From a bacterium (GTDB lineage Bacteria > SAR324 > NAC60-12): 64,000 bases of DNA. Shown in pieces: positions 1 through 64,000 of this stretch. Every line of letters begins with the position of its first letter. Positions within the stretch are counted from its first letter, which is position 1. The translations under genes and the position numbers were made by a program. The stretch is from assembly GCA_965205865.1 (NCBI GenBank), contig CBDBHR010000025.1, positions 192,001 to 256,000 on the forward strand. The letters are read 5' to 3'. Below the pieces are notes generated by a model that was not told where the DNA came from, made no database searches, and saw nothing but the letters and a program-made list of their open reading frames with translations.

Positions 1-1
1 C

Positions 2-1021
2 AGCTCCACTTTCGCTACCACCAACCGCAATAAGCGCTCGATTGTCCTTAATCTCAAGGAGTCACTGGGTCTGGAATTATTGAGGAAGTTAGTACGTACG
101 GCAGATGTTTTTATCCAAAACTTCCGACCCGGCACCGCAGAACGTATGGGAATGGGAGAAGACGATCTGCGAATAATCAAAGCTGATCTGCTTTACGTTT
201 CCATCAGCGGATTCGGAGAAAAGGGGCCCTACCGACACAAACGGGTTTATGACCCGATCATCCAGGCGCTTTCCGGGTTGGCGTCGATTCAAAAAAACAG
301 AGATACTGGCAGACCACACATGGTCCGAGCCGTTATCCCTGATAAATTAACGGCCATCACGGCAGCGCAAGCAGTCACGGCAGGTCTGCTTTCCCGTGCC
401 AGAACCGGCCAAGGACAGCATATCCGGCTTTCCATGTTGGACAGCATGCTTTCCTTCCTCTGGCCTGAAAGCATGTCTAACTACACTATCATCGAAAAAG
501 AGCCCGGCCAGACTCGCGAAGAGTTGGCCCAGGATTTGATTTTTGAAACGAAAGACGGGTACATCACCGTTGGTACTGTTCAGGATGCGGAATGGAAAGG
601 ATTGGCCACAGGTCTCGAACATCCGGAATGGCTTGAAGATCCACGGTTCAAAACAGCTGCAGATCGTCTAAAGAACGTTGTGGCACGTCTGGCTCTTACG
701 GCTGAAGTGTTGAAAACGCGCACTACCGGCAAATGGCTGGAGGTGTTGGACTCCTATGAAGTGCCATGCGCTCCTGTTTTGAACCGGGAAGAAATCGTGG
801 ATTCTCCTCAAGTGATTGCGAACGAGTTGATCGTGGAAAGCAATCATCCACGAATCGGCCGCATCCGCCAGGCACGGGGGGCAGCTCGCTTTGATCAAAC
901 CTCGACCCATCATTTTCGCCCGGCCCCCACTTTAGGAGAACACACGGATGAAATCCTGTGCGAGCTCGGACTTTCCTTGGAAGACATCGCCATCTTACGG
1001 AGCAACCAGGTGGTCGCTTGA
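2..1021 (+). CDS. CoA-transferase family III (CaiB/BaiF), 5' end outside window
   Basis: Frame is open from base 2 (NRNKRSIVLNLK). Motifs ADVFIQNFRPG, YVSISGFG, YDPIIQALSG and APTLGEHTDEIL. Confidence 0.93.
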   Translation, partial: SSTFATTNRNKRSIVLNLKESLGLELLRKLVRTADVFIQNFRPGTAERMGMGEDDLRIIKADLLYVSISGFGEKGPYRHKRVYDPIIQALSGLASIQKNRDTGRPHMVRAVIPDKLTAITAAQAVTAGLLSRARTGQGQHIRLSMLDSMLSFLWPESMSNYTIIEKEPGQTREELAQDLIFETKDGYITVGTVQDAEWKGLATGLEHPEWLEDPRFKTAADRLKNVVARLALTAEVLKTRTTGKWLEVLDSYEVPCAPVLNREEIVDSPQVIANELIVESNHPRIGRIRQARGAARFDQTSTHHFRPAPTLGEHTDEILCELGLSLEDIAILRSNQVVA

Positions 1022-1049
1022 AACGGACAACGACAGTCATACAACGATC

Positions 1050-2636
1050 ATGACCGACGCATACTGGAATCAACCATATCCTGCAACACGTCGCCCCATT
1101 CTTGCCAGAAACGTTGTTGCGACTTCGCAACCCCTCGCCGCCCAAGCCGGTCTGGAGATGTTCCGCCGCGGTGGCAATGCAATGGACGCCGCGCTGGCAA
1201 CTGCCATTGCTCTCACGGTTGTGGAACCTACCTCCAACGGCATTGGCAGTGATGCGTTCGCCTTGTTCAATCAGGGAAATCATTTGCTGGGCCTGAATGC
1301 TTCCGGGAAAAGTCCCGGGGGTTGGTCCCGTGAATATTTTTCCAAATACGCGGAGATGCCGTATAAAGGCTGGGACACGGTCACGGTCCCCGGCGCGGTA
1401 TCCGCATGGGTCGAGTGTTCCCAAAACTATGGGAAATTGGAGTTTGTTGAATTATTTGAACCTGCCATTCGCTACGCCAAGGAAGGTTTCCTTGTCTCTC
1501 CTGTGACCGCAAACAGTTGGGCAATGCAGGTCGATCGTTTTCGTGACCGGCAAGATTTGTTTTCAACGTTTGCGCCAAACGGACGAGCTCCCCGACCTGG
1601 AGAACTCTTCAAGTGTCCGTATCATGCCACAACCTTGGAAAAGATTGCCGGAAGCAAAGGAGAAGCTTTTTATCGAGGAGAACTGGCTGAAAAAATTGTT
1701 ACCCATTGTAAAGCCCAGGGAGGCGCCATGGAACTCGAGGATTTGGCCTCGCACCAGCTTGAGTGGGTCTCGCCTCTCTCCATTGATGTCCATAATTTCG
1801 ATCTTTACGAAATCCCCCCCAATGGCCAGGGTTTGGCCGCCTTGATTGCTCTCGGAATTTGCCGGTACTTCAATCTGAAAAACCTGGCGCCCGAGTCTGC
1901 CGATGCTCTGCACGTCCAGTTGGAAGCGATGAAATTGGCATTTGCCGATTTGTATTCGCATGTATCCGACCCTGCAACCATGCAGGTTCCTCCTCAAACT
2001 TTTCTGGAACCCGACTACTTGGAGCAACGAGCTGGGCAAATCAATATGAAACAAGCCGGCATTCGACAAACCGGCATTCCTTTGCAAGGTGGCACTGTTT
2101 ATCTTTGTAGCGGTGACCGGGACGGGATGATGGTTTCTTTCATTCAATCCAACTATGCCGGTTTTGGCTCGGGAGTGGTTGTTCCGGAAACAGGAATCAG
2201 TTTGCAGAACCGGGGAGCAGGCTTTGTCCTCGACAAAAATCATCCAAATTGCGTCGACGGTGGGAAACGCCCCCTGCATACGATCATTCCCGCAATGATT
2301 TACCAGGACGGTCGACCTCGATCCGCCTTTGGCGTCATGGGGGGACACATGCAAGCTCAGGGACACCTGCAGATGATGTTACGTTTCACGCTGTGGAATC
2401 AAAATCCCCAAACTGCTCTGGATGCTCCACGCTGGATGATCAATAATCCCGGTGAAATCTGGATTGAAGAAGGAATCACCTCCTCTGCCCTCGATGAATT
2501 GAGCAGCCGTGGTCACCAAATTACAGTCCATCCCAGGGGGCCCAATTTCGGTGGAGGACAGTGCGTTTGGAAGCTGGAAGATGGCTATCTGGGTGCCAGT
2601 GAGCCGCGAAAGGACGGACAAGCCGTCGGATTTTAA
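1050..2636 (+). CDS. ggt: Gamma-glutamyltransferase family protein
   Basis: GGNAMDAA, VVEPTSNGIGSDAF, nucleophile region GGTVYL, LQNRG, KRPLHTIIP and GVMGG. Start taken at ATG 1050, after the upstream stop. Confidence 0.93.
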   Translation: MTDAYWNQPYPATRRPILARNVVATSQPLAAQAGLEMFRRGGNAMDAALATAIALTVVEPTSNGIGSDAFALFNQGNHLLGLNASGKSPGGWSREYFSKYAEMPYKGWDTVTVPGAVSAWVECSQNYGKLEFVELFEPAIRYAKEGFLVSPVTANSWAMQVDRFRDRQDLFSTFAPNGRAPRPGELFKCPYHATTLEKIAGSKGEAFYRGELAEKIVTHCKAQGGAMELEDLASHQLEWVSPLSIDVHNFDLYEIPPNGQGLAALIALGICRYFNLKNLAPESADALHVQLEAMKLAFADLYSHVSDPATMQVPPQTFLEPDYLEQRAGQINMKQAGIRQTGIPLQGGTVYLCSGDRDGMMVSFIQSNYAGFGSGVVVPETGISLQNRGAGFVLDKNHPNCVDGGKRPLHTIIPAMIYQDGRPRSAFGVMGGHMQAQGHLQMMLRFTLWNQNPQTALDAPRWMINNPGEIWIEEGITSSALDELSSRGHQITVHPRGPNFGGGQCVWKLEDGYLGASEPRKDGQAVGF

Positions 2637-2729
2637 CTTGAAAACGATCTCCCTTGCGGACAATATGATGCCTTCAGTCCCCATTCGAAGCTTCCTGGAA
2701 AGAATTAACCCTGCAAAATAATCTCAAGA

Positions 2730-2828
2730 GGAGATGGATGCGTCACTGGTGGGCGCCCCGGGCTTCAAACCCGCGCGTGTGGTACTAACACTGTCACAGG
2801 TGAGTTCGATTCTCACACATCTCCGCCA
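2730..2828 (+). tRNA. selC: tRNA-Sec (anticodon UCA)
   Basis: Acceptor GGAGATG...CATCTCC-GCCA, anticodon loop CT-TCA-AA, long variable arm, T-arm GTGAG-TTCGATT-CTCAC; 99 nt. Confidence 0.93.
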
Positions 2829-2991
2829 TTGAATTTTATTCAAAAATTGAAAAAATGAGAGTAAACACGGGGGCTGTCAATGCCCCTCTATTTCACTGTC
2901 AGAAATAAATAATATCTGAAAAGAAAATATATCCGCATGCGCACTCTTATTGATACTCTACAAATTTTGAATTGCCTTTAAATTCGTTGCT

Positions 2992-3366
2992 ATGAAAAAA
3001 AATGAGAAAACCGGACTGATACGAATCCGGAAAGCTTTTTTCTATTCATGGGATGGTTTGAATGCGGCTTTTCAGAACGAAGCGGCTTTCCGGCAGGAAG
3101 TATTGCTTGCCTGTTTGATGATTCCAATTCCTTTATTTCTCTCAATCAGTATTCCGATGAGAGCCATGATGATTGGCAGTTTGTTCCTGGTGCTGATAGT
3201 TGAAATTCTCAATTCTGCGATTGAAGCGATTGTGGACCGTATCTCTTTGGAACGTCACCCGTTATCAAAACGGGCCAAAGATTTGGGGAGTGCCGCCGTG
3301 TTTTTGAGCCTGATCAACGTCCTGGGAATCTGGCTGCTCGGATTTCGAGAATGGCTTCAACAATGA
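2992..3366 (+). CDS. dgkA: Diacylglycerol kinase
   Basis: EAAFRQE, EILNSAIEAIVD and AKDLGSAAV motifs; hydrophobic helices. Confidence 0.95.
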   Translation: MKKNEKTGLIRIRKAFFYSWDGLNAAFQNEAAFRQEVLLACLMIPIPLFLSISIPMRAMMIGSLFLVLIVEILNSAIEAIVDRISLERHPLSKRAKDLGSAAVFLSLINVLGIWLLGFREWLQQ

Positions 3367-3892
3367 ATCTAAACTATATTTTCGGATTACTTGATATATT
3401 TCAGTCAAGACATGTAGAGTTGCCCCGGAGCGGGATGCCGGACTAATTTCCGATCGTGCTGATCCAAGCCCTCATCAGGGTGGCAGGACGATCCTGATCC
3501 ATCTGAAAATGAATAAGCAGTGAACTAAAAGAAAACAGGTGAAAACGGACGTGAAATCGCAGGACAATGTTGCCATTGCTGGTTACGAAGCCGAACTGTG
3601 GCGCATGGCCGACACCCTGCGCGGCAGCATGGATGCCGCCGAATACAAGCACGTCGTCCTCGGCCTCATCTTCCTCAAATACATCTCCGACGCCTTCGAG
3701 GAAATGCGCGCCCGCCTCGAAGAAGAGCGCGCGCAAGGCGCTGACCCTGAAGATCCCGACGAGTATCGCGCCGAGAACATCTTCTGGGTGCCGGCCAAAG
3801 TGCGTTGGATACAGCTCAAGGCGCAGGCGAAGCAACCTGCCATCGGCCAACTCGTCGACGACGCAATGGCCGGGATCGAGCATGACAATCCG
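3362..3892 (+). repeat. About 530 bp near-identical direct repeat (hsdM leader plus 5' hsdM), copy 1; copy 2 at 7702..8233
   Basis: Both copies start AATGAATCTAAA and run to GACAAYCCG with scattered substitutions. Confidence 0.95.
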
Positions 3893-4307
3893 CAGCTCTT
3901 CTCCCTCTCCCTCGAAGGGAGAGGTCCGGGGTGAGGGTGCCGCCACGGAGCTTGCTCTTCTTTTTCCCTCTCCCTCGAAGGGAGAGGTCCGGGGTGAGGG
4001 TGCCGCCACGGAGCTTGCTCTTCTTTCTCCCTCTCCCTCGAAGGGAGAGGTCCGGGGTGAGGGTGCCACCACGGAGCTTGCTCTTCTTTCTCCCTCTCCC
4101 TCGAAGGGAGAGGTCCGGGGTGAGGGTGCCGCCACGGAGCTTGCTCTTCTTTTTCCCTCTCCCTCGAAGGGAGAGGTCCGGGGTGAGGGTGCCGCGATTT
4201 ACCGCGATATTCCCGGTTTTTGCAAAAGCGCAACCGTGAATTCGGACGTTGCCATCAAGAACAACTTCAAGGCGGTGGATTTCCCACTAGGAGGAAAATG
4301 CTCATGA
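3539..4307 (+). pseudogene. hsdM: Type I RM methyltransferase remnant with two internal deletions
   Basis: N-terminus nearly identical to hsdM at 7880. About 992 nt (including NPPF) are deleted at a CG microhomology near 3891, causing a frameshift. It resumes with the repeats and [12 protein letters not shown], then a second deletion. Confidence 0.92.
3901..4190 (+). repeat. Five tandem palindromic units, 63 bp period (CCCTCTCCC-TCGAA-GGGAGAGGTCCGGGGTGAGGGT)
   Basis: Units start at 3901, 3964, 4027, 4090 and 4153. Confidence 0.97.
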
Positions 4308-4549
4308 CAGTCAATGAGTTGATCGAACTACTCCAAAAATATCCCGCCGGACTGCGCGTAGTAGTGAACGGTTACGAAGAGGGTTACGACGACCTCTCAC
4401 CGCAACAAATCTCTATTGCGACGATTTGCCTGAACACCGGGGTCCATCTCTGGCAAGGCCGGCATGGAGACCCGTCCTTCTCGATGGAAGGGACCACGGA
4501 CGAGGAAGAAACCGTCGATGCTCTGGTCCTCCGTCGCGAATCCAATTGA
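4304..4549 (+). CDS. Small hypothetical protein (MTVNELIELLQKYP...)
   Basis: AGGAGG RBS upstream; start overlaps the stop of the hsdM remnant (ATGA). Confidence 0.7.
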   Translation: MTVNELIELLQKYPAGLRVVVNGYEEGYDDLSPQQISIATICLNTGVHLWQGRHGDPSFSMEGTTDEEETVDALVLRRESN

Positions 4550-4572
4550 TGGAGGCAATCCGAAGGCAGAAC

Positions 4573-4989
4573 ATGGTCGATCACGAAAAATTTCGAATGT
4601 CGCTCAAGCGACTGGAAGAGCAGTACGGGAATTACCCGGCACACGACACTTGCTTGCCCGATTTGATTCGGGAAGCTGTCGCAGAATCAGCAATCCAGCG
4701 TTTCGAGACCTGCTATGACTGTTTGTGGAAGGTATTGAGACGATACCTGATTGAAGAATTGGGTCTCGCGGAAACGCCCAACAGCCCCAAGCCCCTCTTT
4801 AAACTGACTCACGAGAACACTCTATTCGACGCATCACTGGAGCAATGGCTGATCTATGCGGACAGGCGCGTAGATACGACCCACGACTACAGAGGTGAGA
4901 AAACACAAGCCTGCCTGGACATCATGGACGATTTCATCGACGACGCCATCGGCCTCTACCAGACCATGAGCGGGGAGACATGGGGATAA
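4573..4989 (+). CDS. HEPN / nucleotidyltransferase substrate-binding (HI0074-like) protein, copy 1
   Basis: [24 protein letters not shown] and R-x4-H-x-Y motif (RVDTTHDY); sits directly upstream of an MNT domain. Confidence 0.88.
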
Positions 4990-7095
4990 ACCGGCCCATC
5001 GACATCACGGCGGAGCAGCGCAAAACACTTCTGGCGTTGCTCGAGAAGCATTTACCGAACACGACCACCTGGGTCTATGGCTCTCGTATCCAATGGAATG
5101 CGCGGCCTCAATCCGATCTCGACATGGTGGTCTTCACATCCCCATCGCAAGAAAGCCACGTATCCGCGCTCAGGGAAGCTCTCGAAGAAATCAACCTCCC
5201 ATTTCGCGTCGATCTGTTCGTCTGGGACGATGTGCCTGAGTCTTTCCGAAAGCACATCAAGAGGGATCATATCGTGTTGATTGCAACCAACCATTCCGAC
5301 GGCTCCGAGAGCCACCTGGAAGTGGCGGACAAAGACCACGTGGTATTTCGGGAAAAAATGGGAAGAAAGCCTCAAGTAAATGGTGAGTGGCATAAGGGTT
5401 GGTGCGAACTGCCATTTAGCGAAGCAGTCCAACTCAACCCAACAGTCTCTATCAACCGCGGTACTGTTTACCCGTTCGTCGACATGAGCGCCGTAAACGT
5501 CGGTTCTCGCTTCGCATACGCTTCGGAGCAACGCCTATTCAAGGGAGGAGGCTCCAGATTCCGGAACGGAGACACCCTGATGGCTCGTATCACTCCTTGC
5601 TTGGAGAATGGCAAGATTGCGCGCTACCAAGCAGTCGACTCCGTCAGCGTCGGGCATGGCTCGACGGAGTTCATAGTCATACGTGGACGCCCGAAGATTA
5701 CAGACAACGATTTCGTCTACTACCTGACCAAATGGGAGGAAGTCCGCAATTATGTGATTGGGCAGATGACTGGAACCTCTGGCAGACAGCGAGTGCCCAC
5801 GGACGCTTTGGACCATCTGATGGTTCCCCTTCCACCCTTATCCGAACAACGCGCCATCGCCCACATCCTGGGCACGCTGGACGACAAGATCGAGTTGAAC
5901 CGGCGCATGAACGAGACCTTGGAAGCGATGGCGCGGGAGCTGTTCAAATCCTGGTTCGTCGATTTCGATCCCGTCCATGCGAAAGCCACCCTGAAACGCC
6001 AAAGCCCTCCGCCAAAACCAGACAAATGCGGAGGGACTCCTCTGGCACTACTTGCGCAACAAACAACTGGACGGTCACAAATTTCGACGTCAACAGCCAA
6101 TAGGCCCCTACATCGTGGACTTTGCCTGCATGCCCCGGAAATTGATCGTCGAACTGGATGGTGGCCAACATGCTAAACAAGAAGCCAATGATGACAAGCG
6201 TAATACATATTTAAAGGACAAGGGTTTCCGCATACTGCGCTTCCGGAACAACGAAGTCTTCGAGAATTGTTTCGGCGTACTGGAGAGCATTTATACCGCC
6301 CTGCATCATCACCCTCCCCTCGAGGGAGGGTCGAAAGACGCCAGTCTTTCGGGGAGGGGCTCCCCCCCACCGCATCAACCGTCGCCTGCCGGCTCGGTTT
6401 CTGCGACTCCCCCTCGAGGGGGGAGTGAGTGGACCCCGGAACGCGCCCGCGCCTATCTCGACAGCATGGACGACGACATCATGTCCCTGTTCCCCGACAG
6501 TTTCGAAGACTCAGAATTGGGAAAGATTCCAAAGGGGTGGGAGGTGAAGACGTTGGAGGAGAATGGAACGATAATCACGGGCAAAACTCCGAGCACTCGT
6601 AACCCGAATTTCTACGGAGATGACGTTCCGTTGTTGAAGATCCCCGATATGCGCGGAAAGATACATGTAGTGGAAACAAGCACGATGCTTTCAAGAGAGG
6701 GAGCGTCCTCACAACCGACAAAGGCCCTATCTTCCGGTAGCGTTTCAGTCAGTTGCATAGCCTCGCCGGGTTTGGTTGTCTTGAATCACCAAGAGACCCA
6801 TACCAACCAGCAAATCAACAGCATCATCCCTAAAGACAAGCGAGCTGGCAAATATCTATTCTGGACATGTAGAAGACTGTCGACAGAAATAATTTCGGGG
6901 AGTAGCGGAGGATCTATTTTTGGCAATATGAACAAGTCAACATTTGGCGCCCTACTAATCCTGAACCCGGAGTCAACGCTTGTTCGCATGTTTGATATTT
7001 TGATCACTCCAATACACAACCAAATACTATTGAATGAGCAACAAAAAATTCTACTAACACGCATCCGGGACATTCTGCTGCCAAAATTAATGTCG
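4980..7095 (+). pseudogene. hsdS: MNT-HsdS(-DUF559) fusion, frameshifted, with different TRDs from copy 2
   Basis: [38 protein letters not shown] 116-nt deletion relative to copy 2 near 6000 shifts the frame. DUF559 and TRD2 lie in ORF 6052..; HsdS similarity ends at LLPKLMS. Confidence 0.9.
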
Positions 7096-7706
7096 CGGAA
7101 ATATTCGATACTTTCGCATACAGTTATGGTCAAGTGGATGAAGGAACACTTTATCGATACGCGCAATCGAGGATTCCCGAATTGCAACAGCCGTATCTCC
7201 TGATTCTGTCTACGATCAGCACCCATGCTCCTTATTATTTTCCGGATTCGATTAATTTCAATGGAAATGCAAACGCGAGAGCGGCCTATCATTATGCGGA
7301 CAATGAACTGGGGAAATTTATCCGGTTTTTCGACGATTCCCCATTGTTCGAGGATAGACTGCTTCTGATCACGGTGGACACGGCAACGGGATGGTGTCCT
7401 CTTTTCGGGAAAGATTCTGAATATGGAAGGATGATTCATTCCCAGAAAGTTCCTTTACTCTTCTATTATCAAGGACTAAAACACCCTGTGATTATTGATA
7501 TTCCTGGCGCCCACTATGATATTGCTCCCACTCTGTTGAATATTCTCGGAATTGAATATCAAGCTTCTTTTATAGGGAAGAATCTCTTTGAAAAAGAGGG
7601 TTTGACAGGAAGAGCCATTCTATTCAACAGAAGCTCCTATCGCGGTCTGTTGCAAGGGAGTTGTATTCATTACCATCAAATGCACTCTCTCCTTGCAATT
7701 AAATGA
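7096..7706 (+). pseudogene. Fragment of an LTA synthase/sulfatase-family gene
   Basis: STISTHAPY, YADNELGKFI, VPLLFY, DIAPTLLNILG and GKNLF; no N-terminal membrane domain; joined to the hsdS remnant. Confidence 0.8.
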
Positions 7707-7879
7707 ATCTAAAACTATATTTTCGGATTACTTGATATATTCCAGTCAAGACATGTAGAGTTGCCCCGGAGCGGGATGCCGGACTAATTTCCGATCGTGC
7801 TGATCCAAGCCCTCATCAGGGTGGCGGGACGATCCTGATCCATCTGAAAATGAATAACCAGTGAACTAAAAGGAAACAG

Positions 7880-9628
7880 GTGAAAACGGATGTGAAATCG
7901 CGGGACAATGGCGCCATCACGGGTTACGAAGCCGAACTGTGGCGCATGGCCGACACCCTGCGCGGCAGTATGGATGCCGCCGAATACAAGCACGTCGTCC
8001 TCGGTCTCATCTTCCTCAAATACATCTCCGATGCCTTCGAGGAAATGCGCGCCCGCCTCGAAGAAGAGCGCACACAAGGCGCTGACCCGGAAGACCCGGA
8101 CGAGTATCGCGCCGAGAACATCTTCTGGGTGCCGGCCAAAGCGCGTTGGACACAGCTCAAGGCGCAGGCGAAGCAGCCCACCATCGGCCAACTCGTCGAC
8201 GACGCAATGGCCGGGATCGAGCATGACAACCCGGCGCTCAGGGACGTGCTGCCCAAGGATTATGCGCGCCCCGCGCTTGATAAACAACGACTCGGCCAAC
8301 TCATCGACATGATTAGTAATATCAGAGTGGGTGATCAGGAAGCGCGCTCCAAGGACGTGCTGGGTCGCGTGTACGAGTATTTCCTCTCTCAGTTCGCCAG
8401 CGCCGAAGGCAAGAAAGGAGGCGAATTCTACACCCCGCGTTGCGTCGTCAAGCTTCTTGTCGAGATGCTCGAACCCTGGCAGGGACGAGTTTACGATCCC
8501 TGTTGCGGTTCGTCCGGCATGTTTGTGCAATCTGTCGAATTCATCCGAGCCCACGCTACCGGAAACGGCAATGGCGGGAAAATACCACGGGGCGCCAAGG
8601 CTGTCTCCATCTATGGCCAGGAATCGAACTATACGACCTGGCGGCTTGCCAGAATGAACCTCGCCATTCGAGGTATCGAAGGTCAGATTGCTCACGGTGA
8701 CACCTTCCACAATGACCGCCACCCCGACCTCAAGGCGGACTTCATCCTCGCCAATCCGCCATTCAATATTTCCGACTGGGGAGGGGGGCAACTCACTGAC
8801 GACAAGCGCTGGCAATACGGCATCCCACCCAAGGGCAACGCCAACTTCGCTTGGGTGCAGCACATCGTCCATCACCTCGCGCCCAATGGCACAGCCGGCT
8901 TCGTCCTGGCCAACGGATCGATGTCGTCGAACCAGTCTGGTGAGGGAAATATCCGCAAAAGCCTGATCGAAGCGGACCTGGTGGACTGCATGGTAGCGCT
9001 GCCGGGCCAACTCTTCTATTCCACTCAGATTCCCGCCTGTCTCTGGTTCCTGGCAAGGGACCGCCACACCTCCCGCGGCAAGGTGGGTCTGCTATCCGGG
9101 CGTGACCGGCGCGGCGAAGTGCTCTTCATCGACGCGCGCAAACTGGGCCGTATGGTCGACCGCACTCACCGCGAGCTGACCCATGAGGACGTTTCCCGCA
9201 TCGCCGACACCTACCACGCTTGGCGCAACTCTTCTCCCTCTCCCTCGAAGGGAGAGGGCCGGGGTGAGGGTACGACGACGAAGCTTTCTCCCTCTCCCTC
9301 GCAGGGAGAGGGCCGGGGTGAGGGTGCGACGACGGAGCTTTCTCCGTCTCCCTCGAAGGGAGAGGGCCGGGGTGAGGGTGACGCGATTTACCATGATATT
9401 CCCGGATTCTGCAAAAGCGCGACCTTGGATGAGGTACGCAAACACGGTCATACCCTCACCCCTGGCCGCTACGTAGGGGCAGAGCGACAAGAAGACGATG
9501 GCGAGCCATTCGAAGTCAAGATGGGGCGCCTCACCGCCCAGTGGCGCGAACAACAGTCTGAAGCCACCAGACTAGACGCTGCTATTGCCGCTAACCTGAA
9601 GTTACTCGGATTTGGAGAAAACCGATGA
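7880..9628 (+). CDS. hsdM: Type I RM N6-adenine methyltransferase subunit M
   Basis: [17 protein letters not shown] (motif I) and ANPPF (motif IV). Confidence 0.97.
9234..9379 (+). repeat. Three in-frame palindromic units, 54 bp period, inside hsdM ([13 protein letters not shown])
   Basis: Units at 9234, 9288 and 9342, between YHAWR and [11 protein letters not shown]. Confidence 0.97.
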
Positions 9629-11373
9629 CTTTCAGCGATAAAGAACTCAAACGTCAGCTCAGCCTTGGAGAGGACACTCAATGGGAATTCAAGCAGATCG
9701 TCTTTTCACAGAGTCGCCCAAGAAGTCCAAGCCGCGACGATCTGGCAGATGAGATTGCTGCTTTTGCCAATGCAGACGGGGGAGTACTGCTCTGTGGCGT
9801 CACCGACGAAGGCGTAATTCAAGGTATGTCTCGTGAAGAGATCGTCGAGTTGGATTCTTTTCTGGTCGAGGTTAGCTCCGACTCCATCAAACCGGCCGTT
9901 CGTATCAGCACCTATCACAGAGAACTGGATGGCAAGCGACTTCTCCTGGTTGAAGTACCTCAGAGCGGATCGCAGCACGACAGCCCGGGTGGGAGCTACG
10001 TTCGGGTAGGTGGGTCAAAGCGCCGAATGACAAGCGATGAGCGGTTACGCCTGGCACAGCAGCGTAGCCAAGCGCGATTCCTGTGGTTCGACAAGCAGCC
10101 CGTGCCCAACACCGGATTGGGGACGCTGGACAAAGCGCTTTGGAATCCATTGTTGAACGCAGAAGGCAGGGCCTATCCGGATACGGCGCTAGAAAAAATG
10201 GCTTTTCTCGGACGAGACGAGCACGGTACGGTGCGAGCGACCGTCGCCGGCCTTCTCTTTTGCAGCCACGCCCCGGAAGAATGGTTACCCAACGCTTGCA
10301 TCACCGCCACCTACTACCGCGGTACTGATCGATCCTCCGGCCAACTCGACACCCGGACGATCAGCGGCCCCCTCAATCGACAAATTGCCGAAGTGGTCGC
10401 CTTTGCCTTGCGTAATATGCGCGTTGGAGCCTACAAAGACCCGGCCCGCACGAATTTGCCGCAGTACAGTGCGGAGGCCCTGTTTGAGGCCCTCGCCAAT
10501 GCCGTGGCCCACCGCGACTATTCGATGCGCGACAGTCGGATTCGCCTTTCGATGTTCGCCGACCGTGTCGAAATCCAGTCGCCGGGCGCCTTGGCTAATA
10601 GTTTGAGGGTAGATGAATTGGAATATCGGCAAGCGACACGCAACGAGGTCCTTGCCTCGGTCTTTGGCCGGATGCCAACCAGCGGTATCCAGGGGGCGGG
10701 TGGTCGGCTTTTCATAATGGAGCGCCGCGGAGACGGTGTCCTCGTCATCCGGCGTGAAACCCGCGAACTGGCCGGGCGTTTGCCACGATTTGATTTGATT
10801 GGGGGTGCGGAACTTCGTGTTACTCTACCAGCAGCTTCCACCAAGCCCAGCCCAGCCCGCGTTCTCATTACCGTGCGCGCTGGTGACCAGCCGCTTGCCG
10901 ATGCGGAGGTACTGGTGCTGTTCCCGAATAAGACTTGGAAACGGGCTACGACAGATGCGCTGGGCGAGGTCATTGTCGGCCTTCATACGATTGATCTGCC
11001 GATGACCGTGTTCGCCGCTGTCCACGGCTTTGCCGCGCACTGCGAACACGAGTGGATGCCCGCAGAAGGTGTGCTCGCCATTGAACTGAAGCCACTTCCC
11101 GACGGGGGTGCCGTGATTTTTTCCGAAGGGAACGGCAAAATTCCGGGGCTGAATGGGTGGCTGAATCCGATTCGAGACACCCTCGATCGAACCTATCTCT
11201 ATGCCTCGAACATTGCCATTAACCAAGGCCAGCAGCAGCCGGTGCATTTTGCGCACGGCGAAGACCTACGGCTCACCGATGTCAATGGCGTCGAGATGAG
11301 CGGGCGAATCGTGGAGATTGTGGGCCGGTGCGCGCTGGTGGAATACCGCGCATATCCGGAGGAGAAGGTTTGA
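9625..11373 (+). CDS. Schlafen/AlbA_2 domain + RecG-C/HATPase_c_4-like domain + extra beta-rich C-terminal region
   Basis: GEDTQWEFK...[41 protein letters not shown] and MERRGDG. Confidence 0.85.
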
Positions 11374-11375
11374 GT

Positions 11376-11792
11376 ATGCTCAATTACGACAAGTTTTATC
11401 GGTCCCTCAAACGTCTGAAAGAGCAGCACGAAAATTACCGGCAACTCGACGTTTCACTACCGGAACTGACCCGGGAAGCTATCGCGGAATCAGCGATCCG
11501 GCGATTCGAGACCTGTTACGATAGTTTGTGGAAGGTATTGAGACGATACCTGATTGAAGAATTGGGTCTCGCGGAAACGCCCAAGAGTCCCAAGCTCCTC
11601 TTTAAACTGGCCCACGAGAATGACCTGTTCGACGTATCACTGGAGCAATGGCTGAGCTATGCGGACAGACGCGTGGGTACGACCCACGACTACAGTGGTG
11701 AGAAAGCGCAAGCCTGCCTGGACATCATGGACGATTTCATTGACGACGCCATCGGCCTCTACCAGACTATGAGCGGGGAAAAATGGGAATGA
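11376..11792 (+). CDS. HEPN / nucleotidyltransferase substrate-binding (HI0074-like) protein, copy 2
   Basis: AIRRFETCYDSLWK; RVGTTHDY (R-x4-H-x-Y); overlaps the hsdS start. Confidence 0.88.
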   Translation: MLNYDKFYRSLKRLKEQHENYRQLDVSLPELTREAIAESAIRRFETCYDSLWKVLRRYLIEELGLAETPKSPKLLFKLAHENDLFDVSLEQWLSYADRRVGTTHDYSGEKAQACLDIMDDFIDDAIGLYQTMSGEKWE

Positions 11793-13966
11793 ACCGGACC
11801 ATCGACATCACCTCCGAACAGCGCAAAACCCTTCTCGCCTTGCTCGCAAGACATTTACCGAACACGACCACCTGGGTCTATGGCTCCCGCGTCCAATGGA
11901 CCGCACGCCCTCAATCCGATCTCGACATGGTGGTCTTCGCATCCCCATCACAAAACGGCCGGGTTTCCGCACTCAGGGAAGCGCTCGAAGAAAGCAACCT
12001 CCCCTTTCGCGTCGACCTCTTCGTCTGGGATAACATACCCGAACAATTCCACAAACATATCGAAGCAGAGTATGCTGTGTTGGTGGAGAAAGAGCAATTT
12101 GCCGACAGTGAATGTTTGCAAACCATTGGAGAATATTCACCGTTCTCCTACGGTAAAGGGCTACCAGATCGCAAGCGGCATCCATCAGGCCAAGTTCCCG
12201 TATTTGGTTCTAACGGCATAGTGGGATATCATGACATCTCATTGACCAACAGCCCAACAGTTATCGTTGGACGAAAAGGAACAGTTGGAGCAGTTCACTA
12301 CTCGCCGGTTCCATGCTGGCCCATCGATACAACATTTTTTGTGACAGACAGAGACTCAGAAATTCTCAGGTTCAAGTATTATACCTTAAAGAGCCTCTCT
12401 TTCAACAGCATGAACACCGACAGTGCGGTCCCTGGGTTGAATCGGGATGCGGCACATGCACTTTACGTGCGAGTACCCGCGAAGCAGGAACAACGAGCCA
12501 TCGCCCACATCCTGGGCACGTTGGACGACAAGATCGAGTTGAACCGGCGCATGAACGAGACCTTGGAAGCGATGGCGCGGGCGCTGTTCAAATCCTGGTT
12601 CGTCGATTTCGACCCCGTTCATGCGAAAGCCACCCTGAAGCGCCACGATGCCCATCACTCCCCCCTTGAGGGGGAGTCGATGAGGCAAGGGCGAAGCCCG
12701 CAGGCGAATCGGTGGGGGGTCATCAAACGCCAATACAGCCAACAAACCCTGCAAAACGCCAAAGTCCTCCGCCAAAACCAGACGAACGCGGAAGGACTCC
12801 TCTGGCACTACTTACGCAACAAACAAATGGACGGTCACAAGTTCCGACGCCAACAGCCAATTGGTCCCTACATCGTGGACTTTGCCTGCATGCCCCGGAA
12901 ATTGATCGTCGAACTCGATGGTGGCCAACATGCTAAACAAAAAACCTATGATGAAAAGCGTGATACATTTTTAAAGGACAAGGGTTACCGCATACTGCGC
13001 TTCTGGAACAACGAAGTATTCGAGAATTGTTTCGGCATACTGGAGAACATTTATGACGTCCTGCATCATCACCCTCCCCTCGAGGGAGGGTCGAAAGACG
13101 CCAGTCTTTCGGGGAGGGGGTCCCCCCCACCGCATAAACCGTCGCCTGACGGCTCGGTTTATGCGACTCCCCCTCGAGGGGGGAGTGATTTTCATGGGGA
13201 AGCCATGAAGGACGAATTCAGAGACAACACCCCCCAAGGGGGGAGTGAGTGGACCCCGGAACGCGCCCGCGCCTATCTCGACGGAATGGACGACGACATC
13301 ATGTCCCTGTTCCCCGACAGCTTTGAAGACTCCGAGTTGGGAAAAATTCCAAAGGGATGGGAGGTTGGCGTGGTCAGCCAACTCGCGGAAAGAATTCAGA
13401 ATGGGGGAACTCCAAAACGATCCAAACTAAGATATTGGGAGCGTGGAGAAATTCCTTGGCTGACCTCCGGTGAGGTCAGACAGTCTTTTATTCTCGGAAC
13501 CCAGGACTTTATTTCTAAGGATGGTCTTGCAAAAAGCTCAGCGAAAATGGTCCCACCACGTTCAATTCTGGTGGCTCTATACGGTGCAACTGCTGGGCAA
13601 GTGTCCATGAATTATCGGTCTCTTTCAACAAACCAAGCGGTGTCAACCGTAATTCCAAGTACGGGGAACAGGTATTTCTGTTTGGTAAGTCTCAAGTTGG
13701 AAGTGTCTGATCTTGGAAACAGAGCTGTGGGGTCGGCACAGCAAAACATCAGTAAGAAAGTAGTTGAAGAAACTATTGTTCTGCTACCTCAGATTGAACT
13801 TCGATCAGCATATGATTTTATGGTGGAGTCACTTTTTGATCGAATTTTCCACAATCTGTACGAAAACCAAACCCTCTCCGCCCTGCGGGACAAGCTGCTA
13901 CCGAAGCTGGTGTCGGGCGAAATTCGTATCGATGAAATTGAAAAACTGATAGAGACAACAATATGA
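11783..13966 (+). CDS. hsdS: Type I RM specificity subunit with N-terminal minimal nucleotidyltransferase and internal DUF559 nuclease domain
   Basis: MNT GS-x10-DLD; TRD1; conserved [26 protein letters not shown]559 [14 protein letters not shown]...ELDGGQH; ELGKIPKGW; TRD2; LRDKLLPKLVSGEI. Confidence 0.95.
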   Translation: MGMNRTIDITSEQRKTLLALLARHLPNTTTWVYGSRVQWTARPQSDLDMVVFASPSQNGRVSALREALEESNLPFRVDLFVWDNIPEQFHKHIEAEYAVLVEKEQFADSECLQTIGEYSPFSYGKGLPDRKRHPSGQVPVFGSNGIVGYHDISLTNSPTVIVGRKGTVGAVHYSPVPCWPIDTTFFVTDRDSEILRFKYYTLKSLSFNSMNTDSAVPGLNRDAAHALYVRVPAKQEQRAIAHILGTLDDKIELNRRMNETLEAMARALFKSWFVDFDPVHAKATLKRHDAHHSPLEGESMRQGRSPQANRWGVIKRQYSQQTLQNAKVLRQNQTNAEGLLWHYLRNKQMDGHKFRRQQPIGPYIVDFACMPRKLIVELDGGQHAKQKTYDEKRDTFLKDKGYRILRFWNNEVFENCFGILENIYDVLHHHPPLEGGSKDASLSGRGSPPPHKPSPDGSVYATPPRGGSDFHGEAMKDEFRDNTPQGGSEWTPERARAYLDGMDDDIMSLFPDSFEDSELGKIPKGWEVGVVSQLAERIQNGGTPKRSKLRYWERGEIPWLTSGEVRQSFILGTQDFISKDGLAKSSAKMVPPRSILVALYGATAGQVSMNYRSLSTNQAVSTVIPSTGNRYFCLVSLKLEVSDLGNRAVGSAQQNISKKVVEETIVLLPQIELRSAYDFMVESLFDRIFHNLYENQTLSALRDKLLPKLVSGEIRIDEIEKLIETTI
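12657..13246 (+). mobile_element. Putative in-frame DUF559 endonuclease insertion flanked by C/G-rich palindromes
   Basis: Hairpins at 12657-12677, 13071-13091, 13092-13111, 13131-13165 and 13166-13186 surround the DUF559 coding region. Confidence 0.65.
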
Positions 13967-14133
13967 GCGAAACAACAACACAGCAGGTTCCTGATAGCAT
14001 TCTTCCCTATCTCAATGAGATTGCGGAGCGTCTTTGGTCGGGGCGCGCAGCCGTTATGGTAGGGGCAGGGTTCAGCAGAAATGCCAAACCGAACAGTACT
14101 TCATACCCCGACTTTCCTGACTGGTCCCAGCTA

Positions 14134-15967
14134 GACCCTAGCCGAAAAGGGTTTCGAAAATAGTAAATATAACCGATTGGATTCTATTTGATTCTCTATT
14201 TGATTCAATATGACGAGAAAACGATTTATTTTTGTTTTTTATTCGCCCACAGCACAGTTTTTATAGGGAAAAAATCTTTTTTGGACATACTTTCCTCGCC
14301 CCTGCTCATATTTCACACTCCCCCATTGAATATTCAGGCCGCTTGTTTGAGTTGTCTTTTTTTCAACTCAATCATTTTGCAAAAATTATAGGTTAATGCT
14401 TTTTCCAGCAACTCTGCCCGAACGTTTTCAATCCCTCTGCGCATAACTTGTCCGAAATGGAAACGATGCTTAAGATGAAACATCAACGACTCTGCAGCAG
14501 ATCTTCCATTTCGTGATTCCAAATAGATTTCACTTTCCCATTCTTCAATCGGGGTCATCTTTTTTCCCTTTGCCCCACTAATACTAAAAACCTTAACGCC
14601 TTTGCCCATCCACTTTTCTCTGATCGCCTGATTGGCATATCCATCATCAAGGCTCACTTCAGAGGGAATGGTGATGGTGCATCGCAAATGTTCAACAAGG
14701 GCAGGGTCGAGTTGCCCTGAATCAGCAGCATTGCCCTCCGGAGTAATTAACACGGAAATAAAACCATTTCCGCTCCTTCCTAATTGAGGCTTATATCCGA
14801 TAAGCGCTTCTCGATCTCCCTTTTGAATATAAGCCGAACTCTGATCGGAAAGACTCAATACTTTCTCAGTAGAAGGAACCTTCTTTTCTTCAAAAACTCT
14901 TTGATGACAGTAGATGATTACCCGTTGCAAATTAGAAATATCTTCATTCATCATTTCAATGAGGCGAATCAAACGCGTTTTCCGAGAAGGGGGGAGAAGA
15001 GCTTTTTGGGCACGGATATCCACCTTTGCCATTTCTTTTAAAAATTTCCCATGAGCGCTTTGAGCTTTCTTCAATAGGGTTTTGTAATGTTTTTTTCGCT
15101 TCGTTTTACTGTCCTTTTTACCTGTCTCAAAAGCAATCATCTTAGAGAGCTTATTCATCTCCTTGATGAGGAAATCAAAATTTCTTTCACTGATCTTAGC
15201 GATTCCAAATGTATCAAGGGAACGCCCTCGATGGTAGCTTCGCTCCACGAGACGAGTCAATATCGACGAATCAGTAGGCCAAGCTGTATTTCCTTTTACA
15301 GAGGTGCTATCCAGTTTTAAAATATCAAAATCGTCCAACTCTTCATTGAGAACCATTCGAATTTGAGCATCGAAAATAAACTGTCTGGTCTCGTTGCTGA
15401 CAGCATTGACATTATCAAGGATTGTACTCGCTCCCGGCATTTTCAATCCACGGTTGAGCAGAAGCAGATGCAGTGTGATTGACTCTGAAAGAAATATTTG
15501 GGCCGTTTGGGATTTGATACTTCCTAAGTATCCCCGAATCATCATAAAAAGGTAGACTAAAAAAGCCGACATCCGAGGACACCCTATTTCCAGCCTCAGT
15601 TCTTCCGGCTTCAATTCCTCATCTTCTACGGGAAGATGAGGAAGCCATGGATTCCGGGCTTCCTGCCATCGTTTATCCTCTAAACGCTCTTTCTTTTTAT
15701 TTCTTGCGTATTTCTCCAAATCCTGTTCAATTTTGTCCAATATCTCCGGCTCTCGCTCAGACAATTGATCAAGTTCTGATAAGAAATTTTCAAATTCTGT
15801 ATCAGGAGCGCTTAAAAAAAGATGTTTTTCTGCTCGAATGAATGGTTTCATTTTGGGTGCCATAATTCTTAATATTGAAGTTATTCACAGTTATTTCAAT
15901 GAATTATGGCACTTTTTAACCTCAAGTTAAAGATATAATTCTAAAAAATACCTTTTCGGCTAGGATC
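14134..15967 (-). mobile_element. IS5-like (ISNCY/IS5) element, copy 1
   Basis: Inverted repeats GA(C/T)CCTAGCCGAAAAGG; flanking direct repeat within CCAGCTAGA (14127-14135 and 15967-15975). Exact ends are ambiguous by 1-2 nt. Confidence 0.92.
14334..15863 (-). CDS. DDE transposase (IS5-like)
   Basis: LDSTSVKGNTAWPTD, KVLSLSD...IQKG...GYK, LDDGY and RSAAES. Confidence 0.9.
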   Translation of the reverse strand: MAPKMKPFIRAEKHLFLSAPDTEFENFLSELDQLSEREPEILDKIEQDLEKYARNKKKERLEDKRWQEARNPWLPHLPVEDEELKPEELRLEIGCPRMSAFLVYLFMMIRGYLGSIKSQTAQIFLSESITLHLLLLNRGLKMPGASTILDNVNAVSNETRQFIFDAQIRMVLNEELDDFDILKLDSTSVKGNTAWPTDSSILTRLVERSYHRGRSLDTFGIAKISERNFDFLIKEMNKLSKMIAFETGKKDSKTKRKKHYKTLLKKAQSAHGKFLKEMAKVDIRAQKALLPPSRKTRLIRLIEMMNEDISNLQRVIIYCHQRVFEEKKVPSTEKVLSLSDQSSAYIQKGDREALIGYKPQLGRSGNGFISVLITPEGNAADSGQLDPALVEHLRCTITIPSEVSLDDGYANQAIREKWMGKGVKVFSISGAKGKKMTPIEEWESEIYLESRNGRSAAESLMFHLKHRFHFGQVMRRGIENVRAELLEKALTYNFCKMIELKKRQLKQAA

Positions 15968-18900
15968 CAGCTAGATGATTGTTTTACGAGAAGATCCACG
16001 GCAGAAAACCTGGTACTCGGAGCAAATATCTCAGTGTGCCCAAACTAGCGGATGCGGTGCGAGCCGCCTTTGGGCGGCCAGCACTAGACCAGCTATTACG
16101 CGAGGTTATTCCGAATCTGGAATACGAACCATCACCAATCCAAAAGCAGTTACTCAATCTACCTTGGTCGGATGTATTCACGACAAATTACGACACATTA
16201 CTGGAGCGGGCATGCAATGCAGTCATCTCTCAAAGATATGATGTGGTTGTCAATAAAGAGGATCTGACATACTCGCAAAAACCACGAATCATTAAACTGC
16301 ATGGTAGTTTTCCATCTGATCGACCGTTTGTCATTACCGAGGAAGACTACAGGCGTTATCCTGAAAATTTTGCCCCATTCGTAAATACTGTCCGTCAATC
16401 ACTCTTGGAAAATACGCTTTGTCTGGTCGGATTTTCCGGGGACGACCCCAACTTCGTGCAGTGGATCGGATGGATAAGAGATAACTTGGGTGAAAAGAAT
16501 GCTCCCAAAATATATCTCATTGGCCTGTTTAACCTGTCAATCGCGGAGAAAAAACTTCTTGAACAGCGTAACATCTTTCTGGTTGAAATGTCTGAATACC
16601 CTGACATAAAGAGTGAAAATCATTATAAGGCAATGAAACGATTTCTTGAGTACCTACACTTAAGAAAAGAGGATGATAATAATCTTGGATGGCCAAAAGA
16701 AAATGAACTTTCGCATCCAGATCAGGATACAGAAAAAATAGAACAGCTTTCGCGACTTCTCCCAGTCTGGAAAAAACAGCGTCTTTCATACCCAGGATGG
16801 GTAATTGTTCCCGAAGATCGACGTAGCGTTCTTTGGAGAGATACCTTTTCTTGGCTCCATTATCTCTCTGCGACAGACAACCTCCCTGAATTAATCGACC
16901 TCGAATTCGCCTTCGAGCTGAGTTGGCGCATGGAAAAATGTCTCTGTCCGGTCTTCAGTAACCAAGTAGCATTTTTTGAAGCGATACTGGAAAAGTACCT
17001 GCCCTATGACGATGTGGAAACAAAGACTGATTCATTTCACATGCGATCAGCCGAAGTGAATTCTCAAGAGTCTGATCGAATCGATGTCAGGGAAATGTTG
17101 CCACACCTGCTACTGTGGATGTTACGATTTTACCGCGAAGAAGGGTTGTTGGAAAAATGGGCAAGACTGTGTGAAAAGATACAACAAAATGTCGAGAATT
17201 TATCCGCCGGACACAAAGCGTATTTCTACTATGAACGGGGCCTTTATGCGTTGTTTGGTTTGAACTTGCGGGAACTCAAAGAAATTCTGGCAGAATGGCA
17301 GGTCAATGAATCGTTACCATTCTGGGAGGCCAAAAGAGCGGGATTGCTTGCTGAAATCGGGCAAGTGGATGACGCGAAAAAAATTCTTGAACGATCACTG
17401 AAAGATATCCGCTCCAAACTGAATCTGAAATCGATTACATCGGATTATTCCTTGGTTTCACAGGAATCTTTTATAATGCTCTTACTGCAATACGTGCAAA
17501 CATCCGTAGCTTACAACAATGTTGACCGGTCAGAAATTCAAGCGCTTCGCAATGAATTTTCAGAACGCTGGAATGCGCTCAACCAGTATAAATGCGATCC
17601 ATGGAATGAATTGAAACTTTTTAGAAGCACTCTCAAACAACCTCCGGTAAAGCAATCAGAGGTCACAGAAAGGAATGAATTCGACATCGGACGGGTCACA
17701 CGAACGTACCAATTTGGCAGTGGGAATAAGGAAACATTGATCGCGTATAGTTTTCTACGTTTTTGTGAAGATGCGGGCATACCTTTCAAAATACCTGGAA
17801 GCATTATTGGGAAAGAAGCCGCAGAAGGGACGTTATCCTGGATCATGGAGTCTTCCCCGTACTGGGCATTGGCAACCATGGTTAGGATTGGCGATGAAAA
17901 CGTCGTAGATCATATTTTCAACAGGGCGTCCTTATCTAAAAAGGAGACAGCTTTTGTTGACAGTCTTATCGAAAAATATCTCTGCTGCCTTGAGCAAAGC
18001 GTGGCAGGTATCCGTACAGGGAGTGGTTTTCTAATGGACAATTTTGAGAAAGTACTGGCGGGAGTCGTCCCCGAGATTTTATCCAGACTGTGTTGCAAAT
18101 GCTCACCTCAATCAAGAGACCGGCTTTTCGACTTTCTCTTTGGCGTTTACCAGTCGGACCATAGAGGTAAGTATGGAGAAATCCGCAAGCTGACTGAAAG
18201 GCTTTTGAGTGCTTTCCCGGCTCAGCATCGTTATGATTTGATTCCGAGATTGTTGGAGTTTCCTGTCGTTGAAAGTTCCGACCCCATCGAAGCAAGGAAC
18301 TTCATTAATCCGTTTCACTTTCTCAGTCTCGAAATAGAATGGACCGAAACCTGGGACAAGCCGATAATCCCGGACGAAAAAGTAAATATTTTCCTTGAGA
18401 GAGCATCATCTGAACACTCCTACGTGCGGAAATGGGCAACGCACGAACTTGGCGAGTTGCATATCCTGGGACTGTTAACAGATAGTCAGATGGATAAATT
18501 TGCTGAGTCGCTCTGGAGTAACCTGGGTGATTTTGATCTCCCAACTGAAACCGATTACTATAAATTTGCCTTTCTGGAAATGCCTCATCCTCCGAGCATA
18601 GAGCCAATACTATTATTCAAAAACTATGTTGAAAGTGAGCAATTTCCCGTTCAGAAAAATCGCGAAGATCAAAGAATCACTTTTACTGGAGGAGATATCC
18701 CGCTCTGCAACGATATCGATAGAGCCAGCAAGCGTATCGAATGGTCCGAAGACGATGTCAATTCCATACTGGATCGCCTTGTTGAATGGTGGGACGCTGA
18801 CAAGGAGTATTTGAAAGCAGACGACCGCGCCGCCCCATTTGGTTCTCTCGCAGATGAATTCAAAGCGAGGTTTGCGCGTTTGGTGGACGTCTTGGCAGCC

Positions 18901-19569
18901 GTGATTACTCCCAATTTCAATCCGAGTGAAGAAGATTACAGAAAAAAGACGTTAGGGCGCCTAGTCATTGAACTTCTTGACTATGGGATTCCTGCGCTTC
19001 GTCTGCAGAGTGCCTGTCTTCACCTATATCCCGAATGGAAAGATGACGTTTTCCAGAGAATCGAAAACGGAATGACTTCCTCCGATCATGCAACAGTTAT
19101 CGACTGTCTTGAAGCATTTTTGGTCATTGCGGAGAGAAGCGAGTCGGACGCAGATAAAAACGACTTTTCAAGAATCTTGCACGTGTTGGCTCAGATGGTT
19201 CGCTGGCAAAAGAATACGGGTCTGGCGAGCGCACTCTTCACTATCGCTCAACTGACAAAAAAATTTCCTTGGGTCTTTACGGAGGAATTTGAACGGTTGA
19301 CGCTTATGGGGTTGCGTAACATTGCCAGGGATACCGCCACAAATGTGGATGGCGTTGACTTTGCTGATAAGTTGGAGATCCGGCGTGCGGCGGCAAGCCT
19401 GGCATATAACTTATTCGAGCACTACACCAGGCAGGGCAAACCTGCTCCTGATGCGATAACAGAATGGAAGAAAATTTGCCTGTCAGACAATGAATTCGCC
19501 GAAGTCAGAAACCAGTGGATACGACACTAGCTCTGATCTCAAGAAAGCAACCGTAAGGTAAGAATGGAG

Positions 19570-19830
19570 TCAGCGAGGAGCATCTCTACCTCCTTTTAAA
19601 GCAGTTAGATATTAAATCATTCCGTGACGGGAATTGTTCAATATAAGAAAGGCAGAAATTCTTAAAGCTATATCCTTTGTTCTCTCATGAGCCTGTTTTT
19701 CAAATTTTTTGTTAATCTCATGCAACCTATGTTTGCAAGAGTACGAGTAAATTCGGAAGAATCCCGATCCTCTCCACCTCGCGCGATACGCTGCTGCCGA
19801 AGCTGGTATCGAGGAAAATACGGGTGAAAC
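19570..19830 (+). pseudogene. hsdS: Decayed 3' end of a third hsdS (end of a TRD2 plus conserved C-terminus)
   Basis: Across frameshifts it reads HLYLLLKQLDIKSF, VTGIVQ, LMQPMFARVRVNSEESR and RDTLLPKLVSRKIRV. Confidence 0.8.
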
Positions 19831-19891
19831 ACGAGTCGATTCTTCAACCCCTTAAACCAAGTCCAGATAGAAACGAACAAAAGGAAAGGGA

Positions 19892-20917
19892 ATGATGCTG
19901 ACTGAACCACAAAAAAAGTGTCCGATTTGGCCAAACTATATCGCGACCATTGACTACTCAAACAACAGTATTCGCGTAGAGTCTGCACGAGCCGGTGGAT
20001 GTTACACGATTACCAACACTGCAAAGGAGATGTTAAATGATCTGGACGACTTGTCGAAGGTACGCTTGACTACCCTGCTCATTAATCAAAGAGAGCAAGG
20101 ATTGGAGATTCCGGAAGTTACACACATATTGATAGAAGATGCAAAATCCGGGACTTCTCTTCTAGCTCACGACCGCGCAGACAGGCTTCTCAAATACTTT
20201 GTGGGTTGCTCGGGGATTGTAGGTAACGAAGTAAACATTAGATACAATACTCCTGAAATATGGAGTGCAATCCCTGGGGCAGAATCAACGAAGTTGGATG
20301 AAGTCTTCTCTCTGAAATTATGGGGGGCAATGGCTTGGTCCGAATCAACGGAGTTTCAAGAAGTCTTCTTCCTGACCACATACTTAAAGGAGCAAGGCTG
20401 GATCAAAACAAATCATACGTTTGGTGAAATGGGGATTTGCGTGTCAATTGATGGATACAGACACATCAATGATTCGATTACAACAATCGATCCGGCTCAG
20501 GCATTTGTCGCCATGTGGTTTGATGAAGAGATGACGATTGCGTACGAGGAAGGAATAAAGAAGGCGGTGGAGTCAGCCGGCTACACGCCTATGAGAATTG
20601 ATAAGAAACCGGATGTCAACAAAATCGATGATGAGATTATCGCTGAGATTCGACGCTCTCGATTCCTGATAGCGGATTTCACGCATGGAGACGACGGCGC
20701 AAGAGGTGGCGTCTACTTTGAAGCGGGATTCGCATTCGGCCTTGGGCTTCCCGTGATTTATACTTGCCGAAAAGATATGGTAGACCAACTTCACTTCGAC
20801 ACGCGGCAATACCATCATATCGTTTGGGAGCAGCCTGCCGACCTGCGGCGTGATCTGAAAAACAGAATCCAAGCGTTGATCGGAGAAGGTCCAAACAAAG
20901 GCATCCCCGTCACTTAG
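19892..20917 (+). CDS. Protein with C-terminal nucleoside 2-deoxyribosyltransferase/TIR-like domain
   Basis: AFVAMWF...IDDEIIAEIRRSRFLIADFT...GVYFEAGFAFGLGLPVIYTC...HFDTRQY. Confidence 0.75.
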   Translation: MMLTEPQKKCPIWPNYIATIDYSNNSIRVESARAGGCYTITNTAKEMLNDLDDLSKVRLTTLLINQREQGLEIPEVTHILIEDAKSGTSLLAHDRADRLLKYFVGCSGIVGNEVNIRYNTPEIWSAIPGAESTKLDEVFSLKLWGAMAWSESTEFQEVFFLTTYLKEQGWIKTNHTFGEMGICVSIDGYRHINDSITTIDPAQAFVAMWFDEEMTIAYEEGIKKAVESAGYTPMRIDKKPDVNKIDDEIIAEIRRSRFLIADFTHGDDGARGGVYFEAGFAFGLGLPVIYTCRKDMVDQLHFDTRQYHHIVWEQPADLRRDLKNRIQALIGEGPNKGIPVT

Positions 20918-20996
20918 AGAGCAGAAAACAGCAAAGTGTATAACATGGGTGGCCATGGCATGAGATGATACTGAATCCATAGAAAAGGAAAACCGT

Positions 20997-22718
20997 ATGA
21001 TTGATCCAATTCATTCTTTAGCGTTTGCACTCCAATCCAATCGTGGCATTTACGCTGTCTTGCTTGGATCCGGTGTGTCTCGTTCGGCGGGTATTCTGAC
21101 AGGTTGGGAGATTACGCTCGACTTGATTCAAAAAGTTGCAGTTCTGCACGGTGAGACAGTTGCCTCCGAACCAGAGAGTTGGTATCAGGAGAAATTCGGA
21201 AAGGAACCCGACTATTCCGAGCTTCTTGATAACCTCGCTATAACAGCGGCTGAGCGACAACAATTATTGCGTTCCTATTGGGAGCCGAATGAACAAGAGC
21301 GTGAGGAGGGATTAAAACAACCCACTGCGGCACACCATGCCATTGCAGCGCTGGTTGCACGAGGTTTTGTCAAGGTCATTATTACGACGAATTTCGACCG
21401 CCTGATTGAAAGCGCATTGAGGGAGCAAGGTGTTGTACCAAAGATTATAAGTTCGCTTGACCATGTGCAGGGTATGCTTCCACTTATCCACACAAAATGC
21501 TGCGTATTCAAGATTCATGGGGACTATCTCGACACCCGTATTTTAAATACACCCAATGAACTTGCAGCCTTTCCCCATGAGTTCAACCGACTTCTCGATC
21601 GCATTTTCGATGAGTTCGGTCTAATCGTATGCGGCTGGTCAGCGGAGTGGGACGGGGCGTTGCGTGAGGCAATCTTCCGGACTCCATCGCGACGATTTAC
21701 GACCTATTGGACGGCAAGGGGTGAACTCGGGGATGAAGCTCGACGACTGGTTGAACATCGTGATGCCCAGGTGATTTCAATTAAGGACGCTGACACATTT
21801 TTTCATACCGTCCATGGATTTGTCGAAGCCTTGGAAAAATTTTCAAAGCCACATCCGTTAACGACAGAAGTTGCTGTCGCGAATCTTAAACGTTATCTCT
21901 CCGAACCTCGATATCAGATACAGCTAACCGATCTGGTCATTGAAACTACAAATCGAGTGGTTGAATCAACGTCTAGTGAAGCTTTTTCAGTATCAGGACG
22001 TCCAACGAAGGAATCTTTAACGGAGCGGATGCTTGCCTACGAAGCGATCTGTTCAACTCTACTGGCGATGGCAGCAGTAGGAGGTTACTGGGCGAAGCAA
22101 GATCAATATCGTATTTGGCAAGATGCCCTTATTCGTCTCAGTGAAAGGAACCACAGCAGAGGAGATCAGTCATGGCTTGTTTTACAAAAATATCCGGGAA
22201 CACTCTTGCTTTACTCCTTGGGTCTCGGGGCAGTCGCGAAAGATCGAATTGAATTTCTGAGAGAGATTTTTCTTACTCCGATCCATCAACAAAATAGTGT
22301 CGATCGTCTCGCAGTTGATTTACTTTCGCCGAGTCGTTTGTACTCTGAATTGCGAGCTGATTTCCAGGAGAATGAAATGTTCCTTAATAATCGTTTGCAC
22401 AAAGAGTTAAAACAATATACTACGCGACTTATTCCGAACGACGACCGATACACGGCGATCTTCGACAAGCTCGAGATTTTACTGGCACTCAATCGTAAGT
22501 ATAGTTCTGGTTGGTTTTCAGTGGGCAGATTTGCGTACCAATTCCAGAATGCAAAGAAAGTCTTTCAGGAAATAGAGGAATCCATAACACGGTTGCAAGA
22601 TAAGTCACCTTTCGTACAATGCGGAATCTTCGGAAAAAATGCCCAAGAATGCAATCAGCGCCTTGATGAACTGAAGAATTTTATTGCCGGCCTCACTCCT
22701 TTAATAAGGTCTTATTGA
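20997..22718 (+). CDS. SIR2-like domain protein
   Basis: LLGSGVSRSAGI, ITTNFDRLIE, KIHGDY and CGWSAEWD. Confidence 0.88.
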   Translation: MIDPIHSLAFALQSNRGIYAVLLGSGVSRSAGILTGWEITLDLIQKVAVLHGETVASEPESWYQEKFGKEPDYSELLDNLAITAAERQQLLRSYWEPNEQEREEGLKQPTAAHHAIAALVARGFVKVIITTNFDRLIESALREQGVVPKIISSLDHVQGMLPLIHTKCCVFKIHGDYLDTRILNTPNELAAFPHEFNRLLDRIFDEFGLIVCGWSAEWDGALREAIFRTPSRRFTTYWTARGELGDEARRLVEHRDAQVISIKDADTFFHTVHGFVEALEKFSKPHPLTTEVAVANLKRYLSEPRYQIQLTDLVIETTNRVVESTSSEAFSVSGRPTKESLTERMLAYEAICSTLLAMAAVGGYWAKQDQYRIWQDALIRLSERNHSRGDQSWLVLQKYPGTLLLYSLGLGAVAKDRIEFLREIFLTPIHQQNSVDRLAVDLLSPSRLYSELRADFQENEMFLNNRLHKELKQYTTRLIPNDDRYTAIFDKLEILLALNRKYSSGWFSVGRFAYQFQNAKKVFQEIEESITRLQDKSPFVQCGIFGKNAQECNQRLDELKNFIAGLTPLIRSY

Positions 22719-23114
22719 ATTTTAGTAAGTTCGATTAATTCTGAGATGGCGACAATGTCTTTTCTTGGAAAGTGGGAACAAGGGTTTTTAGCTCCATAGT
22801 AGCAATTCCCTACACGACACGACCCGGGTAGTTTTTCGAAGATAAGATTATAGAATGGAGCTACCGCCAAAAATGAACTTGGTTGAATTTACTCAAGAGA
22901 AACGGTACGAGAGGCGGAGTAGATGAATAGACCGGAATTGCGCATACTTGACCTGCCAGTTATCTTTACATATCATGAGGATTCGCTGTAAACTCTGCAT
23001 TGCGACACCGAGCGCTACTGTCTATCGTATGGACCGGCTCGCTGGATTTGCGTAGAAAACTGAAGAATCACACACTTGCAGTGATTGGCCATGGTAAAAA
23101 GCTTATAAGATCCC

Positions 23115-23202
23115 ATGACCACTCTGCCCGAAGTGACTTCGAGCACGCCTTGCTGACTTGACTGAAGGGCTTGGCCTGAATGCAACCGCCCATCGGGACC
23201 GG
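23115..23202 (+). pseudogene. hsdR: Decayed 5' end of an hsdR
   Basis: Reads MTTLPE(S)DFEHALLT*LKGLA* with a 1-nt gap, aligning codon-by-codon to [22 protein letters not shown] of hsdR at 26596; both TGA fall on Trp positions. Confidence 0.72.
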
Positions 23203-23229
23203 CCACGTGTAGATAAGGAGATCAATATA

Positions 23230-24351
23230 ATGGTTGAGCATATTGATATTAAAGAGAAAACCAAAGCTCTTGCTGAAGTTGAAATCGAGGGTCTTGAAGA
23301 CAAAGAGGAAGCGTCATGGGGAGACTACCCGATAGACACGCTTCATATTCGGCACGATATTCGCACAGTCTTTGATGTGTTGCGACGAATCAAAAGTCGG
23401 ACCTTTGTGATGGACCCGGAGTTTCAGAGAGATTTTATATGGGATATTGACAAGCAGAGCAAGTTCATCGAATCCGTGCTGATGCGGATTCCTCTGCCGG
23501 TTTTCTACCTGGCGGAAGACAACCAGGGACAGGTGGTGGTTGTGGATGGTTTACAGCGCTTGTCGACTTTCAAGAATTTCGTTGATGGCAAATTACGTTT
23601 GAAAATTCCAGGTCACGGCGAACTGAACGAAAAAAAATTTGGAGACCTGACGCCAAAGCTTCAGAATCGCATCGAAGATTGTAACCTGATCCTCTACATC
23701 ATTGATGCGAAAGTGCCTGAGCGCGCATGCCTGGACATTTTCGATCGAGTAAATAGTGGCGTTCCCTTGACGCGGCAGCAGATGCGCAACTGCCTTTTCA
23801 TGGGTCCGGCGACACGATTCCTGAAAGAAGAATCCCGTACCGAAACCTTCCTGGAGGCAACCGGAGGTAGCCTGAAAAAAGAAAAGATGCGTGACAGGGA
23901 ATTCGTGAACAGGTTTTGCGCATTCCAACTTCTCACTCCCGACAGGTACAAGGGCAGCATGGACGATTTCCTGGCAGATGGATTGAGAGATATGAACAGA
24001 ATGCAGCCAGAGGAATTGGAGAAGCTATCCAAGCAGTTTCAAACGGGGCTGGCTAACAATTTCAAGGTGTTTGGCAGGCATGCCTTCAGGAAACATCACA
24101 GCAGAGAAGAAAACCGTAGTGTGATCAATGCTTCGCTCTGGGACGTGATGTCGACCGGGCTCTCGCGCTACTCGCCGGGTTTGGTTGAATCCCGGGACCA
24201 AGACCTGCGACATCGGTTCTACAGGTTGATGAAAGACGAAACATTCCAGAATGATATTACATACGGTACGAACGGTTTGCGACAAGTCAAACAGCGCTTC
24301 CAGGCTGCTAATTTCATTCTTCAGGAGGTGTTCAATGATCACTCGGATTGA
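23230..24351 (+). CDS. DUF262 (ParB/Srx-like) protein; Menshen NsnA-like
   Basis: PEFQRDFIW, FIESVLMRIPLP, VVDGLQRL and FDRVNSG; AAGGAG RBS. Confidence 0.88.
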   Translation: MVEHIDIKEKTKALAEVEIEGLEDKEEASWGDYPIDTLHIRHDIRTVFDVLRRIKSRTFVMDPEFQRDFIWDIDKQSKFIESVLMRIPLPVFYLAEDNQGQVVVVDGLQRLSTFKNFVDGKLRLKIPGHGELNEKKFGDLTPKLQNRIEDCNLILYIIDAKVPERACLDIFDRVNSGVPLTRQQMRNCLFMGPATRFLKEESRTETFLEATGGSLKKEKMRDREFVNRFCAFQLLTPDRYKGSMDDFLADGLRDMNRMQPEELEKLSKQFQTGLANNFKVFGRHAFRKHHSREENRSVINASLWDVMSTGLSRYSPGLVESRDQDLRHRFYRLMKDETFQNDITYGTNGLRQVKQRFQAANFILQEVFNDHSD

Positions 24352-25465
24352 TCTGGAGAAATTCAAGTGCTTCGATATTCTCAAACTCCCGTTGGGTTCG
24401 CTGACGGTACTATCAGGCGCAAATGCCTCAGGAAAGTCCTCGGTCTTGCAGTCTTTCGCATTGTTGCAGCAGACCATGCGCGAGAACGAGTGGTCGAGGA
24501 CTCTCATCCTCAATGGCACGGTTGCGCAACTTGGTACAGTCCTGGACGTCGTGGACAAAGTACATGGTCGGCATGAGTGTAGTATTGGATTGATAGATGG
24601 AGACTCTAGTTACCGGTGGACTTTTACGGGAGACCGTACTGACATGTCCATGCCTGTTGAGCGTGTGGTCGTCGATGGAAAGACGTTCGACAAACCGGAT
24701 CGACTGCGCTACTTGCTTCCTACCGAGAACAAAACGTCTTCGTTATCCCTGCGTCTGCGAGACCTGACATACATCACGGCAGAAAGGCTCGGTCCCCGTG
24801 AAGTTTACAACCTGTATGATCCACAGATTGCTCCGGTGGTGGGTTCGGCCGGCGAATACGCTGTCAGTGTTCTTCATTCAGGACGCGACGAAAAAGTCTG
24901 CCCGGAACTGGTCCTTCCGGATAACCCAGTTACGCTCCTGCAGCAAACGGTAGCACGAATGCGGGTCTTTTTTCCGGGTTGCGGATTGGACATCCAACCG
25001 GTGTTCCACGCGAATGCGGTGACAATTGGATTTCGCACTTCGGAGAATACGGACTACCATCGTCCCATTCATGCCGGATTCGGTCTCACCCAGATTCTGC
25101 CAATAGTCGTCGCCTCGCTATCCGCCAGACGAGACGACCTTCTCCTGATCGAAAATCCGGAGGTTCACCTTCATCCGGCCGGGCAGGCGCTGATGGGAGC
25201 GTTCATGGCCGAAGTGGCACAGGCGGGGGTTCAGGTGATCCTGGAGACTCATAGCGACCACGTGTTGAACGGTATCCGGCGAGCTGTAAAGGCTGGAAAG
25301 CTTTCCTTCGAGCACGTTGCTATCCACTTCTTCAGGCCAAGATCATCCGATTCTGCGCAGGTAGTCAGTCCTGTTTTGGACAGTACAGGCAACATAGACA
25401 TGTGGCCGGAGGGTTTTTTTGACCAATTCGACAAAGATATGAACCATTTTGCCGGATGGGAGTAG
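24335..25465 (+). CDS. ABC/AAA ATPase with DUF3696; Menshen NsnB-like
   Basis: GANASGKS, IENPEVHLHP, ETHSDH and WPEGFFDQ; GGAGG RBS. Confidence 0.88.
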   Translation: MITRIDLEKFKCFDILKLPLGSLTVLSGANASGKSSVLQSFALLQQTMRENEWSRTLILNGTVAQLGTVLDVVDKVHGRHECSIGLIDGDSSYRWTFTGDRTDMSMPVERVVVDGKTFDKPDRLRYLLPTENKTSSLSLRLRDLTYITAERLGPREVYNLYDPQIAPVVGSAGEYAVSVLHSGRDEKVCPELVLPDNPVTLLQQTVARMRVFFPGCGLDIQPVFHANAVTIGFRTSENTDYHRPIHAGFGLTQILPIVVASLSARRDDLLLIENPEVHLHPAGQALMGAFMAEVAQAGVQVILETHSDHVLNGIRRAVKAGKLSFEHVAIHFFRPRSSDSAQVVSPVLDSTGNIDMWPEGFFDQFDKDMNHFAGWE

Positions 25466-25469
25466 GAAT

Positions 25470-26417
25470 TTGGATTTTATTGTTAACGACCTGTCTTTCC
25501 ACGGTCAGTTTTTTAACATCACGACATTCCTTCAGTCACTTGGACGAGTCCTGAGGATGCGAACGATAGCACGGCGCTTTGGTCGGGAATTGTATTGTCA
25601 CAGAAATATCGCTTCGACTTGCGTCATGCCGAACATGTCGTTGCAGAAGGCAATTCAAAGATTGTCGCAAGACAAGCGTCGATCAATAATGGTGTGGCTG
25701 ACGAAGAATGGACCGTTCTGGGAAGATGAGCGAAGTCATGGGTCGGATGATTATCTTGAATGCAAGGGGGAAGTAGTCACGGACACCGCCGTTGGAGAAG
25801 CTGCTTACTGCTGTCTGAACCTCAGTGAACGCCATCTCGTGAGTCTGGTGCCTTCGTCATGGGATTTCTCGCCTGTCGTGGTGAAGTGGTACAGGGACGA
25901 TGCCGATGTCCGGGAAGTCTTGGTCGCTAATTACCGTAACTCCACCGAACTGGAAGACATACTCAGATCTGCTCCTGCTGCCATCAAATCGTGGAAAGAT
26001 CTGGAACAATCTTCAAGATCCCGCTGCTCACATCTGACCTTCTTGGCAGATTGCTTTGACCCTCTCCTCGGCCACCCTTTCGTAAACAGTGCTGCACGTC
26101 TTGTATCGAGACAGTTGGAGACGTTGGACCGGTTCAAAGCTGTAAGGGGAAGGAATTCCACAGAGGGGAACAGACTTTACCAAGATCATTTCACGGGAAC
26201 AAGGGCGTGGTTCTCGGACTCGTCAGATACCGAGAAAGTCGAGTTTCGAAACAAGTTGACATTCCAGCATCCGGCCAATACGCAAAAAACATTGTTTTGT
26301 ACGTGGCACGGGAAAGTTAACTACCATACACCGATCCGTATTCACTTTTCATGGCCTGTACAGGCTTCGGAACCACTGTACGTGACTTACATTGGACCAA
26401 AGCTCACCCTTAAGTAA
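25470..26417 (+). CDS. Hypothetical third gene of the DUF262-ATPase trio (NsnC-like effector)
   Basis: Tightly coupled; C-terminal WHGK...RIHF...YVTYIGPKL resembles RelE-like folds; TTG start inferred. Confidence 0.65.
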   Translation: MDFIVNDLSFHGQFFNITTFLQSLGRVLRMRTIARRFGRELYCHRNIASTCVMPNMSLQKAIQRLSQDKRRSIMVWLTKNGPFWEDERSHGSDDYLECKGEVVTDTAVGEAAYCCLNLSERHLVSLVPSSWDFSPVVVKWYRDDADVREVLVANYRNSTELEDILRSAPAAIKSWKDLEQSSRSRCSHLTFLADCFDPLLGHPFVNSAARLVSRQLETLDRFKAVRGRNSTEGNRLYQDHFTGTRAWFSDSSDTEKVEFRNKLTFQHPANTQKTLFCTWHGKVNYHTPIRIHFSWPVQASEPLYVTYIGPKLTLK

Positions 26418-26595
26418 GCGCCTACTGTCCCAGTCCGGATCATGGGTATGATTCACGATGTGTTCAGGTCATCATTGGAACTCGACATGAACTCCACATG
26501 CAATTGGATTGACACGCAAACCAACCGATGATTTGGAAAGAAACAGCTACACTGGAATCAGGGATGACTTGTTGCCTTCCGGGAAAAATTGAACC

Positions 26596-29500
26596 ATGAC
26601 CACCATCACCGAATCCGATGTTGAACAGAGCGCGCTGGGCTGGCTCGAAAGACTGGGCTGGAGGGTTGTTCGGGGAGGCGACATCGCCCCCGGCACCGTC
26701 AATGCGGAACGTTTCGACTATGGGCAGGTGGTGCTGGAAAGACGTCTGCGCGATGCGCTTGCACGGCTCAACCCGGATCTTCCCGCCGTAGGGTTGGACG
26801 ATGCCTTCCGCAGGCTGACTCGCGCGGAGGGAGCGACGCTCGAAATCCGCAACCGCGCGTTCCACCGCATGATCGTGGATGGGATAACGGTCGAACACCG
26901 CGTCGACAACGGAAGAATCCGGGGTGCGCAAGCCCGCGTGATTGACTTCGACAGTCCCGCCAACAACGATTGGCTGGCGGTCAAGCAGTTCACCGTAGTC
27001 GAGAACAAGCATGAACGGCGTCCCGACCTGGCGCTGTTCGTCAACGGCTTGCCCCTGTGCTTGATTGAACTGAAGAACCCGGCAGACGAGGAAGCGACGA
27101 TTTGGACTGCCTGGCAGCAACTCCGGACCTACAAAGCCGAGTTGCCGTCGCTGTTTGCCATGAATGCGGCCCTGATGGTCTCGGACGGTATGGAAGCGCG
27201 GGTCGGCACGTTGACTTGCGGACGGGAGTGGTTCAAACCCTGGCGTACCATATCGGGTGAGACGCTGGCTGATGCTCACCTGCCCCAATTGCAGGTGATG
27301 CTGGAAGGTATTTGCGAGCCGCGCCGGTTCCTTTCACTGGTTCGTGATTTTATCGTATTCGACGACGATAGCAGCGGCATGCTGGTCAAAAAGATGGCAG
27401 GCTACCACCAGTTTCATGCAGTCGAGGTGGCGGTCGCCGAGACCCTGCGCGCCACCGAGTTGCAACAAGAGATCGAGCAGGTCTCTGATATAGGCCGCTA
27501 TAAATCGGGTCGTCAACCTGGAGGCGCGCCTGGCGACCGGCGCATCGGCGTAGTCTGGCACACCCAGGGTTCGGGCAAGAGCCTGACCATGGCCTTTTAT
27601 GCCGGGCGCATCATCCGCGAGCCGGCGATGGCCAACCCGACCGTGGTCGTGCTCACCGACCGCAATGACCTGGACGACCAGCTCTTCGGCACCTTCGCCC
27701 GTTGTCGTGACTTGCTTCGCCAACCACCGGTACAGGCCGAAAACCGGGCCGACTTACGCGACAGACTGGCGGTCGTATCGGGCGGCGTGATTTTCACCAC
27801 CATCCAGAAGTTCTTCCCCGAGGAGAAGGGAGACCGGCATTCCATGCTCTCGAAACGGCGCAACATCGTGGTCATCGCGGACGAAGCGCACCGCAGTCAA
27901 TACGACTTCATAGACGGATACGCGCGCCACATGCGAGATGCCCTGCCCAATGCCTCCTTCGTCGGCTTCACCGGTACTCCGATTGAACTTCTGGACGCCA
28001 ACACCCGCGCCGTATTCGGTGATTACATCAGCATTTACGACGTCCAACGCGCCGTCGAGGACAAGGCGACGGTTCCGATCTATTACGAGAGCCGGCTGGC
28101 CAGGTTGACACTGGACGAAGATGAGAAAGCGAGCATCGACCCCGAGTTCGAGGAGGCCACCGAGGGTGAGGAGATCGAGCGCAAAGAGAAGCTCAAGACC
28201 AAGTGGGCGCAACTCGAAGCAATCGTCGGCGCAGAAACGCGGCTCAAGCTGGTTGCCGGGGACATCGTCACTCATTTCGAACAACGCCTGGAAGCCCTTG
28301 AAGGCAAGGCGATGGTCGTCTGTATGAGCCGTCGCATCTGCGTCGATCTCTATGGCGAACTGGTGCGATTGCGCCCTGACTGGCACAAGGAAAACGACGA
28401 CAGCGGAAAAATCAAGGTGGTGATGACCGGCTCCGCATCAGACCCATCCGGCTGGCAAGCGCATATCCGCAACAAACTCCGGCGCGAGGCTTTGGCGAAT
28501 CGATTCCGTGACAACGACGATCCACTCCGTATCGTGCTGGTGCGTGACATGTGGCTGACCGGGTTTGACGCGCCGAGCCTGCACACCATGTATATCGACA
28601 AACCGATGCGCGGTCACGGGTTGATGCAGGCAATCGCCCGCGTCAATCGCGTGTTCAGGGACAAGCCAGGTGGGCTCGTGGTGGATTACCTCGGCCTTGC
28701 TCATGAATTAAAACGCGCGCTGGCGACCTACACCGAAAGCGGCGGCATAGGACGCACCGCGGTCGACCAGACAGAAGCGGTGATGGTGATGCTTGAAAAA
28801 TACGAGATCTGTTGCGGCCTGTTCCACGGATTCGACCGCTCCGGGTGGATTACCGGTACGCCGGCGGATCGGTTGAGCCTGCTGCCGGGTGCGCAGGAAC
28901 ACGTCCTGAAACAAGAAAACGGCAAGGACCGTTACCTGCATTCGGTACGTAATCTCTCTCAAGCCTTTGCGCTTGCCGTGCCGCATGAAGACGCGCTGCG
29001 CATCCGCAACGAGGTGGACTTCTTTCAGACCGTCCGGTCGGTGCTGTCCAAGCGAGCCACAGGCGATGTACGGCCGGAAGAAGAACTCGACCACGTGGTA
29101 CGCCAGATCATCTCGCGCGCTGTGGCGTCGGAGGGGGTGATCGACGTCTTTGCCGCAGCCGGATTGCAAAAGCCGGATATCGCGATACTGTCCGACGACT
29201 TCCTGGCCGAAGTGCAGGGCATCCCCCAGCGCAACCTCGCCGTGGAACTGTTGCAAAAACTGCTGAAGGGTGAACTTGCTACCCGCCGCCGCAAAAACGT
29301 GGTGCAGGCGCGCTCTTTCGCGGAAATGTTGGAACAGACGCTCCGCCGCTATCAGAATCGCACGGTCGAGGCGGCCCAGGTCATCGAGGAACTGATTCAC
29401 CTCGCAAAGGATATGCGCGAAGCCAACCAGCGAGGCGAGAAACTGGGTCTCGCGGAGGACGAACTGGCCTTCTACGACGCCTTGGAGAGCAACGATAGCG

Positions 29501-29739
29501 CCGTCCGGGTGCTTGGCGACGAGATCCTGCGGACGATCGCGCGCGAACTGGTCGAGACCGTACGCAGCAACGTGACCATCGACTGGACCATGCGCGAAAA
29601 CGTGCGCGCGAATCTTCGCGTGTTGGTCAAACGCACTTTACGCAAGCACGACTACCCACCGGATAAGCAGGAAAAGGCGACGCGGACCGTCCTGGAACAG
29701 GCGGAGGTTCTCTCCGGAGGGTGGGCTCTCTCGGGATGA
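26596..29739 (+). CDS. hsdR: Type I RM restriction subunit R
   Basis: RPDL...IELKN nuclease motif, [23 protein letters not shown] and QAIARVNR. Confidence 0.97.
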
Positions 29740-29817
29740 CAAAGGATTTATGGAAAACAAGTTGACTATTCAAGAAACGTCAAACAAATTTATTGGTTTC
29801 AAGCTCATCGACAAGAA

Positions 29818-30339
29818 TCACAGCCTCATATAAGTTTCTGTCACTTTAAATTTCTCTTCGTTTATTATGCCTGTGTAGGTTAATTGAATTCCATTGTCGA
29901 TCAACTTGTATATTGCGTTTTCTACTTTTGCCCCTCCACTGATAGAAGGAGGTGGTAAACAACCTTTTTCCCGAAGGTCGACGCTGATTACCTCGCCATT
30001 TTCATCGAGTGTAATTTCAACAATATCGTTAGAAGAGCAGTCAATTACAAAAGACTCCTCTAGAAAAAGTATGTTCGCCATCCCTCCCGATGTTGCGGAA
30101 TATTTTCCCTTTCCCAGCCATTTAAAAGTAACATGTAAATCCCCCTGGATTGTTGGGGCTATCGTTCCTATTTCATTGTTCTCGAGAACAAATGCCGACA
30201 GCCTGTATTTTCCGTCAGGGATCAATTGTTTCTCAGCAGGTACCGGTTCGGAATCGCCTCCCCCGCCTCCTGCACAGGAAAACAAAAATAACGCAAGAGC
30301 AACCAATCCTAAGTTCCTTAATTTTTCAAGTCTTTTCAT
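29818..30339 (-). CDS. Hypothetical lipoprotein
   Basis: Signal peptide with LFSC lipobox followed by a GGGGG linker. Confidence 0.75.
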   Translation of the reverse strand: MKRLEKLRNLGLVALALFLFSCAGGGGGDSEPVPAEKQLIPDGKYRLSAFVLENNEIGTIAPTIQGDLHVTFKWLGKGKYSATSGGMANILFLEESFVIDCSSNDIVEITLDENGEVISVDLREKGCLPPPSISGGAKVENAIYKLIDNGIQLTYTGIINEEKFKVTETYMRL

Positions 30340-30366
30340 AACGCATACTCCTTTTATTCATGAAAT

Positions 30367-30510
30367 GTAACTATTCAGGTGCGAAAACACTGGGCTAGAG
30401 GTCGACAGAACCTCTATATTGCGTCAAAATACATCAAAAGTGGATGATTTAGTGCGCTTTTTCAAAGGGAAATGCCCGCAAGCCCAGGAAACCCGCACCT
30501 GAATAGTTAC
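30367..30510. mobile_element. 144-bp MITE, probably IS66-type
   Basis: Perfect 17-bp TIR GTAACTATTCAGGTGCG and 8-bp target duplication CATGAAAT on both sides. Confidence 0.9.
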
Positions 30511-30652
30511 CATGAAATTATAAATCTACTGATTTTTAGACACGACCAGTGCTCTTTAACCACTGAAATTCCACAGACATATGACCTTTGCAAAAAATTA
30601 TGCAATGGCTTGAAGGGCTGATTCTATCAAAGTTCGTTTACATATCAAATAC

Positions 30653-32062
30653 TCAATGCTCAAGAGATTTTTTCAATCTGCGCAGCATTGCATCAATCGT
30701 GGTGAATTTTTCACGGGGCTTTCCTTTTGACGATCCTGCTTCGATTTCGGCATTGTCTATTTTTTTCCAGTCTGCAAAGGACACCCAGGCAATATTTTTT
30801 GATTGTAGCCATGCTTGGACTGCTTCAGGTTTAAGCGCCTCGGTTGCTTCCGCCTTGCGATCCTCGTAGTCCACTAACAATGCCCGGACTGTCTCACCGG
30901 CATCAGGCTTATTGGTGCCAATCACCCCGGAAGGCCCACGTTTTGCCCAGCCTACCACATACTCGCGTGGCCTCACGGAATTGCTTTCCGCATCCGTCAC
31001 TCGCCCCTCCCGATTGGGGATGACGCCCTTTCGTTCATCAAAAGGCACCCCCTGGAGAGGCACTCCTTGATAGCCGATGGAACGAAAAACCAGGTCCACT
31101 GACATTTCTTTGAATTCATCCACCGGTCTGGCTTTGATGCGGCCTCCTTCATCCTGGAGCAATTCGTTTTTAACCAATTTGATACCGGAAACCCGTCCAT
31201 CTCGTTCAAAAAGCTCCACCGGTGAGTATTGGAACATCAAGTATAATTGACGGGGTTTTTCCTTGCCGGTAAATTCAGCCATCTTACGCATGATTTCAAT
31301 ATTGCGTACGACGTCTTTGCGCTTGGTGGTCTGTAAGACATTCTCACTGGCCGGGTCCAATTTCAGTACTTCGGGGTCCACTAAAGTCACGGTTTGTTCC
31401 AATTCCAGCAATTCCCGCGCTTCCGGAGGCGTGAATGCGGCCTGAACGGGACCGCGGCGGGCGATCATGTAGATTTTCCGCACTTGACTTTGTTTCAATG
31501 CTTCCTGCGCATAATCGGCCATGTCCGTATGTGCCAACTCTGCCGGGGTCTTTGCCAGGATGCGGGCGACATCAACAGCCACGTTCCCCATTCCGATCAC
31601 GGCAACACTGTCCACCGACAAATCGAAAGTCCTGTCCTGGTAATCAGGATGTCCGTTGTACCAGCCCACGAACTCCGTTGCCGAATAGCTGCCAATCAAT
31701 TCTTCTCCCGCAATGCCCATTTGGCGGTCCGATTGCGATCCCACTGCATAGATCAGGCTGTCATAACGTTGCAGAAGTTCTTCCCGGCTGATGTCTTTCC
31801 CAAAGGTCACGTTGCCCCAAAATCGAAATTGGGACCGCAATGCGGTTCTTTCGTAAATCCTGATCACGTTCTTGATTTTCTGATGATCCGGCGCCACTCC
31901 TCCCCGCACCAGGCCATAGGGGGTGGGCAGTCGTTCGAACATGTCCACGTCAATATGCGCGTCCTGCTTCAACAAATCAGCAACTGCATAAAAGGCGGCG
32001 GGTCCTGAGCCGATGATGGCGACCCGCAACGGGCGTTGTTCGCTTCCAATGGCAAATTGCAT
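30653..32062 (-). CDS. Ferredoxin-NADP+ reductase (FprA/adrenodoxin reductase type)
   Basis: GSGPAAFY, GLVRGGVAPDH, FVGWYNGHP, GMGNVAVD and GWAKRGPSGVIGTN. Confidence 0.92.
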   Translation of the reverse strand: MQFAIGSEQRPLRVAIIGSGPAAFYAVADLLKQDAHIDVDMFERLPTPYGLVRGGVAPDHQKIKNVIRIYERTALRSQFRFWGNVTFGKDISREELLQRYDSLIYAVGSQSDRQMGIAGEELIGSYSATEFVGWYNGHPDYQDRTFDLSVDSVAVIGMGNVAVDVARILAKTPAELAHTDMADYAQEALKQSQVRKIYMIARRGPVQAAFTPPEARELLELEQTVTLVDPEVLKLDPASENVLQTTKRKDVVRNIEIMRKMAEFTGKEKPRQLYLMFQYSPVELFERDGRVSGIKLVKNELLQDEGGRIKARPVDEFKEMSVDLVFRSIGYQGVPLQGVPFDERKGVIPNREGRVTDAESNSVRPREYVVGWAKRGPSGVIGTNKPDAGETVRALLVDYEDRKAEATEALKPEAVQAWLQSKNIAWVSFADWKKIDNAEIEAGSSKGKPREKFTTIDAMLRRLKKSLEH

Positions 32063-32147
32063 CGCATGTTTCCATTTGCTGATTGAAGGGCTGGAGAAAA
32101 TCCCTCTTGGGAGCGGCGAGGGTGGGACGAAACGGAACGGAAGCTTC

Positions 32148-32930
32148 TCAAATTTCCATGCAGCTTTCCACCAATCCCGTCAAATAATGTTGATATCCTT
32201 GCGACCCTTTTTCCTGCCAGTTTCGCAACAGTGCCGATCCCACAATGGCGATTTCCACTTTCCCCTGAAGCTGCCGGATGTCATCAGCGCTCGAGAGTCC
32301 GAATCCCAGCGCCAGTGGCAAGCCAGACACTTTGCGACAACGACCGATAAAAGACTCGAGGGAGTGATCCAGATGGGTCAAAGTTCCCGTGACTCCCTTA
32401 CGAGCGACACAATACAAGAAAGCGGAGCCATGAGCGGCGATTTCGCTCAGGCGTTCTGCAGTATTGGTCGGTGCGCAAAGCAGGATGGGAGAAAGACCGG
32501 ATTCCTTGCTGTATTGAAACAAATCCCCAAATTCCTGCACAGGCAGGTCTGGTAAAATAAAACCACCTGCGGCGCAGGCGCGCAATTCATGGCAGAATGC
32601 CTGATGTCCCATCACAAACACGGGGTTGTAATAGCTCATCATCAGAATGGGGAAGTCAAAGGCCCGAGTGGCTTTTTTCATGAAATCAAAATAATCATCG
32701 CGACGTACCCCATTTTTTAAAGCTTGCTGATTGGCTCTGACGAAAATCGGACCGTCGGCGGTAGGTTCCGTGAATGGAAACTGAAGCTCGACCAGGTCCA
32801 CCCCGGCCTTTTGCATGATTTCCAGCATGGTCCAGTTGTCCTCCAGGGAAGGATATCCCACAATCGCATGGGTCATCAGCAAAATGTTCTTCTGTTGCAA
32901 TCGTTCTTGAATATAACGGCTAAGGTTCAT
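32148..32930 (-). CDS. trpA: Tryptophan synthase alpha
   Basis: ELQFPFTEPTADGP, MSYYNP, GVTG and GFG. Confidence 0.95.
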   Translation of the reverse strand: MNLSRYIQERLQQKNILLMTHAIVGYPSLEDNWTMLEIMQKAGVDLVELQFPFTEPTADGPIFVRANQQALKNGVRRDDYFDFMKKATRAFDFPILMMSYYNPVFVMGHQAFCHELRACAAGGFILPDLPVQEFGDLFQYSKESGLSPILLCAPTNTAERLSEIAAHGSAFLYCVARKGVTGTLTHLDHSLESFIGRCRKVSGLPLALGFGLSSADDIRQLQGKVEIAIVGSALLRNWQEKGSQGYQHYLTGLVESCMEI

Positions 32931-34165
32931 AGACGCTGAGCTTTCTGTTTAATAAACTGATTCCATTTTTCATCACCAATGGCCTCGGCGATGTTGAAGA
33001 TGTCTTTGTCTCCCCGGCCCGAGAGATTCACTAGGATGATTTCATTCGCTCCCATTTGGGGCGCTTCCCGGATGACGCCTGCGAGAGCATGACTGCTCTC
33101 CAGTGCCGGAATAATGCCTTCCTGGCGGATCAGCATCTTGGCCGCTTCAATGATTTCTTCATCCACGGCGCTTTCAAAGCGAATCCGCCCCTGATCGTGC
33201 AGATAACTGAGAATCGGCCCCACGCCAATATAATCCAATCCGGCTGCAATCGAATGCGTTTCTTTCATTTGCCCTTCATCATCCTGCAGAAAATAGGTTT
33301 TGTATCCTTGGGCCACACCAACGTGTCCACCCTGCAATCGAGATGCATGCAACCCGGTTGCAATGCCTTTTCCCCCTGCTTCCACCCCAATCAATTCTAT
33401 GCGGGGCTCATCGATGAAGGGCAGAAACATTCCACTCGCATTCGAGCCACCTCCCACGCATGCATAGATGCGGTCCGGCAGTCGCCCGGTCAATTTCAGC
33501 ATTTGCTCATAGCTTTCCTGTCCGATGATGGATTGAAAATAAGTCACCATTTGAGGAAAGGGGTGAGGGCCACAGACGGTTCCCATGACATAATGCGTGT
33601 TTGCCATGGAAGCTGCCCAATCGCGCATGGTTTCATTGATCGCGTCTTTCAACGTCGCAGTCCCGTCTGTCACCGAAACGACCTCGGCTCCCAGTTGTTC
33701 CATCCAAAACACGTTCGGCCGTTGCCGCTCCACATCAACCACTCCCATGTAAATTGCGCATTCCAATCCAAATCGCGCAGCCATGGTTGCCGTGGCCACC
33801 CCGTGCTGTCCCGCACCGGTTTCCGCAATGACACGGGGTTTTCCCATCCTTTTCACCAGTAGTCCTTGTCCCATCACATTGTTCGCTTTGTGCGCTCCGG
33901 TGTGGTTCAAATCCTCGCGCTTGCAGAAAATTTGAGCGCCTCCCAGGGTTTTGGAAAGATTTTCCAGCGGCGTGACAGGAGTGGGCCGACAGGAATAAGT
34001 CTGCATGACATCCAGATAACTTTGCCAAAATGAAGGATCCGCTTGCGCTTCTTGGAAAGCACTGGTCAATTCATCTATGGTCGTCTTCAAAATTTCAGGG
34101 ACGAACGCCCCTCCGTAGGGGCCGTAATACCCGGGTGTTTCAAAGTCGAACAATTCCTTTAACAT
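32927..34165 (-). CDS. trpB: Tryptophan synthase beta
   Basis: KREDLNHTGAHK, AETGAGQHG, GGGSNA and NLSGRGDKD. Confidence 0.97.
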   Translation of the reverse strand: MLKELFDFETPGYYGPYGGAFVPEILKTTIDELTSAFQEAQADPSFWQSYLDVMQTYSCRPTPVTPLENLSKTLGGAQIFCKREDLNHTGAHKANNVMGQGLLVKRMGKPRVIAETGAGQHGVATATMAARFGLECAIYMGVVDVERQRPNVFWMEQLGAEVVSVTDGTATLKDAINETMRDWAASMANTHYVMGTVCGPHPFPQMVTYFQSIIGQESYEQMLKLTGRLPDRIYACVGGGSNASGMFLPFIDEPRIELIGVEAGGKGIATGLHASRLQGGHVGVAQGYKTYFLQDDEGQMKETHSIAAGLDYIGVGPILSYLHDQGRIRFESAVDEEIIEAAKMLIRQEGIIPALESSHALAGVIREAPQMGANEIILVNLSGRGDKDIFNIAEAIGDEKWNQFIKQKAQRL

Positions 34166-34479
34166 ATCCAAATCCTTTCACCTGTCTCAAAACAGTAATA
34201 ATTTGATGAGCCGGTCACTCAACAGAAAGAAGGTTTTTAACAAAATCATCCGCTTTAGTCGAGTTGTAATAAACCGATAGGACGAACTAACAGATTGCGC
34301 AGACGCTGAAGAATCAGCAAATGTTGAAAAGCGCCGGTACGGACATTGACGGACGTCGTGTGGACTCGGCTTGATGACGTCGATATTGAAAATTGGTAAG
34401 TCCCGAATGGTACTAAGATAAGAAATAATCGTAATGATTACAAAGGTTTAATCATAACGTTGATTAGAGGTAGAATTTG

Positions 34480-34548
34480 GTAGGGCCGGGTTACGCCCCG
34501 GCCTCTGCAAGCCGTGTGTTTCTTGGCCGGGACGTAACCCGGCCCTAT
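34480..34548. repeat. GTAG-type REP doublet in inverted orientation
   Basis: GTAGGGCCGGGTTACGCCCCGGCC ... GGCCGGGACGTAACCCGGCCCTAT. Confidence 0.8.
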
Positions 34549-34563
34549 CGTTCTATTAATTCA

Positions 34564-34780
34564 ACCTGAGTTCGACATAAATCTTCAATAATATGAGTAT
34601 CCTGGTGTATATGTCATCCTCGCGAAAGCGGGGATCCGGATTTCGGTCTGGCTGCATACCTCGATTCCTGCTCCCTGCTTTCGCAGGGACAATCGCAGGG
34701 ACAAGCTTCGCAGGAATGACAAATTTCTCTAAGATAGAAGATTCCATAACATATTGAATTTATTAAATTCAGATCCAGGT
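34564..34780. mobile_element. Composite MITE with internal GTCAT-type palindromes, copy 1
   Basis: Ends ACCTG...CAGGT, target duplication TAATTCA; homologous to 56459..56691. Confidence 0.88.
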
Positions 34781-34969
34781 TAATTCACTGTTATTATGAT
34801 GTTTTCCCTTATCTTAGTGCCAGCAAGTCCCTGAAAAAAGTCCCGAGGAACTGATTGGTGAGATAGAGTCTGAGACCGGCGTGTTTCAAATGAACCGGCC
34901 GATTCTCAGAAATGCGCTTATCGAACGATTGGAATCCGGGATTAAAAAGAGAGGCAGTCCCAATCATTG

Positions 34970-35611
34970 TCAAGCTTGTCCGAGACGATTCATGAGGGAA
35001 CGTTTGTAACCTTTTTGACGTGAATGGAAACGGTATCCGAAAATTACTCCCATCAGGCCCCCGCTGATATGACAAAATCTTGAAATGTTATCCGTCACGT
35101 ATATCCCCAAATAAATTTCTCGTCCCAAATATAAGAAAAACACCAACAAGGCGGTCAAGGGGAGGTTCCCATTTTTCATTTCCGTCATCGAGAACAAGAT
35201 GATCAGCATGAAGACGATACCACTCGCTCCTTTGAGCGCGGTCGACATCAGGAACATGTTCAATAACCCCGTCACGCAAGCAGTGATAAATATCCATTTC
35301 AGCAAATTTAAAGAACTGTAATTCTCCTCTACTTTTCCTCCCAACAAAAGAATGATCGAGAGATTCCCGAACAAATGAAACCAATCGGCATGACCGAGGA
35401 TATGAGTGAAAATCGTTATATATGCGAGAGGATTATCCCCGTATGCGGTCCACGGTTTGACCAGAAAATAATCTTCCCTCAAATAAGGTAAAATTTGCGC
35501 AGGAATGATGGAGATGATGTTGGGAGGCAACAACTGATGTGTCGTCAGAAATATGAACAATATCAGAAAGGAGAAGAAAATAGTTGCAGGAGAATCCAAT
35601 TGTAATCTCAT
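34970..35611 (-). CDS. Rhomboid family intramembrane protease
   Basis: HADWFHLFGN, GASG and a downstream HISG. Confidence 0.88.
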   Translation of the reverse strand: MRLQLDSPATIFFSFLILFIFLTTHQLLPPNIISIIPAQILPYLREDYFLVKPWTAYGDNPLAYITIFTHILGHADWFHLFGNLSIILLLGGKVEENYSSLNLLKWIFITACVTGLLNMFLMSTALKGASGIVFMLIILFSMTEMKNGNLPLTALLVFFLYLGREIYLGIYVTDNISRFCHISGGLMGVIFGYRFHSRQKGYKRSLMNRLGQA

Positions 35612-36014
35612 GTTTTACCTCTTCTTAGAAATTGAAGATAAAAATTTGGTTCTGTAGAGTTGTAGCAGGAATCAAGCCAAATCCATGAGGGCGGGCAGGA
35701 TTGGTCTCATTTATGCTGCCGGGGAATGTCTGCTAAGGGGTGCGACTTCAGATGAGGTCAATGGTCTTTCCACGGCAGGAATTCATGGAGTTCCGCGATT
35801 GAAGACAACGGAAACATCCTTGTCGAGGCGCCCAACGTCAAGCAGGTGGAAAATGCGGTAAAGGAAAATCCGGCGATCTCATGATAAAGGCCGCCTGTCG
35901 ACTCACGGTTGCTTCGGGCACTCGTAATTAATTTACGAATTCCCGCAGTCCGGTTTCCATTCCACGGCCCCTGTGATTCTCAATTCCCGATGGGCGCCAT
36001 AGTTTCTTTGATGC

Positions 36015-36452
36015 TCATCGAGTCAGGTGAAAAGCACGATCGAATGCTCTTTTTAAATAGTTGGCAGAACGCTCTCCCTGCAAGGTTGTGAGTTTTTTTC
36101 CGTCCGCAAAAAACATCAACGTCACACTGCCTACTCGATGAAATTGGGCAAAGGCTTTTCCCTCTTTGCTCGTCAAATCTACTATTCGAAAATGAATCTT
36201 TCCTTCATATTCGGATTTTAGAGAGTCGACCACTCTCTTCAATGCGCGGCAGCGTGGTCAATTGGGGTCGTGGATTTGCACCACCACGTTGACCCCCTGA
36301 TCGATGATGGACAAATCCAATTCCCCCTTGCCGGGATTTGCCAGAATGATATAAGCGGCCGTTCCAGCAACAATTATCCCGATGGTGAGCATTATTTGCC
36401 ACTGCAGGTTTTTTAGCTGCTTGCGAGTCGACATTCTTATTTGCTTTGCCAT
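36015..36452 (-). CDS. Membrane-anchored thioredoxin-like selenoprotein (U-P-R-C)
   Basis: Two same-frame ORFs joined by TGA-CCA-CGC-TGC; GGGAGGAG RBS; SECIS-like hairpin; selC in window. Confidence 0.85.
36220..36238 (-). promoter_or_regulatory. Bacterial SECIS-like hairpin
   Basis: AGAGAGT-GGTCG-ACTCTCT starts 19 nt after the UGA; the loop begins with G. Confidence 0.75.
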
Positions 36453-36580
36453 AAACTCCTCCCAGGATATTGAAATCAAACTTCATTTATTCCCCCGAGG
36501 ACGGGGAAGGAATCTTCAAGAATAAAATAGTCCACAACACTCATACATTCAAGAGGAATTGTCCGATTCTTCTCAACATT

Positions 36581-36645
36581 GTATGGACAATTCAAGCGGG
36601 AATCGCTACAAAGTATGGACAATTCAAGCGGGAATCGCTACAAAG
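36581..36645 (+). repeat. Two perfect 32-bp tandem copies upstream of leuB
   Basis: GTATGGACAATTCAAGCGGGAATCGCTACAAA at 36581 and 36613. Confidence 0.95.
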
Positions 36646-36716
36646 ATTCATTACTTTTCAATCTTGTCCCAATACATATTGCCGATATTTCGCAAAACCC
36701 TCAATCGGAGCAAACT

Positions 36717-37790
36717 ATGACTCTGAAAAAAATTGCTGTGCTGCCTGGAGATGGCATTGGTCAGGAAGTCGTGGAGCAAGCAGTCAAAATTTTAAAGCAT
36801 CTGGCACCGCGTTTTGATTTGCAATTGGAACTTCCGGAAGAGGCAGTGGGTGGAACTGCTTACGACATGACAGGCAACCCTCTGCCTGATAAGACATTAG
36901 AGGTTTGTAAAAACGCGGATGCTGTTTTATTGGGTGCCGTAGGCGGTCCCAAATGGGAATCTCTACACTTTTCTGTTCGTCCCGAACGGGCATTGCTGGG
37001 CTTGCGTTCCGAATTGGGATTGTATGCCAACTTGAGGCCTGCCCAAATTTATGGAGATCTGGTCGAGGCATCCACCTTAAAAAAGGAGGTTGTGGAAGGA
37101 ACCGATATCATGGTGATCCGCGAATTGACAGGCGGGATATATTTCGGAGAGCCTCGCGGGGTGGAAATCCGCAATAACGAACGAGTCGGCTTCAACACAT
37201 TGATCTATTCCGAATCCGAAATTCAACGTATCGCCAGGGTCGGATTTGAAACAGCTCGGAAACGTTCTAAAAAATTAACTTCGGTGGATAAGCACAATGT
37301 GCTGGAATCCACGGAACTGTGGCGCGAAGTGGTCAACGAAGTTTCCAAGGACTATCCGGACATTACCCTCAACCACATGTATGTCGACAACGCGACCATG
37401 CAGCTGATCCGGGATCCTAAACAATTCGACACGATCGTCACCACCAATATGTTCGGAGACATCCTCAGCGACGGCGCCGCCATGCTGACGGGTTCTATCG
37501 GCATGCTCCCTTCTGCCAGCATTGGTGGGCAGATTGGACTTTATGAACCGGTTCATGGAACCGCCCCCGATATCCAAGGCAAAGATCTGGCCAATCCTTT
37601 GGCGACGATTTTATCCGTGGGTATGATGTTCCGCTATTCTTTCGATCTCACAGATGCGGATGTGATGATTCAGCAAGCCGTCGTTGCCACACTCGACAAG
37701 TATCGTACCGGCGATATTATGACTGCCGGCAAAACGCAGATTGGCTGCCAGGAAATGGGAGATCGGGTTCTGGAACGCCTGCAAGGGTAA
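36717..37790 (+). CDS. leuB: 3-isopropylmalate dehydrogenase
   Basis: [34 protein letters not shown] and [10 protein letters not shown]. Confidence 0.97.
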
Positions 37791-37847
37791 AACCAATATA
37801 AAAAGAGACTTTCTGGCACTTTTTTTATTCGCAGGGATTGGTAAATT

Positions 37848-40381
<2,534 letters not shown>

Positions 40382-40399
<18 letters not shown>

Positions 40400-41290
40400 G
40401 GTGGACATAGCGGAGATTATTGTGATCATGCGGGAGGCAAGCTACAAGATGTGATCCGCCAGGCAACCGCTCGCGGTTTCACTCATTATGGCCTCTCCGA
40501 GCATATGCCTCGAGCCCGCATAGAAGATTTTTATCCGGAAGAACATCAACGGCACCGCACTCCCGAGCAACTCGAACAAATGTTTGCCATGTATATCCGG
40601 GAAGCCCGCCAGTTACAACATGATTATAGAGAACGATTGCATATCTTGGTCGGCATGGAAACCGAAATGACAGAGGACAGTTTCACCCAAATTGAACTAA
40701 TCCGTAACCGCTATTCTCCTGATTACCTGGTAGGATCTCTCCACCATGTTCAGGGAATTCCTTTTGATTACAGCCTTCAAGAATATGAGAAATTGAAACA
40801 AGTGTTGGGGGGAACAGAAGCTGTTTATGGCGCCTATTATGATGCCCAATTGCAATTGATGAGGAAATTTCACCCCGGGGTTATTGGCCATTTTGACCTC
40901 ATTCGTCTCTATGAACCCGATTTCTCGCTTTCCAAAAAAACTTGGGAAAAAATAAAAAGAAATCTTGCTTACGGTATTTCCTATGATGCCCTTTTTGAGG
41001 TCAATGCGCGAGCTTTCAAGAAAAAATTGAACGCCCCCTACCCCCAAGCCGAAATTCTTCAAAAGCTTCTTGCCATGGGAGGGAAAATTACACTGGGAGA
41101 TGACTCGCACCATCCTGAAGAAGTCGGACTGAATTTTGATCGGCTCTTTCATTTTCTGAAAGCACAGGACGTTTCTTCAATTTATGCGCTCGAAAAAGAC
41201 GACAAAGGACAGTTGATCCAGAAAATCATACCGCTTTCTCCCATTGGTATTTCCCACAAAAATCTTGCCAAAACCCTTTACAATGCATAA
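40382..41290 (+). CDS. Histidinol-phosphatase, PHP (HisJ) family
   Basis: SFHGGHSGDYCDH, GLSEHMP, GSLHH, GHFDL and GDDSH. Confidence 0.88.
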
Positions 41291-41373
41291 GATTGCCTCG
41301 AAAAAAAAAGTGGCGCAGTTTGACCTTTTGAGACTCGCGATGCGTGTTTTTCTCAAACTCGAAGGAGGATATT

Positions 41374-42162
41374 TTGAACATAATTGTACTGATCAAACAA
41401 GTGGTAGACGTTGAATTGAATCTTCGCGTTAAAAATGAAGCCCTTCTGGAAGAGGGTCTCAACTATGTGATCAGCGGTTGGGACGAAGTGGCAATTGAAG
41501 CGGCTTTGCAATTGGTTGAAAACGTGGGGAAGGGGGAAATCACTTTGCTCACCATCGGGCCCGAACGTGCGTCCGACGCTTTGCGCAAAGGATTGGCCAT
41601 GGGTGCGGATAAAGCCGTTCACGTACTGGACCCGGCATTCGATGGCTCTGATTCTTTTGCATATGCGCGAGGATTGGCCAAACTCCTGGCAGGACAAAGT
41701 TACGATCTCGTGCTGGCCGGAAAACAATCCCAGGATACCGATGCCGGCCTGACTCCATCGATGCTGGCCGAATTCCTTGATCTTCCTCAAGTGAGCAACG
41801 TCGTCGAAATCGAACAAATCGCGTCCGACAAATTGCTTTTGCATCGTAAAGGAGATCACGGCAATGAAGTGATCGAACTCTCTCTTCCTGCTGTCGTCAC
41901 TGTCAATGACAGTCTTTTCGAACCTCGCCTGGCGTCTTTGCGAGGCATTATGCAAGCTAAGAAAAAACCTATGGACATTCTGCATCTTGCTGCAGTTGGA
42001 ATTGATGCGACGAAAGTTGGCGAAGCAGGACGGCAAACCAGGATTGTCCGTTTCCTGGAACCGGAAGCACGGAAAGCGGGACAAAAATTTGAAGGCAACG
42101 AAGAAGAAACGACCAGACAGGTATTGGATCTTCTTGTCAACGAAGCAAAAATATTTGCATAG
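41374..42162 (+). CDS. etfB: Electron transfer flavoprotein beta
   Basis: IKQVVD, LAMGAD, GKQSQD and EPRLASLRGIMQAKKKP; AGGAGG plus TTG start. Confidence 0.95.
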   Translation: MNIIVLIKQVVDVELNLRVKNEALLEEGLNYVISGWDEVAIEAALQLVENVGKGEITLLTIGPERASDALRKGLAMGADKAVHVLDPAFDGSDSFAYARGLAKLLAGQSYDLVLAGKQSQDTDAGLTPSMLAEFLDLPQVSNVVEIEQIASDKLLLHRKGDHGNEVIELSLPAVVTVNDSLFEPRLASLRGIMQAKKKPMDILHLAAVGIDATKVGEAGRQTRIVRFLEPEARKAGQKFEGNEEETTRQVLDLLVNEAKIFA

Positions 42163-42228
42163 TTGGATATGATTTTCTCTTTTCAAAACCCGGAACTTTC
42201 ATCAATCAGATAATCAAGGAATGAACGA

Positions 42229-43194
42229 ATGACAAAAATACTCGTAGTTGCCGAAGTGAAAGGGAGAGAAATCAAAAAACCGACTTTGGAGTTGCTTTCT
42301 CACGCAAAAAATTTAAACCTTGAAAGCGAGGCGATTTTGATGGGTGATGGCATCAGTGATCGAGCCGAAATCCTGGCAGGTTATGGTGCCCGTAAAGTTT
42401 ACGTTGCCGATGATTCATCGATAGCTCTCTATCATACTGCCACATACACTGCCCTTGTCGTGGATGCTGTCAAGCAATCGGGCGCTTCTCAAGTGTGGCT
42501 ATGCGCTTCAGAGTTGGGGAGGGACCTGACCCCTCGTGTGGCTGCTCGACTGGGGGTTGGCGCCCTTTCTGATAATATCAGATTAAATGTCAACGGAGAT
42601 GAATTGGTTACGCGACGTCCCTGTATGGCGAGCAAAGTCATTCAGGAGTGTACCTTCACTCATGAAGGAATCCGGGTACTGAGCGTTCGTGGCGGCGCAT
42701 TCGATATCATTCCCGCAAACACGGCCCCCGCGAACGTGGTGAATCTCTCGCTGCCTGCGCGAGACATGCGGACTTTGGTGAAGGAATTGGTGAGTGAAAG
42801 CGCTGGTGAGATCGATTTACTCGAAGCCCGCATTGTCGTATCGGTCGGCCGCGGCGTGAAAGGACCCGAAGGGGTTGAAATGGTCCGTCCTTTGTCTCGA
42901 GCATTGGGAGCCGCTTTCGGATCTTCAAGAGCCGTCTGTGATGCGGGTTGGATGCCGCATACTGCTCAAGTGGGTCAAACCGGAAAAGTGGTTACCCCGG
43001 ATGTTTATTTTGCCATTGGCATTTCAGGCGCTATCCAGCATTTGGCTGGCATGAGTGGATCCAAATTGATCGTTGCCATCAATAAAGACCCCGATGCCCC
43101 GATATTCAAGGTCGCCGACTATGGCATTGTCGGCGATTTGTTCAAGGTCGTACCCCTCTTGATTGAAGAAATCAAAAAAATGAAGGGAAGCTGA
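42229..43194 (+). CDS. etfA: Electron transfer flavoprotein alpha
   Basis: [19 protein letters not shown] and [11 protein letters not shown]. Confidence 0.97.
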
Positions 43195-43245
43195 TCGCCT
43201 GTGTGAAACCGGTCATTCTTTCTCGTACTTTAACAGAAAACAAAC

Positions 43246-45294
43246 ATGAATCCGATTTTGATCAGTTTGATGTTGATCCTTTCTTTGGCAACCTTTGCTT
43301 ATTTTATCTACGTGAAGGTCCACATATTGCTGCTCGTTGCTCCGGAAAATCGATTCAATCGGATACCTGAACGGATCAAACAGTTGTTTGACTTGGGCAT
43401 CAAACAGCGCCGGCTCATTGGGCGCAAGCATGAGCGTGCTTCCGGGGCTATGCATAGTTTTATTTTCTGGGGATTCCTCGTCCTTGGATTACGCTCGCTG
43501 ATTCTTTTAGGAGAGGGCTTCACGCCAGGATTTCAAGATTTGCTTCCCTTACTTCATTCGGATTCGGTGTTGGGATATCTTTATACTCTGCTCAAAGATA
43601 TTTTTGAAGGCATCGTCTTGTGCATGGTTCTTTTTGCCCTTTATCGCCGAATCATTCTCAGACCATCTCGCCTTTCCAACAGCTTTGCCGCCTTTCTGAT
43701 CTTAGGATTGATTGGCACGCTAATGGTCACCGATTTAATTTACGATGCTGCCAAATTCAAGCTGATTACCCTCCATCAGATAGAATTGGAATACTTACGC
43801 AGTCCGATCTATGGCAGTGAGATGGTATGGGCGCCCCTTGCTTTTCTGGTCAGCAAAATCCTGGCGGGATTGGGTGAAACAGCAACATGGGGTTTTTACT
43901 ACTTCGCATATTGGATCCATGTAAGCGTCCTACTGACATTCTTACCCATCCTTCCAGGCTCGAAACACATGCACGTGATCACTGCATTGCCCAACGTTTT
44001 TTTTGGTTCCCTGGATTATCCACACGCTCCGGCTCCTTTGCTGGATTGTGAAAATGAAGAAGCGTGGGAAAACGAAAATCTCGGTATGAGCCGAATCGAA
44101 CACCTCTCGTGGAAACAGGTTCTTGATTTATATACCTGCACCGAATGCGGTCGATGCAAAGCGGTCTGTCCGACCTACGTGACCTTCAAACCTTTGACTT
44201 TGATGGACATGAACGACAGCTTGAAGCAACATCTGGAAGAAGAAATTCCCTCTTTGAAAAAGCAGCGGAAAAGCAGTGGTAGGAAACAATTGGTGGGAGA
44301 CGTCATCCATCCGGACACCTTGTGGGCCTGTACGACATGCAGGGCCTGTGAGGAAGTTTGTCCGGTTGGCATCGAACATGTGCCTCGTATCATTGCTATG
44401 AGACAAGCGCAAAATTTGCTTTATGAAGCGCAGCCCGTTGAAATCAATAACGCCTACAAAGGGATGGAACGCAATGCCAATCCCTGGGGTATCGGCTACG
44501 ATCAGCGCGCAGATTGGGCCAAGGATTTGAAGATCCCACAAATGTCGGAATCCAATGCAGACCAGATAGACGTGTTGATGTGGGTTGGCTGTGCGGGTTC
44601 CTTCGACGATCGCAATCAAAGAGTAGCAAGAGCAACCGCCCGGATTCTGCAAAAAGCCGACATAAAATTTGCTATTTTAGGCAGTGAAGAAAAGTGCACG
44701 GGCGATCTGGCCCGTCGCTCGGGAAACGAAATGCTTTACCAGATGCTGGCAGGAGAAAATGTTGAAAGATTGAATCAATACAAAATCAAAAAGGTGGTAA
44801 CACAATGTCCTCATTGCCTCAATGCGCTGAAAAACGAATACCCTCAACTGGGAGGGAAGTATGAGGTCTATCACCATTCTCAGTTTATCGCTCAATTGCT
44901 GGAAGAAGGTAAATTGGAACTCCAACCTGAAATCGAAGGGAAAGTCACATTCCATGATCCTTGTTACTTAGGGCGCTACAACAAAGAATATGAGGCGCCC
45001 CGCCGCCTGATCGATGCAGTGACACAAGAAAAAAAGCTGGAAATGCCAAGAAGCCGCAATGAAAGTTTTTGTTGCGGAGCCGGGGGAGCACGCATGTGGT
45101 TGGAAGAAACCATCGGTACTCGCGTCAACGAAGAACGCGTCACTCAGGCAGCAGAGATTGGTGCCACCATGATTGCAACCGCATGTCCTTTTTGCATGAC
45201 CATGATCCAGGATGGCATCCTGGCAACTGGCAATCAAGAAAAAATCCAAAGTAAAGATATCTCGGAATTGATCCTGGACTCTCTACAAACCTGA
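43246..45294 (+). CDS. Membrane Fe-S oxidoreductase (FadF/EMO-like; TM region + 2x[4Fe-4S] + CCG domains)
   Basis: CTECGRCKAVCP, CTTCRACEEVCP, HDPCYLGR and CCGAGG; N-terminal TM helices. Confidence 0.9.
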   Translation: MNPILISLMLILSLATFAYFIYVKVHILLLVAPENRFNRIPERIKQLFDLGIKQRRLIGRKHERASGAMHSFIFWGFLVLGLRSLILLGEGFTPGFQDLLPLLHSDSVLGYLYTLLKDIFEGIVLCMVLFALYRRIILRPSRLSNSFAAFLILGLIGTLMVTDLIYDAAKFKLITLHQIELEYLRSPIYGSEMVWAPLAFLVSKILAGLGETATWGFYYFAYWIHVSVLLTFLPILPGSKHMHVITALPNVFFGSLDYPHAPAPLLDCENEEAWENENLGMSRIEHLSWKQVLDLYTCTECGRCKAVCPTYVTFKPLTLMDMNDSLKQHLEEEIPSLKKQRKSSGRKQLVGDVIHPDTLWACTTCRACEEVCPVGIEHVPRIIAMRQAQNLLYEAQPVEINNAYKGMERNANPWGIGYDQRADWAKDLKIPQMSESNADQIDVLMWVGCAGSFDDRNQRVARATARILQKADIKFAILGSEEKCTGDLARRSGNEMLYQMLAGENVERLNQYKIKKVVTQCPHCLNALKNEYPQLGGKYEVYHHSQFIAQLLEEGKLELQPEIEGKVTFHDPCYLGRYNKEYEAPRRLIDAVTQEKKLEMPRSRNESFCCGAGGARMWLEETIGTRVNEERVTQAAEIGATMIATACPFCMTMIQDGILATGNQEKIQSKDISELILDSLQT

Positions 45295-45653
45295 TCGTCC
45301 ATTCTCACTCCAAACCCTCTGTCTTCATTACTCCTCTAAAGTGATATGAAATTTATTCTGAATTGCTTCAAAAAATTCTCTTCGTTTGCCCGTGTCTTGA
45401 AAAGATTGGGGCTCAACAACTGCCACTTTTCCTGGTCATTGCCAAGTTAGTGTCCGACTGGAACCCCTTGTCCCTTTTAAAGAAAAGGGGGAAGTTAAAA
45501 CAGTCCTTCTTTAGTAACAATGGTTCTGACTTTTTTTTAATTCTTATTAAATTGAAAATAAATCATTTCAAATACTTAGAAAAAGTATCTGAATTATTTA
45601 CAACTCTGAGTCAGTTTCTCAGTTTGAAATAATTCAAGCAATCCCGATGACTG

Positions 45654-45730
45654 TGTCATGCATGACTTGATAAGGCATCCAGGAGTTCTTTGGCAGGCCC
45701 CCTGGATTCCTGGGCAAGCCAGGAACGACA
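45654..45730. repeat. Degenerate GTCAT-type REP doublet
   Basis: TGTCATGCATGACTTGATAAGGCATCCAG ... CTGGATTCCTGGGCAAGCCAGGAACGACA. Confidence 0.7.
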
Positions 45731-46061
45731 TTGATTCTGCGTACGGAACAAAGAATACTTCATATGTATTTCAAAACTGTCAGAAGTATTGTAGTAAAGT
45801 AAAATGGAAAATCGTCGGTTTTCATGACAAAAATCGGAAAAGCTTCTGGAATTCATTTATACAAATAAAAAAATCGACAAATTCTATATCTGGTGTTAAC
45901 ATAACGGATTTCCTTTCGTCTCATGAAAGGTTTCGAAAAAGAAGGAAATGCCGCCAACCACTTCGCGGTCTCGAGGGACGCGAAGCATTTGCATTTCGCA
46001 AAACGGCGAAACGATTAGTCACGCAGCAAGCTGCGTGGGAACAGACCCGAAGAATTAATAA

Positions 46062-46508
46062 GTGACTGATACCGAACAGATTGCGCAACTTCTGGAGCCG
46101 CCCATCGAAAAAGGGGGTTATGAGTTGTGGGACCTAGAGTATCGAAGAGAAGGAAGCAATTGGGTGCTTCGTTTGTTCATTGACCATCCTCGAGGGGTTA
46201 CTTTGGACGACTGTGTCGCAGTGAATCATATCGTCAATCCAATTTTGGAAGCGCATGATCTCATCCTGCAAAAGTACACCCTCGAAGTTTCTTCTCCAGG
46301 CATTTATTGTTCTCTTAAGAAAGCAGATCATTTTAAACGGTTTGTCAGGGAAACCATTCAAATCACGCTTTACCAAGCTGTTTCGAATCGTAAAAAGCTT
46401 ACAGGACAGCTGGTTTCGGCGACTACAAAAGGATTTGAAATCCTCTTGGAAAACGGAGAGCGCCTGCAACTGGCATATCAACAAGTGGCCAAGGCGCGAA
46501 TCAAATAA
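46062..46508 (+). CDS. rimP: Ribosome maturation factor
   Basis: LRLFID...GVTLDDC and YTLEVSSPG; upstream of nusA. Confidence 0.93.
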   Translation: MTDTEQIAQLLEPPIEKGGYELWDLEYRREGSNWVLRLFIDHPRGVTLDDCVAVNHIVNPILEAHDLILQKYTLEVSSPGIYCSLKKADHFKRFVRETIQITLYQAVSNRKKLTGQLVSATTKGFEILLENGERLQLAYQQVAKARIK

Positions 46509-46528
46509 TTTTTCTCAGGAACACAAAA

Positions 46529-47965
46529 ATGGCTGCAGTAAAAGAAAATTTAATGGATGCGATCAGTGACCTTGCCAGAGAAAAAGGCATTGACCGGGAA
46601 GATCTTGTTCAAATTGTGGAAGAAGCTGTAGCTGTAGCAGCGCGCAAAAAGCTGACAAACTACAATACGATTGAAGCAGAGGTGAATCAGAAGACCGGGG
46701 AAGTTGAATTGTTCCAATACAAACGGGTGGCTGAATTTGCAACCGATCCTGAAAATGAAATTCCACTGGAAGAAGCTTTGGCAATGGATGAATCGGCAGA
46801 AGAAGGAGATGAAGTCGAATATGAAATCGATGCCAGAGAATTCAATCGCATTGCTCAAACAACTCGCCAACTTATCTTTAAAAAGATCAAGGATGCCGAA
46901 CGGGAAATCATTTTTAAGACCTTCAGCGAACGCAAAGGGGAGATCTTGACAGGGACGGTGATTCGAACGGAACATGGCGGTCATATTGCGATCAATTTCA
47001 ATCGTACGGAAGCTTATCTTTTCAGAAGAGAACAGATTCCAAGTGAACGATTTGATCAGGGCGATCATATTCGTGCTTTTCTGATGGATGTTTCCAATGA
47101 TCCCAAACAGCCTTCTCAGCTGATGATTTCCAGAACCCATCCCAGTTTCTTGATGAAACTGTTTGAGATGGAAGTACCGGAAGTATACGATGGCATTGTC
47201 GAAGTGATCAATGCCTCACGGGAACCTGGAAAACGTGCTAAGGTTGCGGTATATTCCACCGACAATGATGTCGATCCTGTTGGTGCCTGCGTGGGAATGC
47301 GTGGCAGTCGCGTGCAATCGATTGTCAGCGAACTGCGAGGAGAAAAGATCGACATTGTCCGTTGGAGTGAAGATCTTCCCACTTATCTCGAAAACGCGAT
47401 GGCGCCTGCAGAGATTGTGCGTATGGGAATCAATGAGGAACAACGGGAAATCAACATTTGGGTGGAGCAGGATCAGCTTTCTCTGGCAATCGGCAGACAA
47501 GGTCAAAACGTTCGACTGGCGTCCAAATTACTTGGTTATAAAATCAACGTATCCTCACTGGATGAAGGCCCATCGATTTCCATCGAAGATCAAATTGCGC
47601 TGGAATTGGAAAAAGAACGTTCCTCCGAAGAAATCGTTCCACGGACAACCCGGGCCGAAGCCATCGAGCCCGGAGCATCAGAAGTAATCGAGGAGTCCGT
47701 TGCTGAAGGAGAAGTAGCTGCAGAAGCAACTGAGGAGCCTGTTTCCCGAGAGGAAACGCCATCCGAAAATGAACAAACGACAGCAACGGCTGATCAAGCA
47801 GTCTCATCGACGGAAACCCTTGTGGAAGACAATCAACAATCAGAAACAACTGTACTAACAATAGGCGATCAGGTATTGGAAGAGGTTGGAGCAAAGGACC
47901 AGTCGGTATTCCAGGCTGAAGAAGAGTCCGTAACTGCAGAAAAAAAGATTTCGTCCGAAGATTGA
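46529..47965 (+). CDS. nusA: Transcription factor NusA (acidic C-terminal tail)
   Basis: REPGKRAKVAV, GACVGMRGSRV and AIGRQGQNVRLA. Confidence 0.97.
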   Translation: MAAVKENLMDAISDLAREKGIDREDLVQIVEEAVAVAARKKLTNYNTIEAEVNQKTGEVELFQYKRVAEFATDPENEIPLEEALAMDESAEEGDEVEYEIDAREFNRIAQTTRQLIFKKIKDAEREIIFKTFSERKGEILTGTVIRTEHGGHIAINFNRTEAYLFRREQIPSERFDQGDHIRAFLMDVSNDPKQPSQLMISRTHPSFLMKLFEMEVPEVYDGIVEVINASREPGKRAKVAVYSTDNDVDPVGACVGMRGSRVQSIVSELRGEKIDIVRWSEDLPTYLENAMAPAEIVRMGINEEQREINIWVEQDQLSLAIGRQGQNVRLASKLLGYKINVSSLDEGPSISIEDQIALELEKERSSEEIVPRTTRAEAIEPGASEVIEESVAEGEVAAEATEEPVSREETPSENEQTTATADQAVSSTETLVEDNQQSETTVLTIGDQVLEEVGAKDQSVFQAEEESVTAEKKISSED

Positions 47966-48032
47966 ATTGGCATAGAGCAAAACAAAGGTCGTTGAATCAC
48001 CAGTGTGCCTTAGTTAACAGGAAAAAGGGAGC

Positions 48033-50666
48033 ATGACAAAAAAGACGAAGGTGTTTGAATTGGCAAGAGAATTGAACATGCCATCCAAAGATTTGATTCA
48101 TCAAATGATGACATTCGGGATAGTTGCTGAAAGTAACTTCAAGGGATTGACAGAAGAAGAGATCATTTTCATCAAATCCAAACTGATAGAGGCCCCTGAG
48201 CAAACCGCCTCATCTGATGCCTCCATTGCCCGCACAGGCAGAGTCATTCGTCGTAATAGTATTTTCGCCAAATCCGATGTCGACGCAACAGAGGTGACAC
48301 CTGAAAGAAGAGCTCGTCGCATCATCAAAACCAAGAGAACGCCTGAAGTCGAACTTCCCCCCACAGCTGAAAAACAGGTATCCCCACCTCCTCGCGAAGA
48401 AGCGCTTGCTGAAATTGAGAAGGTAACTCTCAAGGCAGAGAAAGAAATTCCTGAAATACCCAAAGTCGCACCAGATGAACCTGAAAAACTGCCGGTACTG
48501 AAAGCTGCTGATACTCAACCTGCCGCAATAACCAAGTCAGCGCCCACGATTCTTAAAAAGCAAGCGGACGTCGAGTTAAGGCCCCTCCCGGAAACAAGCG
48601 AAAAAGAAATCGCTCCTGCACCAGAAGCTAAAAAAACTGCAGAAGCTGCGACTCCTGAAGAGAACAAGAAAAAACCGGTCGATTTCATCGACCTCGATTC
48701 CAGAAGACCTGCTGCTAAAGAACCAAAACGGGATAAACGCTCCGGTTGGGGAGAAGAAGTTCTCACCGAAGGATGGACCAAAAAGTCCCCCAAACGCATC
48801 CACATTCTGGTTCCTCCTGAAGAAGAAGGAGATCAATGGGAACGAACCCGGCGTAAAAGAAATCGGCGGAATCGGCAAAAAGTCAAAGTTCTGGAAAAAA
48901 GGAAACATACCTTCAACCCCAGAAAGAAAAGCATCAAGATCGGCTCCAGCATCACGGTTGGTGAATTGGCAGGACAAATTGGCATCAAGGCCACGGACAT
49001 CATTAAAAAATTGATGGCGATGGATGTGATGGCTACGATCAATCAGAACATTCCAGGAGAAACCGCCGCTTTGATCGCTTCAGAATTCAATATTGAAGTC
49101 GAGTTGGTCACTGCAAATCTCGAAGACGCCTTGGAAATAAAGCAAGAGGAGCAGGAACTCATCGAGCGCGCGCCGATTGTTACTATCATGGGACACGTGG
49201 ATCATGGCAAAACGTCGCTGCTGGACAAAATACGAGAAACTCAGGTCTCAGAAGGAGAAGCCGGGGGGATCACCCAGCATATTGGCGCGTATCGGGTGGG
49301 AACCCCGATGGGGGATATCACCTTCCTGGACACTCCGGGTCATGAGGCTTTCACTGCCATGCGGGCGCGGGGAGCGAATGTCACCGATATCGTCGTCCTC
49401 GTCGTGGCTGCCGATGATGGAGTGCAACCCCAAACAATCGAAGCCATCCATCATGCTCAGGCGGCAGAAGTTCCCATCATCGTTGTGATCAACAAAATAG
49501 ATCAACCGCAGGCAAACCCGTCCCGAGTTCAGAGAGAACTGTTGGAACACAGTTTGGTCAGTGAAGAATTGGGAGGAGAAACTATTTTTGTCAAAGCCTC
49601 CGCAAAAACCGGAGAAGGCTTGGAAACCTTGCTGGAAATGATACACCTGCAAGCAGAGGTGTTGGAACTGAAGGCTCCTGTGACAGGATATGCGCGGGGA
49701 ACTATTATAGAATCCCAAATCATCAAAGGGCGCGGACCTGTGGGAACGGTTTTGATTCAACAAGGGACTTTGAACGTGGGAGATTTCTATGTGGTCGGTG
49801 AAACTTTCGGCAAAGTCCGCGCCCTCTTTGATGACAAGGGGCATGCGATTAAAAATGTCACCCCATCGACTCCTGCCGAAGTGTTGGGATTCAATAGGGC
49901 GCCGAGCATCGGTGAACATTTTATTGTTCTGGATGATGAAAAAGCAGCACGTCAAATTGCAGAAAATCGAGCCGATAAAAGCAAAGATGACGTGGCGGCT
50001 CAACAACAAAAATTGCATTTGGAAAATCTATTCAATCGCATCACCTCGGAAGAGCATGTGGAATTGAAAATCCTGATCAAGGCAGATGTTTTGGGTTCTG
50101 TCGAAGCATTGCAATCCTCCCTTTCCCAATTGGGAAATGAACAGGTTTCCATTCGTTTTCTGCATACGGGAATTGGAACCATTACCGAAAATGATGTCTT
50201 ACTGGCTTCTGCGTCGGATGCCATCATTATCGGTTTCAACACCATGCTCGACGTCAATGCGAAAATCGTCAATGCCCGGGAGGACGTGGACATTCGCCTC
50301 TATGAGGTGATCTACAATGCCATTGATGACGCAAAAAAGGCATTGGAAGGATTGCTCAAACCCATGCTTCGGGACCAAGTGATCGGCCGATGCGAAGTCC
50401 GCCAGATTTTCAATGCCAACAAATCAGGTCAGATTTTGGGGTGCTATGTCACAGAAGGAAAAATGTTGCGAGATGCATTGGTGCGTATCTTACGAAGTGA
50501 AGATGTCATTCACGAAGGAGATTTGATTTCCTTGAAACGTTTCAAAGATGACGTTCTGGAAGTGTTGAATAACTATGAATGCGGGGTGGTGGTTAATTCT
50601 CATGAAGTGGAAGTTGGCGACGTCATTGAAGCTTATGTCCAAGTGGAAGAATCTGCCACATTGTAG
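48033..50666 (+). CDS. infB: Translation initiation factor IF-2
   Basis: [18 protein letters not shown] and DTPGHEAF. Confidence 0.98.
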
Positions 50667-50671
50667 GAACC

Positions 50672-51022
50672 ATGCGAAACGTAAAAGATGGCATTCAAAA
50701 TGCTTTGATTCATCGGAAATTATCAGAAATTCTTATCAAAGAGAGCAATGATCCCCGCTTTAAAAGGGTAACCATCAGCCGTGTTGAGGCTGTCAAAGGA
50801 CTTTCGGTTGCGCAGATTTATTTTTCTGTTTATCCTCCCGAACAGATTGAAGAACTCACCATTTCGCTGAACCATGCCGCCGGTTTTTTCAGCAACAGTC
50901 TGGGTCATGCCTTGAAAACAAAAAATACTCCACGCTTGACTTTTATCTACGACAAAGGATTTGATTACAGCGGACAAATTGATACAATCCTCAAGCAGGT
51001 ATCGAAAAAAGAAAATCTTTAA
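50672..51022 (+). CDS. rbfA: Ribosome-binding factor A
   Basis: DPR...VTISRVE and TPRLTFIYD; synteny. Confidence 0.92.
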   Translation: MRNVKDGIQNALIHRKLSEILIKESNDPRFKRVTISRVEAVKGLSVAQIYFSVYPPEQIEELTISLNHAAGFFSNSLGHALKTKNTPRLTFIYDKGFDYSGQIDTILKQVSKKENL

Positions 51023-51031
51023 AAGGTTGAT

Positions 51032-51943
51032 TTGAACACAATTATCAATGTCGATAAAGAGCAGGGTATCAGCTCCTTCGGCGTGGTCAAGGCACTTAAA
51101 AAACTATTCGATGTAAAAAAAGTCGGACATCTGGGGACCTTGGATCCTTTGGCAAGCGGAGTTTTGCCCGTCTTTATGGGCAAGGCAACCAAGCTCATTT
51201 TCCTCTTCAATGGATCAGACAAAGAATATCGCGCTACCTTGAAACTGGGTCAGCAAACCGACACTCTGGATGCTGAAGGTAAAATCATTACCGAGGCCCG
51301 CATCGACCATCTGACCCACGAGGTCATTGAACAATGTCTTTTCCACTACAAAGGGAAACAACGCCAGCAAATCCCGGCATTTTCGGCAATCAAGTACAAC
51401 GGTGTCCCTGCTTACCGCCTTGCCCGAGAGGGAAAGCCGGTGCTGCGCAAAGAAAAAACAATTCGTATCGATTCCATTCGGCTCGAGTCGTTTCAACTTC
51501 CCCTCGTCGTCATCCGGGTGCGCTGCTCCAGCGGTACTTACATGCGCTCTCTGGCCGATGACGTTGGTCAGAGTTTGGGAGTGGGCGCCTATTTGGCTGA
51601 CTTGCGGCGGCTCGCCGTAGGAGCTTATTTCAATTTGGAAAATGCTCATCCTCTGCAAACACTATCCCTCTTCAAGAAACGTGCTGATTTTTCCTGTTGC
51701 ATCAATCCTGTTGACATTTTAAATGAATTCCATACTGTGTTTGTTAACCAAGAAGCGCAAAAACGTTTGAGTGATGGACAGTCGCTTCCTCTGGAAACCA
51801 TACAACCCTCTTCTCCACTCACGGAAAAAGATCTCCCTCTTCTCACCAAAGCAGTCGATTCCAAAAAAAACCTGGTGGCGATTGGACAGATTGCTGCTCA
51901 CGAAAACCACTGTCAATTCAATCCTTCAAAAATCTTTATTTAG
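51032..51943 (+). CDS. truB: tRNA pseudouridine(55) synthase
   Basis: [12 protein letters not shown] and [10 protein letters not shown]. Confidence 0.96.
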
Positions 51944-51951
51944 AGAAATGC

Positions 51952-52218
51952 ATGCTAACCAAAGAAGCAAAGACGGAAATCAGCAAAAAATACGGTCTCA
52001 ATGAAAACGACACGGGTTCTGCCGATGTACAAGTGGCCTTGCTGTCTTCCCGTATCCATTATCTGACCACACATCTGCAACAAAAACCCAAAGATCATGA
52101 TTCCCGCAGAGGACTCTTGAAACTGGTTGGACGTCGCCGCAGCTTTTTGAATTATATAATGAAAAAAGACATGGAGCGTTACCGGGACATCATCAAGCGT
52201 TTAGGAATCCGCAAATAA
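51952..52218 (+). CDS. rpsO: 30S ribosomal protein S15
   Basis: [10 protein letters not shown] and [13 protein letters not shown]. Confidence 0.98.
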
Positions 52219-52239
52219 ACCCGCTCGGAGTAATACTCT

Positions 52240-54306
52240 ATGAAATTAATTGAAACAGAATTTGGTGGCAGACCTTTTTCCATCGAAACAGGAAAAATGG
52301 CCAAGCAAGCCGGTGGTTCGGTGGTCGTCCGATATGGAGACACCGTAGTCCTGGTTACTGCCACTGCAGAAAAAGAAGCCGGAAAAGCACGTGATTTTTT
52401 TCCTCTCTCCGTCCATTATGTGGAAAAAGCCTATGCAACCGGGCGAATTCCAGGTGGATTCTTCAAAAGAGAAGGTCGTTTGTCAGATCGAGAAACCTTG
52501 ATTTCTCGTTTCATCGACCGCCCCCTGCGCCCTCTTTTTGACAAGCATTTCCTGGCTGAGACCGTTGTGCAGGCTACGGTCTTGAGTTCAGACCTGGTCA
52601 ATAGGCCCGATGTGGCTGCCATGAACGGCGCATCGGCTGCTCTCCTACTCTCCGACATCCCATTCACCACACCCATTGCAGGAGTCCGTATCGGCTACAT
52701 TGACGACGAATTCGTTGTCAATCCCGTGCCATCCGAATTGGAAAAAGGCGCATTGGATCTTTTGATTGCCGGCTCGAAAGATGCCATTTTGATGGTGGAA
52801 GGAGAAGCCAATCAGCTTTCTGAAGAACTGATGCTTGAAGCAATTCTTTTTGGCCATCAAGCCATTCAGCCTATCCTTGCCATCCAGCAAGAACTGGTGC
52901 GAGAGTGTGGAAGGCCCAAACGAACTGTAATTCCACCAGAAGAAAATGAGGAGCTTCAAGTCCGGGTTGAAAAATTCGCCCTTCCCAAAGTGCAGGAAGC
53001 CCTGAGAACCAAGGATAAATTGGAACGCTACGCCTTGATGGATACGATTGGGGCTGATGTCGTGGAAGCCTTGGGGGTGGAGGATGACCAAGAAAAACAG
53101 GAAATCGAGCAGATTCTTGCCTCATTAAAAAAACGAGAAATGCGAACCAAAATTTTAGATGAAGGCGTTCGTATTGATGGACGATCCTTGACGGATATTC
53201 GGAATATTACCTGTGAAACCGGTGTCTTACCGCGGGCTCATGGTTCGGCATTGTTCACCCGGGGAGAAACCCAAGCCTTGGTCGTCACCACCCTGGGCAC
53301 CAAAGAAGACGAACAAATGATCGACGCCCTGGATGGCATTTCCTTTAAAAACTTTCTCCTCCACTACAACTTTCCCGCCTTTTCTGTCGGTGAAGCCCGC
53401 CCTCCGCGCGGTCCGGGACGACGTGAAATCGGCCACGGGTTCCTGGCAGAAAAAGGAGTGACCCCAATTCTTCCGGAGCGTGAAGAATTTCCTTACACAA
53501 TCCGGGTGGTTTCCGAAATATTGGAATCCAACGGATCTTCTTCCATGGCAACCGTCTGCGGTACTTCCTTAGCCATGATGGATGCCGGTGTACCACTGCG
53601 AGCGGCCACGGCGGGCATTGCAATGGGGTTGATCTATGAAGACGACCGCACCGCCATTCTCTCCGACATTTTGGGAGATGAAGATCATCTTGGAGACATG
53701 GATTTTAAAGTGGCAGGCACGGAAAACGGCATTACGGCCTTACAAATGGATATCAAAGTCACGGGCATTGACCGGGATATTATCGAAAGGGCGCTCTCCC
53801 AGGCAAAAGAAGGACGGCTCCACATCCTGGAAGTGATGAAAGAAGAGATCTCTTCTTCCCGGGAGGGCTTGTCCAGTTATGCCCCTCGCTTCGTCACGTA
53901 CAAGATCCCGGTTGATAAGATCCGTGACGTCATTGGTCCTGGCGGCAAAGTGATCAAGCACATCACGGAAAAAACCGGCGCAAAAATCAATGTCAATGAC
54001 GATGGCATCATTTCTGTCGTCTCTACCGACCACCAGGCAGTGGATGAAGCCTTGGAGATGATTCAAGATCTCACCCGTACTGCCGAAATCGGGACGGTGT
54101 ACAAAGCAATGGTGGTCAAGGTCGTCGATTTTGGAGCCTTTGTGGAAATTTTTCCGGGCACTCAAGGTCTGGTCCATATTTCCAATTTGGCTGAAGGACG
54201 CGTGAAAACGGTGAGCGAGGTTGTCCAGGAAGGTCAAGAAGTCCGCGTCCGTGCAATCGGGTTCGACCGTCGGGGTAAATTACAGCTTAGTATCAAGGAT
54301 GTATGA
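52240..54306 (+). CDS. pnp: Polyribonucleotide nucleotidyltransferase
   Basis: GGFFKREG, RREIGHG, SNGSSSMA and GDMDFKVAG; KH and S1 domains. Confidence 0.98.
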   Translation: MKLIETEFGGRPFSIETGKMAKQAGGSVVVRYGDTVVLVTATAEKEAGKARDFFPLSVHYVEKAYATGRIPGGFFKREGRLSDRETLISRFIDRPLRPLFDKHFLAETVVQATVLSSDLVNRPDVAAMNGASAALLLSDIPFTTPIAGVRIGYIDDEFVVNPVPSELEKGALDLLIAGSKDAILMVEGEANQLSEELMLEAILFGHQAIQPILAIQQELVRECGRPKRTVIPPEENEELQVRVEKFALPKVQEALRTKDKLERYALMDTIGADVVEALGVEDDQEKQEIEQILASLKKREMRTKILDEGVRIDGRSLTDIRNITCETGVLPRAHGSALFTRGETQALVVTTLGTKEDEQMIDALDGISFKNFLLHYNFPAFSVGEARPPRGPGRREIGHGFLAEKGVTPILPEREEFPYTIRVVSEILESNGSSSMATVCGTSLAMMDAGVPLRAATAGIAMGLIYEDDRTAILSDILGDEDHLGDMDFKVAGTENGITALQMDIKVTGIDRDIIERALSQAKEGRLHILEVMKEEISSSREGLSSYAPRFVTYKIPVDKIRDVIGPGGKVIKHITEKTGAKINVNDDGIISVVSTDHQAVDEALEMIQDLTRTAEIGTVYKAMVVKVVDFGAFVEIFPGTQGLVHISNLAEGRVKTVSEVVQEGQEVRVRAIGFDRRGKLQLSIKDV

Positions 54307-54473
54307 AAGCAAAAAGTGTAAATTCAGAGCCCGATTTCATTTACATCCGGATTGATTTTCCAAATTTACTTTGCAATCTCTTCCAACCTGTATTATATTG
54401 AAAAACACTCGCTTCGCCAGCAATCTTTTCTGCGGAAGAGATTTACTGGGGAAGCAATTTCCCTCCCAATAAT

Positions 54474-54851
54474 GGGGGTGTCTTGGCTTCGACTGCAAGC
54501 GGAAATAAAGTAAGCAAGCCGTGGTTGATACTCTGGGCCACGTAAAAAGGAGTATCTTTAAAATTAGCTGCAAACAACGCAGACTATCTTCCTGCAGATC
54601 TGGCACTTGCTGCCTAATCATTGAATGCAGGCGCTTTCAGGTGGGTTTGCCTGAGACGTATTTGAAAGTGTCATAAAAATCAGGCTGGTTTACCTGAACC
54701 TCCGGCAGGTAAATAAGATCCCTGGAGGTGTTCCGATGTGAGGTGGTTCACTGCCAACACCAGCGGCAAAAACGAGCAAAGTGGACTAAGCTTGTAGAAA
54801 TCTTTATGGAACCTCTGTAGGACGCGGGTTCGATTCCCGCCACCTCCACCA
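54474..54851 (+). ncRNA. ssrA: tmRNA; tag ANNADYLPADLALAA* (54570..54617)
   Basis: 5' GGGGGTG pairs with 3' CACCTCC-ACCA; T-arm GCGGGTTCGATTCCCGC; tag ends LALAA-TAA. Confidence 0.95.
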
Positions 54852-55015
54852 ATTTTACGACCCTTCCGGAACTTGTTAAAATCTCATGAAAGCTGGTATC
54901 CTGTCCCATCAATAAGTAGTATTATATACCGCTGGTATGCGCCGCTGGTTCACAGGATATCGTATCTTCTTGGGTATCTTCAGACAAAGTTGTGATTTTA
55001 AATCGGAGATAAATT

Positions 55016-56071
55016 ATGAAAGCAGCAGTGACCACAGGAAAGTTACGTGAGATTACCCTGCAGGAAGTTCCCATACCCGAACTGCGACCGGGAAAAATAT
55101 TGTTGAAGACCGCTTATTGTTCGGTGTGCGGTACCGATTTGGAATACCTGGACAATACCCTGGCCTACCGCAAAGGGGGGGCATTGCACGCCGGGGCTAT
55201 TCTGGGACACGAGTATTCTGCCGTGGTCGCGGAGGTCGACGAGGGAGTAACGGGTTTTGAGGTAGGGGACCGGGTCACCGGCAGTGGGTTGTGGGACTAT
55301 TGTGGCGAATGTTACTTTTGCCGTCGGGGTATGGTGCGGATGTGTTTGGGCAAAGAGCATGAGCGCTCAGTATACACTCAGGTCCCTGAAGGGGGCTATG
55401 GCAACCGCAACGGCGCGATGGCAGAGTATATGCTGCGTTCGCCAAGTCAATTGATGAAGTTGCCGGACGAGGTGTCCGGTGTCGAAGGCAGCTTGATGGA
55501 ACCCCTTATGGTAGCCACGGGGTCAGTCCAGGCAGCGGAGCTCACCATCGGAGACACAGTAGTGGTGATCGGCACCGGAAAAATTGGCCTGGGAGTGATA
55601 GGCGTTGCCAAAGCCTCCGGCGCATCGAGAGTGATTGGCGTGGACGTTCATGCAAACCGCTTGCGGACGGCCTTGCGGATGGGGGCTGACGTAGTGCTGA
55701 ATCCGCAGAAAATCGATCTCGTCCCAGAGGTGGTGCGGATGACCGGCGCTGGCCCGGATGTGGTGATTATATGCGTGCGTGATAGCCAGGTGTTGGACAC
55801 TGCGGTGGACATGGTACGGCGTGGAGGTAAAATTGTCATTGTAGGGCAGATTCCGCCCACCGAGGTCAATCCGGGTATGTGGCTTGTCAAGAAGTTGCGG
55901 ATTGAGGCGGTGCTAGGGGGACCCCCATGGATTATTCCTCTGAATCTCGTTGCCAGTGGCCGAGTCGACCTCACCCCGATGATCTCCGAGGTGATTCCTC
56001 TGGCTGAGGTGCAGCGGGCATTTGATGATCTGTGGAGCGGAAAAAATGTTGTATCGATGCTGAAACCCTGA
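55016..56071 (+). CDS. Zinc-dependent medium-chain dehydrogenase
   Basis: CGTD, GHE, CGECYFC...C and GTGKIG. Confidence 0.92.
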   Translation: MKAAVTTGKLREITLQEVPIPELRPGKILLKTAYCSVCGTDLEYLDNTLAYRKGGALHAGAILGHEYSAVVAEVDEGVTGFEVGDRVTGSGLWDYCGECYFCRRGMVRMCLGKEHERSVYTQVPEGGYGNRNGAMAEYMLRSPSQLMKLPDEVSGVEGSLMEPLMVATGSVQAAELTIGDTVVVIGTGKIGLGVIGVAKASGASRVIGVDVHANRLRTALRMGADVVLNPQKIDLVPEVVRMTGAGPDVVIICVRDSQVLDTAVDMVRRGGKIVIVGQIPPTEVNPGMWLVKKLRIEAVLGGPPWIIPLNLVASGRVDLTPMISEVIPLAEVQRAFDDLWSGKNVVSMLKP

Positions 56072-56272
56072 ATGATGATAAATGCGCTTATGAAAATTCA
56101 CCTTTCAACTCTCTCGTCTCCAATTCTATCCTGCCGGATGCATTTGCCGATTTTTCAGTAAAGCTTCACGTTTAATAAACTCACTGAACTGATCGACAAA
56201 ACATCCGCTTGGCACCGGTTTCCTGGCGAAACCGCTGCCAGGATTTCCTCCTTTTTCGTACTCTCTTTGTCA

Positions 56273-56760
56273 TTATTTGCTCTGCCCAAATTTCCCTTCG
56301 ATGGGGATTCGATCGAGTTCATCCCGGCAGACAAGACGCCGGTTTCTCAGAATCTGTTGATGGTTTTCGGAAGTCGTTTCGAGTGGACGTCCGAGCAGAT
56401 GGCGGCCCAGCCATGTTCTCTTGGCTTTGCGCCAGGCGCGGTTGGCTTTGGTACGTTAACCTGAGTTCGACATAAATCTTCAATAATATGAGTATCCTCG
56501 TGTAAATGTCATCCTCGCGTAAATGTCATCCTCGCGAAAGCGGGGATCCAGACTTCAGTCTGGCTGCATATCTCCGGATTCCTGCTCCCTGCTTTCGCAG
56601 GGACAAGCTTCGCAGGAATGACAAGGTTTCTCTAAGATATGAAGATTCCATAACATATTGAATTTATTAAATTCTTATCTCGAAACCAGGTTACGTTAAA
56701 TCTTGTCGACGTACGCCGATTGAAGATAATGAGCGTGGCGTTTGCGAATTGATTGCCTCA
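56273..56760 (-). pseudogene. IS5-family transposase remnant split by a MITE
   Basis: With the MITE removed it reads HYLQSAYVDKI*RTKANRAW...LGRP...DRIPIEGKFGQSK. Confidence 0.75.
56459..56691. mobile_element. Composite MITE, copy 2
   Basis: TIR ACCTGAGTTCGACATAA / TTATCTCGAAACCAGGT; target duplication TACGTTA. Confidence 0.88.
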
Positions 56761-56945
56761 AACTCCTGAGGGTTCCCGACCGATCGATTAAACGATAACG
56801 CCGGATTGTGGATCGAACGTTCGCCAACGTATTTATTCCCCAATAGCTCCTTTCGCTTTATCCCTATCATAAAGGAGCGAATCTCCCTGATTCATGGATT
56901 TTTTATTTTTTTTTGCCAATCTCGCATTTATTTTACACCAGGGGT

Positions 56946-56974
56946 TTGACATTGCGTAGTAGTAGTGCTAGAAT
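56946..56974 (+). promoter_or_regulatory. Sigma70-type promoter
   Basis: TTGACA-17 nt-TAGAAT with extended -10 TG. Confidence 0.7.
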
Positions 56975-57006
56975 CATGCTTTCACTAAGTTGTTTTGGTG
57001 AAAGAC

Positions 57007-57118
57007 GAGGGTTGCCGCTCGATCGATTGAACAATATCGTGGGAGGGTTGCCGCTCGATCGATTGAACAATATCGTGGGAGGGTTGCCGCTCGATCGATT
57101 GAACAATATCGTGGGAGG
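57007..57118 (+). repeat. Three perfect 36-bp tandem repeats, no spacers
   Basis: GAGGGTTGCCGCTCGATCGATTGAACAATATCGTGG at 57007, 57043 and 57079. Confidence 0.97.
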
Positions 57119-57234
57119 ACTTGAAAACGATTGATCTTCCCTGGGAATCTTTTTTAACGATATTTAACTAAACGGGTTTTTCAGAGACCTGAATAGTTAC
57201 ACTTCACGTTAACAAATCATATAAGGAGGTAGTT

Positions 57235-59204
57235 ATGAAACGAAAATTATCTTTATCAAGCGAGGTTCCTATGTATCTTAAGAAATTTCTGACCCTCTTG
57301 GTAGGGTTGATCGTGGCAGACGTCATGTCTGCCGCAAAAATTCGATTCGCCACGGAGTGGGTGAATCGATCTCGTCACTCTCAATTAAAAGAGGTTATTA
57401 TGTATATGATAAAGAAACTTGTCTCCCCCGTCGTGGGGCTAACCCCGGCAGGCGCCTGGTCTGCTGCAAAAACGCAATCCTTTTTGCTCACCCTAACCCT
57501 GATGGTGGTAGCCATCTGGGTCAGCCCGGCCGTGGCGGCTGAGAAAATGATGGTCACAGACCCCAGCACCGGCAAGGTGGTGACTGCGCCGGAGTATGGC
57601 GGGACCATCACCTTTGCCCGGACTACGACGGGTGAGCATCCGGATGCCTGGTACATTGGTGGTTTTGCCTACCATTACATCACTTTGGTTAATGAGAAGC
57701 TAGGCATCGGGGACTGGGGTATAGATAGGGACGTATTTGACTGGAGGACCTCTGCCCAACCTCTATCTTTCTTTAAAGGCCACCTGGCTGAAAGCTGGGA
57801 AACGCCCGATCCTACAACGATCATCTTCCATATCCGCCAGGGCGTTCACTGGCACGACAAAGCCCCCTTGAATGGCAGAGCCTTGACGGCCCAGGATATC
57901 GAGTTCAACATCATCGCCTCTTGGGTATCGGCAGCGGCTTCAGCGAAGCCTCGCCGCACGCCCGTTATGCGCTGACCAAGATGGCATCCGTGACAGCCAC
58001 CGACCAAGGGACGGTTGTTTTCAAGCTGAAGGAGATAGACCTTAACGGTCTGGCTAAAATCATCGACGGCTGGATTTCTTGTATCTACCCTCCGGAGGTC
58101 ATCAAGCAACACGGCGACTATAAGGATTGGCGGAACGTGGTCGGCACCGGACCCTATGAGCTGACGGACGTTACCGAAGGCAGCTCGATAACCTGGACCA
58201 GGAATCCCGAGTACTGGGGCACCGACGAAAAATACCCACAGAACCGCTTGCCCTATGCTGACCAGATCAAAACCTTGATCCTGCCAGATCCGGCAACACG
58301 TCTGGCGACACTGCGCTCGGGTCGGATTGATCTGCTGGGGTCTGCCGGCGATACTCAATTACGGTCGCTCGACCAGATAGAGAACCTTCGGAAGACCAAC
58401 CCCGAATTCGAGCTGTGGCCGTTTAAGTCTCGGAACGACAACAGTTTTACTTACAATAATGTGAACAACCCGCCCTTTAATGACATCCGGGTGCGCCAGG
58501 CGATGCAGATGGCTTTGGATCGAGAGACGATCGCGAACACCTACTTCAGGGGGTTTGCCGATCCGACCCCGCAGGGAATGATAGCCAGTGAGGTAAAAGG
58601 GATTGGCACGCCCTTTGATGAGTGGCCCGAAGCGCTCAAGAAAACCAATAGGTATGACCCGGAAGGGGCGAAGAAGCTTCTGGCTGAGGCGGGCTATCCC
58701 GATGGCTTCAAGGCCACCCTGGACTACCTCGACCGGTTCGATGCGAGTTATGCAGAACTGATCGCGGCCTACTGGCGTGCGATTGGCGTGGAGGTCCGGA
58801 TAGAAATTGTGGATGTTGCGCGACACGTATCGCTCACTAAAAATAATAGTTCCGACGGAATAGTTATGGGTTCAACTGCCCAAAGGGTTAATGCGATGGG
58901 TGCACTGAATTGGTTCGCTCTCACCGAGAACCCCACCGCTCAGAACGATCCGAAATTTATCGCTCTGGTGGAGGCCGCCTCCGCTGCTACCACCCTCGAG
59001 GAGCAGGAGAGGATCCTCAAAGAGGCAGTCATGTACCATGCCGAACAGCACTGGCAGGTAGAGGGTCCCGAAGCCCCACAGTTCAATGCAACCCAGCCGT
59101 GGGTCAAAGGTTACAACGGCGAAATCAACTTAGGAAACGGGAACCATGCCGTCTTAGCCCGCCTTTGGATCGACCAGGATCTGAAGAAAGAAATGGGGTA
59201 TTAG
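57235..59204 (+). pseudogene. ABC transporter substrate-binding protein (family 5), single frameshift near 57910
   Basis: PEYGG, LAESWE, IRQGVHWH, VGTGPY, PFNDIRVRQAM and YDPEGAKKLLAEAGYPDGF. One added T restores EFNYHRLLGIG; may be a sequencing error. Confidence 0.85.
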
Positions 59205-59306
59205 GGGTTTTCACCCTGACTGACCTCAGGGAAAAGGGGGCTGGCAGACTTGAACTTCCCGGCTCCCTTACTCATTGAATCATGAGAGGAGGAGATTCTG
59301 TCCTAA

Positions 59307-59404
59307 TAGACTTCCAGAAAATTATCTTGGCAGTAGGTGGGCGTCCCGCCCATCTGGAGCGGCGGGACGCTGCCTCTACCCCAAATTATTTTTCTGGAAT
59401 ACTA
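59307..59404. mobile_element. Small MITE enclosing a GTAG REP doublet
   Basis: TAGACTTCCAGAAAATTAT ... ATTATTTTTCTGGAATACTA; inner GTAGGTGGGCGTCCCGCC / GGCGGGACGCTGCCTCTAC. Confidence 0.7.
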
Positions 59405-59622
59405 TAAGTACAAGGACAACCTCTATCTAGGGCTCAAGACATTCCGGAAGCAATGGAGACGGCAATGGCCCTCCCCTCTTCCAGGGTTCGTCGATGTCGT
59501 ACAGAATCACACTGAGCATATCCTCAACGAGCATAATCCGGAGCCCAAAACATCCGGTGACTATAGGTTCCACTGATTTAAGAACCTCTTCCGAGGTCTA
59601 TTTCGATACTCATACAGGTCGT

Positions 59623-59965
59623 AAAGGGGTCAGGCCTTTGATTAATTGATTTAATTGTGTTTTGTTAAATTCTAAGGTTAGAATAGTTACAGACTCGAGA
59701 GCAACCGAGGGGAAAAATGGCAAGAAAACGAAGAGTTCATTATCCTGGAGCGGTCTATCATGTGGTGCTTCGTGGCAATGGGGGGCAGGGCATTTTTTTG
59801 ATGATGATGATCGATTTTATTTTGGAGAATCGCCAAGGGGAAAGAGAGGAAACTCTCCAAAATACTCCGCTTGAGCGAAGCGAAAGTCGAGCCTCAACGA
59901 GAGAGCTTGCTCCGGGATAGTTTATTTGAAGAATGAAACGTCAAATGAAATAATCAAAGTCACCG
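59623..59965 (+). pseudogene. Internally deleted Y1/HUH (RAYT-like) transposase element
   Basis: MARKRRVHYPGAVYHVVLRGN at 59717, then frameshifted FFDDDDR. Flanks AAAGGGGTCAGGCCTTTGATTA and TAATCAAAGTCACC are partly inverted. Confidence 0.75.
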
Positions 59966-60008
59966 TAAAGAACTGACTTATAGTGGTTTCCAGCCACCTT
60001 TCGTCATT

Positions 60009-60368
60009 CCTCCGGTACAGATCCGGACCTGCGCTGCTAACGCATCCGGCTCCTGCTTCGAGTCAGACGCTCAAACGTTGCCGTTTGGCGCACCCTGCTT
60101 AAACCGCTTTCTGATTTTACGGCCTCTGAGTTCCGAACACAGGAGGACAAGCAGAATTCCTCTCAGCCAAGTCCCTTTGCTCCACAGGCTCCGTTGATTT
60201 CCTTTGCATTATTACTCTCTACAAATGATCTCATTGTTCGCCGCTTCATCGCTACTACGAACTTGTCCGACTTCCTGAAGACGTAGATATCGGGGTTATT
60301 TATTAATTTTCCCGATCCGACTACCAATAGAATGTTGACAGTCGTCTTCAGGATCTCCCAGGTTCCGA
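60009..60368 (-). mobile_element. ORF-less, end-truncated group II intron remnant
   Basis: Domain V GAGCCGGATGCGTTAGCAGCGCAGGTCCGGATC (60052-60020). Upstream motifs GGAACCTGGGAGATCC, GAAGTCGGAC..CGTAGTAGCGATGAAG and GTGGAGCAAAGGG. Confidence 0.8.
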
Positions 60369-60814
60369 TGGTCTTGGAGAGCCGGGAAGAATTGGCAGAA
60401 AAAATACCGCAATGGAAAGCCACTCTGGAGACGTTGGATTCCCCGGAGTCCGAAAAGAGGCATTTGAGAGAATTGTTAACCTATGCTATTGTAGAGAAGT
60501 TTTCTAAACTGACGAGAGAGGAGATAGAGAAGATGCTCAAACTGACCCCATTAGACGAAACCGTCGCCGGAAAAGAACTGATCCAAATCGGAAAATCACA
60601 AGGTTTGCAAGAAGGTCGAGAAGAAGCTCTGGAAAAAGGTCGAAAAAAAGGTCTGTAAAAAGGTCGAGAAGAAGGGATACTGATTGGTCAAATCCACATG
60701 ACTCAAAACCTTCTCAAACAAGAGAGGACTCCTCAAGAAGAGTTGATTCGAAAAAGGAAAGAAGAGTTACAAAGCCTGCTTCAACAGCTTCAATCTCAAC
60801 TCAATCGCTCCTAA
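60369..60814 (+). pseudogene. C-terminal fragment of an Rpn/YhgA-like protein with in-frame stop
   Basis: LTREEIEKML, ETVAGKELIQIG and EG repeats; TAA at 60656, then the frame continues to 60814. Confidence 0.7.
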
Positions 60815-61243
60815 AAAGTGAGCCATCCTTCGACAAAAGGAAGAACGATTTTCAATCTTGATCAAATGGTTCTCCTTTCAAAATGGTCACGGGATGAAGG
60901 CGCATCACGGAGTATTTGACCTCCTCCCTCGGGTGCTCCAGGAAAGCAAAGAGGGTTTCCCTGGTGGAAATGGTTTCCTCATCCGCTGCTTTTTCTTCCT
61001 TGGTAAGGCGCTGAGTTCAATTTGGTGAGGGGATGCCTTTTTGGAGAGAATCGTTGATTTTGAGAAAATTTGTCTATTCTGTCGAGTTTTTCTGCGGTGC
61101 CAATCGCAAAGTTCAGGCTTGTGAGGGGGAAGGCAAACAAGTCGCGGCCTTCATCAGGGCCTCTTGTTTTTCACAAGAGGGCCAACGATCAAAATAGGCC
61201 TTGACCCCTTCTGAGGTCTCAAAGAGGGTTAAAGAATTTCTGC

Positions 61244-61372
61244 TTGTCTTTCGTTTTCTTTTGTGATAGTTCTCGAGAAATCGTCTTTACCTGAAGGTTT
61301 TTCAAAATGGCTGATTGTCTTTCGTTTTCTTTTGTGATAGTTCTTGAGAAATCGTCTTTGCCTGAAGGTTTT
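61244..61372 (+). repeat. Two about 58-bp direct repeats, 71 bp period
   Basis: TTGTCTTTCGTTTTCTTTTGTGATAGTTCT(C/T)GAGAAATCGTCTTT(A/G)CCTGAAGGTTTT. Confidence 0.9.
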
Positions 61373-61514
61373 ATTTCAATTTCGCTAATATTAATTTAGC
61401 CGAAAGTCATGTAAAACATCATATCATCACCAGAGGATTTTTAGAAACTGTCAACTGGGAATTGAAAAGTGCCGGATATTCTTAAAAAAACATATTGACT
61501 TACTTTTCTAGATA

Positions 61515-63369
61515 GACCCTAGCCGAAAAGGGTTTCGAAAATAGTAAATATAACCGATTGGATTCTATTTGATTCTCTATTTGATTCAATATGACGAGAA
61601 AACGATTTATTTTTGTTTTTTATTCGCCCACAGCACAGTTTTTATAGGGAAAAAATCTTTTTTGGACATACTTTCCTCGCCCCTGCTCATATTTCACACT
61701 CCCCCATTGAATATTCAGGCCGCTTGTTTGAGTTGTCTTTTTTTCAACTCAATCATTTTGCAAAAATTATAGGTTAATGCTTTTTCCAGCAACTCTGCCC
61801 GAACGTTTTCAATCCCTCTGCGCATAACTTGTCCGAAATGGAAACGATGCTTAAGATGAAACATCAACGACTCTGCAGCAGATCTTCCATTTCGTGATTC
61901 CAAATAGATTTCACTTTCCCATTCTTCAATCGGGGTCATCTTTTTTCCCTTTGCCCCACTAATACTAAAAACCTTAACGCCTTTGCCCATCCACTTTTCT
62001 CTGATCGCCTGATTGGCATATCCATCATCAAGGCTCACTTCAGAGGGAATGGTGATGGTGCATCGCAAATGTTCAACAAGGGCAGGGTCGAGTTGCCCTG
62101 AATCAGCAGCATTGCCCTCCGGAGTAATTAACACGGAAATAAAACCATTTCCGCTCCTTCCTAATTGAGGCTTATATCCGATAAGCGCTTCTCGATCTCC
62201 CTTTTGAATATAAGCCGAACTCTGATCGGAAAGACTCAATACTTTCTCAGTAGAAGGAACCTTCTTTTCTTCAAAAACTCTTTGATGACAGTAGATGATT
62301 ACCCGTTGCAAATTAGAAATATCTTCATTCATCATTTCAATGAGGCGAATCAAACGCGTTTTCCGAGAAGGGGGGAGAAGAGCTTTTTGGGCACGGATAT
62401 CCACCTTTGCCATTTCTTTTAAAAATTTCCCATGAGCGCTTTGAGCTTTCTTCAATAGGGTTTTGTAATGTTTTTTTCGCTTCGTTTTACTGTCCTTTTT
62501 ACCTGTCTCAAAAGCAATCATCTTAGAGAGCTTATTCATCTCCTTGATGAGGAAATCAAAATTTCTTTCACTGATCTCAGCGATTCCAAATGTATCAAGG
62601 GAACGCCCTCGATGGTAGCTTCGCTCCACGAGACGAGTCAATATCGACGAATCAGTAGGCCAAGCTGTATTTCCTTTTACAGAGGTGCTATCCAGTTTTA
62701 AAATATCAAAATCGTCCAACTCTTCATTGAGAACCATTCGAATTTGAGCATCGAAAATAAACTGTCTGGTCTCGTTGCTGACAGCATTGACATTATCAAG
62801 GATTGTACTCGCTCCCGGCATTTTCAATCCACGGTTGAGCAGAAGCAGATGCAGTGTGATTGACTCTGAAAGAAATATTTGGGCCGTTTGGGATTTGATA
62901 CTTCCTAAGTATCCCCGAATCATCATAAAAAGGTAGACTAAAAAAGCCGACATCCGAGGACACCCTATTTCCAGCCTCAGTTCTTCCGGCTTCAATTCCT
63001 CATCTTCTACGGGAAGATGAGGAAGCCATGGATTCCGGGCTTCCTGCCATCGTTTATCCTCTAAACGCTCTTTCTTTTTATTTCTTGCGTATTTCTCCAA
63101 ATCCTGTTCAATTTTGTCCAATATCTCCGGCTCTCGCTCAGACAATTGATCAAGTTCTGATAAGAAATTTTCAAATTCTGTATCAGGAGCGCTTAAAAAA
63201 AGATGTTTTTCTGCTCGAATGAATGGTTTCATTTTGGGTGCCATAATTCTTAATATTGAAGTTATTCACAGTTATTTCAATGAATTATGGCACTTTTTAA
63301 CCTCAAGATATAATTCTAAAAAATACCTTTTTAAAGATATAATTCTAAAAAATACCTTTTCGGCTAGGA
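61515..63369 (-). mobile_element. IS5-like element, copy 2
   Basis: Same inverted repeats as copy 1; 23-nt subterminal duplication; no matching target duplication. Confidence 0.92.
61715..63244 (-). CDS. DDE transposase (IS5-like)
   Basis: Identical to 14334..15863 except K/E in GIA(K/E)ISE. Confidence 0.92.
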   Translation of the reverse strand: MAPKMKPFIRAEKHLFLSAPDTEFENFLSELDQLSEREPEILDKIEQDLEKYARNKKKERLEDKRWQEARNPWLPHLPVEDEELKPEELRLEIGCPRMSAFLVYLFMMIRGYLGSIKSQTAQIFLSESITLHLLLLNRGLKMPGASTILDNVNAVSNETRQFIFDAQIRMVLNEELDDFDILKLDSTSVKGNTAWPTDSSILTRLVERSYHRGRSLDTFGIAEISERNFDFLIKEMNKLSKMIAFETGKKDSKTKRKKHYKTLLKKAQSAHGKFLKEMAKVDIRAQKALLPPSRKTRLIRLIEMMNEDISNLQRVIIYCHQRVFEEKKVPSTEKVLSLSDQSSAYIQKGDREALIGYKPQLGRSGNGFISVLITPEGNAADSGQLDPALVEHLRCTITIPSEVSLDDGYANQAIREKWMGKGVKVFSISGAKGKKMTPIEEWESEIYLESRNGRSAAESLMFHLKHRFHFGQVMRRGIENVRAELLEKALTYNFCKMIELKKRQLKQAA

Positions 63370-63417
63370 CTCAAATAGTTAACACCAGAATCAACATTTT
63401 AAGAGATCACCATTACC

Positions 63418-64000
63418 ATGAAAAACAAAGGTAGCGCAAGATCGGCAAGAACGACAGCAAAAAACATCCATATCAGCCAGGGAGGCAGAGACCTGACCGC
63501 GCAAGCAGGCTTGATTCCGGTTGTCAAATTTTTTCACAAAGAAGGGATTGTTTCAAAGACAGAGCAGACCGTAGATCATCGGCGTGGCGCCACGGGTCTT
63601 TATGACGCGGTGGACATGGTCATTTTGTCGGTGGTCGGCATTGTTGGTGGCGCCCGTTCGATTCGTTCGATTGTGACAGTTTGGAACGACCGTGTTTTGA
63701 GTCGTGTGGCCGGTTGGCTGAGGATTCCGGATGAAACCACATTCGGCCGGATACTGCGTACTTTCACACAGAAAAACATCAATGAGATGGAGAGCTTGAA
63801 CCATCGGATTCGAGCCGGTATCTGGCGTAAGGCGCTTCGAAGTGGGACAAGCATCGTTGGGGTGTTACACTGTCTTGTGATTGACGTGGACTCCACTGTG
63901 AAAACGGCCTACGGCAAGCAGCAAGGAGTGTCTGTCGGATATAATCCCCACAAACGCGGTGCAGCTTCGTATCATCCTCTGCTGGCATTTTGCGCAGAGA
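63418..64000 (+). CDS. IS1380-family transposase, runs off the window
   Basis: Open frame with LTAQAGL, IPDETTFGR and IDVDSTVKTAYGKQQG..GYNPHKRG..SYHPLLAF; absent from the ORF track because it has no stop. Confidence 0.9.
   Translation, partial: MKNKGSARSARTTAKNIHISQGGRDLTAQAGLIPVVKFFHKEGIVSKTEQTVDHRRGATGLYDAVDMVILSVVGIVGGARSIRSIVTVWNDRVLSRVAGWLRIPDETTFGRILRTFTQKNINEMESLNHRIRAGIWRKALRSGTSIVGVLHCLVIDVDSTVKTAYGKQQGVSVGYNPHKRGAASYHPLLAFCAE

Follow-up and report, generated by a model that had tools for sequence, protein, structure and literature searches.

A predicted HEPN toxin gene beside a predicted MNT antitoxin domain fused to the type I restriction specificity subunit HsdS, in a SAR324 genome and in other lineages

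Within the 64,000-nt stretch of SAR324 DNA that was analysed (the window), a type I restriction-modification (RM) operon was found to hold a HEPN gene and an MNT domain between its hsdM and hsdS genes, with the MNT domain forming the N-terminal part of HsdS itself. The two are probably a toxin-antitoxin (TA) pair of the HepT/MntA-like class (type VII) and of the HI0074/HI0073 subfamily, whose antitoxin is a domain of the specificity subunit. The earlier note on this DNA had described a HEPN gene carrying RVGTTHDY and overlapping a single open reading frame (ORF) in which an intact MNT domain runs in frame into HsdS. ORF coordinates, Pfam and PDB matches and motifs bore out each of these points, including the HI0074/HI0073 type of the pair and the intactness of both catalytic motifs; a DUF559 insert in hsdS and the decay of a second copy of the locus had been overlooked. 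All features given below are on the forward strand.

The HEPN gene of the locus under study (copy B) extended from an ATG at 11376 to a TGA ending at 11792 (11376..11792) and encoded a 138-aa protein of the HI0074/NTase_sub_bind type. A single PF08780 domain was detected (NTase_sub_bind, 61.6 bits for a cut-off of 31.8) and an ABC-type NTPase domain was absent, while the NCBIfam HI0074 model TIGR01987 scored 43.2 bits, below its cut-off of 55.8. The closest PDB entries were 1WWP and 1JOG (E ~1e-6), the matched proteins being HI0074 and TTHA0636. The stretch RVGTTHDY corresponded to R-x4-H-x-Y and included the RNase motif R-x4-6-H; across the HEPN alignment (A3) the arginine of R-x4-H was at least 90% conserved and Y106 was nearly invariant. 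The protein is thus a predicted RNase and, by family and motif, a putative toxin.

The adjacent gene (11783-13966) was a single uninterrupted ORF of 727 aa, in which the MNT domain was in frame with a full HsdS. The ORF overlapped the HEPN gene by 10 nt, its start being either ATG 11783 or the ATGA at 11789, and the two genes are therefore translationally coupled. The MNT domain (residues 1-105; 11783..12097) matched Polbeta (PF18765, 33.9 bits for a cut-off of 26.9) and NTP_transf_2 (PF01909) over residues 29-104, and displayed the 15-residue motif GS-x10-DLD with the third acidic residue in VDLF. Residues 6-108 aligned with residues 6-109 of the 114-residue chain of HI0073 (PDB 1NO5, E 2.4e-16), that is, from end to end, so the domain is complete. 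G34, R36, S45, D46 and D48 were invariant in the MNT alignment (A4). The MntA_antitoxin model NF047752 of NCBIfam reached 35.7 bits, below its cut-off of 60, and the AlphaFold2 (AF2) model of the domain ended after the third helix. Taken together, these matches predict an adenylyltransferase antitoxin. A complex prediction for MNT (A4) and HEPN (A3), run without controls, scored 0.01 against a mark of 0.32 and speaks neither for nor against binding.

Downstream of the MNT domain, the ORF encoded a linker (residues ~96-108) of low AF2 confidence, the first target recognition domain (TRD1, ~110-232) and the central conserved helix (~234-290) of HsdS (together 12098..12652), followed by the conserved joint, TRD2 (~523-671), the distal conserved helix and the stop codon (13268..13966). 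Methylase_S matched two stretches of the fused ORF, one of them at 523-671. PADLOC Specificity_I models covered both halves of HsdS; PDLC03099 spanned residues 115-302, and PDLC03138 spanned residues 7-277 with the MNT domain included. The AF2 model displayed two confident TRDs (pLDDT ~90 each) together with long helices spanning 234-272 and 671-710. Near the linker (12079-12120) there were GTG and TTG codons in frame, none of which showed convincing ribosome-binding-site spacing for a separate HsdS start.

An in-frame insert (12653..13267) separated the central conserved region from TRD2. It encoded DUF559, a Vsr-like nuclease fold (PF04480, residues 322-427, E 1.9e-41), was bracketed by 26-nt inverted repeats (12654-12679 and 13164-13189), and was flanked by repeat-derived, low-complexity linkers, with low pLDDT over residues 292-487. 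PF04480 was also found in 19 of the 120 listed fused homologues. Such an insert could either be accommodated by HsdS or interfere with its assembly. Joints skipping the insert (12679 to ~13151) were seen in metagenome contigs, with sides of only 21-27 letters, and were set aside.

The genes formed a tightly packed operon in the order hsdM-Schlafen-HEPN-MNT::hsdS. The first gene, hsdM (7880..9628, 582 aa), was identified by N6_Mtase (6e-105) and HsdM_N in Pfam and by MTase_I (1e-216) in PADLOC; it contained in-frame, GC-rich palindromic repeats of 54 nt at 9224-9398. The Schlafen AlbA_2/HATPase_c_4 gene (9625..11373, 582 aa; SLFN_AlbA_2 9.5e-22, HATPase_c_4 5.9e-18) overlapped hsdM by 4 nt and ended 2 nt before the HEPN start. 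A promoter and terminator scan of 7300-14400 gave counts within shuffle expectation. The hsdR gene (26596..29739, 1047 aa; HSDR_N, SWI2_SNF2 and T1RH-like_C in Pfam, REase_I in PADLOC) was located 12.6 kb from hsdS, beyond an IS4-family transposase and an inserted defence island with Dsr2, TIR-like, PDC-S65 and NsnABC genes (Dsr2, PDC-S65 and NsnA/B/C by PADLOC).

The same fusion had been noted at 4573-5300 with a different TRD1, as an argument against a one-off error; that outcome was right, but this copy A is a broken paralogous locus and not a second working example. Its HEPN gene (4573..4989, 138 aa, RVDTTHDY) was an intact ORF by Pfam and Ka/Ks, and its MNT::hsdS (4980..7203, from Pfam and comparison with copy B) was in frame through the MNT domain, a TRD1 unrelated to that of copy B and the central region, as far as the left end of the DUF559 insert, where 116 nt were deleted. 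The resulting frameshift ended the ORF at 6176, and the C-terminal part of DUF559 with a different TRD2 followed in another frame (6052-7203). A remnant of hsdM (3459..4241) retained the promoter region and the first ~360 nt of the gene (94% identity with 7800-8239) ahead of a 63-nt repeat array, with the methylase core missing. The central conserved region of HsdS was 96% identical between the copies, and Ka/Ks was 0.27 for HEPN and 0.17 for MNT. That copy A has kept HEPN and MNT whole while its hsdM and hsdS are broken speaks for the TA reading.

The fusion is recurrent and conserved in many lineages and is not an error. Out of 1053 candidates, 819 database proteins of 399-1273 aa matched the MNT part (E<=1e-3). 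The domain-architecture check proposed in the earlier note gave PF18765 (Polbeta) together with PF01420 (Methylase_S) in all 120 listed of these 819 long matches, and GS-x-DxD was likewise kept in 120/120. Tandem MNT-MNT-HsdS forms, in which the fusion was also kept, made up at least 13 of the 120 listed by Pfam, and occurred in addition in two genome loci (L027 and L036). Hundreds of different TRD1 alleles were found among the fused proteins. The ESM Atlas gave a lead only: six hits were counted with the Methylase_S plus Polbeta family set, and in the three clusters listed (67-74 members each) 84-96% of the members had both families. The RefSeq plasmid pZMOB01 of a cultured strain, Zymomonas mobilis ATCC 10988, also carried the fusion.

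Genomic context was assessed in 46 loci, in which an MNT relative was confirmed out of a total of 561 or more pattern matches. As this total is a lower bound and one of the patterns used falls within hsdS, the loci are a biased sample and give no frequencies. MNT and hsdS were fused in 25 of the 46 loci among the matches listed, and the fused loci carried 11 phylum-level labels. For the fused loci among the matches listed, a HEPN gene abutted or overlapped directly upstream in 24/25, which the proposed check had also called for, hsdM was upstream in 24/25 and hsdR within 6 kb in 17/25. The catalytic motif of MNT was intact in 25/25, while R-x4-H-x-Y was intact in 20 of the 24 HEPN partners and degenerate in four, and one locus (L004) had no HEPN gene, again among the matches listed. 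An MNT that is always kept beside a HEPN that is sometimes lost or degenerate is the pattern expected for a toxin with an enzymatic antitoxin.

The fusion is not obligatory, as displayed by L004, by the four HEPN proteins without an intact motif and by three loci among the matches listed (L034, L045, L046) in which MNT and hsdS were separate, adjacent and translationally coupled genes, overlapping by 4 nt in L045 and L046. RM-linked loci among the matches listed were thus fused in 25 cases and separate in 3. Among the pattern matches listed, a biased sample, most hsdS genes that share this type of conserved region seem to have no MNT domain. Among the 18 loci without hsdS in the matches listed, 12 harbored a free-standing, toxin-first pair with an overlap of ~10 nt, and in alignment A4 the stand-alone MNTs ended ~10 residues before the position at which TRD1 starts in the fusions. 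Other cargo occupied the hsdM-hsdS slot as well: L006 and L033 each had an additional HEPN-MNT pair, L042 had three HEPN ORFs, and L006, L027 and L040 had Schlafen homologues. In a tree of the 107-column MNT domain, fused forms fell in at least three divergent clades and were interleaved with unfused ones; resolution was poor, with good support for 3 of the 44 inner branches.

Among known systems, HI0073/HI0074 of Haemophilus influenzae (PDB 1NO5, 1JOG) were the closest solved sequences, with shared Pfam families, although HI0073 is a free 114-aa protein and the domain described here continues after ~10 residues into a whole HsdS. The PDB chains named 'MNT' in 8XEO and 8XEH, which we take to be the Legionella MNT, matched the present domain weakly (E 0.05-0.14). 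According to the excerpts available of PMC11586414, lpg2920/lpg2921 of L. pneumophila form a type VII HEPN-MNT TA module for which (poly-)AMPylation of HEPN was shown. As described there, that module resembles the present pair in its toxin-first order, in the small overlap of the two genes (8 bp in Legionella, 10 nt in copy B) and in a short MNT (~108 aa) without the long C-terminal alpha4 helix, and differs in being free-standing, with no RM link in those excerpts, whereas the present pair lies inside an hsd operon. The same excerpts present MntA/HepT of Shewanella oneidensis and Aphanizomenon flos-aquae, in which MNT silences the HEPN RNase by AMPylation (PMC11586414). R-x4-H-x-Y in HEPN and GS-x10-DxD in MNT are common to those systems and to the present pair, but there the antitoxin gene precedes that of the toxin, the HEPN belongs to the DUF86 type, and binding and activity require a long alpha4 helix in MNT (PMC11586414, as excerpted); none of this applies to the present pair.

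PrrC of the EcoprrI type Ic locus is, in the accessible portions of PMC3710099 and PMC3632139, a further HEPN-superfamily RNase inside a type I hsd locus, and its silencing by RM proteins is proposed or known. PrrC has an N-terminal ABC-ATPase domain and is masked non-covalently, in contrast to the stand-alone 138-aa HEPN described here, which has its own predicted enzymatic antitoxin. The prrC gene is placed between hsdS and hsdR in the accessible text of PMC3710099, whereas the present HEPN gene lies between hsdM and hsdS; the RM link here is a gene fusion, unlike that of PrrC. Nesting of TA or defence cassettes in hsd operons has precedents in DarTG2, which resides in the type I operon of the EPEC RRDM island (PMC12255303, in part), and in the 'guilt-by-embedding' of defence genes (Payne et al., preprint 10.1101/2024.01.29.577857, in part). 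The cargo in those two sources consists of separate proteins, and the portions available mention no fusion of antitoxin and RM subunit, whereas here the two are fused.

The earlier note knew of no functional description of this arrangement, and none was found in the full-text literature search, which left subscription-only papers outside and returned no account of an MNT or antitoxin fused to HsdS. In its accessible text, Anantharaman 2013 notes occasional fusions of HEPN-M (PF08780/DUF86) with "nucleic acid methylase domains" and defines "RM_TRD" in the legend of Figure 5; its figures and Additional file 1 could show the arrangement.

The plasmid-borne HsdRMSp system of Z. mobilis ZM4, in which hsdSp was deleted (Lal et al. 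2021, PMC8432527), was considered as a case in which an MNT fusion had been studied, since there is a gap of one in its locus tags and HsdSp is listed with two domain superfamilies, and was rejected. In the pZM32 record, hsdR-hsdM-hsdS are directly adjacent and HsdS is a 420-aa protein, with neither HEPN nor MNT, so that PMC8432527 is not informative on the fusion.

By analogy with characterised HEPN-MNT systems, the MNT domain would bind a HEPN oligomer and AMPylate the tyrosine of R-x4-H-x-Y, leaving the RNase silent. As a consequence of the fusion, the antitoxin would be made solely as part of HsdS, and toxin silencing would therefore depend on the expression and stability of hsdS. If the locus were lost or shut off, possibly through segregation, hsdS replacement or phage-induced host shut-off, unmodified HEPN would cut RNA and growth would stop. 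The type I system could in this way gain an addiction or abortive back-up function; type I systems are not known to cause post-segregational killing by themselves. Because AMPylated HEPN would be covalently silenced, either role would require new toxin synthesis or a de-AMPylase.

A control element of a toxin, here a predicted adenylyltransferase antitoxin, that is physically part of an RM specificity subunit across many phyla offers a concrete, testable wiring. Detailed knowledge of how toxic back-up effectors nested in RM loci are silenced and then triggered is confined to a handful of cases, PrrC foremost among them. The fusion may also explain how type I systems are stabilised. The TA content of such loci is invisible in standard annotation, because the fused proteins go by the name "restriction endonuclease subunit S" alone and the upstream toxin by "nucleotidyltransferase substrate-binding subunit".

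A stronger version, along the lines of the earlier note, in which HEPN is held through MNT on the M2S or R2M2S complex as in a PrrC-like guard, and is freed or left unmodified when Ocr, ArdA, a Stp-like factor or degradation disturbs that complex, leading to abortive infection, appears rather unlikely. Equally doubtful is the reading in which the type I complex itself is the antitoxin, carrying a silenced HEPN RNase that it releases or ceases to silence once HsdS is displaced or degraded or is blocked by an anti-restriction protein of a phage. A covalent tether between the antitoxin and the complex-nucleating subunit is what such a sensor needs, and the fusion is conserved inside complete hsdM...hsdS...hsdR loci, as displayed by the hsdM and hsdR counts among the matches listed. 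R-M-linked HEPN genes have been proposed as PrrC-like (PMC3710099, in the part available), and the operon holds a second RNase-type gene (Schlafen/HATPase), a kind of gene described as a back-up effector in BREX-type loci (PMC12839542, excerpts). However, the HEPN-MNT pair also stands free of RM in 12 loci and MNT can be a separate gene beside hsdS in three, both among the matches listed, and the regulatory ABC-ATPase domain of PrrC is absent. Moreover, known MNT control is enzymatic (AMPylation), and disturbance of the complex alone would not reactivate a modified toxin. If the guard were real, it would amount to a PrrC-EcoprrI counterpart that is wired covalently and is widespread, occurring in hundreds of protein clusters.

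It is unlikely that the fusion is incidental, that is, that a HEPN-MNT cassette in the hsdM-hsdS cargo slot lost a stop codon, was tolerated and spread with a mobile RM family, with no function beyond that of an ordinary embedded TA. In such a history MNT and hsdS would have been joined by stop-codon loss because they were translationally coupled, and the separate genes of L045 and L046, with their 4-nt overlap, are a likely precursor or fission state. As stand-alone MNTs end ~10 residues short of TRD1, a single stop-codon loss suffices; the slot does gather other cargo (L006, L033, L042, Schlafen genes), and type I operons are known to harbor embedded TA and defence genes such as DarTG2 (PMC12255303, in part). 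Against this stand the dominance of the fused state among RM-linked members (25 versus 3 among the matches listed), its persistence over hundreds of TRD1 alleles and in at least three divergent MNT clades, and its retention in the tandem forms. If the fusion were neutral, more frequent splitting would be expected, an argument weakened by the biased sample of loci.

It is very unlikely that HEPN and MNT are not a TA pair at all and constitute a two-part nucleotidyltransferase on HsdS that modifies an RM subunit, DNA or RNA ends or a phage factor, for example in regulating restriction. The HEPN family goes by 'nucleotidyltransferase substrate binding' in Pfam and NCBIfam, and HI0073/HI0074 were reportedly first described as a two-protein nucleotidyltransferase (the title of Lehmann 2005). 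The MNT motif was intact throughout the fused loci among the matches listed, including the four without R-x4-H-x-Y in HEPN and the one without HEPN, but this RNase and AMPylation site was kept in the other 20 of 24 partners. The characterised HEPN-MNT pairs in the literature consulted, moreover, all act as toxin-antitoxin systems (PMC11586414, excerpts).

Although the genome is a 30-contig draft and the region is rich in repeats, an assembly or gene-calling artefact is refuted for practical purposes by contigs of three public runs from three studies that bridge the MNT/TRD1 junction without indels, by hundreds of independent database proteins with the same MNT::HsdS architecture, and by the same architecture on the RefSeq plasmid of a cultured strain. 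The first of these contigs (X1, 11752-12312) displayed 0 differences and may come from the window's own source sample, while the other two (X4, 11759-12529; X5, 11761-12544) displayed 17 substitutions and 0 gaps each.

The intact locus, copy B, formed a closely packed gene row on the + strand (window positions 7880-13966; Pfam search and ORF analysis of the window). It consisted of hsdM (7880-9628), a Schlafen AlbA_2/HATPase_c_4 gene (9625-11373), a HEPN gene of 138 aa (11376-11792; PF08780, 61.6 bits) and MNT::hsdS (11783-13966), a single uninterrupted 727-aa ORF joining a minimal nucleotidyltransferase (MNT) in frame to the specificity subunit of a type I restriction-modification (RM) system, while hsdR was located at 26596-29739. 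The HEPN protein, a predicted RNase toxin, belonged to the HI0074/NTase_sub_bind type and displayed the R-x4-H-x-Y motif as RVGTTHDY. MNT::hsdS started 10 nt ahead of the HEPN stop codon, and its second ATG formed an ATGA overlap with this stop. A complete MNT accounted for the first ~105 residues of the fused ORF, whose N-terminal part matched Pfam Polbeta and NTP_transf_2 and harbored both the catalytic motif GS-x10-DLD and VDLF; MNT residues 6-108 aligned end to end with residues 6-109 (of 114) of HI0073 (1NO5; E 2.4e-16). The earlier note had described, from the sequence, a HEPN gene with R-x4-H-x-Y overlapping an ORF in which an intact MNT is in frame with HsdS. ORFs, motifs and Pfam matches bore this out and, together with the HI0073 alignment, showed every detail of that observation to be correct.

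A complete HsdS began about 10 linker residues after the MNT, with TRD1, central conserved helix, TRD2 and distal helix (Pfam, PADLOC, AF2). AF2 modeled the two TRDs and the distal helix with confidence, most means over 10-residue blocks lying at 80-96; values for the central helix were lower, dropping to ~50-56 near residues 260-280, and those for the MNT-TRD1 linker (96-108) were below 50. The closest characterized layout was the HEPN-MNT module of L. pneumophila, in which HEPN comes first with an 8-bp overlap, AMPylation was demonstrated, and the MNT is short, monomeric and devoid of the long alpha4 helix (PMC11586414). In keeping with this short form, the MNT of the window ended after its third helix (87-105) in the AF2 model.

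The MNT::HsdS fusion was real, conserved and widespread. Using the MNT part as query (residues 1-125; E<=1e-3), 819 proteins of 399-1273 aa were matched out of 1053 candidates. Among the 120 of these listed, PF18765 and PF01420 occurred together in all, which is the Polbeta and Methylase_S architecture that the earlier note had proposed to search for, and GS-x-DxD was kept in all 120. Among the matches listed, MNT parts were 63-97% identical to that of the window, and the adjoining TRD1 sequences diverged freely. Shorter proteins (<399 aa) provided 513 matches; of the 120 listed, 38 were of stand-alone size (<=145 aa) and 41 were of 146-250 aa, in most cases an MNT followed by a truncated stretch of TRD1; PF01420 was found in 32 and three were MNT-HEPN fusions. 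Three public runs, each belonging to a different study, yielded contigs that crossed the MNT/TRD1 junction without any indel; one of these runs may be the source sample. The number of database proteins and these contigs upheld the earlier expectation that the fusion was no one-off error. The fusion was also present in a cultured bacterium, on the RefSeq plasmid pZMOB01 of Zymomonas mobilis ATCC 10988, as a compact locus with the order hsdM, HEPN gene (annotated HI0074 family), MNT-led 527-aa "restriction endonuclease subunit S" and hsdR. The genome of the window itself held two copies only, and 6 of the 40 relatives searched had any match, the close one (82% identity) being confined to a same-genus genome. 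At locus L056 of that genome (contig G001:C1, reverse complement 8497-14130), the MNT::hsdS frame continued without a stop for ~1250 more residues, giving a 1877-aa ORF; the extension was unrelated to the Dsr2 of the window, and could be a genuine read-through fusion or a sequencing error. TIR-like and PDC-S65 genes came next at L056 (80-88% identity).

Loci encoding MNT relatives were scanned in one genome per species and classed by phmmer and a HEPN profile. This sample is biased, as hsdS itself contains one of the two patterns searched for, and its counts give no frequencies. MNT was fused to HsdS in 25 of the 46 listed loci (HEPN directly upstream in 24), separate from but adjacent to hsdS in three (L034, L045 and L046; HEPN directly upstream in one) and found without hsdS in 18 (HEPN directly upstream in 12, with the same toxin-first order and about 10-nt overlap). 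The listed fused loci carried 11 phylum-level labels, with hsdM upstream in 24 of 25 and hsdR inside the 6-kb flank in 17. The HsdS-proximal MNT motif was intact in all 25, and R-x4-H-x-Y in 20 of the 24 HEPN partners, being degenerate in L027, L036, L039 and L040; inspection of the remaining locus, L004, revealed neither HEPN nor a HEPN remnant. The motif was thus never lost in the antitoxin while the toxin was sometimes lost, an asymmetry expected for a toxin and its enzymatic antidote.

HEPN/MNT modules seem to build up in the space between hsdM and hsdS. Two successive HEPN-MNT pairs, the extra one upstream, were found in L006 and L033, and three HEPN ORFs stood in a row ahead of the fusion in L042. 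A tandem MNT-MNT-HsdS form was represented by L027 and L036, by PF22600 in at least 13 of the 120 listed proteins, and by the second, N-terminal MNT visible in the printed N-termini of the homologues P0014, P0020 and P0023. In these and other tandem forms both MNT motifs were intact, and the preceding HEPN was divergent and devoid of an intact R-x4-H-x-Y. On a weakly resolved tree of 47 MNT domains, the fused members were spread over at least three divergent clades and mixed with unfused MNTs, and the well-supported branches forced at least two changes of fused/unfused state. L024 and L025 were near-identical hsdM-HEPN-MNT::hsdS-hsdR loci from genomes labelled Thermodesulfobacteriota and Zixiibacteriota, which points either to transfer in the very recent past or to faulty binning.

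Copy A (4573-7203) was a decayed paralogue. The earlier note had taken it as a recurrence of the fusion, which held for its intact HEPN and MNT parts (Ka/Ks against copy B of 0.27 and 0.17, respectively) but not as a second working example, its hsdM and hsdS being broken. Just the first ~360 nt of hsdM plus repeats were kept, the Schlafen gene was absent, and hsdS had lost 116 nt within its DUF559 insert, which shifted the frame. Upstream of the copy A HEPN, a small ORF without Pfam match (P0005, 4220-4549; ...VVVNGYE.GYDDLSPQQIS...) had a clear relative between hsdM and MNT::hsdS in L004 (5700-5970), the sole HEPN-less locus among the 25 fused loci listed.

By analogy with characterized HEPN-MNT modules, the MNT domain would bind HEPN and AMPylate the motif tyrosine, thereby silencing the RNase. 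Because the antitoxin exists solely as a part of HsdS, silencing would hinge on ongoing HsdS synthesis and stability. We therefore lean, by a modest preference, towards an embedded toxin-antitoxin pair that may make the hsd locus addictive or give it an abortive back-up function. A guard triggered by disturbance of the RM complex appears unlikely, and an incidental fusion slightly more so; sequence alone does not separate these two from each other or from a two-component transferase with a different substrate, which is improbable. The coupling mechanism is directly testable, with the non-pathogenic native host Z. mobilis ATCC 10988 at hand as a cultured model.

As early as 2013, HEPN genes beside R-M loci had been described and likened to PrrC (PMC3710099, PMC3632139), and the text of one survey mentioned only occasional HEPN-M fusions to "nucleic acid methylase domains" (PMC3710099). 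Toxin-antitoxin and defence cargo within type I operons is established (PMC12255303; Payne et al. preprint). A full-text search of openly accessible literature, which covered text passages of the 2013 survey, returned no description of the MNT::HsdS fusion. The MNT region is already included in the PADLOC Specificity_I model PDLC03138, and NCBI names the proteins just "restriction endonuclease subunit S", so that such sequences are present in databases but unremarked. The feature is best described as a gene fusion that links two known kinds of system, a HEPN-MNT toxin-antitoxin pair of predicted type VII-like character and type I RM.

Between its central conserved region and TRD2, HsdS was interrupted in frame by an insert some 200 residues long (12653-13267; copy A counterpart 5988-6545) with a DUF559 domain of Vsr-like nuclease fold (Pfam, E 1.9e-41), bounded by GC-rich 26-nt inverted repeats (12654-12679 / 13164-13189). 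AF2 values for the insert and its flanks (292-487) were mostly <50. Among the 120 fused homologues listed, PF04480 recurred in 19, and two had a GIY-YIG domain (PF01541) in its place. From its sequence, the insert looks like a mobile nuclease element landing in frame at one hsdS spot. Contigs of two runs (X4 and X5) showed a form without 60 nt at 13174-13235, and the same in-frame difference separated copies A and B, so that the repeat-derived linker there varies in length. GC-rich palindromic repeat units (CCCTCTCCCTCGAAGGGAGAGG...) occurred at 3836-4213 and 9224-9398: the hsdM remnant of copy A held a 63-nt array, and the intact hsdM held three 54-nt units in frame, around which alignments to homologous HsdM proteins split in two. 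Hairpins of this type also flanked the DUF559 insert and were highly abundant in metagenome contigs.

An inserted defence island lay between hsdS and hsdR (14334-29739; Pfam, PADLOC), with an IS4-family transposase (14334-15863, minus strand), Dsr2 (15979-19530), a TIR-like protein (19892-20917), a PDC-S65 SIR2 protein (20997-22718) and NsnA/B/C (23158-26417). A second DDE transposase ORF of 509 aa was found at 61715-63244.
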